Shown: one piece after another, positions 1 to 64,000 of the stretch
Layout of the letters: every line of letters starts with the position of its first letter
Position numbering within the stretch: the first letter of the stretch is position 1
Origin: Ylistrum balloti
Lineage: Eukaryota
Direction: 5' to 3'
Assembly: GCF_031769215.1 (NCBI RefSeq)
Contig: NW_026782141.1
Location: 186,001 to 250,000 of the forward strand
Length of the DNA: 64,000 nucleotides
Notes under the pieces: model-generated
Told to the model about the DNA's origin: nothing
Databases searched by the model: none
The model's input: the letters and a program-made list of their open reading frames with translations, nothing else
Program-made: the position numbers and the translations under genes

Positions 1-1063
1 AATTGCATTGTTTTTCCTGTTTAAAAATGTTCAGTGACATAAATAGTGCAAATTTGATTTGAATGAAAACAATGAATCGAATCTAATACAAGATTGACTT
101 CCCAATGTTATTGTAAGTGAAACATCGTTTTCCAACACGGTTTGTTATTGCTTATCGTCATCTTTGTTAGAATTCATTACATTTAAAAGGTGTAAATCTT
201 TCCTAGTTAGAATTTCATTGATTGCTTTTGAAAAACAAAAGATACAAAATCATCTCCTTATGTTCTTATGAAAATAGTGCTCCCCAATTTACCATTTAAA
301 CAAATATGTGATATTTAATTTGCAAAATTTTGCAAGATCGATTTGCTGAAACGTTCGGGTGGCCCTGATTGCGTCATAACATGTTTGCTTTGTTATAAGC
401 CCACAGAATGAAATATTTGTGTTAATTTCAAAATCATCAGATGAAAAGTCCAATGGAATAGTAAAATTTCAACTCAAACAGAAATTTTAGTTATCAGAAT
501 ACATCCTTGTATACCCAATACTCTGCAAACATATATGGTTCAGTGACCTTTCAGTTCCGGATTTCTCGATGCAATATATCTAGACAGTTTGGCTGGGAAT
601 ATTTCTACTTATTTCGCTTGTCGAAACTGACCACAGGAGAAATATGTTGTTGCTAACAATAGTTTTACAAATCATTAGAATGAGGTCTTAAAAGGTACAA
701 AACAGCCAGGAATTTCGCAACTTACAAAGCTTCATAGCTAAAGATTTGGTTTTTGTGACCATAGAAAAGTATCTAACTTGGGTGAAATAAAAAACATATC
801 CTTTGACCATTCGTTGTAACATCTCTTTATCCCATTATTAATTAACTTAATGTTACATATAAATATAATACCTTCGCAGGTGCTTTTACCCAGAAATCTG
901 TTGGTCATTGGAATGCTAAAATCACACTTAAAACCAGCTGTCTTATCCTTTTGATGTATTTGATATTAATAAAAATTTGTGGAAATTCAATGAAATTATG
1001 ACATAGTACATAAAGCATATGTAATATTGGTATTTAGCTATAATGTATAAAAAGTGTACCAAC

Positions 1064-4000
1064 TTCCAAAACTCTTCCACGGACGACGTATGTACAAGTC
1101 TAGAACCATTCCCTCCATCAGTAACCAAAGTCACGTGTGCAGAATACGTCGACTGGAAAAAAAGATATATTGGTTTCAGTCATTGCATTTAGTATGGAAC
1201 ACGACAGTCGACAGCATGTCTTCGGCAGTGTGATAGCACTATAAAGTCGACTTCGTTGTGCGCTATTGCAGGGATATTTACTTGAACATACCGCAGCCTT
1301 CTTACCCAAAAACACAGGCACTTGGTTCACAAAAATAGGGAGGCCCTCCTTAAATGATCTTAAGTGTTGATTGTACGATAATACTTAATTTAAAAAACTG
1401 TACCGGTTCTGTGCTGTAGTTGAAGATGGAACTGGCGTTGGTAGTTAAGTATCTTGCATAGTGGCTAGACTGGATACAACCGTTAGTATTCCATTCGTTG
1501 TCGCATGTTGTCCATGGAAGCTCAGTTGAACACGAAGCGACAATATACTGAATAATCCATGGTTTTTGTATCATAACGTAGGTTCCAACGATCCAGTTAA
1601 TGATGAGAAAGGTTATTCCAAGCCCTGCGAAAATACGACGTTGATAGAATATTTTATCTTTAATGTCATCTAACTAATCATGATGGCCGTTAAAGGAAGC
1701 CTTAAATTAAATGAGATGGTAATGCAAAGGTATGAAAGACGGATAAAACCGTCTATCCGTCATATAAATTAATCAATTAAATTCAAAAACGCATTCTCGT
1801 CCGCTTTATATTCGTATGAAATTGTTGGATTTGTCAACAGACTCAAAAAATCGCCACAGAAGTGTTTACATCAATTTTATCAATGCACTTAGCTGCTCTG
1901 AAGATAAAAAAGTGCAAAACATTTGGACCGTTGCAATTTGTATTACTTGCCATTATTTGAATGCAACGTTTAAATTCATGTAACTCGGGATACAATGCCA
2001 CACGCGCGCGCGTACTAGGTACAGCGAAACTGAATCCGCGCGGAAAAGACCAACACCGTCAGACGCGGTAGGTTCTCGTTGTTTTACTTGTATTATTTGT
2101 ACTTGCTTTATAACCAAACCATATTGGGAAATGTCGAAGTAGTACAATTGTAGTAACACTCAACGCCCCAAAAACTAAAATTTGTGCAAATTGAACATAC
2201 ATCATCCGCACACACGCAGAATACAGCGAGATAGGATCATTTTAAATCGACAGTGTTTTATAACACTGGAGACGCCTTTGTTTAATCTTTCAAACATTTA
2301 GTTTCACACTTCAAGAGGCGAGTGATGGAGTGATGTGCGTGGAGCATTAAAACTTACCTGTTCTCTGATGAAAACGTAACAGGTTCGGATGCATACGGCT
2401 AGGTACCCGTGTAACAAACACAACACTTAAAATTTACCTGAGTATATGTTTTCGTTTACAAGGTGAGATAAATATAGACGTAACGAAAAAAGAATTTCCC
2501 TTCCGTCGGTGTGAACCTTTAGATGATTCTTTGCCTAGACAAAGAGTGGTATTCATTTGATTTTTACATACATAACGCCAATATGAGTGTCTGTACACTA
2601 AAAATGGTCATTTGAAGCACTTTGCAAAAAATAAATAAATAAATAAATAAATAAACAAACAAACAAAAAACAAAAAAAATCCCTTTTACGAGTATATGTA
2701 ACTATTCAGTCTGTATCTGATATATCTACATGTGTCTTGCCTAGAGATGTATGACCAAATAAGGAAATCTACTTAGCAGTACTCATAAATGTTTTTAAAA
2801 TATATAAACCCTATTACACATGTATTTATACGTCAGTTCTAAAATTACATCAAGCACGATAGAATCGCCTATCTGTAAACGTCACTATAATTATCACCTG
2901 ACTATCTATGTAAATGTAAAATGACTATTTTAACGGTTTTTTTTTTTTTTTTTTTTTTGGGGGGGGGGGTGGAGGGTGTTGGTGGGGATCGTTATAATAA
3001 GTCGGTCAACAGTCACAACTGGGGTTGCACGAAAATGAATTCTAATACTGAATCAGACATATATTCGAATAATGATTTCTATCAAATTGACATCCCCATC
3101 TTTGAGCAATATTTTTTAATGCAATTGTTTGCTTATCTGTATTTTACAAATAGGACGTGCAATATATTTAATTCCCTCTGTTCTTTGTAATACAAGAGCA
3201 TGATATTACATTTCAAAATTGGTCAAATAAGCAATAATGAAGTATAACCTTTATCTGTTTGTCGACAATTGAGAAACAAGCCATCAGCTCGCATTAATCA
3301 TTTCTGTTGGCATAAATGTAAGCATGCTAAAGGTCTAAAACTCGGAGGAAACCCCATATCTTTTCACGTCCTCTCGAGTGCCACAAAAAAGGGGGCAAAA
3401 TGTGTTTTCTCATAGTCATCTTCCATATGATAATAAAAGTGATATTTTCAATTTCCCTATTGTGAATTCACCATTTCTGGATAGCAATATCTCTGCATAC
3501 CCATCCTGTAGTAATTACATGTCGCAGTTGATTCGGCCTTGATCCCGTGATCACAATTTCCGTGCAAGAAGTCGGACAAACTCGTAAAACGTTGTTTAAA
3601 ATGATGCAGGTTGATAAAAATTATATGGAAGTATTCTATATCTGTATACCATGTGAACCATAAGCAGTTATCTTAGCAAAGTCATTTTATAAAGAAATTT
3701 ACTTTGAAATACGAAGGTATAGTAAGAAATATGTACACTGTTCCTAGATTGTGATAAGGTGGGCGATCAGATGTTGGTTTACATATAGTCAACAGTCTTT
3801 CTTAACTTATGTTACACTTGTTTGTTCTTCCATATCAATATTTGCTTTCAATTTGCAGATAAAAATATCCCCAGGAAAAACTAATATGCTTCTTAATTTG
3901 TGTTCAAGGGCTATTGCGTTTGTTATTGCATCAAAACGTCGTTATTATAATGTTATACCTGGAGTTACTCCACTAAGCTCACTCAAATTATCCTAAACAT

Positions 4001-5091
4001 TCGTTCATGGTCAGGCTTCAACGCGTACTTTTCATAGATGACAGTGATGTGGAAGATGGTACTAAGAAGGGATAATATTTCATAGCCGACTGTTTACATG
4101 CAGTGCTGTGGATGATGATACATAGGACAGAGAATGTTTTATAGCTGATTGTTTACTTACAGAGCTGGAGATATTGATACGGTTGGGATAACATATAACG
4201 CACCAAATTCTTCTTGCGCAGATAGGATAGCACATTTTGTGCGTTTGGTAAAAATGGTTGGCTAATATTACGAATTGAAAACTGAGTTATTACTCAATAG
4301 CGATCACTTCGGATATTCTTCAATAAAACATTTATAAAAAATGATAATCACCAACCTCTAAACAAAGGGCAGAAATCCCATACACGCCATGTCCCTTTTC
4401 CAGCAAATTGTGACGTCATTATTTCCAGGAAATATAGTGGTATGCCACAAACCAGCATGAAGAAAATATAGGGGATCAAAAATGCACCTGTAAAATAAAA
4501 TCATCGACCAAAATATTATTGATGCTACCTTAAGCGATACAGTCTCTCAATATTCAATACATATCGGTAATTAATCTAACAACCATGTAATATGCATATA
4601 TTATCTGTTATTGATAATTCCACATGTCATTCCATTTATATTAATTCAATTAATTAGAAATCCTTAGAGAAAATACCAAAAAGAGTATTTCTTCGTATCA
4701 ACTTCCCGATTTTTAAACTAGTTCGTTACTAAAGCGAATTGGTGATCTTTGCTTGTAATGCTTTTGTTTCGTCACTATTTTTCCTGATGTATGTTTCTTA
4801 TCAATTAAATTTTCGTTTTAAGTCAATAGACAAACAAAACCACGTTTATCTGTAGACACTTCTGTTCTGACTAATCTTAGTTATCAAAATAAATTTCGAA
4901 TTTCAGTAATATTTCTTACCCCCTCCATTCCTGTACGTGAGATATGGCACCCTCCATATGTCTGTCAAACCTAAGGAATAACCGAGAAGAGAGATGATAA
5001 ACTCCTTTCTAGACGACCATTTTACTTTGCTTGATTCTGCCAGCACTACTTCGTTTTCTTCGCTAGCCTGTCTGCCTTGGTTATCGTTCAT
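1064..5091 (-). CDS. SLC6 (sodium:neurotransmitter symporter family) transporter, 5' part, coding exons 1-4; the rest is not found in the window
   Basis: GT-AG exons 4920-5091, 4356-4487, 1404-1624 and 1064-1152 join in frame: ...KWSSRKEFIISLLGYSLGLTDIWRVPYLTYRNGG|GAFLIPYIFFMLVCGIPLYFLEIMTSQFAGKGTWRVWDFCPLFR|GLGITF...ELPWTTCDNEWNT...|...SSVEEFW. These match SLC6 TM1-TM3 and EL2 motifs. Subfamily not assignable by eye. Confidence 0.9.
2628..2679. repeat. (AAAT)n/(AAAC)n microsatellite
   Basis: Directly visible tetranucleotide run in SLC6 intron 2. Confidence 0.9.
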
Positions 5092-5879
5092 TATGACAGG
5101 TTATTCATTAAACACATGTACACGGAAACTGGTGAACAGGTTTGCATCAGGATGTGTAGTTACGCTAACGGCCAAGCGTGAGATATTAAAACGTATTCGA
5201 CTTCAATTATATACGTATTAGATTGTTGAAAGATATCGGACAAACCACGTGATATTGTTATAAAGAGGAGGAATCTGATTTAGGTTCGAGTTTCATACTT
5301 TCATTAGTGATAACACACTACTAAGCTTTAAATGCAAACGAATTCATTATTTTTATTTCCACAAATGTACAAATTCGCGAACATATCATACATCAATTGG
5401 TAGATCTATAAGGAGAGTTCTTTATTAGTTATATTAAATGTTGAAGGCAATATTACGCTAAGTTTTTTTCCGGGACAAATGACATCTGCATAAGTCTGGA
5501 ATGGTGTTGTTGTCCATCGTCCGCGCAGATAGATGTATTACTGGGCGCTGTTTCTTGATGAAGCAAACTCCCTCTGAACGACTATACAAGACCATGGCTT
5601 AGAGGTTTAAGTATCTTCCGACGTTCTTTGATATCCAAGATTGTAAAATAGAAACAAACGTGAATATCACTTTTAATACCAAGTTAGAATTAGATACAGC
5701 AGAGAAGCACGTTGTATTCAGTCATTAGGTCTATAAGATACAGACTAAATAACAAAGGTCAATTTATAGACATATTTCTGTACAATAAAGGTTCACACAT
5801 ACTTAGGTTTTATGTACATGATGGTTCAGCTTATTTGTAAATGTATGGTAATTAAGTCAGGTGATCACTGATTGGTCAG

Positions 5880-6480
5880 TATAATTGGACCCTGTGGGGC
5901 TTCGGTGATCCCAGTTTGTCCGACCTGGGGTCAGTTTGCCCCTGCGGGGCTATTGAAAACCCCACTTCAGCAGCATTTTTCACACTTCGACGCCATATTG
6001 ATTTTTTTATTTTCTCTAGAAGTTTTCTTCTTATTTACAGCCTATCTTTATTATTCACCTGGATTGATTTTACAACACGTCCCACCAACCACCCCATACT
6101 ACCGCCCTTTAATTGGTATGTGTGAGATTTTATTTCTTGTCTTCTTAGTTTGATACCGGCTGTGTTTGTACAGGGACGTCCCTGGTTTGTAAAGATAGTT
6201 CTTATCAAATTTTCTGTATATAACACACTGTTTGTAAAGGTAGTTTTCATCAAGATGTATTTATGTGTATATAATTATGTTTGTAAAATTGTTATTCATA
6301 AAGAATATGTATGCATATTAGATAAGCAGAGTCCCGGTGCTTCCCTTTTGGTCATTTTGCCTATCCGCCGGGCGCAGGTTTCCTCTCAGAGGTTTTTCTT
6401 GAAGTCCACTATGATCGCGAAGAAGGGGTTTGAAAGTTTGGTTTTTACTCGAACGTAGGCGTAGTTTCGCTCACCTTTTC
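5880..6480. mobile_element. GC-richer repeat-like island, possibly a terminal remnant of a DIRS/tyrosine-recombinase retroelement
   Basis: Sharp composition shift, short hairpins and a CCCACCAACCACCCC tract. The family call rests only on remembered resemblance; no coding domain seen. Confidence 0.3.
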
Positions 6481-8499
6481 TGCAAATATGTTACTATGAA
6501 AGTTTTATATGTACATGTTAATTAAACAAGGTTAAAATAAATGGCTTCCCTATTCTAAAAAAGAGTATGCCAAGATTTTACCGCCAATTTGATTGTTTGG
6601 TATTCTTTCCTTGACATTTAGAGCAAACAGAGCTCGAGGTATGGATCATTTCTTTTATACTTTAGCAGGACAAAACGATATATACCATCGTAATTTATAG
6701 TAAACGAGTTTTTTGGTCGCCCGAGCACACATATTTCCGCTCTCTAAAATGAGAAAGTATACGCCATAAAGACTAATTAACGCAGTGTCTAGTGTTATTT
6801 CAAAACTTGTCGAATTAATCAACAACGATCACCATTAAATACGCAAGTGATCGCTATTAGTCATAACTTTACGAGTTTTCCGTTTAATTTCCGTAATATT
6901 AGTCAAACATTTAATGTGCGATGCTACATCACAGTTGCACGCCAGATACTGCAAGGTGTGGGTGATCTGTGTCATCACAACGGTAGCTTATCCGTTTTCT
7001 ATCAGATTTGATTGAAAAATCGATCACGTGAAAAAAGGATCTTAGATTCGTTTTACATTTGATATGTAATTTATGAAACTCGCGAAAGGCTCACTGAAGT
7101 GAAACATACCAGATTTGTTTCATAAATTCCCATATCAAAGGAAACTCCTGTATATACATGTATTAATATTGTCGGAAGCTCAAACATCTACTTCTTGTGC
7201 CAATCAAATTTTACTTGTAATGCTTGCTAACCACTTTAACAATCAGATTGAGGGTGTTGTTGAAAACTTTATTGATGTTAGGGATTTCGGTTATCTAGAC
7301 TTTGCTGACGCTCAATGGAAAAGCCAGTGACAGCAATGCAGGAGGGGATGTTTATAGTAAGGAATGTTAGAATGGATGCAAGGAATTTATATTATTTTGA
7401 GCGTCTTGCTCTAAACCACCATTACAAACTAACGGGACTATTCCAAGTAATCAGAGCCTGAATTTGTAGCTTTAGCATTATGCCTGATAGTGCCATGACA
7501 TGTTCTGAAGATGTAACTAAACTTTCCTCTATATGTCTCCCTGGGCAATGACTTAAGCCTTAATGAGTTAAGCTTTCATTCCGGAACGTTGTCCGTAAGT
7601 TTTGACATAGTTCCAATGTAGTGTGGTCAATATAGGAAAAGTGTCTGGGTTATATTCAACATTGTCCATTATTTGTTATTATATTGTTTTTGTTTTCTTA
7701 TGTTATTGTGTGGATACTTTAGGTGCTATAAAGTCACATGAAAATCCCGAGACAGAATTCATTTCTTTTAACATCACGAACAGAAAACACCCCCAGTAGA
7801 AGATAAAAAGCTGAATCTTGGTGGTGTTAGGACTCAAAATTTTGCAGACATTCACTACTACGAAAACCTACGTCACTAGGCTTCCGTATAAACCCTGCCA
7901 AAACGACTTACAAACCATCGGTTTGTCAGAACGCCCATAACGATCAGCACATTTAACAAAGAAAAAAATGGTCGAAACTCCACATTCTCCAGTTCTGGTG
8001 CCTCTACCATTGTTGGAAAAAGACAAAACGAAGAACATTGGACACCGATGCTGCCAACTCCCAGCAAAAACAAAACCATTTAATTTTCATGGAAACACCA
8101 GAGAAAGTTTTGAAGAGAAGTCAGACATACTTATCATCGACGTTAGTCCCAGCAAAAAGATGAATATGGGGCTCATGACTCCCAAAACAGTTATATGAAT
8201 GAAGTAAGGGTCAAATGACTTATTAATCACTTATTTGGTTTATACACAAAGACTAGATTGAGACCGAAAACATCAAAAGAAAAAAAGGCGAAACCCAAAT
8301 GGAAGAGAAAGAAATCCATTTACAAATTCAAATAAATTCCCACGTGAGAAGCATCCATTTTTGGGAGAATATCAACAAAAATGGTGTGGAGAAGTATTCA
8401 AGTGGCTGACAAATCCAAAAGACGAGATTTACCTGTCTATATTTTTTTTATATTATGTAAGGGTTAGGATTGATTTTCAGAAACAAAATGATGTAGTCT

Positions 8500-9450
8500 C
8501 CAAAGAGACCAACCTCCTCTAGTAACAGGGTTGTTTTGGTCACTTTAAAGTGATGGCTTCATATATTTTCAAAATTCTGTAACCCATTCCAATTTCTAAT
8601 GCTTGAGTACACCACGTATCTCGCATAATATTTGGGTCGTCATGACAACAAGGGTCTTTGCTCTGTTTCTCTGCACAGTTGTGACACAGTGCAAATGGCC
8701 AGACTGAATCAGTGAACAATGGACATTAAATCTTTTGTAATAATGGTGGAGTGTTTGAGAGGGTATTTGTCATATTTGTTTACAAATGGATACAACAAAG
8801 TTAAATCAAAATACCGGAAATGCATTTTTCTCCATCGTGCGCTTTGTAGTGTAATGGTCTTTCCACCCCCAATGAATCAAGTCTCTCTTGTAAACCGAGA
8901 TTCTCGACAAATTGTCTAATGCATTCATGGCTTTGAAATCATACTCCCATATACAAACATAATTCATTTGATATACTTCGCTTTCCCTTAAGTAGGATTA
9001 TACAATTCATTCAATGACAAGCCCATCCCAAACTTGCGCTATATTAATAATATCTACAAAACAGTCGGTGCGGTAATTTGAGTCCGGAATGTGTCATTCA
9101 CTCCCTTTCAGAGCGTGACGAACGTGAATTATATCTTTGCGAGCGGAGAACTAACAAATCTGGATTCTTTTGTGAATAAATTTACAAGTATCCGTCTTGT
9201 TTCAAATGTAGGCAAACTAGTCTGTCATTATATTGTTTTGTCGTAGTTTTGCCTCCCATTATTCCTTTACAAACTTGGTCCTGTAAACTCTAGAACATCC
9301 CTCGGATGTCTGCCCAGGCATCTGCACCTTCCCCTCGTCCCCAGTAATAGAAGTTTTTTGAAAGTCAAACTCACCTTTCTCAAAATATCAAATCGCGCCT
9401 ACAATTATTCACGAGTTCTCTTTGAAAATGGAAATTCCTTTCCCAACATT
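8500..9450 (-). mobile_element. Decayed Maverick/Polinton protein-primed DNA polymerase B fragment
   Basis: Across frameshifts and stops: ENLGLQERLDS..LHYKAHDGEK, YFDLTLLYPFVNKYDKYPLKH (PolB DxxSLYP motif A region), FALCHNCAEKQSKDPCCHDD..RDTWCTQALEIGMGYRILKIYE. The order matches Polinton pPolB. The right boundary is approximate. Confidence 0.8.
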
Positions 9451-9864
9451 GAATCAGACCCATAATAATGTAAGTCAGGATAGGGGCCGCAGTAATCTGA
9501 TTATGTGTTCTGTTAAAGAAATAAGGGAGATAACCCTTTTTCAAGTCAATAAACATGAAAGCATCTGGTAATTGTATTGGTAGAAAAAATAACAGAATCT
9601 ATAAATCGAAGGTTGAGTCCCTCTTTATATAGCTGTTGACAGTTTTTTGAACCCGTAGAAATAATGTTTTCGGGTCATAATGAATTATCTTAGATATTCC
9701 AATAAGAAATACACATCATATCCCTTCATACTACACGGCTCATATGTGAGACGTTGTCTACACCATCCCAAAATGGCCCATGTACCACTTGGCTCGTCAT
9801 CATTAAGTGGTGCTGATGATGAAAGGGGGGTGTTCCCATCATTAAGTTTACCCGTGTTCTTGAT

Positions 9865-10471
9865 GGTTTAATCCTGTTTGTCCCAAAACTGAACAAATCT
9901 ATGTCCTGTTTGTCCCAAAAAAATTATGTACACAAATAGGGCAGTGTGTTGTTATAACATTTAAGATACCTGTGTGTGTTGTTTTAACAGGTAAAGAACT
10001 TGTCCAAAATTTTGTACCGGTAAACTTACACAGGTAAACCGTAAAGCCATTTGCAACATTTTGAAAAAATCAAATACAAATATTATTACAACTTAAACTA
10101 ATATATATGCATGTATGAATAATTAATATGAATTAAATAAAATAATTTAAATAGGATATCAGAAACAAATTATTTTGTTAAAATATATCTTTAAAATATT
10201 TTATGTAATTTCATTTTGTATTATATATATTCAAAGATTTTAAAAATTCAGATTCAAAATATCTAATATAACATTTTAAGAAATTGTGAAAAATACAAAT
10301 GGTTGCCTAAAACAGGTAAGTGGAATAAGAGGAAGTAGTGAACATTCAAACCCTATATTAAAAATGAACATCCAAGCTAGATATGCATAACTGTACTGAC
10401 ACAGTAGTCACCAATAGGATGAGGTGAACTTCCATGCCATCCTGAGTGAGTAGAAATACCCAAGCTGAAAA

Positions 10472-10507
<36 letters not shown>

Positions 10508-11450
10508 TATTGGAAGGGGGCAGTATCATTGTAAACATCGCAAACTATCAAGTTAAAGTTCAGTTTACAACCAACAAGCAAGGTGTAGGACTTTACTTCA
10601 GGCCGGATTCCGCTACATGGTGTAGAACAACTACCGATACACCACCTACTGGAGATGCTGCATTCGGAACTGCCCTGCAACAATCACCACCACAAATGAC
10701 ATCCCAGTAAAATTAGGTCAACCATCTATGACGAAGAAATTGCCAAAGTACAGACGCAAAACTGGACAGCTGAGACTAGACAACTGGCGGAACAGATACC
10801 CACCTACACATCGTGTAAGACAACCCTCTACCACAGCAGAGCCAAACTTCTACCAAAGCTCCCAACCTCAGCAGCAGAGATTATTCTAGGACGAATGGAC
10901 ACAGATCAACACCGGGGACCAGTTTCTCCTATTCGACGACAACAGTGACAACACACGGATGCTAGCTTTTGCCACTGCAACAAACCTGGAGATCCAATCA
11001 ACTACCGACACACTCTACTGCGATGGAACTTTCTACACATGCCCAAGATTCTTCAGCCATCTGTACACGATCCATGCTATGATAGATGATCAAATGTACC
11101 CGCTCGTATTCGCCCTTTTACCAAGTCATCTACACCAGATTCATGGAGAAGCTAAAATCTATAGTTATGTCCTGAACTGTATAGCTGAGCATAAAATGTA
11201 TACTGTACCACATCCTTCCAAGTTTAATTGTGTTGCAAGTTTAATTGTATAATTATATAAAATGTACATTACATTTTGTATATTATAGTGGTATGTAGTG
11301 CTGAATTTACCTGTATCTTAAATAAAACTTTTGGTAGATTAATTGCTGGTTTGTTTTCTTAGCCATTACAGACTTATACATATTTAATCTTGTTTTGTCC
11401 AAAAAATATTTTACCTGATTTTTACGTTTTGGGACAAACAGGATGACACC
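9865..11450 (+). mobile_element. Mutator-like (MULE) DNA transposon, internally deleted/defective
   Basis: Inverted termini GGTTTAATCCTGTTTGTCCCAAAA (9865-9888) and TTTTGGGACAAACAGGATGACACC (11427-11450). Internal ORF 10959-11252 has LYCDGTFYTCPRFFSHLYTIH..YPLVFALLP, a MULE transposase core. No TSD recognised. Confidence 0.88.
10474..10503. repeat. (TA)n microsatellite inside the MULE
   Basis: Directly visible. Confidence 0.95.
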
Positions 11451-13299
11451 TCTACCTGTGGCCTCTCGTGCTTACGACTCGATAACCGCTAAGGGGACGT
11501 AACCCATGATATCCCATAGAAATAGCTGCATGTGTTTTGTCTCTTTGTAACCTAATCGAGAAAATTGCCACATATTCAACAGATGAGATTAACAACAGCT
11601 TACATACATGATATACATACACGTGATTCTCTTTCACATGACGGACTCACCCTCTGAATAACAAATGTCTACAATATATCACCCTAGCTACACCCTATTG
11701 TATTCTTAAGTATAATATAATACTTTCACAAAATCTACAAAACCCTAAAGAATTCATATGAGCTCAACAAGTGACTTGTACGGCAGTCCGCACAATAATG
11801 TCAGTACAGTTCTCCCGGTCCTTCTTATAAAACACTGGGTTGATCCCTCTACCATTCTGTAGTGACGAATACAGATACCATTGCCACCTGACAAATATCT
11901 ATGCGCAGCATGTCTCAGTGTTTCATATATATGATAAAATGAGAGGTATTAAGTATATAAACCGCACTGAAGCTTCCTCGTAGATAAGGTCGTTACTCTC
12001 ATGTCAATGACAGAACCACTACTGCCACAACACACCGCTGGGCCTCCACAGTGTCCTTAAAGATGTCGTACAACACGGTGGCATATATATTATGTTAACA
12101 CCCCTGAAAAGACTCAAATCCATGCAGTACATACCGCCAGGCAACTAGACAATGTGTCCTTTAACACCTTAACTCCAAGGAAGTTTTAATGACAATAAGT
12201 AAAATATGTCATTTTGCTTCAACATGAATTGTTATCCTTTTCCAGTCAGGTTTTGGAAGCAACCCCCTTATATTTAGAACCATGGAAATACAAGCTTTCC
12301 GAATCTTTTGACTTAAATCATGTTTTACGAATAATGATGTTACCATAGCAACCAGAATTTTAAACATTTGAAAAAATCAATTTCCTATCATCAGCAAATG
12401 TTTTCGACGATGGAAGATAGTAATAAAAATAAATCCGAAATTCACAGTATTGTGAACTACTGGAGTAGGAACCTAAGGATATGTATATACCAGAAATTTA
12501 CTGATTCATGGTTGTTGCCATGGTTACAAGCTCGTTTTTCGAATAGATGATGTTGTTAAAATTAGCAAATTTCATTTTGGTCTGCCCAAATTTCATAACG
12601 TAAGAAACATTTTGTATGACAGTATTAACAGTATAGTAAACCAACAGAATATATAATAGGGAACTGAAAAACTTATTTGTTTCACAGCGAAATTACTTCT
12701 TTTCATACATATCGGTATTTGTGTTTGTCTAAGTGTGAATGAAATAGTATAAAGATGGTCCACTCCAGTATGGGTATTAGATCAAAACAAAGAGATCTCA
12801 GGTATTATTAACTACACCTTTGTCAGGTTTTCAAAGCAATCTGCCTGTACTATTACACGATGAGAAAAACTTGGAAAACTGGGAAAACCGACTGAACTGA
12901 ATATTCTCTACTTGAAATTAAAAAAAAATGGAAGTTTGCATGGGTGGCGAAGAAGATGTTCAAGCATCCACAGAGAGATAAGGACTGTCGTTAAACTTAA
13001 TGAACACAATAATTGTCGTAGTCTTGTCGCCGGTTGTTTTCAGCAAAAGCATTGATGTGAAGAAAACACAACTATAAACATTATTTAAACCTGTTTCATT
13101 GCACAGACTTATATGGGTAGCAATAATTGGGCACAAGTTCTATAAGCCTTTTCAAAAATTATTAGTTTAAGACGTTAATATCGTATTTCATTTATAAAAA
13201 TGTCAGCGATATCATTCACAAATATTAATAGTATAGAATATATGAGGAAGAGCTGGATAGAGAAATTCAATCATATGCTAGCTAGAATATTTTTGTTTC

Positions 13300-14400
13300 G
13301 TGGATATATTGCCGAGTATGCAAAATTACGATTTGGTTTTCTTGTTGAGAAAGAGACGTGTGTCACCGAATAGAAGTAAATTTAAGTTTAAGGGTATGTA
13401 TTAACTATGTTGACGAAACATCTTTATTCGTTGGACAATATAATTATCACAGAGAAAAAAGAAGTGATAGGTATCTTCAACAGGAGAGCCACATGTACAA
13501 CGTTCGTTAATAGATAGATCTACTCGAACAATATCACTTTTATCGATCCAGGTCTTGACGGTCCATCAATAGTTTCTCTCCAGTCCCGTTCAATGTGTTT
13601 ACTTGTTCCGATCTTTTAGATTTTGGAGAGTGAGAAGCGATTTCATCGGTCTTTTTAACACGTAAGCTTTCTGCATCCAAGAGGAATTTTCGCCGCTTTA
13701 GTGCTGGCTGCTCTATACAGCTGACAGATCTAATGTCATTGTGAGCGTCTTCGTGTCTGCAATACTATTCAACATCCAAAAGTTTCCCGCAAGAACAAAA
13801 CGAGCCAATGAATTCTCTCGGTATACCTGCCAAATATCCCAAGTCGTAATATACATTTTCGTGCTCTCTATACTGTTCATAGGTCGAATTTTCTTTTCCG
13901 CGCCACGAACATGTGAAGGCAGGTGTCCCGCAAAAATACAATTTAATGTGTTTCCTTTAAATATGCTTAGAAGGGACATAACTCTGTCATTTTTAGCTAC
14001 AGTAGCTCTATACGCTTACCTGATACGTGTATGGATGTGGGTCCGTTTACACATTACTCGTGACGGTTTTTAGGAATTAAGTTTCACGCTAGATATCATA
14101 TTCCAACCCTTTTGTAGTAGATATGTTGATGATACGATTCCGTATAAGCCAGTTTGCGTCGGTCACTCTGCTCCACTGTACGGGTGATGATGATAACAAC
14201 TAGGGGTAAATAACATCCAGATTGGTTAGCTTGACTACATCGCGTGTCGATAGTCTTTGTAATGATTAACTCTGAATGTATTTTTTCTGTACCGAGTGAC
14301 GATTTTCCCCAGAGGTTACATTCTAACCTAGTGTAATCAATGTAAATAATTGGTTTACTCCGAAGTACTGGAGTACTTTCTAATTGTGTTTTCATATTAT
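13300..14400 (-). mobile_element. Heavily decayed non-LTR retrotransposon (LINE) 3' fragment
   Basis: Minus-strand translation gives CTCGSPVEDTYHFFFLCDNY (~13440-13505), the LINE ORF2 C-terminal CCHC-type motif. Faint post-RT motifs lie upstream, with many stops. Confidence 0.55.
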
Positions 14401-15233
14401 TTTGTCATATGTTCCAAAATTGTTGTCTGGTGTTCATGTATCTTTGAAGATGGTTTTGATTCGCATTAAGTCACGTTATCAATGCTCACTGTAAACTCTC
14501 GTCGTCCGTTGATAAACTGCTTTGACTCTACGCTCTGTTTGATAGTAAACAGCACTTCAAATGCATCAATCACATCTACAACCTTTTCCAGTAGAGTTGT
14601 TGATGCATCTCAAATATAGCAATTTAAAAAACAAACAAACAAAAAGTATCAATAATTTATATATGGTTTTAAATTATATACAAAGTTACGTAGTCAGTTT
14701 TTTTTTCATTGATTTGAAGTTCTACGGTCTCCTTTCTGGATATGGTGGGGGAATACATTGGTTGTCCCCTCAGCCTCCGAGTACCCATTTGTAGACAGTA
14801 ATCGTGAATTGTGGTGAATAAAAATGTTTAGTTAAATCACAAGATGATGTGTTGCTAAATCCTTCAATGTGAAGCCAAGATGAGATTTTAAGTCGAGATC
14901 TGACCCCAAAGAAGGTACACTTGTTGTACTGTATAACATAGTAATTATATTATGGGTTGACTGATTGGTCATTCTAACAATAAAGAAAAAATCAATATTA
15001 AAAGTTGTAAAACAAGGAAAAGAGCTTATCGGTCAATATTTTTTTTTCTTTTTTTCTTTTATTCTTTCAAAATTGGGTTACTTAAACCTGATTTTAAAAA
15101 GATCACTTAATGAGTTGTAATTACTCTCATAGATACAAGTTCTGTGTTCATCACAGTCATCCCATTTTCTTCACATTTTAAGTAAGGACATGTGTCTTTT
15201 TACTTCCCATTTACAGAAAGTGACAGCAGAAAT

Positions 15234-15261
15234 GGGGGGGGGGGGGGGGGGGGGGGGGGGG
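15234..15261. repeat. poly-G tract (28 G)
   Basis: Directly visible. Confidence 0.9.
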
Positions 15262-16389
15262 CGGCATTACGTCATCTTGTGTGCGTGTTGTTGCTCTGAC
15301 TCGTGCCCAAAAATCAACAACATTTATAGTTCAAAAATCGATAGACCTTGAAATATGTATATATATGCTGATCACAGATTTTCCTCTTTTATCCAGTAAT
15401 TTGTTCCTGATGCTGATGTAACTAGTATTTAGGTTTTGAAAATTTCCTGATTATATAGGAAAAATTTGTGTTGAAATATAATCAACATTTATATCTTAGT
15501 TTGCAGGTTTTTAACCAAAATCAACATATCACCTTCACAGGTACACGGAAATTATATAGTGCTGTAGAGTTCAAGGTGAGAATAATCAGTTATAGTAAGT
15601 CACGCTTCACTCGGTAAGTATTACATGATACTCATGAAATACTTACTGTATACTTCAAACCTCCGCAGTGTCCCGTCTCTCACGGCACACAAACGATCGT
15701 GAAATCTTACTTGATTCTTACGTTAAAAATCCATCAGTTGATAATGACAGACCACGAATTTAGGTATATTACTAAGCGAAGAGTTACGTGGTACCGAAAA
15801 GAACTCCCTCACACCGTATATGTCCCGTACGATTAATCACACAGAAAACAAGATTTGCTGCCTACATAAGGCAATTACGTCATCGATTTTTGTCTTTGTA
15901 TGGACTTTCCATCAAAGTTAAGTTGTTTGTGGTCTTAAACATAGATATTAGTCAACATGTCATAAGTAATTACCATAGATAAATTATACAATCATATACG
16001 GAGCATTTAGATCGGATAAATTAAAATTTGTGAAATCAGACTTTTCAGCAATTATGGGCATTATTTCTTCTTTTATGAGTCTTTATCATATTTTTTCACC
16101 TATTGTCAAACTCATATAACAATTTAAAATCGGTGAAAAAAAATCATCGAGTGCACTATCACTTTATGCTAACAGTGCTTACGAGTGAAATCTTATAGGG
16201 ATTACCTCCCCTACACATACCGCAAGTTGTATACATATTGCCAAAAAATGTTATTTTTTGACAGAATTTCACTAGGTAAGTCATATATAATTCTATAAGA
16301 ATTTAGGTAATACTATTTAATATGTTATACTCTTAATAAATTAAATAATATATTAATTTTAATTTAAAAAGCTCAATCTTTTAACAACC

Positions 16390-17401
16390 ATATGGAAATT
16401 ATAACGCACCAAATCGTGTCAGATATGATAAAGAATAAAACAGCTATCTTACCCATTGAAAGTAAGATCATACTTTTAGGGATCATTTCTATAGTATGCA
16501 TCGCCGGAATGTCAGGTAAAACTGACCAGACCGTAAACCACGATGACGAGACAGAGCGTCCCCTTCTGAGCGTGAAGCGGACAGGGGTTGTCTGTAGCAC
16601 CACGGACATTGCCCCACTGTCATTGATGACCGTTCCTCTCCTCCTTCGCGGGGGGCTGGAGGAAGGGGACGCATTCTGAGTGGTTCCAAATACAACAAAT
16701 CAGCGGAAATAAGGAAGAATAATTTTTTTAAGACAATTCCTGCTTCTATGTGTCACATATTCATGAAGATTACTTCATTTCTACATTTTAGAAGCACTAC
16801 CTCGTAGTTTCGCAGGGTCATGCGAGAAACACTATCCTAAAATACTTCAAATTTAATTCTAAAATATAATAGTTGCAGTTGCTTAAGTAAAAACTATAAA
16901 TCTGTAATTGCAGTGGCAAACAACAGGAGGCAATATTTTAGAACAGAGACTTCTATCGCTAATTAGAATTTACATGGAATAAAAAAAATATGTTTTGGGG
17001 AAATCACAGGGAAAAAATATTTCCGGACATTGTAGGCATTACATGGGAGCAAAAAGGCCGAAATAATTTCTGTTGAGGATAGATGATCTTGAAAATAAGA
17101 ATGGGATTTCATATAAAACATATCTTTAATTTTACATGCATAGTATGAATTGATTGCAATCTGTATTTTTTCTAATTCCTCCCTGTACTATACATCATAT
17201 ATTAATACATCTAAGAAAATCAGAATTGAAATGAGAGATTCAATTTTATTGTAAAATAATTAACAAATTAAAAAAAAAGGTTACAAAAAATTGGTGGGTA
17301 GGGAACATTTTTACATAATTAAGACCTAAACTTGATATGGGATTTTGAATAATGGTACATGTATTACCTTGGTGCAACATCTTATCCATGAACTTTACAT
17401 C
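16390..17401. repeat. ~1 kb direct repeat, copy A (X)
   Basis: Colinear with 19715-20695 from ATATGGAAATTATAACGCACC to GAACTTTACATC, with scattered substitutions and indels. Confidence 0.95.
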
Positions 17402-17661
17402 TCGAAGGAGAATGACCCTTATCTGGATGAACCTATTACAGAGCGTGAGGTAAGAAATATTTGTTGCAAATTAAATTTAAATAAAGCAGGATGGAACGAT
17501 TGTACGGTTTATGAGCATTTTAAATATGGAAATAGCTCGCTATATAGCCATCTGTGTAAACTGTAAAATTCTGTTATCAAAATTCAGTTGATTGGAAGAA
17601 GGGTGTTATAATAACTTTGTATAAGGGCAACGGTAAACCGAAGGAAGATCCAAACAGTTAT

Positions 17662-17707
<46 letters not shown>

Positions 17708-19714
17708 AATGTGACAATTTTACCAGTAATTTATAAAATCTTTGAAATGATTTTATCTAAGAGGTTGGACCCTGTCCTCAACTCTAGTAGATTTCCTAAT
17801 ATACAACAATATCAGAAAGGGTTATGTAGTCTATTAACGTCTTTTAATCTTCAAGAATGTATTAAGTATAACACAGAGAAAGGGGAAGATGTGCATGTTG
17901 GGTTCCTTGACAGCAATAAAGCTTTCGATACTGTATGGCACACTGGGCCACTTTTATAAACTACATGAACTAGGAATAAAGACAAAGTCATGGAGTATTA
18001 TGAAAAGTATGTATACTGGAGTAGTATCATATTTAATGGTTTGTTGTCGAGATGGGTAACTATGGAGCGTGGTATTTTACAGGGAAGTGCGCTCTCAGCA
18101 AAAAATATATCTGCTGTTCATAAATGGTTTATTGAATAGTATTGAAAATTGTGGCAAAGGCGCTATTGTAGCGGATTTAAAGTTGAATGTCCCGACACAA
18201 GCTGATGACATATGTATCATTAGTACAAAATATTCTGGTTTACAGTATATGCTTCAGATTTGTGAGGAATACAGTAGAAAGTGGAGATTTGTATTATCTT
18301 AATGTTAGAAAGAGCTCAGCATTTTATTCTTAAAGCGATTCAGGGTTTTGAAACTAAAACCCGTACAGACATGTCCACAAGCCTTCCTGGATGGACCATC
18401 ATTGAAGCGTATATAGATACTAAAAAACTATTATTTTTGGGACGGATATGTAGACTAGAAATGAAAACAATATCATCTCGAATATTTTTACAAGATTCTG
18501 TAATGCTGATATGGTATATAAGTTTAGTGCAGAAAAACATAACTTCGGTTTTGAAATAATCAGAATATTTAGAAAATATATGTTGTATGACCTTTTTACC
18601 GAGTCTTTAGATAGGTGCACTTTTCCGCCTAAATGTATGTGGAGTCTCATTGTTAGAAATGCTGTCCGTTCAGTTGAAGAATCGACGTGGCGGGAAAGAA
18701 TATCAGCCGATAGTGATTTTTCGAGATTTTCTCTTGTCCACAGATACTTAGTACCTCATGTATTATGGAAACTGGCAATTAGATATCCCGCTATAAGAGA
18801 ACCAATATATTATGTTATGAAGTTAATTGTTACTATAAGAGATTGTGAAGACGAGAAGAAGTTGTGTCAGAGTGTGGTTTAATGTATAACGATGTCGCTG
18901 TACATATAATCTTACAATGTGAATATACAGGGGAATTAAGAGACAAATTATGGTGTGATATAATTAATATCAAAGATATAATGTTTAGTGTACACTTACA
19001 TTCAATGTCAGATTACAAGCTTTTTCATATTCTTATGGGTGGAGATATTTCTTTCGAACTTGATCCATCTGATATAGATGATTTTTAGCAGTAACTTCCG
19101 TACACAAAATGTGTAAACATTATTACAAATAGTGATTCATTCATTAATTAATTACAAGAGACTGTAAGATAAAACAGGTATCGATGACATATCTTGTGTC
19201 ACGATTATTACGTACACTCATTTGTATAAAAAATAATTATCTAAATGACGAGATTTTTTTCCAAAGGGAGGTAACTCTGTGATACGTCAGTGATACTTTG
19301 TAGTGTAACACTCCTTATAACGTCGTAAGATAATTTTAACAATTTTGTGTTGTTAGTTCAGTATTATGATAACCAACGCGATAAAACTTGTATCAGTATA
19401 TTACTACATTGTCCTACTATAACACAATGTATTGATAATGTATTATGACTTCTACATTTACTCCCCAAAACTATTGATAAAGGGGAAATAACTTCATGTG
19501 TATGTTACGTCAGCAGTGATGTCTTGTTGTATAACACTCTATATAATGTCGCAAGGAAAATTGTACTATTATTTCACTATTTTGATTTGTACAATTGTAT
19601 TCTACTAAACATTGTGGTTATTGTGCCCCGCTCCTATCTAACGTCTGTTCTATATATGTATTATTCTGGTTTTGTAAATCTTCAAAATTGGAGGAAATAA
19701 AGAGAATAATAAGA
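17402..19714 (+). mobile_element. 5'-truncated, decayed LINE (reverse transcriptase + C-terminal Zn motif + 3' UTR)
   Basis: Fragments: WKKGVIITLYKG..KEDPNSYRG, FLDSNKAFDTVWH, RGILQGSALS..YLLFIN, PTQADDICI (YADD variant), later HIILQC. Ends in AATAAAGAGAATAATAAG. Several frameshifts and stops. Confidence 0.92.
17663..17705. repeat. poly-G tract (43 G) within the LINE RT
   Basis: Directly visible; interrupts the SYRG-(IT) motif. Confidence 0.9.
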
Positions 19715-20695
19715 ATATGGAAATTATAACGCACCAAATCGTGTCAGATATGATAAAGAATAAGAACAGCTAGCTTACCCATCGAAAGTAAGATCATACT
19801 TTTAGGGATCATTTCTATAGTATGCATCGCCGGAATGTCAGGTAAAACTGACCAGACCGTAAACCACGATGACGAGTCAGAGCGTCCCCTTCTGAGCGTG
19901 AAGCGGACAGGGGTTGTCTGTAGCACCACGGACATTGCCCAGCTGTCATTGATGACCGTTCATCTCCTCCTTCGCGGGGGTTGGAGGAAGGGGACGCATT
20001 CTGAGTGGTTCCAACTACAACAAAACCTTGAAAATAAGGAAGAATATTTTTTTAAAGACCTTTCCGGCTTCTATATGTCATATATTCATGAAGTTTACTT
20101 CATTTCTACATTTTAGAAGCACTACCTGGTAGTACCGCAGGGTCATCCGAGAAACACAAATATAATAGTTGGAGTTGCTTAAGTAAAAACTATAAATCTG
20201 TAATTTCAGTGGCAAACAACAGGAGGCGATATTTTAGAACAGAGTTATATCGCTAATTAGGATATACATGGAATAAAAAAAATATGTTTTGGGGAAATCA
20301 CAGGGAAAAAATATTTCCGGGCATTGTAGGCATTACATAAGAGCAAGAAGGCCGAAAAATATCGGTTGAGTATAGATGATCTTGAAAATAAGAATGGAAT
20401 TTCATATAAAACATATCTCTAATTTTACATGCATAGCATGAATTAATTGCAATCTGTATTTTTCTAATTCCTCCCTGATACTAAACATCATATATTATTA
20501 CATCTAACAAAATCAGACTTGAAATGACAGATTCCATTTTATTTTAAAATAATTAAAAAAAAAAAAATAACAAAAAACAAAAAATGGGTGGGTAGGGGAT
20601 ATTTTTACATAATTAAGACCAAAACTTGATATGGGATTTTGAATAATGTTACATGTATTAGCTTGGTGCAACATCTTGTCCATGAACTTTACATC
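19715..20695. repeat. ~1 kb direct repeat, copy B (X')
   Basis: Diverged copy of 16390-17401. Confidence 0.95.
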
Positions 20696-21880
20696 GACAC
20701 CATTGTAGTGGGGTTTCGCGCTTTTGTAATCTTCAAGTGGACGTTTCAGCCTGTGATTGGTAATTTTTTTGTTGAACCAATCAAAATACTGTGCTTGTGC
20801 CTTCAGTTTTGTCATGACATGTCCCAGGGCGAAGAGAGTGAAAATGATCGTAACTCCTGGAGTATCGAGAATGGATTGAATGTTACCATCACTTTAATCC
20901 CTGATAAACAAGCTTATAAAATCTTTCAACGTATTTGTTTGTCTTTTGATAATCATATTAAAAATTCCTTGATGTGTACTTTGAGTTTGTGATTTGAATT
21001 AACATATTCTTACAAATATGCATTATAATTTTCCTCACTTCATGATCGAAGGTATTCACATGTACATACATCCTTGTTTTCAAAATTCTTTAACCAGGTC
21101 AGGTGTAATTGTGTATCAATATTGAGGAATAGCAAGAAAGGTGGGATTTTCTCAGCCACTGTTATCAATTTTTTTTATTTCAAGTTGTGATGCTCTTCAT
21201 TTTGATAATCATATGACTATTCAAAATATTACCCAGTGTTGTCAAGCCCAGAAAATGTATAACAGCCAAACACATATCAGAATTTGTACCAGCGAAACTG
21301 TAGGTAGAGATATTGCATTCACTTCTCCATGTACCTCCCGATGGGCCTTAAATCAACTTAAAATCCTACACAACAAAGATCTTAACCTTGTTGCAGTATT
21401 GTGAATTAGCAGGCAATTCCACAGTGTTGTGCGAATATTTGAAAGTTAAACCTCCAACAAATGGGTCTTTCAATGGATGTTGTGACCAATATCCCAGATA
21501 GACATCAACTGAAGTGACAACTAAATCTTTATTTGATCTTGGTATATCAAGGTAGATAACCATCCTCACCTCCTACTCAGCACATCATTGGTTTGTACCT
21601 AAATGTTTGGTCTCCATGATGATAGCCAGTTTCTCTAAGTTTTCTGACAAGGTTTGGAACTTTTCAATAAGGTATTCAGTACTTTCAGCCATCTTTTTTT
21701 TTATTTAGACTACATAGAAAATTTGAGAAATATCCATTGATGGCTTCTTCTGAAATACAATAACAAGCTATTTCTATCAAAATCCTAGCTGTCCACCAGT
21801 CAGCATGACAATTTCTCAGATCAGTTCAAAAATCAGATATTACACAACTAGGGACCAACATGAATCTATGTATATGTATG

Positions 21881-23271
21881 AACAAAAGGCCTAGCAGCCT
21901 TGATGGCCTGAAATAAGCAATATTGGATATAAGAATTAATGGGAAAGTAGCTTTTAAGTGTCATGAAAATGAATTTGTGATATAAGCCAATGTCAATACA
22001 TGCATACCATCAGAACTGTCAACCTATACTATTAATCTTATAAAGTTATTTCTAGTGGGAAATAAACAATGTTATGTTCAGAAATGCAATTTTTCTATAA
22101 AAATTATAGTAAAGTTAACCTTCTCTCCAGGAAGAAATGTGAGTCATTTTGGTTATTAAAGCCTTGTAGACACTTCCATCCTAGATAAGCATTTAATTTG
22201 ACAATATCCGAGTGTTCTGAAATTATTTTTTGTAGTCTTTTTTTTTCAAACTTTTTTTATACATTTATTATACATATAAAGAAAAAGATTTTTGAAATTG
22301 AAGTCAATTTGACCCATACTAGCCCTGCCTAAGAGCCCTCAGGGTCAGTCAAGATTAATCTATTCATACCATCAAGTTATCATCCTTCATTCATAATTCT
22401 AACCAAATTTGAAATATTTCCAATGGATATTCAACAAATTATACTCAACAATCTATTTTTTCCAATATAAATTATAGTAAACTTTGACCTCTTCCCACAG
22501 GAAAAAGTGAGACCCTTGGGCCATGAAATTCACAATTTTTGTAAACAACCTTATGACGCTTCCATCCATGAAGAGCATTTGATACTTCCTTATCTGGGTG
22601 TTGAGCAGAAGATTTTTCAAATTTGAGAAAATTTGACCCTTTTGGCTTTGCCCCTCTGGCACTCCCATGTGCTGGGGACCATATAATTCACTATTTTGTT
22701 TCATCTTAGACCAAAGAAGTTTTTGTGAAAAATTCATTTAAATCAGTTCAGGAGTTTTGGAAAAGAAGTCCAAAATGAAAAGAATCATTACTGTTAAAAT
22801 CCAAGACGACCACTTGTCAACCATTTGATTCTTCTGGTAAGTTCTACAATGAGACAATGCACACTTAAGGACAAAAGGGCATCTGCAACTGAATTCAAAA
22901 ATGACCAATACAGGACTTACGAAGAAATAAGAGTTGACAAGAATTGTTTGAAAAAAGGAATAGGGGTTTAAAGAATTTGCTCCATTTTCCCATTTGGCCC
23001 TGCCTCTCCTGCCCCCCAGGGGCTGAGACCCATTGTTTATATGAAATTTACCCCCCCTCCCACCCCCACCACACTTCCACTTACCCACAATTTTTTAGAC
23101 CAAATTTAGACAAAAATCAATCAATCCTACAGGTGGATTGAGATTTTAAAGAATCTGTTCAATTTCCCTTATGGGGGGGTGGTTTGTTATCTCAGGGGGC
23201 CGAGACCCCATCATTTATTCCAAATTGATGCCAAAAGATTACTTGGCCCTTTGGGCTAGGTGAGCTAAAAA
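21881..23271 (+). mobile_element. Non-autonomous Helentron/HINE-type element with degenerate internal satellite units
   Basis: Starts AACAAAAGGCC. Ends with a GGCCC-TTT-GGGCT hairpin then AGGTGAGCTAAAA. Internal GAGCAGAAGATTTTT..GACCC..CCCC units resemble the abundant oyster HINE/satellite repeats (from memory). Confidence 0.7.
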
Positions 23272-25104
23272 CTGTAAACAGATGCATTGGCTATGCAAAT
23301 CAGGGACAAGTAACAAACAGTTTTGTTGTATGCAAATATATAGAGGACCAGGCAACATCTATGTGAAAAATTAAAACTGTTTAATAGTTGACATGTTTCG
23401 GCATACTAGGTATGCTGTCCTTGTTTTCATGACAGCATGCCTAGTATGCAGAAACATGTCAACATTTAACCAGATTTATTTCTTCCTGCGGATGTTGTCT
23501 GGTCCTCTATACTTGCTGTTTACACATCTTTTAACCAGACTCCTGTATTCCACTAAGTATCCATCCTTCCAGACCGCATGTTGCATCTCATTTTCTTTGA
23601 ATTTTGTTATACATTCCTGTGCAAGAGCACAGTAAAACTGACCCCTCTCCAAACTTGATTTATCACAAGTTACTAGGAAAACCTATAACATTGCACAAAA
23701 ATGTCACATGTCAGAATTCAAAGGGCTTAAAAAATCATAAAATGTATGATCAGAAATTATCAATCAAAGAAATCAAATTTGAAATCAGTTTAACAGCATT
23801 TTGAAATATCTGCCTGAAAAGCTGTGAAAGGAGTTGTAGAGAGCAGTGCGAGTAACATAAACAATTTAGAAAACAAAACAAAACATCATAACTTTTATTC
23901 CATTTGCATCCAAAATCTTTCAACCATAAAATACATTTATATAAAGTTTCATATCAAACATACACATTTACCTGAAATACAATTTACAAATGACCTCCCA
24001 TTGTGTGTAAAAGGAGATGAAAATGTACAATGAGAATATAATTGCATGTGTATCACTGTGGAATGTGATGCAATTATAATTAAAACATGAAAAATTATCT
24101 GTCAAAGGACTGACATGAATATGAAATATGCTGACCATATGTAATATATATGAGATTTTTGTTTTGTGTAGAAAATGTTCAGCTGTTAAAACACAACCAA
24201 TTTAGTCTTTTTATGCCAGCGTATCTTCTTAAAACACATTTTCATGGTCAAATTCATCCAGCTTGGTCATGTGCAGGTGTAATATACCAGGAGTTTATCA
24301 TCCAATCTAGCTCAAATAATCCAATTTCCTGTGAAAATGAAAAAAAATTATGCTCAAGTACATGTATATTACATCAAACTTGATCATGTTTTATGAAACA
24401 CAAGAATTTTTAGAATTAATCGGTCTCTCTTTCATAAGAAATATCCTCAAACCATCCCCATTAACTCAATGTGAAAGTAAATCATTTATTTATGTTGTGT
24501 ATCTTGTTGTTTGCAGTTGTACAGCCAAATAAAAAACAAAGGTCATAGGAAATGGTGTGTGTAGGTGACAGAACCACTCCAGATCATTTTATTAATGCAA
24601 TTACACTTAAACATTGTAATGCAAACTCATTAATGCTGAATGTTTATTTAAGATGCTTAAAAGATCAGCATAAATATTATTGAAGGAATTTCACCAAAAT
24701 ATTCAATAAGATAATTTTCAACCAAAAATTTGGATAAAAAACTCAACATCTCTATTTTGTTCCTAATTTGAGTTATAAACCCCACAATTTTATAACACCA
24801 ACAATGTAACTTTGTCACAAATTCTGAAAATGACATGTTTCCAGAGCAAAAAACACCTGCCTCACTTGACAAACATTTGCTGGCTGAGAGTAAAATCCAA
24901 TTTTATACCAAAGTTCATTGTTTAATCACACTGTGCACAAATTCCAGGTAAATACAAACATTTATAAAGCTTTTGTTATTCTTAAATTTATCAAATTTAA
25001 TATACCGGTACTCTGTCACTCAAAAAATTTGACTGATATAATACAAAGATCATCATGCAAATATCATAGTAAGATATCTGAAATAGATACAATCACCATT
25101 TCAC

Positions 25105-28100
25105 TCACTGCTGATCTGGTTTTGGTCGTATACGTCCTGCTACAATCTTTCCATAGCCTCCTCGTCCTTCATCAAAATCTGTTCTGTATTCATCTCGCAC
25201 CTGTCAAAAAATATACCCCAGTGAATAAATATGACATCTCAAACTTGATCTGACCTGAAGCATACAGCAATTCACCCTATTGGACCTATACAACAATGTC
25301 AAAAAATTGCACATGAGATATGACAATGGCTTGACCCAAGCATATTCCAGATCAAAACTTGCTGAATACGGATGATGTATTTTAATAGAATAAAAACTTT
25401 ATATACTATCAGTTATATATACTCAATGCCGACCCCCTCAGTCTCACAGCGGTAACATGTCCCCTGTTTAGAGTTGAGTTTACAGTAGACCCTCTCACCT
25501 ACCTGCCGTTCACTCTTTCCTCTTCCAAACTGTTGACCCTGTTACCTTCCTGTCCTCCATTCTTACCTTTACTATAATGTTGACCCTCTTATCTACCTGT
25601 CCTTCACTCTTTCCTCTTCTATAAAGTCAACCATCTGACCTACCTGTTCTCAATTCTTTCCTCTACCATACTGTTCCCTCTTACTTACCTGTTCTCAATT
25701 CTTTCCTCTACCATACTGTTCCCTCTTACTTACCTGTTCTCAATTCTTTCCTCTACAATACTGTTCCCTCTTACTTACCTGTTCTCAATTCTTTCCTCTA
25801 CCATACTGTTCCCTCTTACTTACCTGTCCTCCACTCTTTCCTCTTCCATACTGTCGACCCTCTTTGAAACCTGCATCCCAATCAGTTCTCACAATGCGGT
25901 CATCAAGCCGTGTTCCATTGATATACCTCAAAGCATTAGCAGCATCTTCACGCAAGTAATATCTTGTAGTTGGTTAAGGAATGCAATATGACAAACTATA
26001 AGAATGTATGCTCAAGACTTCTTTTCATAGTTTATTCAGAGGGTTGGAAGCAAATGATAACAAGCCATCGCATATGAAATTCTACATTGATGTAAGTGTA
26101 GAAAGGACATAGTCATTGGACCTACTGCCAAGGGAGCCCAGTCATGGTCATGATATCTCACAAAGTTTATTTAAAAGTATGTCTAGAATTAAAAGGCTGA
26201 AACTGAAGTGGAGATTGATGTGTTATTTATGAAGTTATTTGAAACTGCTGAGGAGAAAAAGGTTCCAGAAATAATGGAATCAATTAATTTGATTCCAATG
26301 TAACAAAGAATTGTCAAAAGTGAAAACTCCTCTACAGCAAAAGGAAATACAAGACCACTTGAATATGTAAGAATTTTAGTGGAATCATTTGTAAGAGTAA
26401 ATGCTCTGGAGATGCTTTAATCAATGATTCTGATTATTTGTTATGTTGGTACCCAAAGAAATATTCAAACTAGGAACCCTTTCATGCTGAAACCAGTAAT
26501 TTGGATTATTTGTTTCAATAGTAACCATCAAAATGCTGAAACTGAAATTTCCTTTACAGCAAAATAGCAAACAGCACTAATAAACTACTTAAGTGATATG
26601 CGGAGAAAGTCTGGTGAGATTATCTTGAACACTTTTCAAGATATGCTCTGAAAAATCCCTAGGAGGGACAAAGAGTCAAATGAAACCCATCTGTACAATA
26701 ATCTTTGTTGGTTGTGGGATAGTATAGATGTTTTGGTTGTGAAGTTTCATCAAAATTTCATAAAGAATGAATCCAATAGAGTTCTGACAAGGATGGTCTT
26801 AAAAAATGTGACGGTGGCTTTTACCTTGACGCTACAACCCTTGAACTCCTGAAATTTGAATTTGTACAAAATTCTATAGTCATTTATAAGTGTGAGATGT
26901 TTGATCATACCTCAACCCACCCTTAGAATGAAGTCGCTATAGCACTGACAATGATAAAAGTTATGTTACATACAGGAACATTCTAGGACACAAGCTCTTA
27001 CAAAACAACATTGAGTTTCCTATGTCTTTCAATCTCATCATATATTATCCAAATTGTTCAAGTCTTGACATTCAGGCTTGGTGAGATTACAAATTTTAAA
27101 TTACAGGAATTACTTATTCTGGCTTATCTTTCACATATTGCATGTAAGCAAAAACTTGGGCATTATTTCTTGTGACCAAAACACCTAAACTGATCTGTGG
27201 ATAGAATTTCAAGGCACAAAAATGAAAATTTAAGATATCCTGTTCAGAACCAGTTCAAATCTTTGACAATATAAACAATATAGTGAGTATATATGTTAAA
27301 AGGTTACTCTAAAAAGCAGAATCCACATGGAGTTTTCTGAACTTTATCAAGACCCATAATTATCCTCTTGACATCTCCACATTTAGAGAAAAGTTCATGT
27401 ATCTGTTCCTCTGTTGTATAAAATGAAAGATTGCCAACATAAAGTGTGGAGCTCTGCAACAGTAGTCTCTCCTGCTCTACTCGATTTCCCTGAAATTTAA
27501 AACAAGTATAATTTTTCAGTATTAGTAATGGCTAACAACCCCCTCCTCTCCCCTAATCCCTATTCACAAATGAGGTAATGGCTAAAACCCCCTCTCATTA
27601 CTAAAAGATCCATATAGTTGGTCTTCAGAATTTGAGTAAAATCGCAGGAACACCACGAGTTCAGGACTAATATCAGAGTCCTCCAAATCAATTTCTTAAG
27701 TGGTAAAGTAAAGGTATGTGTATTGATCCATGGATAGCAGTAAAGAGTCTTTCTATTCATAAGATAATGGCAGAGTTTTCTTGAACATGATGTATCATTA
27801 AGTACTTTAGATAACTATGAGCTAAAAAATCGCATGTGAATGATATTTTTATCATAACTGAATTAAAATTTACTTCTCAAGACTAAGCGTAAGACACCAT
27901 ATAAAATCATCAAATACAGACCTCCACTAGAGTTGATTAAAATAATTAAAAATGAAAATAGGTCATTCATGATAAATGATTGGTATATTTCATGTTACCT
28001 TTATTTCAGCAGAATCAAATAACAGCTACCTCAGTACCGGTATTTCAGGTGGGGTGGATCAATGATCACTGCTGATTTAGTTATTGTTTTAGGCAGACCT

Positions 28101-28395
28101 AACTCTGGTATTGCCAAACTTCGTATAATTTGATGAAATATATGACCCATTAGGCTAGTCCGGGGTACAATTCCTTCCCTATTGTTAAGCATGCATGTTG
28201 ATGTCTCATTGCCGGTGAATGGCTTATGCGTCAAAACTGGTGATGCCACTTGTTTCATTTTGTTCACAATTACCCAATAAATTCAATTGCCATTCCTAAG
28301 GACTTCGAAACAAAGAGACATGAATATCACATATTTACCTTGAAGTGTTGATCTCTGTAGGAGCTTATAGCGGCAGAGCCTGACGGTAAAGACAT
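25105..28395 (-). CDS. NCBP2: Nuclear cap-binding protein subunit 2 (CBP20), 157 aa, 4 coding exons
   Basis: join(28339-28395, 27308-27489, 25824-25962, 25105-25200): [19 protein letters not shown]|[61 protein letters not shown]|[46 protein letters not shown]|[18 protein letters not shown]...*. Unmistakable CBP20 RRM. Confidence 0.98.
25490..25860 (-). repeat. 45-bp tandem array of NCBP2 exon-3 end + 5' splice site, in intron 3
   Basis: Exon end AGTATGGAAGAGGAAAGAGTGGAGGACAG|GTAAGT; unit AGTATGGTAGAGGAAAGAATTGAGAACAG|GTAAGTAAGAGGGAAC. Three extra CAG|GTAAGT sites at 45-bp spacing plus four more degenerate donor copies. Confidence 0.95.
25963..27307 (-). other. U12-type (minor spliceosome) GT-AG intron 2 of NCBP2
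   Basis: 5' end GTAACCTTTT (consensus GTATCCTTT). Perfect U12 branch site TTCCTTAAC (25973-25981) 10 nt before an AAG acceptor; no polypyrimidine tract. Confidence 0.85.
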
Positions 28396-28640
28396 CTTTG
28401 ATGTCATTTTGTTTTCAGGCTCCCTTTGACTCTCACGAATCGGCAAACTCGGTCCTCACCCGGATGCTTGCATCGCCACCTAGTGGCAAGACCCTGAAAA
28501 CCAGTCGTAGGCGAAGTGTTGCATTATTTGTGAGACATGGGGAAATGTCAAGTACGTAAACTTTCGATGTCAAAATGTAAAAATTGTGAAAATGGTGAGA
28601 CGGGGAAACATTATCATATGAAGCATTAACAAGTGAGTAT
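28396..28640. promoter_or_regulatory. Probable bidirectional promoter NCBP2/PIGZ with a CTCF-like motif
   Basis: Divergent genes and a GC-richer patch. CGCCACCTAGTGGC at 28474-28487. Plus-strand donor-like sites at ~28550 and ~28633 suggest PIGZ 5' UTR exon(s). TSS not observable. Confidence 0.55.
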
Positions 28641-31130
28641 TAATCAGAAAACTGTTTTCGTACTTTACTTTCCCAAAATTTGAGATTGAAATTGGTGGTA
28701 GATCCAGACACAGGATCCAGAACTCTTACGTTATCTGCGATAAAAAAAATAGGCGATGAGAGTGACACGGTACATTTTGAAAGATTTGGCCCAATTCGAT
28801 ATTTATAAACAAAATGATAATGTTATAATGTTAATGAATACGGGAAATAATTGTCTTTGTCTTTGGTTGCACGATTGGAAAAAGTTTCAAAAAATCTTGT
28901 GATGGTTTTGCAGGTGTGACTCACCAGCTTCGAACCATCAATGACGTCACTAGCAGACGAATCTTTGGTCGGTTGTTTCTACAGCATCCTATCAGTAGGC
29001 CAGACAACTTGTCTAGCTGCAATGATATGTGACAATCATGTAAATATTCAATGTAAATGTTAAATAATTTGCTATCAGAGATTGCACACACTCTACAAAT
29101 AAACAGCAGGTATTGTCATCTTAAAGACAATGAAAAGGCCTCTTTGGCCTGTCTTAAGACTATATGTGATTTGTAGTTATAGTTTATTAGCGAAAATTTG
29201 TACCTTTGTAAAAGCCTAATTCATAATAGGCCTGTGAATATATGACTTTATTGAGCATATTTTGTGGCCACATAAAATGTTTAATGAATATGACTTTTAT
29301 TTTCACTAGAAGAATTTTAAAATGTGAGAATAATTCGAAATGTGAAATTGTACATCAGAATGAGTTAATATGTGATAGGTTGCCCAAGAAGTTTTTTTTT
29401 CTTCAAAATGAACATTTAAACTCATTTTAAAAATCCTAAATGCATTTGTGTAACTGTATTTATAGATTAAGTAATACATTTTGGTTGGTGACCTTTTGAT
29501 TTTAACACTATAGATAAATTACTGCTGGTGCAATGCCAATCAAAACTTTTGATGGTACAGTGTTGATCAGTTAATTGGTATTATTGCTAACTGACAGCAC
29601 CTGAATTTGAAGTTTATTAGTTTATTTCCTGGTCCATGACTGGCGAACACAAACTCCAATGCCAGATCCCTGTACACATTAAATGATGGGGCATCCTGTT
29701 TAATACTCATCACTGATTGACTTCTGAGCTGATGTTTGCTGACGTGATGTACACATCCCTATTCCATGTTTAAGTAACTGATTATTTGCTTTTGATTTAG
29801 AAACCAAGTGGATATTAAGTTAGAGGTCTATGAAAATTTTTGGGGAATAATCATTAATCTACGTTCATTTCAGAATATAAAACTTCTTGATTCTAATGAA
29901 ATAACAGCTTCTGAGCGAGATATTGTGCAGCGACACAAATTTTCAATTATGTATGTATTAAGAGCAAAAATTTTGGCTACCCGTTCAAGTTCTCCTTTCA
30001 CAGGGTAGTTGATTCATTCTGATCTTTAAGGGTTACTTTCCTTAATTCCACATGATCAACACTGATGGTAAAGTGTTAAGCTTGACAACTCTAGGGGCCA
30101 AGAATGAGGCAACCTCATTTACTTGTACATGTGAACATTCACTTGTGATATTAAAAACTATAGTGTGTACAGTCTACTCCCATACACATTTTCTTTGTAT
30201 ATTTCATTACTTTATGATAGAAAAGATAATACTGTGACTGTTAGGTCCACTTGTTGTAGCAAGAATGTAAACCTCTTAGAAAATGTGTTCTTTTTCAAAA
30301 ACAACAACTTACAGATATTTTGAATTTAACACAATATGTTGTGATATATGAATGTTGTCTGTATAGGCCCCTTTTCCATCATTGTTGTATTTTTCTGTCA
30401 AGTTCACCTTTTAGAAAAGTGCATGATTACACATATCTGTCCTCTTAGTCATGTGGCCCTGGCTGTTGCATTGACTTTAGGCCCCAGGACAACAAAACAA
30501 AGCAGATTTACATGAGAATCAGTAGAGTACAAGCATGATGGACCAGTCTCTTCATATACAATACTCTTTATGCTAAACAATCAATTGGTCCATTTTTTGT
30601 TTAAAGGTTTGATAAGTTGGACCAGAGTTGTCTTTTATGATGTAAAAGCGAACATACTGATATACTTTTGTCTACTGATGAGCTTCAGCTAAACCTTTCA
30701 AGGCCTGTATTGATATTTTCAGGTCTGTCTGAATTTATGCCTGAAATGTTACAATTTAAAGTGTTGACAAAACAATATGTCTGCAGCAAATTGATGAAAC
30801 TGATGTCATAACTCTAGACCAAATGTAATCATTGCAATGCAATGCAAAATTGTACACTGTAGAGGTATAGGAGTCAAATCAAACACTTCAGATTCTCACC
30901 TGAGGTTGAATTATTTTATGCTTTACTGACTGTTATGGTCCCCAGTTTGGTTTGTAACATGAGTGGTTATGCTATTTACATCTCTTTTTTTATAGACCTG
31001 TCAGTCTCTAGTGTTATCAGAGTATGTTTGTTTAGAGCTAGTGCTTGATAACACAAAAGTTTCATATTGTTTTGTTTGTTTCAGATACACAATGCTATTT
31101 TATGGTGCATTGTATTAGGACTGCTACAAG

Positions 31131-33796
31131 ATGAGGAAATGGTATGCTGCACTGTGGTTGGTGCGAGTAGTGTTGGTGCTATTGCCACAAACTGCCTACA
31201 TCCATCCTGATGAGTTCTTCCAAACAGTGGAGGTTGTGGCAGGTAAAATTGTTCAATTACTGTTGTGAGACTGGAAAGCTCTTAATATATAGTTTGCCAA
31301 AAAGAAAAAAATGGCCTTGACTGAAAAAGCATTGATCAAATGTAAATCAGTTAAAACAATATAAATTTGAAAAGAAAGGAAGCATTTTTTTCCAGTCCAT
31401 GTGCATCTTTGATGGAGAAAAACACAAATACCTCCCAAAACAATAACAACAAAATAATATCTATTGAACACATAGATGAAAGTTTTAGCAGCAAATGTTG
31501 TAATTATTTAAACCTAAGAGAAGTATTCCTACTTGTGAGATCAAGAGAATATTTCAGCCTTGGAGAAAGGAAGGTGCACTAATCATTGTGCCACGAAGAG
31601 CCTCCCCTCCCCAAGATAAACATCATGTCGTGTATTACAAACAAGTATTCATGCCATTTACCTTTCTACATGCTGCTTAACACATAAAGTTGGAAAAGCA
31701 TTTTTGATATATGAATTCTTGCCAAATTTTCTTTCAAATTTTTTGTTTTTCATATTTTCAATGTTTGGTGAAACAGGGGACATATGATAATTGTATTATA
31801 CTTTCATAGTCAACCTTTTAAGTCTTAATACAAAATGTCTTGCAAGAAATTGAAGCACCTTGTGAATTGTTTAGCATGTGACCATTTGACATGCAAGACC
31901 TGATTTGGTAATGTATTGTACAACACCTGCACCTACATCTGTACAAATGTTAAGGCACCCTTTCTAAATCCTGTGTGGATAAGTTGATGTAATTCTAATT
32001 TTTTTTTTAAATTTCTTTAAATTTTACACAATGACTATTAAATGATTCAATACTCCAACGTGATGAAAATCTCATTAGCATAATATTTTTCAGGTGACAT
32101 CCTGGGCTTGGATACCTACACTCCATGGGAGTTCAACTCCACGTCTCCAATACGTAGCGTAACTCTGCCGTTTACAATCCTGGGACCACCACTTCTCCTT
32201 TTCAACTTCTTCACACATCATTTCCCTATACTTGAGACATCTTACCTCATCCTCGTGCTGCCACGCTTAGTCATGGTCCTCCTAACTGTTGTTTTGGACC
32301 TTTCAGTGTATTACATGTGCCAGTGTCTCAACCTGAACGAGTGGATGGGTCTTATGTTAGTGTCATCAAGCTACGTAACGTTGACTTACTTGACAAGGAC
32401 ATTCACAAACAGTTTTGAGACCACGTTTCTTTCACTATTATTAGTAGTGTTAATAAGAGAGTGGAAATCAACAAGAAGTTCAACAATTCTGAATTTTAAA
32501 GTACTGAGTACAGATGTCAAAGATAAAAAATCAAAGAAGAAATTTAAGCCAAAAAAGAAAATCAAAAGTACGTTTATTGCTGAAATTCCTAGATATAGGC
32601 CTTATGAATGCATAACTAGTAATTTTCTCCCCTTGTCAGCTTTTCTTGTTGGGATGATTGTTGTGGCAGGTATGTTTAATCGCCCAACTTTTCTAATATT
32701 TTGTAGCATGCCAATCTTTTTCTGGATTTTATCTTATTATACCAAGACAAACAAATTCAATTCCATTATGACCATTGTGATATTTTCTGGTCTCGGTTTC
32801 CTGTTATCGTTTGTTATTTTTGTGTTTGTAGATTCTGTGTACTTTAATCCTCAAATATTATCAACTGTTAAAAGTGATTTTGAAAATTGTCAATCTTCGC
32901 GAAAAGACTATGTCATGTGCTTGAAAGACACAATCACAAAATATGTCATTGTTACTCCTTGGAACTTTATAAGGTATAATACAAAACGTGATAACTTGGC
33001 GCAGCATGGCATACACCCGTGGTATGTTCATCTACTGGTCAACATGCCGTTACTGTTTGGACCAATGTGTGTTGTGATGTATTACTATATTGTTAAGTTT
33101 GTATTGGACTTGTACAAAAAGACATGGAAGAGTCACAACCTGGCTTTGATATTCAGTAATTTTATGCCATTGATTCTTCTGTCATATTTTCCTCATCAAG
33201 AGCCGAGATTTCTCATTCCATTATTACCTACTATGACGCTGATCACATTGAAAATTGTTAGTTCTGTGAACCACAAATCATTTCTTTGTACATGGATTGT
33301 ATTCAATCTATTGTTGACTTTATTGTTTGGATTTCTTCATCAGGGAAGTTTGACTTCATGTATTCAATATTTTCAGCATAATCTCCATTCCAAGTGCAAA
33401 ACAAAAGAATCATCTAAACACTGTTTTACTCATAAAGATAAATTCATATTTTATCATACATACATGCCTCCACGATATTTGTTTTTAGATGAAAATGCAA
33501 ACAAGCAAATAGTTGATTTACAAGGACAGAACTGGACTAGTCTTAGCAATCATAAGCCCAAAACAGTGAAACACCAAGTGTATGTGATATTACCAGGGTC
33601 TCTTATACAGGAGGCAAAACATCATTTAAAATTTGACATTGTTACTCAATTTTCATTGCATTTAACAATGGAGGACCCACCAGATCTATCGCTGTTGTTT
33701 CATTTATACGAAGACTTTACGTGTCATAACTTTTATAAAATATGGACAGAATTATCATCACAGATGTCATTATTTATAATTAAAATAAAAAGGTAA
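31131..33796 (+). CDS. PIGZ: GPI mannosyltransferase 4 (SMP3/PIG-Z, glycosyltransferase family 22), 604 aa, 2 coding exons
   Basis: join(31131-31242, 32094-33796): [51 protein letters not shown]..., with later [41 protein letters not shown] and HQG motifs. Confidence 0.96.
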
Positions 33797-36198
33797 TATT
33801 TTGGTTTTGCTTTATTTTTTGCTTACTTCCTCAAAATAAATTGGTTGAATAAGTATGCCTATATTAGTTCAGAATGGCTGAAGGAATTTTTAACTGATGC
33901 AAGTACACAGAATATATATAAATGGAAAGTGTAGTCCTACATGGGATGAAGTAATGGCAATTTGTACCTCCACCAACCTTACAATCTTATTGTTTGTGTA
34001 GACTAAATATAATTGAAACAGAGGAGGCCTGGTTTAGATATTAGTCAAGTGAACAAGGGATGGAGTAGCAAGACCAAGCAAGGAAAAAGTGTTTGTTTGA
34101 AGTTTGTGTTCATGTACCAGCTAAGGTAACAAAACAAGTGATAAGGCTTGAGTGTGTTTTGAAAAAGTCATTTCATGAAATATCATATATATATAAATAA
34201 CATGATACCCCACCAACTCACATTGTGATGACAGTTGCTAATCTCATTATCAACTGCCAATCAAGCAGAGAGCCATACATGCAATTCTTGGAAGATTATG
34301 GTTTTGTCCTGGTTAGTGAGGCCCAAGTCTACATCCTTCACTTGTACTTTATTGTCAAGTAAGGCATAAGGAAAAGAGAAATTAAGAAAAAAAGCGAGAA
34401 ATATCTTATAATTCAATCCATTAGAACAGCAGATATTGTTCTTGAGCCCTATCTATAGGAACTTAATTTCACATTCACAATGGGAATTCAAGTTGTTGGT
34501 GTAGCCATCTTTGCTAAATGGGGAAAAACTAATGACAGGATAATTTTATCTTTCGCAATGTGCATTGCGCCCTACCTGAAAGGGAATGTAATGCAATGTA
34601 AGAAAGATTGGGATGTTTGACTAATATGGTATTGGAGATGAAAAATCTATGACAAGGGGAATTTTATCTTTTATTAATGGAGTGAATTAGAGGAAGTGTT
34701 TTTATTGGTTAGAAGGGTTGTCATGATCTGGTTTAACAATACACTACCATAGTGAAGATATAAGACTTGCAGTCACTTGTCATTGTCTCACTTTTGACCT
34801 CTGAGTTAATTATCGCCCATGTGAGGAAAGCTATAGGTCTTGTCTATAAACCATGCCATACATAAATGGTGTCACAGAGTGATACTTCATTCTCAGCACT
34901 AAATCAGATCCACAAGGAAATAACTGCCCATGTTGATGTCGGTATGATGGAGAAGGGATGTTAAACTATCATGTCCAAGTCCAGCAGTTGTGAAGGGATA
35001 AAGCCGGACGAAACAAAGATACCACAGAATAATCTTATCTCGTAATGGTGGGCCAAAACATACTTCCAACTTTTCAAAATTCTCACTCGGGAAGAAGTAT
35101 CTAAATGACATTTTTGAATCAACATGATATGTTGCACATCTCAACATGAATGTCGCAAAGGAAAGATCTAAAGGACATTTGGTTGATATATTTAGGTAAG
35201 GTTAAGTTAATAACTTCATTATATGCATGTTTTACTATAACATAATAAAAGTCGCTGTTTTATTACAAGTCAGGACAAGATGGGATTTAAAAGATAATGT
35301 GAATCCTCTTTGAAATAAAATTTAATTAATTTTTCAGTACTCTATGAATTCGTACAATATAACACATAGCAAGATTTACGATTATTTGTTTAGTTGTTGG
35401 TATTGATATTTTTTTATTTCCAAATACAGTGTTTAAAAAAAAAATTAAATTCAAATATGAAAAAATATTGATTATCTCATGAAAATTTAAGCTACTATTG
35501 AAGTACAACCTATAGAAAAAAAAATAAAAAACATCAATGTACGGTAAATTTCTGAGTTCATTAAATTGTTTAAAAAAAATTCCAATATGAATAAGTAGGA
35601 TTGATAATTCAATGATCTTTCATCATTATTTAAAGATAAGAGACATTTTATAATTAGTGTGTTTAGAAACAAATTAAGAGATGACAAGAACATATTCTCA
35701 AGGATTGTCCAACAGAATAGTTTATTATCACTAATTTCTCATTACTTCGTAGTCCGCAATATCTTTCTTAATCACAAGAAATTTGCATATAGGTTGCTGA
35801 AGGTAAAAATGAGTACTTTTCATGTTTGCAATCTGCATCATCCTTACTCTTGTTATTTATAAGAAGTCGCTTCAAAATCCTGTTGACAGGCTACTTACAA
35901 ATATTTTGAAGTCATTTGGCACACATGACCTAGCCTAATATCTTGACCCTGGATCTTGCAATAACTGAGAAGCAGTTGCTTAAAGGAAATAGCCAATGGT
36001 TAATAACCTACTGAACAGCTTTCTCACACTTTCGGCAAGTCAGCTAATAACTATACAAGAAGTCTTGGGTTAAAATGCTTTCACACATTTTATTTAAAAT
36101 ACATATACATTTTGCATTTTCAAATGTCATATCCAATTATCCATATGCTTTTGAACTCCAGGTCTAGGTGTTACAATGGTTTTGTACAAGAGATATTA

Positions 36199-39100
36199 TT
36201 ATTGATCCTTATCGTCTGTTGCTGTGTTCACAAAGGAGGACAACATCAACTCCAGCTCAGAATTCTCCTCTGCATCCTCCTGAAGTGATATAAATTGAAA
36301 TGACAAATCAATGTTTCAATAGTCAGGAAATCTTAATGATGTATTCATACATTTCAAAAGCATGCTGATTATTGGAATTGACCTTACCTAATGTTTTACA
36401 AACGACATCCTCTTACCTTTCACAACTGTCCTATCAACATTTTAAGCCAGAATGCCAAAACAAACATGAACTAGAGGGCTCTAACTCTTTTCGATATTTC
36501 AGCCAATGAGAAGGCCAGGATCGGTAAATTTTGTCTGAAAGGCCGTCACAATAGGCTATTACGTACTGAATACGTTTAGCCTTAAAATGAATTACCATCT
36601 GCCACATATATGTAATGTAGAAAAATTAGTGTTGAAGAAAGTTTTACAGTAGTTTTTAAGTTGGGGATGCGGAAAGGTTTAAATCTAAAGTATACTAAAT
36701 AACTAACTACAAAATTACGTGTTTACCTGATTCTCATTTAGTTCTTTCTCAGAGTCTTTTATAACCTCTCTGACTACAGTATCTTTGGTATCAACCTCCT
36801 GCTTTCTCCCTTTTCTATCACAGTGTTCTTCAAGGTCCTCAACAGCTTTAGCATCAAGGAGGTCTGGAGAAGACTCTGGGACTGCAGCGCAGTCAGTAGC
36901 ACTAGTGCACTCTGTGACCACTGTGTCCTCCTCATCTACCTCACCACCAGTGTGTTCTGTGACTCCTGGGTCCCTGCCATCCACCATCACAGAAGTGTCA
37001 ACACTAACCTCCATTTCTGTGTGTGACTCACTTTCTGATGAATCCTCATCCTCTTCCATCAGCTCTAAGTCTTGTTGAACTATGTGACCTTGTTGAGATG
37101 TAGATGCTTCCATGTCATCATTGTATCTACTAATGGCTGCAGTAACTTCATTTGTTTTACTTTCGTTTTGAACATGTGATGACATATCATCATTTTTGGT
37201 CCTTGAAAATATTCTTTTCCCAGCCTCTCCGATTTCAAAGTCACTGCTGTTTTCTGAATGACTAAAAAGTGATCTCCGTTTATGTGATGATGTGAAATTT
37301 TGGGAATCAGATTGCTGCTGTATGAAATTTGAAGACTTTTCAATGTCATGATGACCATTAAGGTCCTTATTTGTGTCCACTGTTTGATCTGTCTGACTGT
37401 CCTTACTGCCTCCCACAGTTAACACTTGAGTAACCACCACTGGGGCTTTAATACAAGGTGCACGAGGATGAATCAGTGCCTCTAGAGTTCTTTGTGCCTC
37501 CAAACAAATCTTGTTAACCTAAAACAGAAAACAAAATGTGCTTCTGTGAAATCATTCATCTCCGTGAAAGGAGTGAGGGGGTTAATCATAACCAACCAAT
37601 TCATACGTCCAATAACTGTTGAAGTTAATATAAGCAGATTTGTTGAGCTATACTTATCAAGTCTTCACAAAATAGCATTTTTTTTGAAAGACCACAAAAA
37701 CTGACTCCCAAAATATATCTGATTTTACAGCATTATCATGACCGAGGTAATTAGATGTTCTCAGATGTTTTATCATCAGTAACCCTGTTTGACAATTTTA
37801 AGATACAATTTATTTCCCTGCTTATTACATGAATATTTTCTGATTGTTGTTTCTATCACATATACTTGAAAGACAGTATCCACTTCAATTACAAATGTAC
37901 ACGATTGTGCTGACACTTTGGACTGCTGCAGTATGGAATATCATTAACAAAACCAAAAGTGTTTAAACTTGAAAGGTATTCAGGAAGATTTTCAATCATC
38001 TGCAATTTGTTGTCATCAGCTAAAGACACATTCTGAACAGTACATCAGTAAAATCCTGTCTATGCAGCATTCCCATCAAGGTAGAAAATGATGTAGCTAT
38101 TTAATCTTTAACAGGTGTAGGAATATACTGTACTTACCTTAAAGGACTGGTCATGAAGCCCCATCCTGAAGATCCCTAAGGAACAGTGGAGCGGTGAGGG
38201 TGTCGAGGGATGAGGCACTAGACAACAGGCCAGCAGTACCCTTAGTATCTGGTATCTACAACATGGGTCTCTGTAAGGAATCTCTGAGTTCTTCCTCTGT
38301 TGGAACATTGCAAGGCATGTCGAAATAGCAAACTCCTGTACATTCTACAAAACAATACATTTTATGATTAAGAAGCAAAAAATGTGTTTTTACTAAAGGT
38401 TGCTAATTAAAAGTTTCAATATAGAAATGTTACCAAGACAACTAACAAATCTTGAAAAAAACACTTGAGTATTATTTGTTACATTTTTCTCAGATGTCTT
38501 ACCTTTTGTATCTACTTGACATCTTACCTGTAAGTTTATAAAACTAATCTATAATCATACCAGAGGATTTTGGAGTGATATTTGAGAACCTACCTGTGGT
38601 ATTTTGTGTAATATCTAAGAACTTAACTGTGGTATTTTGTGTAATATCTAAGAACTTACCTGTGGTATTTTGTGTAATATCTAAGAATTTACCTGTGGTA
38701 TTTTGTGTAATATCTAAGAACTTACCTGTGGTATTTTGTGTAATATCTAAGAACTTACCTGTGGTATTTTGTGTAATATCTAAGAATTTACCTGTGGTAT
38801 TTTGTGTAATATCTAAGAACTTACCTGTGGTATTTTGTGTAATATCTAAGAACCTACCTGTGGTATTTTGTGTAATATCTAAGAACTTACCTGTGGTATT
38901 TTGTGTAATATCTAAGAATTTACCTGTGGTATTATGTGTAATATCTAAGAACCTACCTGTGGTATTTTGTGTAATATCTAAGAATTTACCTGTGGTATTT
39001 TGTGTAATATCTAAGAACCTACCTGTGGTATTTTGTGTAATATCTAAGAATTTACCTGTGGTATTTTGTGTAATATCTAAGAACCTACCTGTGGTATTTT

Positions 39101-42100
39101 GTGTAATATCTAAGATTTTACCTGTGGTATTTTATGTGATATTTGTGACTTACCTGTAAAGGTTTTGGACATCCAAGATCTTTTGGTCATATAATATATA
39201 AGATCACCTGTAATATATTTTGGACACAGTCTCACTGTATTTTATTTCAGACATGAGATCTTACCTGTAATATTTTCTGTGACATTTGAGATCCAATTGC
39301 TGTGAGCCACCAGTAAAGGGCTGTAAATAAAAGGGATGCAATCTTATTCAGTATTTTTGCGGCAATGGAATACTAAATGGTCTAGATTAATTAGGACAGG
39401 AGTCACAGGACTAAAAAAGAGTTTATACACCTAATATTAGATAACTTTTACTGAAATTCAGGCCTACTGGGGGGTGGGCTGAACGTGAGTAATAACAATT
39501 AAAAATATCACAGAAGAAACATTTATATTCATTGTGATCCAATGCTTAAAATTCCTAGAAAACAGCATGATCAACAGCAATAGTCATTTAGAGGCAGACA
39601 CAATCTACCCAAACACCTTGGATCTTCACAAAAGGTCCCAAAGTCTAATATCTAATGACTGAGCTACCATGGCCCAAACACATATTATTATAACCACTGT
39701 ATGGACGGGATAGGTAGAGAACATTTACCCTCTAATGCTGCTGACACCAGATCTGCCCCTGCCAACCTGTCAATCTTCCTCAGGGAGCTAATACCCTGTG
39801 ATATTTCCTGGTAACCTGTCTTCTTTTTCTTGCGAGGAGGCGGTTGAGGATCAGACTTACTGGTACTATCTCCTGCACCACTAGAAAGCTGACAACACAA
39901 GTTATCACAAAGTCATTTCCTTATTCTCATCATCAATATTTCTTCAGCAGCTGTTATACAAGTCATTCATGTTGGTATGGATTAGAATTATAAAACAAAT
40001 CAAGAGTAATTATCATATCTGTAAAAAGATATCAATGAAACAAACTGATAAGTTATTTGAAAACAGCCAAGTTTGTAAACCCTTTGAGAATTGTACCAGT
40101 CTTTGATTTCGATTCAATGATCACATGAGAAGTTAGTTGATAAAATGTAAAACAACACAGTAAATAACAAACAAATGAAGTGTTGATCCAGTCATGATTT
40201 AAAGACATCATTTGAAAACATTCATGCAGGTAGATCATGTTATATTTTACTTACAAAAACATGGATAGACCTAAATTAAGTTCCATATTTAAATAATTTA
40301 TGTCATGAAGCAACACTACTCTCAGCACGCAAACTCAAGAATCATTATTTCATTCAAACTTGAAAGTACAGCACTTTTATTGAATCCCTGACAGTGCCAC
40401 AGTAAAATCTTTTTTAATATCCATAATTTTTCTCAAAATGTGTAAAGCTGACTTCATGGATACATATAACTCAATCAATAGGCTTATTCTAATTTTATCA
40501 GTTATAGTGAATGTTGATTTAGTTGATTCAGAGTACCCACAATATAAATAAAAATAAAACACCCACAAAAACTAATGATTTCACAGTATACAGTTCACCA
40601 CCATACTTACCATGTACAGTACTTATACACTGTAACTATCAATAGACTTGACAGTTGTAAGCAATTCTAATGAGACTGCAGTAGATATGGGTGGGCTTAT
40701 TACCAGGCATACTCCCATATAATTACTGTACCTTGAATGTATCAAGTTGCATTCCAGCATCATGAAGTATCTCCTCACATAAGGCTGAGTCTTCAGTGGA
40801 TGTCTCTACGAAGGTAACTGTCATTTGGAACCATAGTGTCAGACAGTTGTATACACTCTTCCTCAGTTCACTGTTGTTAAATTATAAATATCATGATGTA
40901 AACTATGATCATTGTCAGCTATCTTTATATAATACAGAATATATTTACAGAATAATACACAAAACATCACATTTACATTAGGATCATCATCATGGACAGT
41001 CAGTAAATACAAAGAAATTTGTGTGATTTATCATCAGTTCATCCTCAATACTTCAGGGTTACCATCACTATCACTCTCCGCATCCCTTGAAATTTTATTA
41101 TAGCAAAAACAGTCTGTAGTTTGGTGTGATGTGATATGTGTAGGGTGGGTTCTGTCAGTAGTTAGGTTTGGTGTGTTACCTGTAGGGTGGGGTCTATCAG
41201 TAGTTAGGTGTGGTGTGTTACCTGTAGGGTGGGGTCTATCAGTAGTTAGGTGTGGTGTGTTACCTGTAGGGTGGGGTCTATCAGTAGTTAGGTGTGGTGT
41301 GTTACCTGTAGGGTTGGGTCTATCAGTAGTTAGGTGTGGTGTGTTACCTGTAGGATGGGGTCTATCAGTAGTTAGGTGTGGTGTGTTACCTGTAGGGTGG
41401 GGTCTATCAGTAGTTAGGTGTGGGGTCTGACCGTAGTTTGTTTTGGTGTGTTACCTGTTGGGTGGAGTCCTTAGTAAAGTGTGTTACCTGTAGGGGCGCG
41501 CCTGCCCGTAGTTTGGAGTGGAATGACTCCAGACTAGTTCTTGTACCAGCAGAGTCAGTACCAACTTGGTGTGAGGCAGAAGGTGAAGTTTACAGCTACA
41601 AAATAGATAAATCATGTAAAATCGGACACCATAACATCAGTATGGTATGCTATAGGTAAATCTGGGAATTCATTAATATACTCTAGCAGAAACAAATAGC
41701 CCAGCTCACCTGGATATTTCAGTCATCAAGACAAAATCTCTCATTTGCATAGCATGAATATTTCTAATTTCTACCACACTAAGTTCCACAAAAAGACCAA
41801 TATAATTTCATTTTCTGGTGAAATAGAAGTTTCAATGCAAAATAAGTGAAATAAAAACAACAAAATTTTCACTTGTTGTTCCCATTGGCTAGCCAAACAT
41901 TTATACAAGTTCAACAATGAGCTTTACTCATTTATTAGTTCTACAGATGACTGTGTAATGGTCATAACCTTGACCTAAAAATGAATAAGCCATTGGCATG
42001 CACAGACTCTTGTAACTGTGCACTGACACACCAAAACCAGTTCATGAGTAATGTAACAAAACACCTACAACAGATCAGGGAAAAAGATCACACTGTGTTG

Positions 42101-45100
42101 TTCAGAGAAATCAGTTCATATATGTGTATCAATATAGAACTTCCTAACAGAATATGGCTATTATCAATAATTACCATTTGATGAGGTTGTAGAGGAGAGA
42201 GATGGCTAATCTGTGTATAGATGGTATAAATCCAGCTAATAAAAGTCGCTCTGTAGAAGGTCTAGCTACCTGAAAGGAGAAACGTTACACTGTTTATTAT
42301 CACAAGAAAAGCTGACTTCTGGTAGAAAATCCAAACGGTCATTACTCTCCAAAAATTGTAAAATAAAAATACTATTCAGTGAAAACAAAATAAGCATCTG
42401 GACAGGACTACGTGGGGACAAACCTTCATTAGACCTAAATACTCACCTGCATTTTACAGTTAACAGACAGGATCCTACAGACGAGGTTCAGAACTATGTG
42501 GGGACAAATCTTCATTAGACCTAAATACTCACCTGCATTTTACAGTTAACAGACAGGATCCTACAGACGAGGTTCAGAACTATGTGGGGACAAATCTTCA
42601 TTAGACCTAAATACTCACCTGCATTTTACAGTTAACAGACAGGATCCTACAGACGAGGTTCAGAACTATGTGGGGACAAAACCTTCATTAGACCTAAATA
42701 CTCATCTGCATTTTACAGTTAACAGACAGGATCCTACAGACGAGTTTCAGAACTATGTGGGGACAAATCTTCATTAGACCTAAATACTCATCTGCATTTT
42801 ACAGTTAACAGACAGGATCCTACAGACGAGGTTCAGAACTATGTGGGGACAAAACCTTCATTAGACCTAAATACTCATCTGCATTTTACAGTTAACAGAC
42901 AGGATCCTACAGACGAGGTTCAGAACTATGTGGGGACAAATCTTCATTAGACCTAAATACTCATCTGCATTTTACAGTTAACAGACAGGATCCTACAGAC
43001 GAGGTTCAGAACTACATGGGACAAAACCTTCATTAGACCTAAATACTCATCTGCATTTTACAGTTAACAGACAGGATCCTACAGACGAGGTTCAGAACTA
43101 TGTGGGGACAAACCTTCATTAGACCTAAATACTCACCTGCATTTTACAGTTAACAGACAGGATCCTACAGACAAGGTTCAGAACTATGTGGGACAAAACC
43201 TTCACTAGACCGAAATACTCACCTGCATTTTACAGTTAACAGACAGGATCCTACAGACGAGGTTCAGAACTATGTGGGAACAAAACCTTCATTAGACCGA
43301 AATACTCACCTGCATTTTACAGTTAACAGACAGAATCCTACAAACAAGGTTCAGGACTGTGTGGGACGTAACATTCAGCAGTGCCAAATACTAACCAGCA
43401 TTTTACAGTTAACAGACAGGATCCTACAGACAAGGTTCAGGACTGTGTGGGACATAACCTTCAGCAGTGCTAAATACTCACCAGCATTTTACAGTTAACA
43501 GACAGGATCCTACAGACAAGGTTCAGGACTGCCTGGGCGGGAATTTTCACAAGAGCTTGGAAACTCTCACTGTAAACAATAATATTTACATAGCAAGGAC
43601 TCCACATAAACCAAACAGAAGTAATTGTAAACTGAAGAAAAGTAAATAATATCCATCACATTTCCATTATGACAAATATAGCAACAGTATTGTCAAAATT
43701 ATTGTAAGTTGTGTCTACATGAACAGGCTGCTGATAATTAATGAAATGTGCAATATTTTAGTTGTAAGATATGAATAAGACGAAATGTGTAGGAAACAAA
43801 AATACATATATAACTGCTTTGCTGTCAATTTTTGTTGATGAATAACACAATTGTATAAGGATTCAACATAACGCTTGCCTGCAAAGCTGGATCATTAATT
43901 TGGCAATGAATGGTTGAGTGTCACTCACAAACAGAATAGAATAACAGATTAGTAAACACATCATGTAGTAAATTTTTAAAATATTTTATATTACAGATCA
44001 AAATATCCGAGTTCAAATCCAAAAATTAACAGAGTTTTGTCGAAACTAACTGAAATGAATACCATTCCATGTATTATCTCCATAACAAATACTACTGGTG
44101 TTAGAAAATTAGGCCTTTAAGTTAAACAAAAGTCATAAGAACTTAATAAAAAAGAATCAACCCAGGTGAACTTTAACACAGGTAAAGCAAAGTTATTTTG
44201 GCAAACAATCTTGTGATTTATTCCAGAAAGCTACCAAATGAATTTTCTGACCTTGCCATGTCAAGACAGAAACACAGCATTATGGAAACAATTGTACATC
44301 TCATCTGTCCTGTTTTGCTAGTTTGAAAATAGTCAAATTGATATCACATGTATTTCTCCTCAAAAAAAATCTTCAAATTTCCAGGTACACGTTAAATAAT
44401 AACTGCATAACAGTACCAAAAATATGCCCACAGAAAAATAACACCACATTCTCACTTCTGTTGCAGGTGAGACAAAGATGTTATGCTCACAAAAATGAGA
44501 AACATATTTTTAAAAAAAAAATTACTTCTTTATATAAAATGTCAAAATCTAAAGAAATACCTGAGTAAGGCCTGCAGGCAGCCAGAGTAGGCGTGGCACC
44601 TGGACATAAGGGCATGGTACCTTTGAGGGTATGATGTGGGCAAATCCTCCAGGGGTATGACCCTTGTTCCATCCTCCCCAGTGACAGGTGACATGACTGT
44701 AGGATAAAGAGTACCAAAATGAAGTATTTGGACAATGTTCTTAAAAATCAAGGCCATGATGACAAATGTCATTAATAGCACAGATCACAAGTCAATCAAG
44801 TTAAATGTCACTGATGGCAGAGGTCAAAGGTCACTGGTCATTACATGTTACACATCAGGTTTCCTAAGCATTTTTTTTTTGGAAGTTATTTATTTTGTTA
44901 GAAATGCATGAAATTGGGACTGGATGACTCTAGTACAATAAGTGATTTCCTTCAGTTCAACCTAATTCATTAGAACTTGAACTTGCATGCTGGAAGCATG
45001 AAAAAGATTGTTTGTTTTATTAGCACACTGTATAGCTAATAATATTCATGTGCAATATTTGTTTCATAAAATTTAGCACAAAATCAAATACAAACATTTT

Positions 45101-48100
45101 TACAACGAATCAAAATTGTTTCACATGCCTGTATACATTGATACAAATTGACAGATATGTGCAAAAATTAATTGTCTTGAACTAGCTCACACTGGGATAA
45201 CCATGAAATATCATGTTTTGATGGAGCAGCTTGATTACAGTAATAGTTGATGATAAAACATGTCCTGTGTGATATATACAAGGTGAAAAAGTTTAAGGGT
45301 AGCTTTAATTGAATGCATTTCTCAAAATATGATAATATTCTATATTTAATACTGCATAATTGAAACTGAGAATTTATACTGGATGTACCAAATAATGCTT
45401 TATTTTACAAAATGTTTTTGATTTCTGTTGGTGCACTCAGGTATTGCTATGCGTAGTTTTTCTGATGGTTTCGTTACTGTATTCATTGTGCAATAAACCC
45501 TAATGACAAGTGTGAAATACCATACTTATAGAAGATATTTGTGTTCACAGATTGGTGGCAATCCTACTGAAACTGCAATAGATTTGGATGGGCTTAACAC
45601 CAGACATGGGCTTATTGTAGATATGGTTACTGTAACACATACCACAATTTGTGCAGTTACTAAAGATTTAGAATATTATGTTAGTATTAATATCTCTAGT
45701 CATACCTGTGTCAAGCCCTTCATACAAGTGGTCAAACAATCTGTGTAAACTGTTGACCACTCGGTTAAACTGTACACTCCAGCCCTCTGTGTGCTTCAGG
45801 CCCATGTTTCCTCCACCTCCACACCGACTCAGCAGAGCGAAGCACCGCATCACTTCCTATTGATAACAGGTACATAATGTCATCATTTAATTAACACTTG
45901 GTGTGTACTACTAGATACCCACAGTAGACCACTCAGTTTACTTTGAACTTTTCTATTGAATGAAGTTTATATGAATAGAAATTATGTATAAGTAAGTGTA
46001 AACATCTTGTTCTTTTCTCTGAGACATAAAACTTGACAACACTTTCGTAATAAAAACATCTGGTTTGCCTAGGTGTGTATAAAAAGGAGTTTAAAAGAGT
46101 AACATGAAATGAAAACTGAAAAAATGTGATATTTCTGTTGACTGTGTATACAACTACAGAAAAAAAACTGCTTACCTTTGATACAACATCACAAGAGAGT
46201 TCCTTCACCACATATGAATCAATCTTGCCCTAGAAAAGCAATCATGATATATAATATCAAAAGGATTTCATTTCAAGAATTTTCATTTCTATAATTATTT
46301 ACTCAATATTATTTATACATAAAGATGATTAATGCATGGATCCTTATAATGACAATTTCCAAACAGAAGCTTAGACCTTCCCAGTGTGATAGGCCTTAAC
46401 ACATTGGTCACTGTAAATCACTTAAATTTAGGGAATACTTCATTTCATAAGCTTACCACTTCAGGCATATTCAGTCATATTTAGTACACAGACCTAGCTA
46501 GTTTATCTTGAACATAGCACAAGAACAGATAATACACTCTGACTGTAGCACAGGAACCTGGGTAATTTACTTAAGAAGTAGTGCTGGAACCTAAGTTAAA
46601 TACCTTGAATGCAGCACAGGGACCAGGATAGTTTGATATACAGCTGTTGATACAGAGGCATGCTTCATTTCTCCACTGTAATACAGAAAAGGTTTTCATA
46701 AATAGATATATCTAGTCAACAGATATGAAAATCTTTTCCCAAGCACACAGATATGACTTACATAGTAGATCAATAAGGTTTCTTGTGCGTGACAACTCAT
46801 ATGGTATGAAATATTGCACTTGATGACCTTCAGAACCAGAAGTGAAAGTTATTATAATATGCTGATCATATAGATAAAAAACAAGCATGTTGGCGATACA
46901 GACACAAACCCTTGTATATCATGACACTAGAACTGATGCTGTTATGTAATAATTATTTGTGTTATTTGAGACCTACATTTATCCTATTGCTATGAGCAGT
47001 TTCAGAAGACCTGCTTTGACTGGTGGTGGTATTGTTACGTCATTGATGTTCATTTGTTTATAGATAATTGGAAATTTTCACTGGAAATCCCAACCCTTGT
47101 GATTAGATTCTTGAAAGTCAAGCTTTTGGCAGAGCCTCGGGTTTAACATTCAAGACTGAAGACTTCTAAAATCTTTTACTTTTTGTTTACTATCACAGTT
47201 GATTAACTTGATAATTCAATATCAAAAATAAATCCAAGGAAAAGACAATATTGCTCATAATAAATTACTTTAAAAAGCAAAAGGATATGTGATTCATTAA
47301 CATCAGAAATCTGAAGTAGTTAAAATATTTAATATCTTTACTTAATAGTCACTTCTTATCTTGTACACAAAATGTTTCTCCCATTCTTAATATTTAATTC
47401 AGCTGAAACCAGTTCTGAATTCAGGTATCATACAACTTATTACCTCTGTTGGAGCCGAGAGCAGGGCAGAGATGATCTGTGGCACAAGGGAGGTAACCTC
47501 CCGACTCAAGGATGTGAAGTCACTGACAATGCCCAGAATTCTGCTACAAACGTAACATGCCAGACGCTGTGTGCTTGGAGGATCATGTGACTACAAAGTA
47601 AAACCTCAAGATTAGTGTTAAACAATAATCACTTTCATTTTTTTACAATCGTGATCAGATGGGAGTTTTTTTTTTTTTTTGCTTTACATTTCAAGAGATC
47701 AAGGGAATGACTCAGATATTTGTTTTAATCTCTACGAAAACATTCTTTTCTGTATTACCTTATATGGCAAAGTTTCCATATGCATATACAAGTACACGTA
47801 CCTAGAAAATTATGAAAATTATACATTGCACTAAATAAAAAGCAAATTCTGCAGCTGACAGACTTTTCTGTAAAACTTCCAAATTCACTAGGTACATGAA
47901 AATTCTGCCAACACACAACATAACATTTTAGGGTAGTGGCACTCACCTGGAAAATCTGAATCATGAAACGAATCCATGTGAGTGTATTGTGTGTGAATAC
48001 CTCTGTTACACATTGTTCAAGTACTTTGTCGAGGAACACCAAACCTTCTACCCTAAAAGTGAAACAAGTAGAAATTACAAAATAAGGAAAATTTGGCATT

Positions 48101-51100
48101 TATGCAATATTCTGAGTAAACAGATAATGAGGAATGAAAGAAATGCATTTTTCAAAAAAAAATATCTATAAACTTTAACTATTCACTGAATTTTGTATAG
48201 AGATGACATCAATGAGAACACCAGTACATACATTATGCCAAGTGATTAGCAACATTTTGGTGACTCCTTTCACATCTCTTATCACTGCTTTGGGATAGGG
48301 CAATTTTGACTCATTTTGAGAAGTGAAATGGGAAGGAAGATTTCAAGTGTACATTGTAAAGAACAAGTTTTTGGAAATTTAACTTTAATAAGAAGTAATT
48401 CTGATTTGTAATGGGGCCCTTTAATGACCACAAAAGCCCTGATCAGCTGTGGCAGAAAACTGTGAACAAGTCTTTATGTATGGCTGACATTGAAAGCCTG
48501 TGAAAAGGTATCATATATGATAGAGATCGTACACTGGTATTAATTCCAGAATGTTGATGATGGTTTCCATGGCAATAGTACAGGAAAAATCATGTAGATT
48601 TTGTATATAATTAACTCAGATATATTTTTATCATCAAGATTATTGCTATACCCTCTTTTTCATATACTTACCTTTGCTTTGCTGAGTTCAGACAGGTGTT
48701 GATATGACCAATAATTTCATGCAATTTTCCTGGCTTCTGTTAGGAAAAAAAAAGCAAATGTTATCGTAATATATTTCACGATTTAACTAGGATCACCAGT
48801 GTAATGGCAATGACTCGTTCATGGACAATTTTTCATCATGTCTAAAGACTTTGAATTTTGATCAATATGATTGAGAGACTGGGCTAGGGAGTGCAAACCA
48901 GAAAACTCCAGACTGAATCGGGAAAGTTGGCAGGTATGCATGTGGCCCGAATCTGCATCAAAGGTATGCATATCTGTAGACGACACAATGAGTAAATGAC
49001 GTCATATTGAATGTGTGTGTGTACGTGAAAATTATGCAACGATGAATTCCAAAAAATCACCTGAATTTAGACAAATATGCCAAAAGCATTAATTTCACTG
49101 CCTTACATGATTCGTCATCCATTTTTTCGACCTGCATGAAAAAAGTGTGACCGGACCTCACCTGGATGTTTGCCCTATACATTCAGATTTGACTACATAG
49201 CCAAATCTACATATATACCATATTTATTCCAATAAACGCCCCGTCTCTAATAAACGCCCCACATCTGTTTTCTCAGTAAATTTCAACAACTCAGGAGTCA
49301 GGTTACAAAGCTTACTTTTTAATAAATTTCAAATTCCTGGTATCCATGAACATGAACAAATGAATTTTGGCACAGGAAGATTACACTGTCATGACATGTA
49401 CACAAGTAATATCAATTTAATCCACGGTTCATTTCAATATACTGCAGGCCTAACGGCCGGGACTGCCGTACAAACTACTGTCTTCACTTTCACCAGTCTC
49501 GCTTTCACTCAGTTCTATTTGTGGAATAGAAGGCGCGTTCACATCACCCATTAAATTTTGCAAAACGTCATCTGCAGCTTGGACATCCTTTTCACTAAAC
49601 CCCTGAAATTCCTCATCGTCAGAATCATGCTGGAAAATATGATCCACGCTACCGTCCAGCGACTTTGTGATACCGCATTTTTTTAATGATCTTCTGATTG
49701 TGTATGGGCTAATGCTATCCCATGCTGTCTTGACCCAAGACAACATTACAGCTTTAGATGGGGCTTTACGATTCCCTGCTTTGGTTTTCTCAATGGGGCC
49801 ACTGAAACACCATTTGTCATAGAACTCTCAAAGTTTTTGTTTGAAGGGTTTATTCCACGACACATCGGCTGGCTGTAGCTTACATGTGCGTCCTCCGGGT
49901 ATAACACAGATGTCTAAATGATATTTCTGATGAACCAGTTTTTTTACATCTTCAGTAAGATGACCACGGAAAGCGTCCCATACTAATAACCGCCTAGCTG
50001 TATTATTCACACCCCAGAGTTTTTTTAACCAAAATTTTATACTTTCTTCGTTTGCCCAGGATTTTTGTCCGGCCCCGTACATGTATACCACAATACCTCT
50101 TAGTATATCATCTTTCGGATGGGGACAAATGCCTGGCATGTGCACAAGGAGGGGGGCGATTTTAGTCCCATTGGCATATGCTGCCAGTGTCACCGATATT
50201 TTTTGTTTTTCGTGGCCAGTACTGTAAACTCTGACCTCCTTTTCCCCTTTATTGCCAATGTCGATTTTCCTGGCATGTCAAACCACACCGCGGTTTCGTC
50301 CATGTTAGCGATATGGCTATTGGGGTATTCTCGTAGCCGACGCATTCTTAACACGAAATTCAAAAAACTGTCAATACAATCATCAATTAATGAAACTTCA
50401 TGTTGTGCCACATGCATAGATCGCTTGAACGAAATGTTATGTCTCTTTTTGAATTTAGAAAACCATCCATATGAGGCTTTGAACGATTGACTACCATTTG
50501 CCTTATGCATACGCAGGGCCTAAAATCGCAATGCTTTCCCACTCACTCGTATTCTGGCCTCCCGTCTGTCCTGTAGCCATCTCATCAGATTTTTGTCAAT
50601 ATCTTCATATCTGACATGCCTCTCACCTCATTTACAGCGTTTAGATGTTTTAGAAAGATTTTTTAATTTTTCTTTGTTTTGACACCAGTCCTGCACTTGT
50701 TTTCTGTCAACACGAAACACTTTCGCGGCGAAGGCGATTACTTTAAGCTTGAAAGCAGTGTCGTAATTTCGTTTTGTCCCAGACATTGTTATCAGGTATG
50801 TGGGATTTATTAAGAAACAGACTGACTTATATACCACTGTGTTTTTTTATTTTGTTATGCAAACTAGGCCTACAAGCAATGATGAACATTGTACGTTTTT
50901 GACTGAAGCTGACACGATTGTTATCGTGTCATTTCATACAAGAATTCAGGTTATCAGAATGCAATTGACAACAATGTTTAAAGCTACAACGATGTTGGAA
51001 TTACTGCAATTTTCAAATGCATTCTTTGCTGAGTAATTCGTTAGTTTGTTAAACAACGTTTTTAAGTGGCAGCCATGGCATGTCACGACCAACAAATTAT

Positions 51101-51527
51101 GAAATTTTGTGTTCTATTAATCGCCCCGTCTGAAAAATTTCACACCCCCGGGGCGTTTATGCCGGTGCTTCAATACCTGGCCAGTATTATCCAAATATCA
51201 AAAGTTTAACCCTCCAGACTCTGGAATTGCATGCACTATTATAATATACACGAATAATTGGGACATTCCAACTTTCTATCTTCTGAATTTCCTTAACTTT
51301 ATCAATATTATATTATTAGTAACTCACAGATCAGAGACAGACGTCTAACTAATGTAAATCACGGACAAAATTATTATGATGTAAATGTTACAACATACCT
51401 GCAATGTAAAAAGTTTGCTGTCTTCTGCAATATCAACAAGCTGTCTGATGCCCGACCTGGAACCCGAACTGTCGCAAAATGATGGAACGAATGAGAAAAA
51501 CACGTTTTCAATCATGGATTCCGCCAT
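36199..51527 (-). CDS. PELP1: PELP1 / Rix1 (rixosome, 60S biogenesis), 861 aa, 17 coding exons
   Basis: Exons 51399-51527, 48672-48736, 47947-48052, 47444-47590, 46604-46675, 46176-46229, 45706-45856, 44561-44696, 43482-43569, 42175-42269, 41488-41595, 40732-40870, 39729-39888, 39265-39320, 38138-38344, 36727-37518 and 36199-36279 are all GT-AG and phase-compatible (2586 nt). Motifs RVEGLVFL, GLKHTEGW..LHRLFDHLYEG, GQARPY, EALIHPRAP, an acidic tail and LMLSSFV match PELP1. Confidence 0.95.
38587..39160 (-). repeat. 33-bp tandem array (17 units) of PELP1 exon-14 end + 5' splice site, in intron 14
   Basis: Exon end TCAAATGTCACAGAAAATATTACAG|GTAAGATC vs unit TTAGATATTACACAAAATACCACAG|GTAAGTTC. 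Confidence 0.95.
41131..41520 (-). repeat. 42-bp tandem array of PELP1 exon-11 end + 5' splice site, in intron 11
   Basis: Exon end AAACTACGGGCAGGCGCGCCCCTACAG|GTAACAC vs unit TAACTACTGATAGACCCCACCCTACAG|GTAACAC; 7 extra CAG|GTAACA sites. Confidence 0.93.
42412..43540 (-). repeat. 86-87-bp tandem array (12 extra units) of PELP1 exon-9 3' half + 5' splice site, in intron 9
   Basis: Each unit carries CTGAACCTYGTCTGTAGGATCCTGTCTGTTAACTGTAAAATGCWG (exon 9, LNLVCRILSVNCKML) followed by RTGAGTATTT and intron sequence. Confidence 0.97.
46490..46634 (-). repeat. Degenerate ~33-bp array of PELP1 exon-5 end + donor, in intron 5
   Basis: Exon end CCTGGTCCCTGTGCTGCATTCAAG|GTATTT echoed by GGTTCCAGCACTACTTCTTAA|GTAAAT, CCAGGTTCCTGTGCTACAGTCAGA|GTGTAT and CTGTTCTTGTGCTATGTTCAAG|ATAAAC. 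Confidence 0.65.
49216..51160 (-). mobile_element. pogo/Tigger-family (Tc1/mariner superfamily) DNA transposon, defective, in PELP1 intron 1
   Basis: Left end TACCATATTTATTCCAATAAACGCCCC; right end truncated at GGGGCGTTTAT. Transposase from ATG 50786: MSGTKRNYDTAFKLKVI (Brinker-like HTH), FKASYGWFSKFKKRH (CENP-B HTH), IANMDET, LLVWDAFRGH, IPGG.T.KLQPADVSWNKPFK (DDE_1). Contains stops and frameshifts. Confidence 0.93.
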
Positions 51528-52060
51528 TGTTGCAGTTACGCAGTAAATGTCAAATGAAGGGGTTTTAAATATTTCTAAATGACACTAAATTTATAAGAAT
51601 AACCAAAGTCGACACACAGGTTATTTTCAATACATTTTGATGGTTTCGCTACCTTTTTTGGTATTATCAAAGTTATTTTGTGTTAATAAAAACTACAATA
51701 TTCACTCCGTCATAGCAATATGTCGGCATCCATGTGTGGTGTTGTTGTTCAACAAACAGCGTAAATGTGTAGCTTCCAGCATATCGAGCCAACGTTCATT
51801 GGTGACAGTTTCCGATATAAGGTCGTCAGCTGAGATGTTTACACAGTGTATATATAATATCACCTCAATTGCAGTCTGGCAGAAAAAAAAGAACAAAGGT
51901 ACTTTCATGCTCACCACGGACTAAATACTCGCAATGGATTAACTCAGTAGTCAAAGGAGAACAAAATAAGATGAGCTTTAAAGTTAGAAAGAAAATAATG
52001 AATACTATTCTTATGCAAATACAGTGTCACATTGACTCTATACGCCACGTGATTTGAGGT
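51528..52060. promoter_or_regulatory. Probable bidirectional promoter PELP1/WRAP53
   Basis: The start codons diverge 805 bp apart (51527 / 52332). A plus-strand donor GAG|GTAAAA at ~52058 and an acceptor at 52326 indicate non-coding WRAP53 exon(s) in between. Confidence 0.6.
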
Positions 52061-52331
52061 AAAAGTTTTGGTTTAAATCTACTTTAAATTCAAAATAAAA
52101 TTGTATGTCAGTTTGCTTATGTCCTTAATTATTTCTCCATTTGATTTTCAGTTATCGAGCTTCTGGATTAAAGAATAATTTTGTCATACACAGAAGATGA
52201 GAAGTGATGTTAAAAGTTTTTGTTTTAATGATAAAAAATATGATAATTAAAACGAAATAAAAAAGTATAATTGATACATGAAAACTTCATGGAATTGAGG
52301 ATCTAGACATTTCATTTCTACAACAGATAAA

Positions 52332-55300
52332 ATGGAGACTGATATACCTGGAAATTTATCTGACAACAACTTACCTGGAAATTTACTTCACAATGACTTA
52401 CCTGGAAATATTACTCACAATGAAGATGAGACGAAAAATCAAAATGACAGTTCATTAAATCAAGGTCTTTCGGATCATTCTATATTGTTAAGAAGCCAAC
52501 CAAAAATATTTGATCAACAGGAAATGATGGTTGATTCTTTAATCAGCAATAGCAATCAAGTAGACAATAAAGAAGACAAAGATCATGGGGAAAGTCATAA
52601 CACGGACATCTTTGTAGAAAGTCAAGGTCAAAATGAAGAAAGTGAGAGTAGCGGAATACAGCCAAGGAAGGAATTCGGAAAAGATGGAGATGTAAATTTA
52701 GATAATGAACAAGGGTGTACAGAAGACATCGTTGATAATGAAAGGACTATGATCACATTAACAGAAAGAGGAGAAAAACAGTCATTTAGTCAAAAGGACA
52801 CAGTAATTGCATGTACATCAGAGGAAGGTTCCAATAATGATATTCCTGTAGTGTTTGCAGACTCTGATAAGCAAAACTTAACATTTACTTTAAATTCAAA
52901 CACAGAAGGATTGGAACCGCCAATGAAAAGATTTAGAGCTGAAAAAGATTCAGAATCAGTGACACCAAATGATGTGTTAGAATCTGTGTCTGATAGAGAA
53001 ACCAGTGGAACAGAAACTTTGGTTGATAATTCTGTTCAGTCTGAACCTGTGTGTATGCAGAAAGAAGATCAGGCCTTTGACTCTGCTGATGGAAAAGATA
53101 TGAAAAGTGATGGCCAACAGGACATGCCCAGCACAAGTCAGACAGAGGAGGATGACATGCCCTACTTCAGGTATAGAGGAAAACAAACAACATAATATAT
53201 CATTTCATCATAAAAATATAATCAGACAACAGCTCAGTTAGTAGAGCATCAGAATTCCGAATCCCAGGTGAAGATCTGGGGTGTGTGGTTCGATCCCTCC
53301 TCTGGCCAATTTTTTTTTTGTGTCTCTGGTATCTGAGGTCACTGATCATCATGTTCTGTCATAGTTGTGATCTTGGGCAAGAACGCTTTGATTTGATTGT
53401 CTGCCTTTGAAAGCATGCTTTACTGATCAGTATTTTTACCCTTCAAAACAGTTTTGAAAGAGACAAATGTAGTTTTGCACATATTTGGTATGATTTTCTG
53501 CTTTTTAAACTCATCAGATAAGGATTTCATTTGAGATACCTAGATATTTTTCTGCAGCTCAAAAGACCAAATCTCTGTCTTCCTGGTATTATTTTAAATA
53601 ATAACTAGAAATATAGAGACTATCCACTATACATTCTGTACATGTATCTATATAATGTATGCTTTAAAAGTATCTGTCAAAATTATTTACAAAGGGGTTT
53701 TAATTTTTTGTCATGTCTCCTTTATAAATTAATGTGTAATATGTAAATCATAAGTTAATGAGATACCCTATATATGTGTAGAATTTACATTTGTAGTCAG
53801 GAGGGTATGGTACTTACAGAAAAACCAGAGTTTATTACTGATGCCATGACAGAGTTCAACACAACAGATGATAATTTCCTCAAGGGCTGCAAATGGTGAG
53901 TGTAAATTAAAAAAATTGTAATAAAGTTGTTTTACAAATATGTTGGCAAGCTCTGAAGTTTTTAACCTGCTTTCATGTTATTTATAAAACAAATATATTC
54001 ATACTAACTTTCATAAGATGTTTGGTAGATTGGAAATCTTGGAATTTTTTCTTAGGGTCCAACTAAACGATAAGATCTTGTCATGAATTAAAGTTCATCA
54101 GTAATTTTTGTAGTAATTTTTCATGCGATTACAGAATATGATTTCAAAAATTTTGATTAGTCTCAATACCAAGAAATATAAACTCAAATATCTGAGTTCC
54201 AGAAATCACTGGTTCTAGGAGAAAAATGATGGAAGAATTATTTCAGTTATTTCATTATCTGATTTTGTTACTAGCTAGCGTGAACATTCATTTCATTTAT
54301 TTTTTTCTATGTAAGTTGATGGTTTTAATTAAATGTGGAAATACGTGGAAAATATGTAGTCAGGTATTGTTATTCTCGTATTTTATATTTTAACAATGTT
54401 TTTTTACCCCATTTAGGGCCCCTGATGGGACATGTCTTCTCACCAACAGCAATGATAACTGTCTAAGACTGTTCAACCTTCCTCAACCTCTGTATGAGGG
54501 ACAAAATGAGGGGATCCCTGAAATGGTACTTTTCCTTACAGCTTACAGATATAAAATAAAATTTATGTTTATTTAATGATTTTTGATAATTAACTATAAC
54601 CTTACTTGAATACTAAATCATGCTGTAATAATGATATTTAAATACTGGGTTGTCGATAAATTAAAATCATTTATGTTCCTAAATTACTAATAAATCAAAC
54701 AATAGATATGTCAGTACACCTATTCTAAATAAGTGTAATATTCCATTCACGTGATTGAATGTTTAATTCCTTTGTTATCAATGATTATAATCATCATCAG
54801 AAAATATCAAATAAAGAAAAAAAAAATGATATGAATTGTTTTTGCCACATTTGACTACAGTTCAACTACACCTAAAACATTGGTTTTCTCCTCTCAGCCC
54901 TTTATTCATTAGATATTATTGTGATAAGAATAAGTGATAAACTCTTATTTCGTTTACTAGCAATATTTATTCAGTAAATCAACAAATTAACATAAAAAAA
55001 TTTGTGCTGTGATGTCCAGAGGACCAATGCGTAACTACCGAGAAGTAGACAGAACAAGAATATAACACTCGTTGACATTTCTACAGAAATTTATTATAGA
55101 TTTGGATGGGTATATTAGAAATGCTATGGAAATTTAGGTAAATAGTTGAGGGGTGGGCTTATTGCCAAATAGACATGGTTTATACCTACACTGTACAATA
55201 TTAATGATAAAGTTTGGATGTGTTTTTATTTCAGACCTCAGCCTTGAAATTTTCAGAAACTGACACCATCTATGACTACTGCTGGTATCCTAAAATGGTG

Positions 55301-58300
55301 TTTGATGACCCTAATACTCAATGGTAAAGAAAGATGTATTATTTGGTGTCTGAAGCAAGGCTTGGTAGGATTATGACCCTAACAAGGTCCTTACATGACA
55401 GAGCATTCTTACAATAATAAACGATTACTATTGGAGCTTAAGATTATATATCTGTAAGTTACTGAGAGTTTTAAGTAAGCAGGATATAACAGACAGACAT
55501 GACAGATATGAAAGAAGTGTTTCCATATCCTCCAGACAAACATAATGGTTGATTGTGACTCACTTGAAATGTAAGCAAAATGAGGGGAAAATAAGGAAAT
55601 AATGGTTTATTTTCTTGATAGCTTACAAGTTCTTCAAGGACATATTTGGAAAAAAAACATTGCCAGATATTTTGAATATTGAAATTTTACTTTGAGATAG
55701 AAATTTCTACATTTCCTACTAAGACATATGTAACTAGTTTATTCTTTTGAATTTGAATCTATAATTGTGTAGGTCTGACTAAAGTAAGATGTCTTATTCA
55801 ATTTGAAACAGACTGACACTATCCAATGACTCATTGTTTGTTCATTTTATAGCCTTGTTGCTACATCGAAAGACGGCCCAGTACATCTATGGGATGCAAA
55901 CACTGGACAAATACGATGTACATATCGTCCTTACAACCATCTAGTAAGTCATCAATTTTATGTTTTGAATTATTCTTCACAAGTTTTAGGAAATTCTGAC
56001 ATGAGAGGAATTAATATGAATTTGTGAGATTAAACATAATAAATAAATCAATTGTGTACATGTATGACATAGACACTTGTGTAACAGCAATAGCCACGAT
56101 ATCTCAGTCAGTAGATTGTTAGCCTACACAATCTCAGGTGATACCCAAGTTACATAGTTCAACACTCCGTACAGTTAATGTTTCTCAGGAAGCTAAAAAA
56201 AGGACTGGTGTGTGCTGTTGTGGTCGCGTTCTTGGGCAAGACACTTTACCCTAATTTTTCTAGGTTATATGCGACAGGTCTCCAATATGTTTTTCAAAGA
56301 GGCAGCCACCATCTACTATACTATAACGTGACCCCATCTCAAGATGACCCTGGCTGTCCATGGGGCAACAAACCAAGCAAATTAGAAAAAATAAACAAAA
56401 TTTTTGATACTGGTATCATTAAGAAATATATAGAACCCCAAAAATTTATAAAAATAAAAAGTAATAAAAATTTATTTTTCTATAAGAATGACATTTTTAG
56501 ACAATTTTTTTCTGACATTATAGAAGATATAATGTCATTTATTTATGATTTTACGGGAGTTATTACACAGCATGTGGTATTTATGATATTGTCATATAAC
56601 AAGCTGGAACAGCCAAAATGAGTGATCAATGATTTTGATAAAACATGAAAAAAAACTGAACTTGATGTAACTAATTATTTGATTTTAAATAAAGTGATGA
56701 CATTCTACTCATGAAAACAATAAGGGCAACTCTAAAATATCTATTCTACCCCAGTTAATAATGCATTAAATGTGAAATAAAGAATTAATGTCAGGAATGT
56801 TTCAATAAAAAAAGTAGAATTTAACAAAAAAATGTGTTTTTCTAATTTACTGATTTAGGTGACATAAAATTCCAATGTTACTCATGACTTTTGTTTTTTC
56901 CAGGATGAGATCACATCTGCCTACAGCTTAGCCTTCAGCCTTGATGGGACCAAACTTTATTGTGGATTTAACAAAATGATCCGGATATTTGATCTGGCAA
57001 GACCTGGGCGTGACTGTGTTTCCCGGCCAACATACTACAGCACCCAGCACTCAAAAAGTACGAAATGTAGATGCACGACTTTGACATGTGTATCTTTTTC
57101 AGAATTGATCCATCTTAAAAAATACATGTATATGGTAAATTTTTTTGATTGACAATTTGAATCAGGTTAACTACTGTAATCAAGTCTCTGGTTTGTTGAT
57201 TGATAAGGGAGATAACTTTGATATCTGTAAAAATATCAAACTGCATGTACATTTATGGGAACCTGGAGTACATGAACAAATGTGTCTTCTTTTATTATAG
57301 TCAAACTTTAGTGCGTCTTGAAACATTGATTTCATCATATTTAATAACATCATTTTCTGTGTATGTTTAACACGTGTTTGCTAGTGATTCATAATTACAC
57401 ATGACTTTTTGCAGTCAACACATGTCCTGTATCTAGCTTTTACCTGTTGTCAAATTCATTCAGCATAGAATCACCTCTCTGTAACTATCACCTGTCTAAC
57501 ACAACAATCCAACCTGCCTTAGAGACCACCTGTCAATAACTACTCGCAAAACTGCTTCAGAGGCTACCTATCTAAATCTGTATACAGTCATACCTCTCTA
57601 AGAGATCACCTGTCTTCATCAAATCTACCTTTGAGACCACCTATGTATAACTTCAGTAATACCTCTCGAACAGACCACCGGTCTATAACTTCAGTAATAC
57701 CTCTCTAACAGACCACCTATCTATAACTTCAGTTATACCTCTCTAAGAGACCATCTTTCTATAACAGAACTAAAGTCATTAAGTCATCACTTGCTTTATG
57801 ATAACCTTTATTTTTCTACAGCTAAATCAGGTCAGCCTGGTATAATATCATGTATCGTCCCCAGTCCTCAGGATAATGGAATGTACGCTGCAGGATCTTA
57901 CTCCAGGGCTAGTAAGTTTTGCTTTCTTTGGTTCCAGTTTCATGAACTCTCCAAACTTGTGGAGATTCTTTAGGTTTGTCTGTAAAAATATCTTGTTAGA
58001 CATACAGTAAGGATTGCAACAATTTTTTTTGTAATTTCTTCTTAAATGCTCTTCTCCAGAAATTTTCTTATGTTAAGGATATTTCTGTTGTAACATCATT
58101 TTATTGTCAGTCTCTAAACTCAATCAGTTATTTATAAGAAAGAAATAGTGCATTGGTACTTACTGTTACCTCAAAGTAATATATGATGTATATACTGTGT
58201 TAAGATATGTCACACAAAGTACATCTTACTATTGAATGAATGCAATTGAGGATATCATTTAATAATGTACAGGTTTAAGACAATCTTATGTAATGTACAC

Positions 58301-60292
58301 ATGATATATGTGAAATAGAAATTAATTTGTAGTTTTTATGTATATAATGCATTACACATTACATTGTATGTAAAATAGAAGTTTATTTTTTAATTTACCC
58401 TTTTCTTAGTATTTAAGTATTTCATACTTTGTAGATGTAAAATAAAAGTTGATTTTGATGTATATGTGAAAGGAAAATTTATTTTGATGTTTTGTAGTTG
58501 CTGTGTACTGTGAACCTAAAGGGGAAATGGCATGTATGTTTGATGGACAGCAAGGGGGAGTAACTCACCTGGCCTTTTCCCCAGATGGAACCAAGCTCTA
58601 TAGTGGAGGTCGTAAAGTAAGTAACATAAACTAGTTTAGATGTTATAATTTACAATGTACTACAGTTTATTTCACTTTCTCAATGGAATCTGTGACCTGT
58701 GTTGTTCATATTTGACCAGTGTAGGTATAATGAAATTTAAGAACCAGATATTGTTACAACCAACATTGAAATTTGAATTTGAGATCAGATGCTATTACTT
58801 ATTTTTTTTCATAATGAACATTCTACTTCAAAAAATGGATGTCCATAGTGTGTCATGCTTTTGATTATATATGTTTTGATTGGAAAGTTTCACCTAACTA
58901 GTTAATCAGCATTCTACCAATGCCTACTAAAATCTCACCAATTTTATTGAATTACCAACAAATGCTAATTCTTGTCTGTTATAAAATGATTTTTTGACTT
59001 TGAATCTCTGGGGTAATGTAATTAACCCTAGGGCTTATTGAAGTAGTAATTAGTCTCATATATTTTTATAACTTACAGGATCCTGAAATTATTTGCTGGG
59101 ATTTACGATATCCAGGGCGAATTCTATTTGTAGCTTTGCGACAAGTGCTGACAAATCAGAGGATTTATTTCGACTTGGACAGGTAAGACAATATTTCAGT
59201 CAAATATCAATCATGGATATCTTTCTTGTATCATTAGTAACTACTACCATCAGATACTTCAAAGTTTTCAAAAGAGACATTATCAGAAAAAGTTAGATCT
59301 CATATCCTTTAATGTTAAAGTCTGCACAAAGACAGAATATGTGTTTATAATCTCGCTGAACTTTGTAACTTCTGAAATATTACTAAATTTAATTCAGAGT
59401 AAAAAAAAAAAAAAACTCTGAGAAGATAACATCCAAAAAATTCATGAGTTTGTACCAGTAAACCTACAAAACAGTACTATTGTCACTGTAAAACAATGCT
59501 TGATACCTTTGAAACTATACTGTTGCATATTCTGTTCAATCTTGATTACCTTCGTTGGTAGTTAAATGATGCTAAGGACATCCCCCCCCCCCCCCCCCCA
59601 ATACAATAATTTAAAGAACAGCCTTACACAAAATATATTGTGTCTTGATTAAATTATCAAAATAATCACATGATGTTGAATGAACTGTATTGTGTTGTTA
59701 CAGGAGTGGGCAATATCTGTTCTCTGGCAGTCATGATGGTACAGTGAATATATGGGACACTACCATTGCTCCTGAGGAGTTGTTTCCTGGGCAGGACCCT
59801 GTCTTAAAAGTTATCAATACATTCCAGGCACACAAAGACACTGTCAATGGCATCAGGTTTGTGACATTGTTCCTGTTTTATAGTAATCTGCAGAAGAATT
59901 ATGACACAACACAAAATAATGTGGGTACCATTTGCTAAAAGAGAATCCCAGGTTAAACACAAATTAACATTTTTGAATCAAGATTGATCTAGTTACACGT
60001 TCCTGTTGAATCAAATGATTGTTATTGAAGCTGAAAAGCTGCTTTCTACATAGATTAGGTTGTTGATCTGTTATCTTGTCAGCAGTAACAGCTTAAAAAC
60101 CCTATTGAATGATAATTTTCATAATTTTTTTTGTCTCCTTTCAGTTTGCACCCATACTTGCCAATTTTAGCCTCCTCTTCAGGCCAGAGACATTTCTCCT
60201 GCGTAGATGATAGTGACAGTTCTGATGACGAATCCAGTGACATCATCGAGAATAATCTCAAACTTTGGGCATTTCCAAAATCAAAGATTTGA
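52332..60292 (+). CDS. WRAP53: WRAP53 / TCAB1 / WDR79, telomerase Cajal body WD40 protein, 11 coding exons
   Basis: Exons 52332-53170, 53797-53895, 54417-54525, 55235-55323, 55853-55943, 56904-57057, 57822-57911, 58498-58616, 59079-59182, 59704-59856 and 60145-60292, all phase-compatible: [99 protein letters not shown]. Confidence 0.96.
53226..53400 (+). mobile_element. tRNA-derived SINE remnant, WRAP53 intron 1
   Basis: A-box AGCTCAGTTAGTAGAGC and B-box GGTTCGATCC with mismatched stems, followed by a CTTGGGCAAG core. Homologous to 56100-56380. Confidence 0.7.
56100..56380 (+). mobile_element. tRNA-derived SINE remnant, WRAP53 intron 5
   Basis: CTCAGTCAGTAGA..AATCTCAGGTGA..GTTCAAC head and GTTCTTGGGCAAGACACTTTACCC core. 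Confidence 0.7.
57470..57770. repeat. Degenerate short-period repeat (AGAGACCACCTGTC / CCTCTCTAA), WRAP53 intron 6, probably MITE-derived
   Basis: Repeated GACCACC-type units about 25-40 bp apart; not similar to flanking exons. Confidence 0.6.
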
Positions 60293-61864
60293 TATTTTTT
60301 CGTTTTAAATGTACCGCAAAAACATTATTGGCTCAAGCTATTTTTAGCCCAAGTGTTTTGTGCCAATTTTCTGAAATACTTATGTGTACATATGTCTTCT
60401 GGTTTTCTGGATTTTTTTTTTAAAAATTCAGAACAAATAGTGCAATAACACAATTAAAGGTGTTCATTGGTGTCTACAGTGGTGGTGGAGGAGATCAAAA
60501 TATCATGTCATATCTTAGACATTTAACTGTGTAGAAATGGCATTTACTTATTTTATAAATGCAATATCTATGAAGTTCTATAAGGTATATTCACATTTTC
60601 TGCACATTTTGCTGTTTGTATATATTCATTCACTTTAAACTTAATTAAGTTGTTAATTAGCTACTGTATCTAGCAATTTGGAAACACATACGGCAGATTA
60701 AGCTCGCTCACTCAATTTGCATAGCTGCCATTTTGGATTTTGAACAAAATTTATAGGTATAGCAGGAGAACAAAGAATGGGCGCATTATTGAAATTAATG
60801 GGGCCAGGCACATTTTAACCAGTTTTCTGTATGCATTGATGGAAAGAGATGATCAATATGTTATTGTTTCGAGGTTCCTATACAGTCTTTGTCATCATGT
60901 TACAAATTGGCATGATATCACAGTTTTATGTAATATACTGAACTGATTTTAAGGTTCCGGAGACCTTTGAAATGATTGATAATGTATTTGTGCTCAAAAG
61001 TTAAAGGGGCCAGCAACCTGCCAGTAACTAGGCTTATAACTTGCAGGAATGGTATGATGAAAATCAAAATTGTAATGAGTGAGGTATTCTGAACCTGATG
61101 TCAACCTTTTTTCCCAATAATAATTAAATTGCTACAGTATGAGAGGCCATCAGGGGGGCTATCTCAGTGAGTGCTTGTGAAGGTATAGAAAGTCTACCAC
61201 AGTTCAGATGTAAATGTGACTGAAAAATTTTTATTTTGAATACTACTAAACAAGTGCAATTGTTGATAAAATAGTATAAATTTAAACTTACATGCTCATT
61301 CATTAAACTGCATTTACAAATAAAAAAGAATAAAGGTTTTTTTTGCCTCTGTGTCTAATATTGAATACAGAGTAAGTAAATAAAGAAAAGAATTATTTGT
61401 ACCCCCCTCATCCTGCCTGTTTTCATGCTTGCCACCTCTCAAGTTTTGATGACATCACAAATATTTTATCTTATGAATATTCATGAGTTGAGTGAGCCTA
61501 TTTCTCCACACGAATCATTTTGACGGTAACCGTGAAACGTTAATCGACTCCATAACTACAATTGTGACATCATGGTAGTCACACCAGTAAAAGTATCTAC
61601 TGTAGAACTTTTTACATAGATCTGTTTTGGTAGGTATATATCACAGATATCTCATGCAAAAGTAAATGTAATAGGGAGGATGCACATTGAAGCTGTTTTT
61701 GTGTTGTTGGAATTTGATGGTCTCCAACAGTTTCTTTTTTCATCTGTTTTCTGATATTTGTATGCCTTTTTTATTCTGTTTGTTTTGACTTTTATGTACA
61801 CAAGTGATAAATTTTAAATCCTAAATATGTCCAGGTTTTTGCTAAAAATAATATAATATTTCTT

Positions 61865-61976
61865 TAACACTAAGCTTGTGTGAGTAAAACTGAGTCATGA
61901 GTAGCTATCAGTTGAGTTAACACTAAGCTTGTGTGAGTAAAACTGAGTCATGAGTAGCTATCAGTTGAGTTAACAC
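61865..61976. repeat. Perfect 53-bp tandem duplication
   Basis: TAACACTAAGCTTGTGTGAGTAAAACTGAGTCATGAGTAGCTATCAGTTGAGT x2 + TAACAC. Confidence 0.95.
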
Positions 61977-62299
61977 CTGGTCAATATCACTTTTGATGTA
62001 AATATCACAATGAAATGGATTGGGTATCAGTTAAGATAATTCAGTTATTCATGAAAATCACATAATTTACATGGTTTTATTGATTCAGAAAAAAAATGTA
62101 TTCATACCATATATGGTCCTGAGATAATTACATGTTATTGTTTGTCACATAATGCTGATGGGACCAGTCACTTGTCAAAAAATCTCTAATGATAAAAACA
62201 AAACAAGTGAAAATAAAATATCTCAACAATATAATTGATTTTGTGTGATTTGAAGTTACAGTTACATTGAATGGAATTGGCTTTACTTCAATACAATGA

Positions 62300-62344
<45 letters not shown>
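62300..62344. repeat. (ATTG)n microsatellite
   Basis: Directly visible. Confidence 0.95.
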
Positions 62345-64000
62345 CGCAGATCTCTTTCAATCTCTGCTCCCCTGGAACATTTCCTGGCACAAAGCACAAG
62401 CAAGTTAATTCATCGGTCAAGAGCGGGTTTCAGGAGAGAAAAAAATGACCAATCACAGACTGATAAGCTCCTTTGAAGATTAGAAGGAACAACACCCGAC
62501 CTCATAGTCAGTACCACATACCATTATGTGACCTCATCTTTCCTACAAGGTGTCACACATGGAACCTTCAATTTTGTCAAGAAATGTTTCAAAGATGCAA
62601 TGGAAGTGATAGTGAGTGTAACCACTCAATTATTGAGTTTGATAGTTTGGGTCCAAAATTATGCCAAGGTATTGACTTTTTTAAGGTACTCAATACGTAC
62701 TCAACTGGCGGCATTGCCCACAACAGAATCACGAGATATTGTAATATATATAGAAAACAATAGGCTACTACAACAAAATATAACACAATTTAGCAACACT
62801 TCATTGCAGTTGCCGATGGTGTCAAGATCTGCTGACTGGGGCCCATACCTAGGGCTCTGTAAGGGACACATTAGGGCTCCTCTCCTGAACATCAGAGCCC
62901 TGAACAATACTCCCCACAATAAGCAGAATGTCCCAGGATACCCAAAGAGACTGCAACAGGGAGGATTACTACTGATTCTCCAATTCGTTGGCGTATACTG
63001 TCACCTCAGGAAGTCTGCGGTGTTCTCCTCTGTGCCCCATCCCTGCATATACACCCTTAAAAATAGTTCACACGATAGGTTGGTTTCATTAGTTGCATAA
63101 GTTTTAAGTGAAACAGCACCATGAATGCTAATGACAGAACACCTACATATACGATTTCATGAAACCAATATGAGCCTCTTAAAACGTCACTATGTCCAAA
63201 TTTGACAACATATTTAAATATGCAAATTACATTTTACTAGATATTTCTTGTGTACGCTTGATCAGAAACAATAACCCAAAGCAAGCGATGTGATTCTCTA
63301 TCAACACAAGAAATCATTTGCTGTAAATTGCCTTATTAGTTTATTGCTTGTATTAATGTATTTTAAAGAAAAATACTGCGATTAGTGTTGTAAACACATG
63401 TGTCCAATTTTCATATCATTTACAATCAAATATTTTTAATCAAATTCATATTGGGCTGCCTACACTTCTTCTACACTCCCCCCAAACCCAACCCTCCTCC
63501 CCCACTCTCTCTCTCCTTAGTACTGTCATTCTGAACCAACCTTCGTCTCCTTGTTGTTGCATTCTTCCATCGCTGAAAGTACACTACCCCGCTTTAATAT
63601 ATAATCCAAAGTACAATGACAATGGCCTGCTATTATTACATGTTCAATGATAGCATTTCATAGAGGAGACAACTGGAGAACTTACCACTGTGGATCGAAA
63701 CATTTCTCAACAAACAAAGAAGAGAACGCCGTAGGTAACCTAGAGCACACCGAGGTAATGCACTCGGTTCAAACGGACGCTTTAAAACGACCAGTTTCAA
63801 TATTGTAGTTATCAAATTTCCCTTCGTTTGGACTTGTAAATAACAAAGGTGTTAGTAAGTCGTTCAATGCCATTTGATAAGAGGAAAAGTTTGGGAAGGA
63901 AACTGGTAAATCATAGGTATAATATACCAAGTCTTTAAATTTTCTTTCTGTTACATTTTCACAGAGAATGAAGTATACAATAACTTGATCCAAACTAAAT

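Follow-up and report, generated by a model that had tools for sequence, protein, structure and literature searches.

The window, a stretch of 64,000 nucleotides from the scallop Ylistrum balloti, carries on its minus strand four tandem arrays (units of 45, 33, 42 and 86-87 bp) and one decayed 33-bp relic that copy exon-intron junctions, distributed over intron 3 of NCBP2 and introns 5, 9, 11 and 14 of PELP1, both housekeeping genes. In all five, the unit is made up of the tail of the upstream exon, its 5' splice site and the head of the intron. Repeats derived from junctions in this way are of an already known kind and not a new class, but in this scallop they are uncommonly frequent and concentrated at donors, and some of the arrays are old. 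The arrays are probably minisatellites of the type called mirages in amphioxus, that is, tolerated junction duplications in which the first donor is spliced and the copies are homogenised by unequal exchange. They are best read as side products of a very active turnover of minisatellites in the introns of bivalves, and not as dedicated regulatory devices. The exons concerned and their repeats are as follows.

25824 to 25962, minus strand: NCBP2 (CBP20) exon 3, last base at 25824, donor GT at 25823-25822
25490 to 25854, minus strand: NCBP2 intron-3 array of 45-bp units (TRF and junction-query alignment)
46604 to 46675, minus strand: PELP1 exon 5 (72 nt), donor AAG/GTATTT (exon model; same length in four scallops)
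46480 to 46603, minus strand: decayed echo of the exon-5 junction in PELP1 intron 5, about 33 bp (alignment and shuffle test)
43482 to 43569, minus strand: PELP1 exon 9 (88 nt), donor CTG/GTGAGT (exon model)
42403 to 43530, minus strand: PELP1 intron-9 array of 86-87-bp units (TRF and junction-query alignment)
41488 to 41595, minus strand: PELP1 exon 11 (108 nt), donor CAG/GTAACA (exon model)
41116 to 41487, minus strand: PELP1 intron-11 array of 42-bp units (TRF and junction-query alignment)
39265 to 39320, minus strand: PELP1 exon 14 (56 nt), donor CAG/GTAAGA (exon model)
38514 to 39264, minus strand: PELP1 intron-14 array of 33-bp units (TRF and junction-query alignment)

The junction origin of the units was examined with 70-nt queries (45 nt of exon tail and 25 nt of intron head), each aligned with the remainder of its own intron, and 200 dinucleotide shuffles served as the null. 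The queries gave 7, 9, 6 and 12 matches for the arrays of 45-, 33-, 42- and 86-bp units, respectively, all of them spanning the junction, and the best scores were 96, 42, 41 and 125 against shuffle maxima of 33, 27, 28 and 28. The intron-5 relic gave a weak signal in Ylistrum alone (score 32, with 28 the highest in the null; p ~0.001). Its homologue was detected in Pecten and Mizuhopecten (p<=0.001), where TRF called the Mizuhopecten copy as 33 bp x2.1, and marginally in Argopecten (p=0.047). The first-pass annotation had proposed that four arrays and a decayed fifth copy an exon end with its GT donor in sense orientation, and scores far above those of shuffled controls bear this out. Its statement that the arrays are unrelated to each other also held, the donor motif ACAGGTA being the only sequence common to the units of different arrays. 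Since the units match their own exon tail and share only this motif, an origin from transposon-derived satellites (the bivalve 145-158-bp repeats with ACGG/CGTC microsatellite flanks) was rejected. True satellites of the transposon type are present separately in Pecten and Argopecten introns. Antisense controls with donor and acceptor junctions gave no match in 63 scallop introns each; since inverted copies are not a product of tandem duplication, this control is weak.

Three further candidates were set aside. The 27-bp repeat at 52345-52423, with CCAGGTAAG motifs on the minus strand, codes for protein (DLPGN...) where an ORF of the plus strand begins (52332-53195), and is therefore no donor echo. 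The 38-bp array at 57634-57765 belongs to an intron of a WD40 gene on the plus strand; an exon follows about 60 nt further downstream, and by eye the array is unrelated to the junction. A relic of the intron-11 unit that had been spotted by eye in Argopecten failed the shuffle test (p=0.68).

TRF called the four arrays at 25514-25854 (45 bp x7.4), 38578-39157 (33 bp x17.6), 41116-41423 (42 bp x7.3) and 42403-43530 (86 bp x13.1), as head-to-tail tandems of 7-18 copies with 85-95% matches, and each unit carries CAG/GTRAGT or CAG/GTAACA on the minus strand. The array continues directly from the junction in NCBP2 intron 3 and PELP1 intron 9, and via one to three decayed units in introns 11 and 14. 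In NCBP2 intron 3, where a unit comprises about 31 nt of exon tail and 14 nt of intron head, the real junction forms unit 1, and the 7 echo copies after it become more decayed towards 25490. The PELP1 intron-9 array begins within exon 9, with about 50 nt of exon tail and 37 nt of intron in each unit, and has 12 echo copies, 5 of which show GT>AT as one block. One or two decayed proximal units precede 7 homogeneous units, all with CAG/GTAACA, in intron 11. The intron-14 array starts with decayed units (39158-39264), continues with 17-18 homogeneous ones (38578-39157) and ends in a decayed tail to about 38514. Every decoy GT has been lost from the intron-5 relic.

The authentic donor appears to be the first copy in each array, because exon lengths are the same as in the relatives and NCBP2 exon 3 ends in GGQ, as human CBP20 does. 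The translation of this exon aligns with human CBP20 residues 91-133, with GGQ ending at human residue 133; the exon is conserved in Argopecten and Mizuhopecten, and the one after it begins with VRDEYR at about 25199. Each of the three scallop PELP1 genes modelled in full has 17 coding exons, and use of the first donor gave exactly the annotated Pecten, Mizuhopecten and Argopecten proteins. In Ylistrum, PELP1 exons 2-15 agree exactly in length with the exons that yield these proteins, and exons 1-15 (2-15 in Ylistrum) are of equal length in the four scallops except for a 3-nt difference in Mizuhopecten exon 13. Over the array-bearing exon 15/16 junction of Argopecten, the transcript-derived proteins P0154 and P0155 run collinear with P0153. 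For Ylistrum itself, exon-length conservation makes first-donor use probable. An in-frame stop follows 1-12 codons past the true donor in the array introns, and use of any decoy in Ylistrum would lead to a premature stop. Such early stops had been pointed out in the first-pass annotation, but they are no signal, being usual in any intron here (median distance of 6 codons over all 15 Ylistrum PELP1 introns).

Comparison over related bivalves, which had been proposed as a check, separated shared arrays from private ones. Several genera of scallops have homologous arrays or relics in PELP1 introns 5, 11 and 14, which evolve in concert; those of introns 11 and 14 are still active in three genera. 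The intron-11 array has the same period and register in Pecten and Mizuhopecten, with unit counts of 7 in Ylistrum, about 31 in Pecten, about 40 in Mizuhopecten and 0 in Argopecten, where it was not found. The homologous 33-bp array of intron 14 is present in Pecten (x7.8) and Mizuhopecten (x11.9) and as a relic in Argopecten (p=0.006). The NCBP2 intron-3 and PELP1 intron-9 arrays were seen only in Ylistrum; the former was not found in the orthologous intron of Argopecten (L002) or Mizuhopecten (L004), and the latter had no counterpart in Pecten, Mizuhopecten or Argopecten. Unit identity was 0.77-0.96 within species against 0.62-0.79 between species. Intron-11 units of Pecten and Mizuhopecten were nearest to the junction of their own species, as were the intron-14 units of Mizuhopecten, whereas those of Pecten were equally near the Mizuhopecten junction. 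In Ylistrum intron 11, the units retain CCTAAC where the exon now reads CCAAAC. In a PELP1 protein tree of the four scallops, with a partial Ylistrum sequence, only Pecten plus Argopecten was supported, and we therefore make no claim of loss as against repeated gain for intron 11.

How often arrays fall on donors was determined by rebuilding PELP1 in eight bivalves and calling arrays by TRF against verified donors and acceptors; gene models of Mya, Ostrea, Sinanodonta and Tegillarca were incomplete, and only 43 exactly verified introns were used. Fourteen arrays spanned a donor, against 1.66 expected under uniform placement (about 8-fold), and none of 200,000 simulations reached 14. When Ylistrum and the arrays common to it and its relatives were left out, 8 remained against 1.42 (Poisson tail ~1e-4). 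The contention that random minisatellite birth cannot explain the placement at donors thus stands for these eight genes. The excess over intron interiors is a measured one, so something favours birth, survival or fixation of arrays at donors. The TRF census found one acceptor-spanning array in the eight genes, without any acceptor excess; the deficit at acceptors relative to donors is expected from selection, because a duplicated upstream acceptor would be used first. The acceptor array of the oyster Ostrea is 31 bp x ~28; the ark clam Tegillarca has an acceptor duplicate and Argopecten an array spanning the stop codon. Analogous arrays were also found in Argopecten, Ostrea, Sinanodonta and Tegillarca. 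Unit lengths were not consistently multiples of three (also 32, 36, 86-88, 49 and 52 bp), and intron-internal arrays of all kinds were abundant (20 in Ostrea, 41 in Sinanodonta).

The cause of this bias may be a mutational process aimed at exon-donor junctions, which would make duplications mainly there and leave selection to remove only the harmful ones. Candidates are polymerase pausing or U1-bound nascent RNA leading to replication-transcription conflicts, R-loop-linked breaks, or a greater proneness of exon-like sequence to duplication. We hold such a process tentatively, as possible but rather unlikely; it is compatible with classification of the arrays as mirages, since it concerns only the cause of the bias. 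The 8-fold excess and its persistence without the ascertained species agree with it, as do further arrays that begin 7-60 nt past a donor (Argopecten intron 7, Pecten introns 7 and 15, and Tegillarca). However, the donor lies anywhere in the unit, with an exonic share read off as ~0.02-0.8, and there is therefore no fixed break point. Acceptor-spanning and stop-spanning arrays occur too, and the count comes from one gene family sampled across species and picked because the window had been flagged.

Selected clusters of U1 snRNP sites, which would aid recognition of the upstream exon, block premature cleavage and polyadenylation, or act through NMD-coupled decoy tuning, are an improbable explanation. 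The decoys are mostly intact, with GT in ~96% of units (~134/140). In the large arrays of Pecten and Mizuhopecten, the donor 9-mer varied least (5.0% of cells mismatched, against 9.1% over the whole unit, in units that are not independent), and the Pecten intron-11 array had no mismatch in 279 donor cells. The intact GT and the low variability of the 9-mer would also fit selection on decoys and, like the persistence of the intron-11 and intron-14 arrays in three genera, count against the mirage-type reading; this persistence and the premature stop predicted from every decoy likewise agree with U1 clusters. However, in our own count of variable sites the donor (23/90) did not differ significantly from the remainder of the unit (118/334), and the Ylistrum intron-14 array showed the reverse trend, with variation concentrated in the donor (8.5% against 1.5%). 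GT has been lost in relics and in the block of five intron-9 units, and early stops are usual for all introns. Arrays are not present wherever the host intron is conserved: orthologous introns work array-free (intron 11 in Argopecten, NCBP2 intron 3 in Argopecten and Mizuhopecten, intron 9 outside Ylistrum). Arrays of the acceptor and stop-codon types, with the same architecture, cannot act through U1. Given the absences from sister genera, the GT-less relics, and the acceptor or stop arrays of Ostrea, Tegillarca and Argopecten, we do not favour the earlier suggestion of U1 landing arrays kept by selection.

An assembly artefact, through mis-joining or over-expansion of repeats in a single draft genome, is a very improbable source, for although the NCBP2 intron-3 and PELP1 intron-9 arrays were seen in one assembly only and a mis-assembled mirage has been reported in an amphioxus draft genome (PMC3087553), the independently assembled genomes of Pecten maximus and Mizuhopecten yessoensis have homologous arrays in the same introns, analogous ones occur in Argopecten, Ostrea, Sinanodonta and Tegillarca, and the units show the graded divergence and decayed flanks of real arrays.

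Mirage-type turnover, the reading that we prefer, would proceed in four steps. A short tandem duplication of 32-114 bp, arising by slippage, unequal exchange or staggered-break repair, would by chance span a donor. It would be harmless because the spliceosome keeps the upstream-most donor in use, so that the copies remain intronic, and rare use of a decoy would lead to a premature stop. Unequal exchange and gene conversion would then enlarge and homogenise the array, at times including the first unit that overlaps the exon. Finally, arrays would end by collapse or by decay into GT-less relics. The appearance and disappearance of arrays between genera supports such turnover. More speculatively, exon-donor junctions could be intrinsic hot spots of minisatellite birth or lasting survival in bivalves, and perhaps also in amphioxus and other marine invertebrates of high polymorphism, through mutation coupled to splice sites or transcription or through selection of U1 arrays, with exchange between array and exon tail feeding back on protein evolution; we consider this conceivable but doubtful.

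These results give a first quantitative indication that donors carry such arrays at about 8 times random placement, with acceptors showing no excess. They go beyond published single-gene cases in that some junction arrays have lasted through several scallop genera, where they evolve in concert and trade sequence with the coding tail of the exon, and in that such arrays occur in bivalve orders distant from each other. Should a census of whole genomes bear the bias out, these genomes would hold hundreds of natural tests of how a 5' splice site is chosen among identical copies, and would help to tell whether local structural mutation is influenced by splicing or transcription. In practice, junction arrays are a trap for gene prediction and read mapping at exon ends.

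The first-pass annotation knew of no named description of such repeats as a genome-wide class, but several descriptions of this kind of repeat precede it. Our search of the literature for a bivalve or genome-wide description found none, which is not proof of absence. Intronic U1 sites that hold back premature polyadenylation (telescripting) and decoy 5' splice sites resemble the arrays in placing multiple consensus 5' splice sites in one intron; these, however, form a functional class recognised by experiment, whereas the scallop arrays are patchily conserved and have acceptor and stop siblings. In the Rogers model of intron gain by tandem duplication of AG/GT (tested in PMC3265369), the duplicated segment likewise holds a splice junction motif and its copies can be spliced out. 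We rejected intron gain for the scallops, where no new intron has arisen: the arrays lie within pre-existing, shared introns, and intron positions and exon lengths are conserved in four species.

Donor-spanning repeats are known in human F7 IVS7 (37 bp), IFI6/6-16 intron 2, CBS IVS13, LMNB2 and PDGFA intron 4 (PMC1557585). As in scallops, the exon-intron boundary lies within the first monomer, so that identical pseudo-donors come after the authentic donor. F7 is spliced at the upstream-most of its identical donors only, and its pseudo-sites can work once the first site carries a mutation, while IFI6 and CBS use the first one or two pseudo-sites (PMC1557585). Unlike the scallop arrays, these are sporadic single loci. 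A close match is found in amphioxus, where minisatellites at exon-intron boundaries are called mirages, a term that these papers credit to Canestro et al. 2002, and occur in Adh3, RDH, troponin C, the globins BflGb6/9 and PGBD5, leaving splicing undisturbed (PMC3087553, PMC3902484). In both systems, minisatellite-like tandem duplications have a unit of tens to ~160 bp that holds the exon-intron boundary, many copies keep AG/GT, and arrays evolve in concert while their edges escape homogenisation. Copy number is unstable in mirages; in scallops, with one assembly for Ylistrum, it differs strongly between species. The mirages are those of a cephalochordate, reported one gene at a time and at both 5' and 3' boundaries, whereas in these molluscs donors dominate (14 to 1 in the TRF census). 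Unlike mirages, the scallop arrays include three junction duplications common to genera, of which two are active arrays and the third is a relic, and counts for one gene in eight bivalves show how far such arrays exceed random placement.

NCBP2 and PELP1, both on the minus strand, flank a GPI mannosyltransferase 4-like ORF in the window, and the same NCBP2-PIGZ-PELP1 order was found in Pecten maximus, Argopecten irradians and Mizuhopecten yessoensis. In alignment, exon 3 of NCBP2 (CBP20) matched human CBP20 residues 91-133, with GGQ at its end, and exon 2 corresponded to an RRM; PELP1 was identified by its exon-15 peptide, 87% identical to Pecten maximus PELP1. Near the end of the intron before NCBP2 exon 3, about 10 nt 5' of the 3' splice site, the minus strand within 25963-25995 carries TTCCTTAAC, which resembles a U12-type branch site. 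Elsewhere in the window lie reverse-transcriptase fragments (15234-19088, with RVT_1 at 17711-17956), pure poly-G runs of 28 nt (15234-15261) and 43 nt (17663-17705), and broken pogo/Tigger-like transposase ORFs (49450-50510, minus strand; Pfam DDE_1, HTH_Tnp_Tc5), which precede PELP1 exon 2 and presumably belong to intron 1.

Features of the window (arrays detected by TRF)
25514-25854, minus strand: 45 bp array, NCBP2 intron 3
32108-33796, plus strand: PIGZ ORF of 562 aa, 100% identity to Ylistrum balloti GPI mannosyltransferase 4-like
38578-39157, minus strand: 33 bp array, PELP1 intron 14
41116-41423, minus strand: 42 bp array, PELP1 intron 11
42403-43530, minus strand: 86 bp array, PELP1 intron 9

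The anatomy of the arrays was directly apparent. In all four, the minus-strand unit consists of an exon tail, CAG|GT and an intron head, and its source is the exon directly upstream. A 70-nt junction query (45 nt of exon and 25 nt of intron) was aligned to the remainder of its own intron, with shuffles as the null. It yielded 7, 9, 6 and 12 matches, all of which cross the junction, and the top scores were 96, 42, 41 and 125, where the shuffles reached at most 33, 27, 28 and 28, respectively. The first-pass annotation was correct that each array copies the upstream exon end and its donor in sense, and that the units are unrelated to each other, the sole sequence common to the four being ACAGGTA. 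Its fifth, decayed array, 3' of PELP1 exon 5, was marginal in Ylistrum by itself (score 32, shuffle maximum 28) and gained support from its recurrence at the same position in both Pecten and Mizuhopecten (p<=0.001), with a weaker signal in Argopecten (p=0.047). As a caution for motif-only scans, an acidic 287-aa ORF without Pfam match (52332-53195, plus strand) opens with a coding repeat of 27 bp (DLPGN...) that looks like consensus donors when read in antisense.

The real Ylistrum donor is probably the first of each array, as judged from exon lengths shared with three relatives. For Pecten, Mizuhopecten and Argopecten, PELP1 models of 17 exons reproduced the annotated proteins exactly, and when the first donor was taken, Ylistrum exons 2-15 equalled them in length (65, 106, 147, 72, 54, 151, 136, 88, 95, 108, 139, 160, 56 and 207). 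Transcript-derived proteins of Argopecten were collinear across one array-bearing junction. Every decoy donor in Ylistrum, if used, is predicted to lead to a premature stop. In-frame stops do follow soon after the true donors, as first proposed for the four clear arrays, at 12 codons for NCBP2 exon 3 and at 10, 3, 1 and 5 codons for the others; they are uninformative as a signal, however, because the median is 6 codons when the full set of 15 Ylistrum PELP1 introns is taken. The GT was kept in about 134 of 140 units. Mismatched cells made up 5.0% of donor 9-mers against 9.1% elsewhere, in units that are not independent of each other, and variable sites numbered 23 of 90 in donors against 118 of 334 elsewhere; Ylistrum intron 14 showed the reverse pattern, its donor being more variable than the rest of the unit.

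Turnover of the arrays was directly visible when 63 PELP1 introns of four scallops were scanned with junction queries. No acceptor-sense or antisense echo of a junction was detected in these introns.

Donor-sense echoes in scallop PELP1 introns, junction scan (copies in brackets)
Ylistrum, sense: introns 5 (1), 9 (12), 11 (6), 14 (9)
Pecten, sense: introns 6 (3), 11 (29), 14 (7)
Mizuhopecten, sense: introns 2 (6), 11 (29), 14 (6)
Argopecten, sense: intron 15 (4)

Ylistrum, Pecten and Mizuhopecten share the 42-bp period and register of the intron 11 arrays and the 33-bp period of those in intron 14. Argopecten retains a relic of the array in intron 14 (p=0.006), has no trace of the 42-bp array in intron 11, and carries in intron 7 a 57-bp array that begins 7 nt inside the intron. 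Among the four PELP1 genes the intron 9 array is confined to Ylistrum, and the NCBP2 intron 3 array is missing from Argopecten and Mizuhopecten, both of which were compared. Unit identity was 0.77-0.96 within species versus 0.62-0.79 between species. Intron 11 units of Pecten and of Mizuhopecten were closest to their own junction; for intron 14, the own junction was clearly best in Mizuhopecten only. Ylistrum intron 11 units carry CCTAAC, as do the Pecten and Mizuhopecten exons, the Ylistrum exon itself now reading CCAAAC. The sequence patterns at introns 11 and 14 fit a shared origin followed by concerted evolution, in which the units now and then exchange sequence with the coding tail of the exon. 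The scallops came out of a PELP1 tree with no resolved branching order.

Other repeats were noted in these genes. Mizuhopecten intron 1 (L004, 11083-12021) holds 27 copies of a 35-bp unit that belongs to the family of the exon-2 donor echo. This array precedes exon 2 by 0.9 kb and thus sits on the wrong side of the exon it was copied from; it may be left over from a larger duplication or reflect an error in the assembly. A 33/66/99-bp array in Pecten intron 15 (L003, 19474-21043), starting 27 nt past the donor, is open in frame with exon 15 over 537 codons, and its translation resembles the exon-16-encoded region (40% identity over 287 aa). The 145-158-bp satellites that recur in NCBP2, PIGZ and PELP1 introns of Pecten (L001, 2286-3520 and 17088-18466) and Argopecten (L002, 10417-11770), with ACGG/CGTC microsatellites on their flanks, probably stem from transposons; they have no relation to the junction arrays.

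The comparison was extended to 43 exactly verified PELP1 introns of other bivalves, namely Ostrea, Sinanodonta, Tegillarca and Mya. Ostrea edulis has donor echoes 3' of three exons (1, 2 and 14 copies), Sinanodonta woodiana a single donor array (52 bp x 7), and Tegillarca granosa two donor duplications along with one clear duplicate of an acceptor (score 98); Mya arenaria had no junction echo in its share of these introns. Ostrea also carries an acceptor-spanning 31-bp array of about 28 copies (L008, 14783-15788), whose unit joins the end of the intron, including AG, to the initial 10 nt of the exon. The array ends at the real acceptor and lines up a series of decoy 3' splice sites upstream of the site that is used according to the annotation. 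In Argopecten, a 22/44-bp array (L005, 18978-20090) starts within the final coding exon, and downstream of it the 13 C-terminal codons recur with their stop about ten times; it is analogous to the donor arrays but spans a stop codon. Ordinary minisatellites crowd the introns as well, with 20 intron-internal arrays in Ostrea and 41 in Sinanodonta.

The donor excess was counted directly, from TRF arrays with a period of 12-130 bp in PELP1 of eight bivalves, scored as spanning when they physically included a verified junction. Donors were spanned by 14 arrays and acceptors by 1, and 77 were intron-internal, against 1.66 expected per junction type, donor or acceptor, under uniform placement. None of 200,000 simulations gave 14 donor-spanning arrays (simulated maximum 10), in line with the initial argument that random minisatellite birth should not centre on donors. 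The count of 14 is conservative because Ylistrum introns 11 and 14 were scored as internal, since decayed units part the homogeneous block from the exon. When Ylistrum was left out as the ascertained case, together with any array that a relative shares with it, 8 were counted against 1.42 expected (Poisson tail ~1e-4, by hand arithmetic). This excess makes a donor-linked mutational or survival bias a live possibility; on the other side, no fixed break point was seen, because the donor falls anywhere in the unit (exonic share about 0.02-0.8, read off the array listings). A dedicated U1 function, put forward in the first-pass annotation as selected U1 landing arrays, is not favoured. Most likely, we infer, a duplication over a donor would be tolerated, splicing would take place at the first donor despite the copies, and the array would be homogenised by unequal exchange.

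The arrays are real minisatellites that derive from junctions, a kind already known and now documented in bivalves as well; our literature search found no report of such arrays in molluscs and no genome-wide census. In intron 7 of human F7, the first monomer of a 37-bp minisatellite crosses the exon-intron boundary and the upstream-most donor is the only one used; IFI6/6-16, CBS, LMNB2 and PDGFA are given as further human cases (PMC1557585), and in contrast to F7, decoy donors are used in IFI6 and CBS. The kind is also already named, whereas the first-pass annotation knew of no named description of it as a genome-wide class: minisatellite-like duplications of exon-intron boundaries in the amphioxus Adh3, RDH, TnC, globin and PGBD5 genes go by the name 'mirages', which is attributed to Canestro et al. 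2002. They affect 5' as well as 3' boundaries, show instability and concerted evolution, and leave splicing undisturbed (PMC3087553, PMC3902484).

What the first reader, a model, noticed from the sequence alone, without database searches (positions are those of the whole stretch)
42412..43540. PELP1 intron 9: twelve extra copies of half an exon, six with a better donor than the real one and a contiguous block of five with GT>AT knock-out
Seen: the true donor at 43481 is CTG|GTGAGT. Moving into the intron, one copy has CTG|GTTAGT, three have CAG|GTGAGT, five consecutive copies have CAG|ATGAGT (dead), and three more have CAG|GTGAGT. The copies keep ~45 nt of coding sequence nearly intact. Using any decoy includes GTG AGT ATT TAG, an in-frame stop, in a long multi-exon gene and so predicts NMD. 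The block of dead donors could reflect spread of one mutated unit by unequal exchange, or selection against mis-splicing (inference).
Basis: seen in the sequence. Interest (0 to 1): 0.8.

Follow-up and report, generated by a model that had tools for sequence, protein, structure and literature searches.

The report
Exon-end/splice-donor minisatellite in scallop PELP1
A scallop's PELP1 gene has copied the last 47 bases of exon 9 plus its splice signal twelve times into the next intron; this is a real but already known kind of repeat ("mirage" minisatellite), and the run of five "dead" signals looks like one neutral mutation spread by repeat turnover, not like selection.

Summary
On the minus strand there are 13 tandem units of 86-87 bp (42408-43528). 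Unit 0 is the true end of exon 9 with donor CTG|GTGAGT (G at 43481). The copies read 1x CTG|GTTAGT, 3x CAG|GTGAGT, 5x CAG|ATGAGT and 3x CAG|GTGAGT. The gene is PELP1, coding exon 9 of 17. Reading past the true donor meets TAG at the fourth codon.

The six live decoys do score higher than the real donor. The array is absent from intron 9 of Pecten, Mizuhopecten and Argopecten, so it is lineage-specific. A 7-nt direct repeat (AGTCCTG) flanks it, which fits a slippage origin.

The GT>AT block fits one mutation spread by unit and dimer duplication: units 6 and 8 are identical, units 7 and 9 differ at one base, and units 10/11 differ from 6/8 only at that base. Donor columns are no more variable than other columns, here or across 12 such arrays. 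Six perfect decoys survive. Four other individuals also carry AT units, one at about 20-25 times single-copy depth.

No RNA data exist for this species. In Argopecten, a transcript uses the first donor despite a similar PELP1 array. The class is known (amphioxus mirages, human F7 intron 7), and this scan has already met it repeatedly on other DNA of this genome.

The parts
43482..43569 (-). PELP1 coding exon 9 (88 nt). Its last 47 nt are the exon-derived part of the repeat unit.
   Evidence: The translation aligns to human PELP1 residues 330-386 across the exon 9/10 junction and to Pecten PELP1 residues 287-316. The acceptor TTTACAG|T at 43569 is conserved in Pecten and Mizuhopecten.
43476..43484 (-). 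Authentic donor CTG|GTGAGT (first intron base 43481). T at -2 is fixed by the Leu codon.
   Evidence: Orthologous donors are CTG|GTAAGT (Pecten) and TTG|GTACGT (Mizuhopecten), at the same phase-0 position. Scores: 8.9 bits and -11.1 kcal/mol.
43470..43472 (-). In-frame TAG, the fourth codon after the authentic donor (GTG AGT ATT TAG).
43357..43442 (-). Unit 1, a recent copy of unit 0 (4 differences), with the weakened donor CTG|GTTAGT.
   Evidence: U1 duplex -7.1 kcal/mol.
43098..43356 (-). Units 2-4, live decoys CAG|GTGAGT. Unit 2 is a chimera of the unit-0 type (5' part) and the array type (3' part).
   Evidence: Scores: 10.8 bits and -14.1 kcal/mol.
42666..43097 (-). Units 5-9, donor +1 G>A (CAG|ATGAGT). 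Units 6 and 8 are identical, and units 7 and 9 differ at one base, so 6/7 and 8/9 form a duplicated 173-bp dimer.
   Evidence: (period 173 scores as high as 86). The AT-donor word is seen in four other individuals.
42408..42665 (-). Units 10-12, live decoys CAG|GTGAGT. Units 10 and 11 are identical and differ from units 6/8 only at donor +1.
42403..42409 (-). Terminal 7-nt partial copy AGTCCTG. The same 7-mer starts the duplicated segment in the exon (43524-43530), so this is microhomology flanking the array.
42270..42402 (-). Unique 3' part of intron 9, with a strong acceptor (TTTCTCCTTTCAG|G, 12.8 bits).
42175..42269 (-). PELP1 coding exon 10 (95 nt).

Best explanation
This is a 'mirage'-type minisatellite, meaning a tandem repeat born from the exon 9/intron 9 boundary of PELP1 in this scallop lineage.

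Origin (inferred): an 86-bp segment (47 nt of exon tail, the donor, and 39 nt of intron) lay between two copies of the 7-mer AGTCCTG. It was duplicated by slippage or unequal exchange and then amplified to 12 extra units.

Turnover (shown): the units keep turning over. Units 6/7 and 8/9 are a duplicated dimer, units 10 and 11 are identical, and unit 1 is a recent re-copy of the real junction. The decoys, free of the Leu-codon constraint, drifted from CTG to CAG and so became nearer to consensus than the real site.

The AT block (inferred): a single G>A change at donor +1 arose in one unit. The same turnover carried it to five adjacent central units and onto two or three sequence backgrounds. 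It is a common variant whose copy number differs widely between individuals.

Splicing (inferred): productive splicing most likely still uses the first donor, the only one that keeps the reading frame. This is what the F7 intron 7 repeat and an Argopecten PELP1 transcript show. Any transcripts spliced at a decoy carry a premature stop and would be lost. The array itself has no function.
For: Array anatomy and register.
PELP1 identity and exon model.
Lineage-specific: there is no repeat in intron 9 of Pecten or Argopecten, and Mizuhopecten has an unrelated 34-bp array there.
Flanking microhomology.
Outgroup polarisation: CTG is ancestral and CAG derived. The array keeps the ancestral C at unit column 10, while the real exon has a derived synonymous T.
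Turnover signatures.
No excess variation at donor columns.
Other arrays keep GT in 185/194 units.
Four other individuals carry the array. AT units are at about 25x, 2.1x and 1.6x single-copy depth in three of them, and on a third background in the fourth.
First donor used despite a comparable array in Argopecten PELP1 exon 15.
Literature: mirages do not disturb splicing (PMC3087553, PMC3902484). F7 IVS7 pseudo-sites are silent behind the most upstream donor (PMC1557585).
Against: No RNA of this species was available, so use of the first donor and the silence of the decoys are inferred, not shown.

In the F7 minigenes, pseudo-sites of exactly CAG/gtgagt did compete (about 70-90% use) with a weaker authentic site. 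Some mis-splicing, and therefore some selective cost, cannot be excluded here.

Among the 12 arrays examined, this is the only one where a high-frequency variant hits G+1. The one strongly expanded allele seen (X1) is made of AT units. Both facts are compatible with chance, but they also fit weak selection.
Confidence: 0.8

Rival explanations
1. One reading: the live perfect decoys cause harmful mis-splicing, so units with a dead donor (GT>AT) have been favoured and are the ones allowed to expand.
For: The decoys are stronger than the real site. CAG/gtgagt pseudo-sites compete in F7 minigenes. The first decoy (unit 1) is also weakened. The AT word is at about 20-25x single-copy depth in individual X1, while no high-depth live-decoy word was laid there.
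Against: One mutational event is enough to explain the block. Donor columns are not enriched for variation, in this array or across 12 arrays. Six perfect decoys persist at both ends of the array. Other arrays in the same gene and its relatives keep 95% of their GTs, and up to 31 of 31 donor 9-mers are identical in one array. Gaps in contig coverage prove nothing.
Confidence: 0.12
2. The array is a functional splicing device: either tunable unproductive splicing (AS-NMD) that sets the PELP1 level, or a cluster of U1-binding sites that helps define exon 9 or protects the long intron.
For: Up to 13 U1-complementary sites lie within 1.1 kb. Donor-anchored arrays recur at PELP1 introns 11 and 14 in three scallop genera.
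Against: The array is absent from intron 9 of three other scallops. Its copy number and composition vary widely between individuals. 5 of 12 sites have lost G+1. There is no transcript evidence. The acceptor-like sites at unit starts score below nearly all real acceptors.
Confidence: 0.05
3. Assembly artefact: the array, or its unit order, comes from mis-assembly of a repeat.
For: Tandem arrays are error-prone in assemblies. Short-read contigs of other individuals cannot span this one.
Against: In all four other runs the flank contigs stop at the same two array edges. Internal unitigs match individual reference units exactly, including AT donors and unit-specific junctions.
Confidence: 0.03

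Closest known systems
Amphioxus 'mirages': minisatellite-like tandem duplications of exon/intron boundaries (Adh3, globins BflGb6/9, TnC, PGBD5), as described in PMC3087553 and PMC3902484
   Same: Tandem units span an exon/intron boundary and carry the splice signal. Unit length is comparable (10-160 bp). They show length polymorphism, concerted evolution of inner units with diverged edge units, and the normal mRNA is reported as undisturbed.
   Different: This one is in a mollusc, not a cephalochordate. The decoys are closer to the donor consensus than the authentic site. A block of units has lost G+1. Splicing could not be checked in this species.
Human F7 intron 7 37-bp VNTR, whose first unit spans the exon 7/IVS7 junction (Borensztajn et al. 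2006, PMC1557585)
   Same: The authentic donor is followed by 5-9 tandem pseudo-donors, and the copy number is polymorphic. It offers an experimentally supported mechanism: the most upstream functional donor is chosen, and pseudo-sites are functional but silent.
   Different: The F7 pseudo-sites are identical to the authentic site (consensus value 74). Here they are better (CAG|GTGAGT, the sequence that reached about 70-90% use when engineered into F7). The unit is 86 bp, not 37 bp, and keeps 47 nt of coding sequence.
Other exon-end/donor arrays in the same scallop genome and in scallop PELP1 genes
   Same: Same architecture, same genome-wide tendency, and same gene.
   Different: Most of those arrays have short units (33-45 bp) and keep GT in about 95% of units. 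The intron 11 and 14 arrays are shared by three genera, whereas this intron 9 array is lineage-specific and has a high-frequency GT>AT variant.

Membership tests
Mirage minisatellite (tandem duplication of an exon/intron boundary) | Head-to-tail tandem repeat of minisatellite unit size | tested here: met
   Period 86, 13.1 copies, 94% matches.
Mirage minisatellite (tandem duplication of an exon/intron boundary) | The first unit is the authentic exon end plus intron start of the host gene | tested here: met
   Unit 0 is the last 47 nt of PELP1 exon 9 plus the donor. The exon is confirmed against human, Pecten, Mizuhopecten and Argopecten PELP1.
Mirage minisatellite (tandem duplication of an exon/intron boundary) | The copies carry the splice signal | tested here: met
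   7 of 12 copies keep GT and 6 are CAG|GTGAGT.
Mirage minisatellite (tandem duplication of an exon/intron boundary) | Length instability or polymorphism | tested here: met
   The depth of the AT-unit word relative to single-copy flanks is about 25x, 2.1x and 1.6x in three individuals, against 5 copies in the reference.
Mirage minisatellite (tandem duplication of an exon/intron boundary) | Regular splicing is not disturbed (the mRNA uses the authentic site) | not testable with these tools
   No RNA run or transcript fragment of this species was found. Indirect support: the orthologues' proteins read through the same junction, and an Argopecten transcript uses the first donor before a similar array.
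Regulated unproductive splicing element (AS-NMD / poison splice sites) | Conservation of the element across related species | tested here: not met
   No such array in intron 9 of Pecten, Mizuhopecten or Argopecten.
Regulated unproductive splicing element (AS-NMD / poison splice sites) | Transcripts that use the alternative sites | not testable with these tools
   No RNA data.
Cassette pseudo-exon array (acceptor + 47 nt + donor per unit) | A usable 3' splice site at each unit start | tested here: not met
   The pseudo-acceptors score -9.9 to +1.7 bits, against a median of 8.0 for 38 real scallop PELP1 acceptors.

The most novel reading that the evidence does not exclude
Array composition is under selection for splicing fidelity. 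Because the live decoys (CAG|GTGAGT) are strong enough to compete with the codon-constrained real donor (CTG|GTGAGT), only units whose donor is dead (GT>AT) can expand to high copy number, as in individual X1. This locus would then be a natural, segregating experiment on the fitness cost of tandem decoy splice sites.
Probability: 0.1. Interest if true: 0.55.

Novelty: new member of a known kind. Interest (0 to 1): 0.25.

Why it matters
On its own it matters little. It is one more splice-junction minisatellite in a genome that has many, and nothing shows that it does anything.

Its modest value is as a natural test case for how a 5' splice site is chosen. The authentic donor is held below consensus by a Leu codon. 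It is followed by a segregating mix of perfect and dead decoys, and their numbers differ at least ten-fold between individuals.

RNA from genotyped animals could show whether the 'most upstream donor wins' rule established for human F7 also holds in a mollusc when the decoys are the stronger sites. The comparison across four scallop PELP1 genes also shows that such arrays are born and lost at different donors of the same gene, which argues for a mutational by-product and against a device.

Tried and rejected
A word search with the exon 9+10 peptide found no transcript fragments. Decoy use therefore remains untested.

2. Pfam on the 61-aa exon 9+10 peptide gave nothing. Identity came from PDB PELP1 chains and from the scallop orthologues.

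3. My own idea that each unit is a 47-nt poison exon (a branch-point-like CTAAT, a pyrimidine run and AG before the exon-like part) was rejected. The acceptor scores fall below nearly all real acceptors, and the 39-nt gaps between units are very short for an intron.

4. Argopecten isoforms X1 and X2 were checked for alternative use of array donors. They differ only at the N-terminus.

5. An apparent 21-nt microexon in the Mizuhopecten intron 14 array is an artefact of matching a repeated exon tail. The protein alignment shows no insertion.

6. The first automated cutting of the comparison arrays picked wrong anchors and one script crashed. Only searches are used.

7. The lower variability of the exon-derived part of the unit (p=0.003 over all units) fades within the array proper (p=0.09). 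It is expected if only the real exon is constrained, so I did not read it as constraint on the copies.

Full report
**What is there.** On the minus strand, TRF reports one array at 42403-43530: period 86, 13.1 copies, 94% matches, score about 1870. Reading it and cutting it in register gives 13 units of 86-87 bp. Each unit is 47 nt identical or nearly identical to the end of an exon, then a donor motif, then 39-40 nt of intron. Unit 0 is the real junction, CTG|GTGAGT, with first intron base 43481. The copies read CTG|GTTAGT (unit 1), CAG|GTGAGT (units 2-4), CAG|ATGAGT (units 5-9) and CAG|GTGAGT (units 10-12).

**The gene.** The exon 9+10 peptide aligns collinearly across the junction to human PELP1 residues 330-386 (E = 4e-4 for 61 aa). 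A no-length-filter search with the 267-codon exon at 37518-36718 found an 868-aa protein, P0001. Its source names it PELP1-like of Pecten maximus, and it hits Pfam RIX1. It maps onto 17 coding exons of the window's minus strand, and the array follows coding exon 9.
- Exon 9 is 43569-43482 (88 nt) and exon 10 is 42269-42175 (95 nt).
- The PELP1 proteins of Pecten, Argopecten and Mizuhopecten all read ...SVNCKTL|T(S/A)RPST... through this junction.
- The intron sits in phase 0 after a Leu codon in every species examined.
- Reading past the real donor gives GTG AGT ATT TAG. Any decoy use would therefore place a stop at about codon 320 of about 860, with seven further introns downstream. NMD is then a reasonable inference, but it is not shown.
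- The organism is a pectinid scallop. Earlier scan notes name Ylistrum balloti, which I did not verify.

**Strength of the sites.** Pairing to the conserved 5' end of U1 (textbook sequence) and a weight matrix from 38 real PELP1 donors of three scallops give:

| Donor | U1 duplex (kcal/mol) | Matrix score (bits) | Percentile among real donors |
|---|---|---|---|
| Real donor, CTG\|GTGAGT | -11.1 | 8.9 | 39th |
| Six live decoys, CAG\|GTGAGT | -14.1 | 10.8 | 66th |
| Unit 1, CTG\|GTTAGT | -7.1 | 8.7 | 39th |
| AT units, CAG\|ATGAGT | -7.4 | 4.0 | 3rd |

The decoys are better only at position -2. There the real site is tied to T by the Leu codon (CTG or TTG in all outgroups).

**Origin and history.** Intron 9 of Pecten (about 850 bp) has no repeat at all. 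Argopecten has none either, and Mizuhopecten has an unrelated 34-bp array further inside the intron. The 86-bp array is therefore specific to the window's lineage.
- The 7-mer AGTCCTG starts the duplicated segment in the exon (43524-43530) and recurs just after the last unit (42403-42409). A short direct repeat of this kind is what slippage or unequal exchange needs, so this origin is inferred.
- The outgroups show that CTG is ancestral and CAG derived. At unit column 10 the array keeps the ancestral C, while the real exon and units 1, 2 and 4 carry a derived synonymous T. The array therefore predates that substitution, and the units next to the exon were re-copied or converted later.
- Unit 1 differs from unit 0 at only 4 positions, while units 2-12 differ from unit 0 at 10-14.

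**The GT>AT block.** Units 6 and 8 are identical, and units 7 and 9 differ at one base. This makes 6/7 and 8/9 a duplicated 173-bp dimer, which is why TRF scores period 173 as highly as 86. Units 10 and 11 are identical and differ from units 6/8 only at the G/A of donor +1. The A lies on two 3' backgrounds in the reference, and on a third in another individual. One mutation moved by unequal exchange or conversion explains this.

Tests for special behaviour of the donor columns were negative:
- Within this array, 3 of 9 core columns vary against 20 of 78 others (p = 0.69). Within units 2-12 it is 1 of 9 against 14 of 78 (p = 1.0).
- With 9 shared variant columns, the chance that at least one hits the GT dinucleotide is 0.19.
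- Across 12 donor-bearing arrays (four in the window, three in the Pecten locus, five in the Mizuhopecten locus), GT columns vary in 9 of 24 cases against 185 of 470 (p = 1.0).
- High-frequency variants hit GT in 1 of 24 cases against 44 of 470 (p = 0.71). About 2 are expected and 1 is seen, namely this one.
- The other arrays keep GT in 185 of 194 units, so there is no general purge of decoy donors.
- Six perfect decoys remain here, at both ends of the array.

**Other individuals.** Five DNA-like runs from two studies and two organism labels hold the locus. Four were laid on 1,901 letters, within the operators' limit.
- In all four, the flank contigs stop at 42453 and 43488, as expected where a repeat begins.
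- Internal unitigs match single reference units exactly.
- AT-donor words are present in X1, X2 and X4, and X5 reads A at the unit 4 donor.
- The 59-nt AT word occurs five times in the reference. Its depth is about 25, 2.1 and 1.6 times the single-copy flank depth in X1, X2 and X4.
- A second X1 unitig, which spans a unit 6/7 junction, is at about 20 times.

The array is therefore real, the AT variant is common, and copy number is very unstable. Contigs cannot give the array structure, and gaps in their coverage prove nothing.

**Splicing.** No RNA run and no transcript fragment of this species could be found. Indirect evidence comes from Argopecten. Its PELP1 has its own array after exon 15, with 88-114-bp units that repeat about 27 codons plus ATG|GTAAGT. 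A spliced transcript contig (L004, from SRR19746224) matches the first copy at 99% and the decoys at 88-95%, then continues into exon 16.

Published work points the same way:
- Amphioxus mirages do not disturb splicing (PMC3087553, PMC3902484).
- In human F7 intron 7 the most upstream functional donor is used exclusively when pseudo-sites have consensus values up to 91.
- In the same work, engineered CAG/gtgagt pseudo-sites were used at about 70-90% against a weak authentic site with a value of 74 (PMC1557585).

On that paper's scale TGG/gtgagt scores 91 and CAG/gtgagt scores 100. The scallop's real CTG|GTGAGT should therefore lie near 91-92 (inference). The gap to the decoys is much smaller than in the F7 experiment, but some decoy use cannot be excluded.

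**Context.** Donor-anchored arrays after exons 11 and 14 are present in the window, Pecten and Mizuhopecten with homologous units, but are absent in Argopecten. Earlier notes of this scan report many such arrays in unrelated genes of this genome and file them as mirages. I took the name and the F7 lead from those notes, and checked both in the literature and in the orthologous loci.

**Verdict.** The object is a lineage-specific, polymorphic member of a known class of repeat, most likely a tolerated by-product. The untested residue is whether the six perfect decoys are ever used.

Noticed in passing
window 41100-41460 and 38560-39160; L001 15446-16801 and 18733-18990; L002 11851-13521 and 16257-16649: The donor-anchored arrays after PELP1 exons 11 (42-bp unit, CAG|GTAACA) and 14 (33-bp unit, CAG|GTAAG) have homologous units at the same donors in the window, Pecten maximus (32 and 8 copies) and Mizuhopecten yessoensis (40 and 12 copies). 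They are absent from Argopecten irradians (L003). In Pecten all 31 donor 9-mers of the intron 11 array are identical, while 38% of the other columns vary.
   Followed up: partly
L003 13801-14320: Argopecten PELP1 has its own array after exon 15, with 88-114-bp units that repeat the last ~27 codons plus ATG|GTAAGT about four times. A transcript contig (L004) uses the first copy.
   Followed up: yes
L002 2083-3021 and 3969-4228: In Mizuhopecten PELP1 the same 36-bp unit (AAG|GTAAGG / AAG|GTAGGG, the exon 2 end plus donor) forms an array right after exon 2. It also forms a second, larger array (about 26 copies) upstream in intron 1.
   Followed up: no
window 49453-50846, minus strand: Remains of a pogo/Tc5-type DNA transposon lie in PELP1 intron 1. 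Open segments in different frames hit the Brinker DNA-binding domain, HTH_Tnp_Tc5 and DDE_1.
   Followed up: partly
window 42276 and 42381: All four other individuals differ from the reference at these two intron 9 positions (G>A on the + strand). 42276 lies in the pyrimidine tract of the exon 10 acceptor, where the change is C>T on the gene strand. X2 also has a synonymous change in exon 9 at 43539.
   Followed up: no
window 17663-17705: An uninterrupted run of 43 G.
   Followed up: no
window 52345-52423 and 61864-61976: Two further short tandem repeats whose units contain donor-like motifs on the minus strand (GTGAGTAAAT with CAGGTA, and GTGAGTAAAA). I did not examine how they relate to exons.
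   Followed up: no
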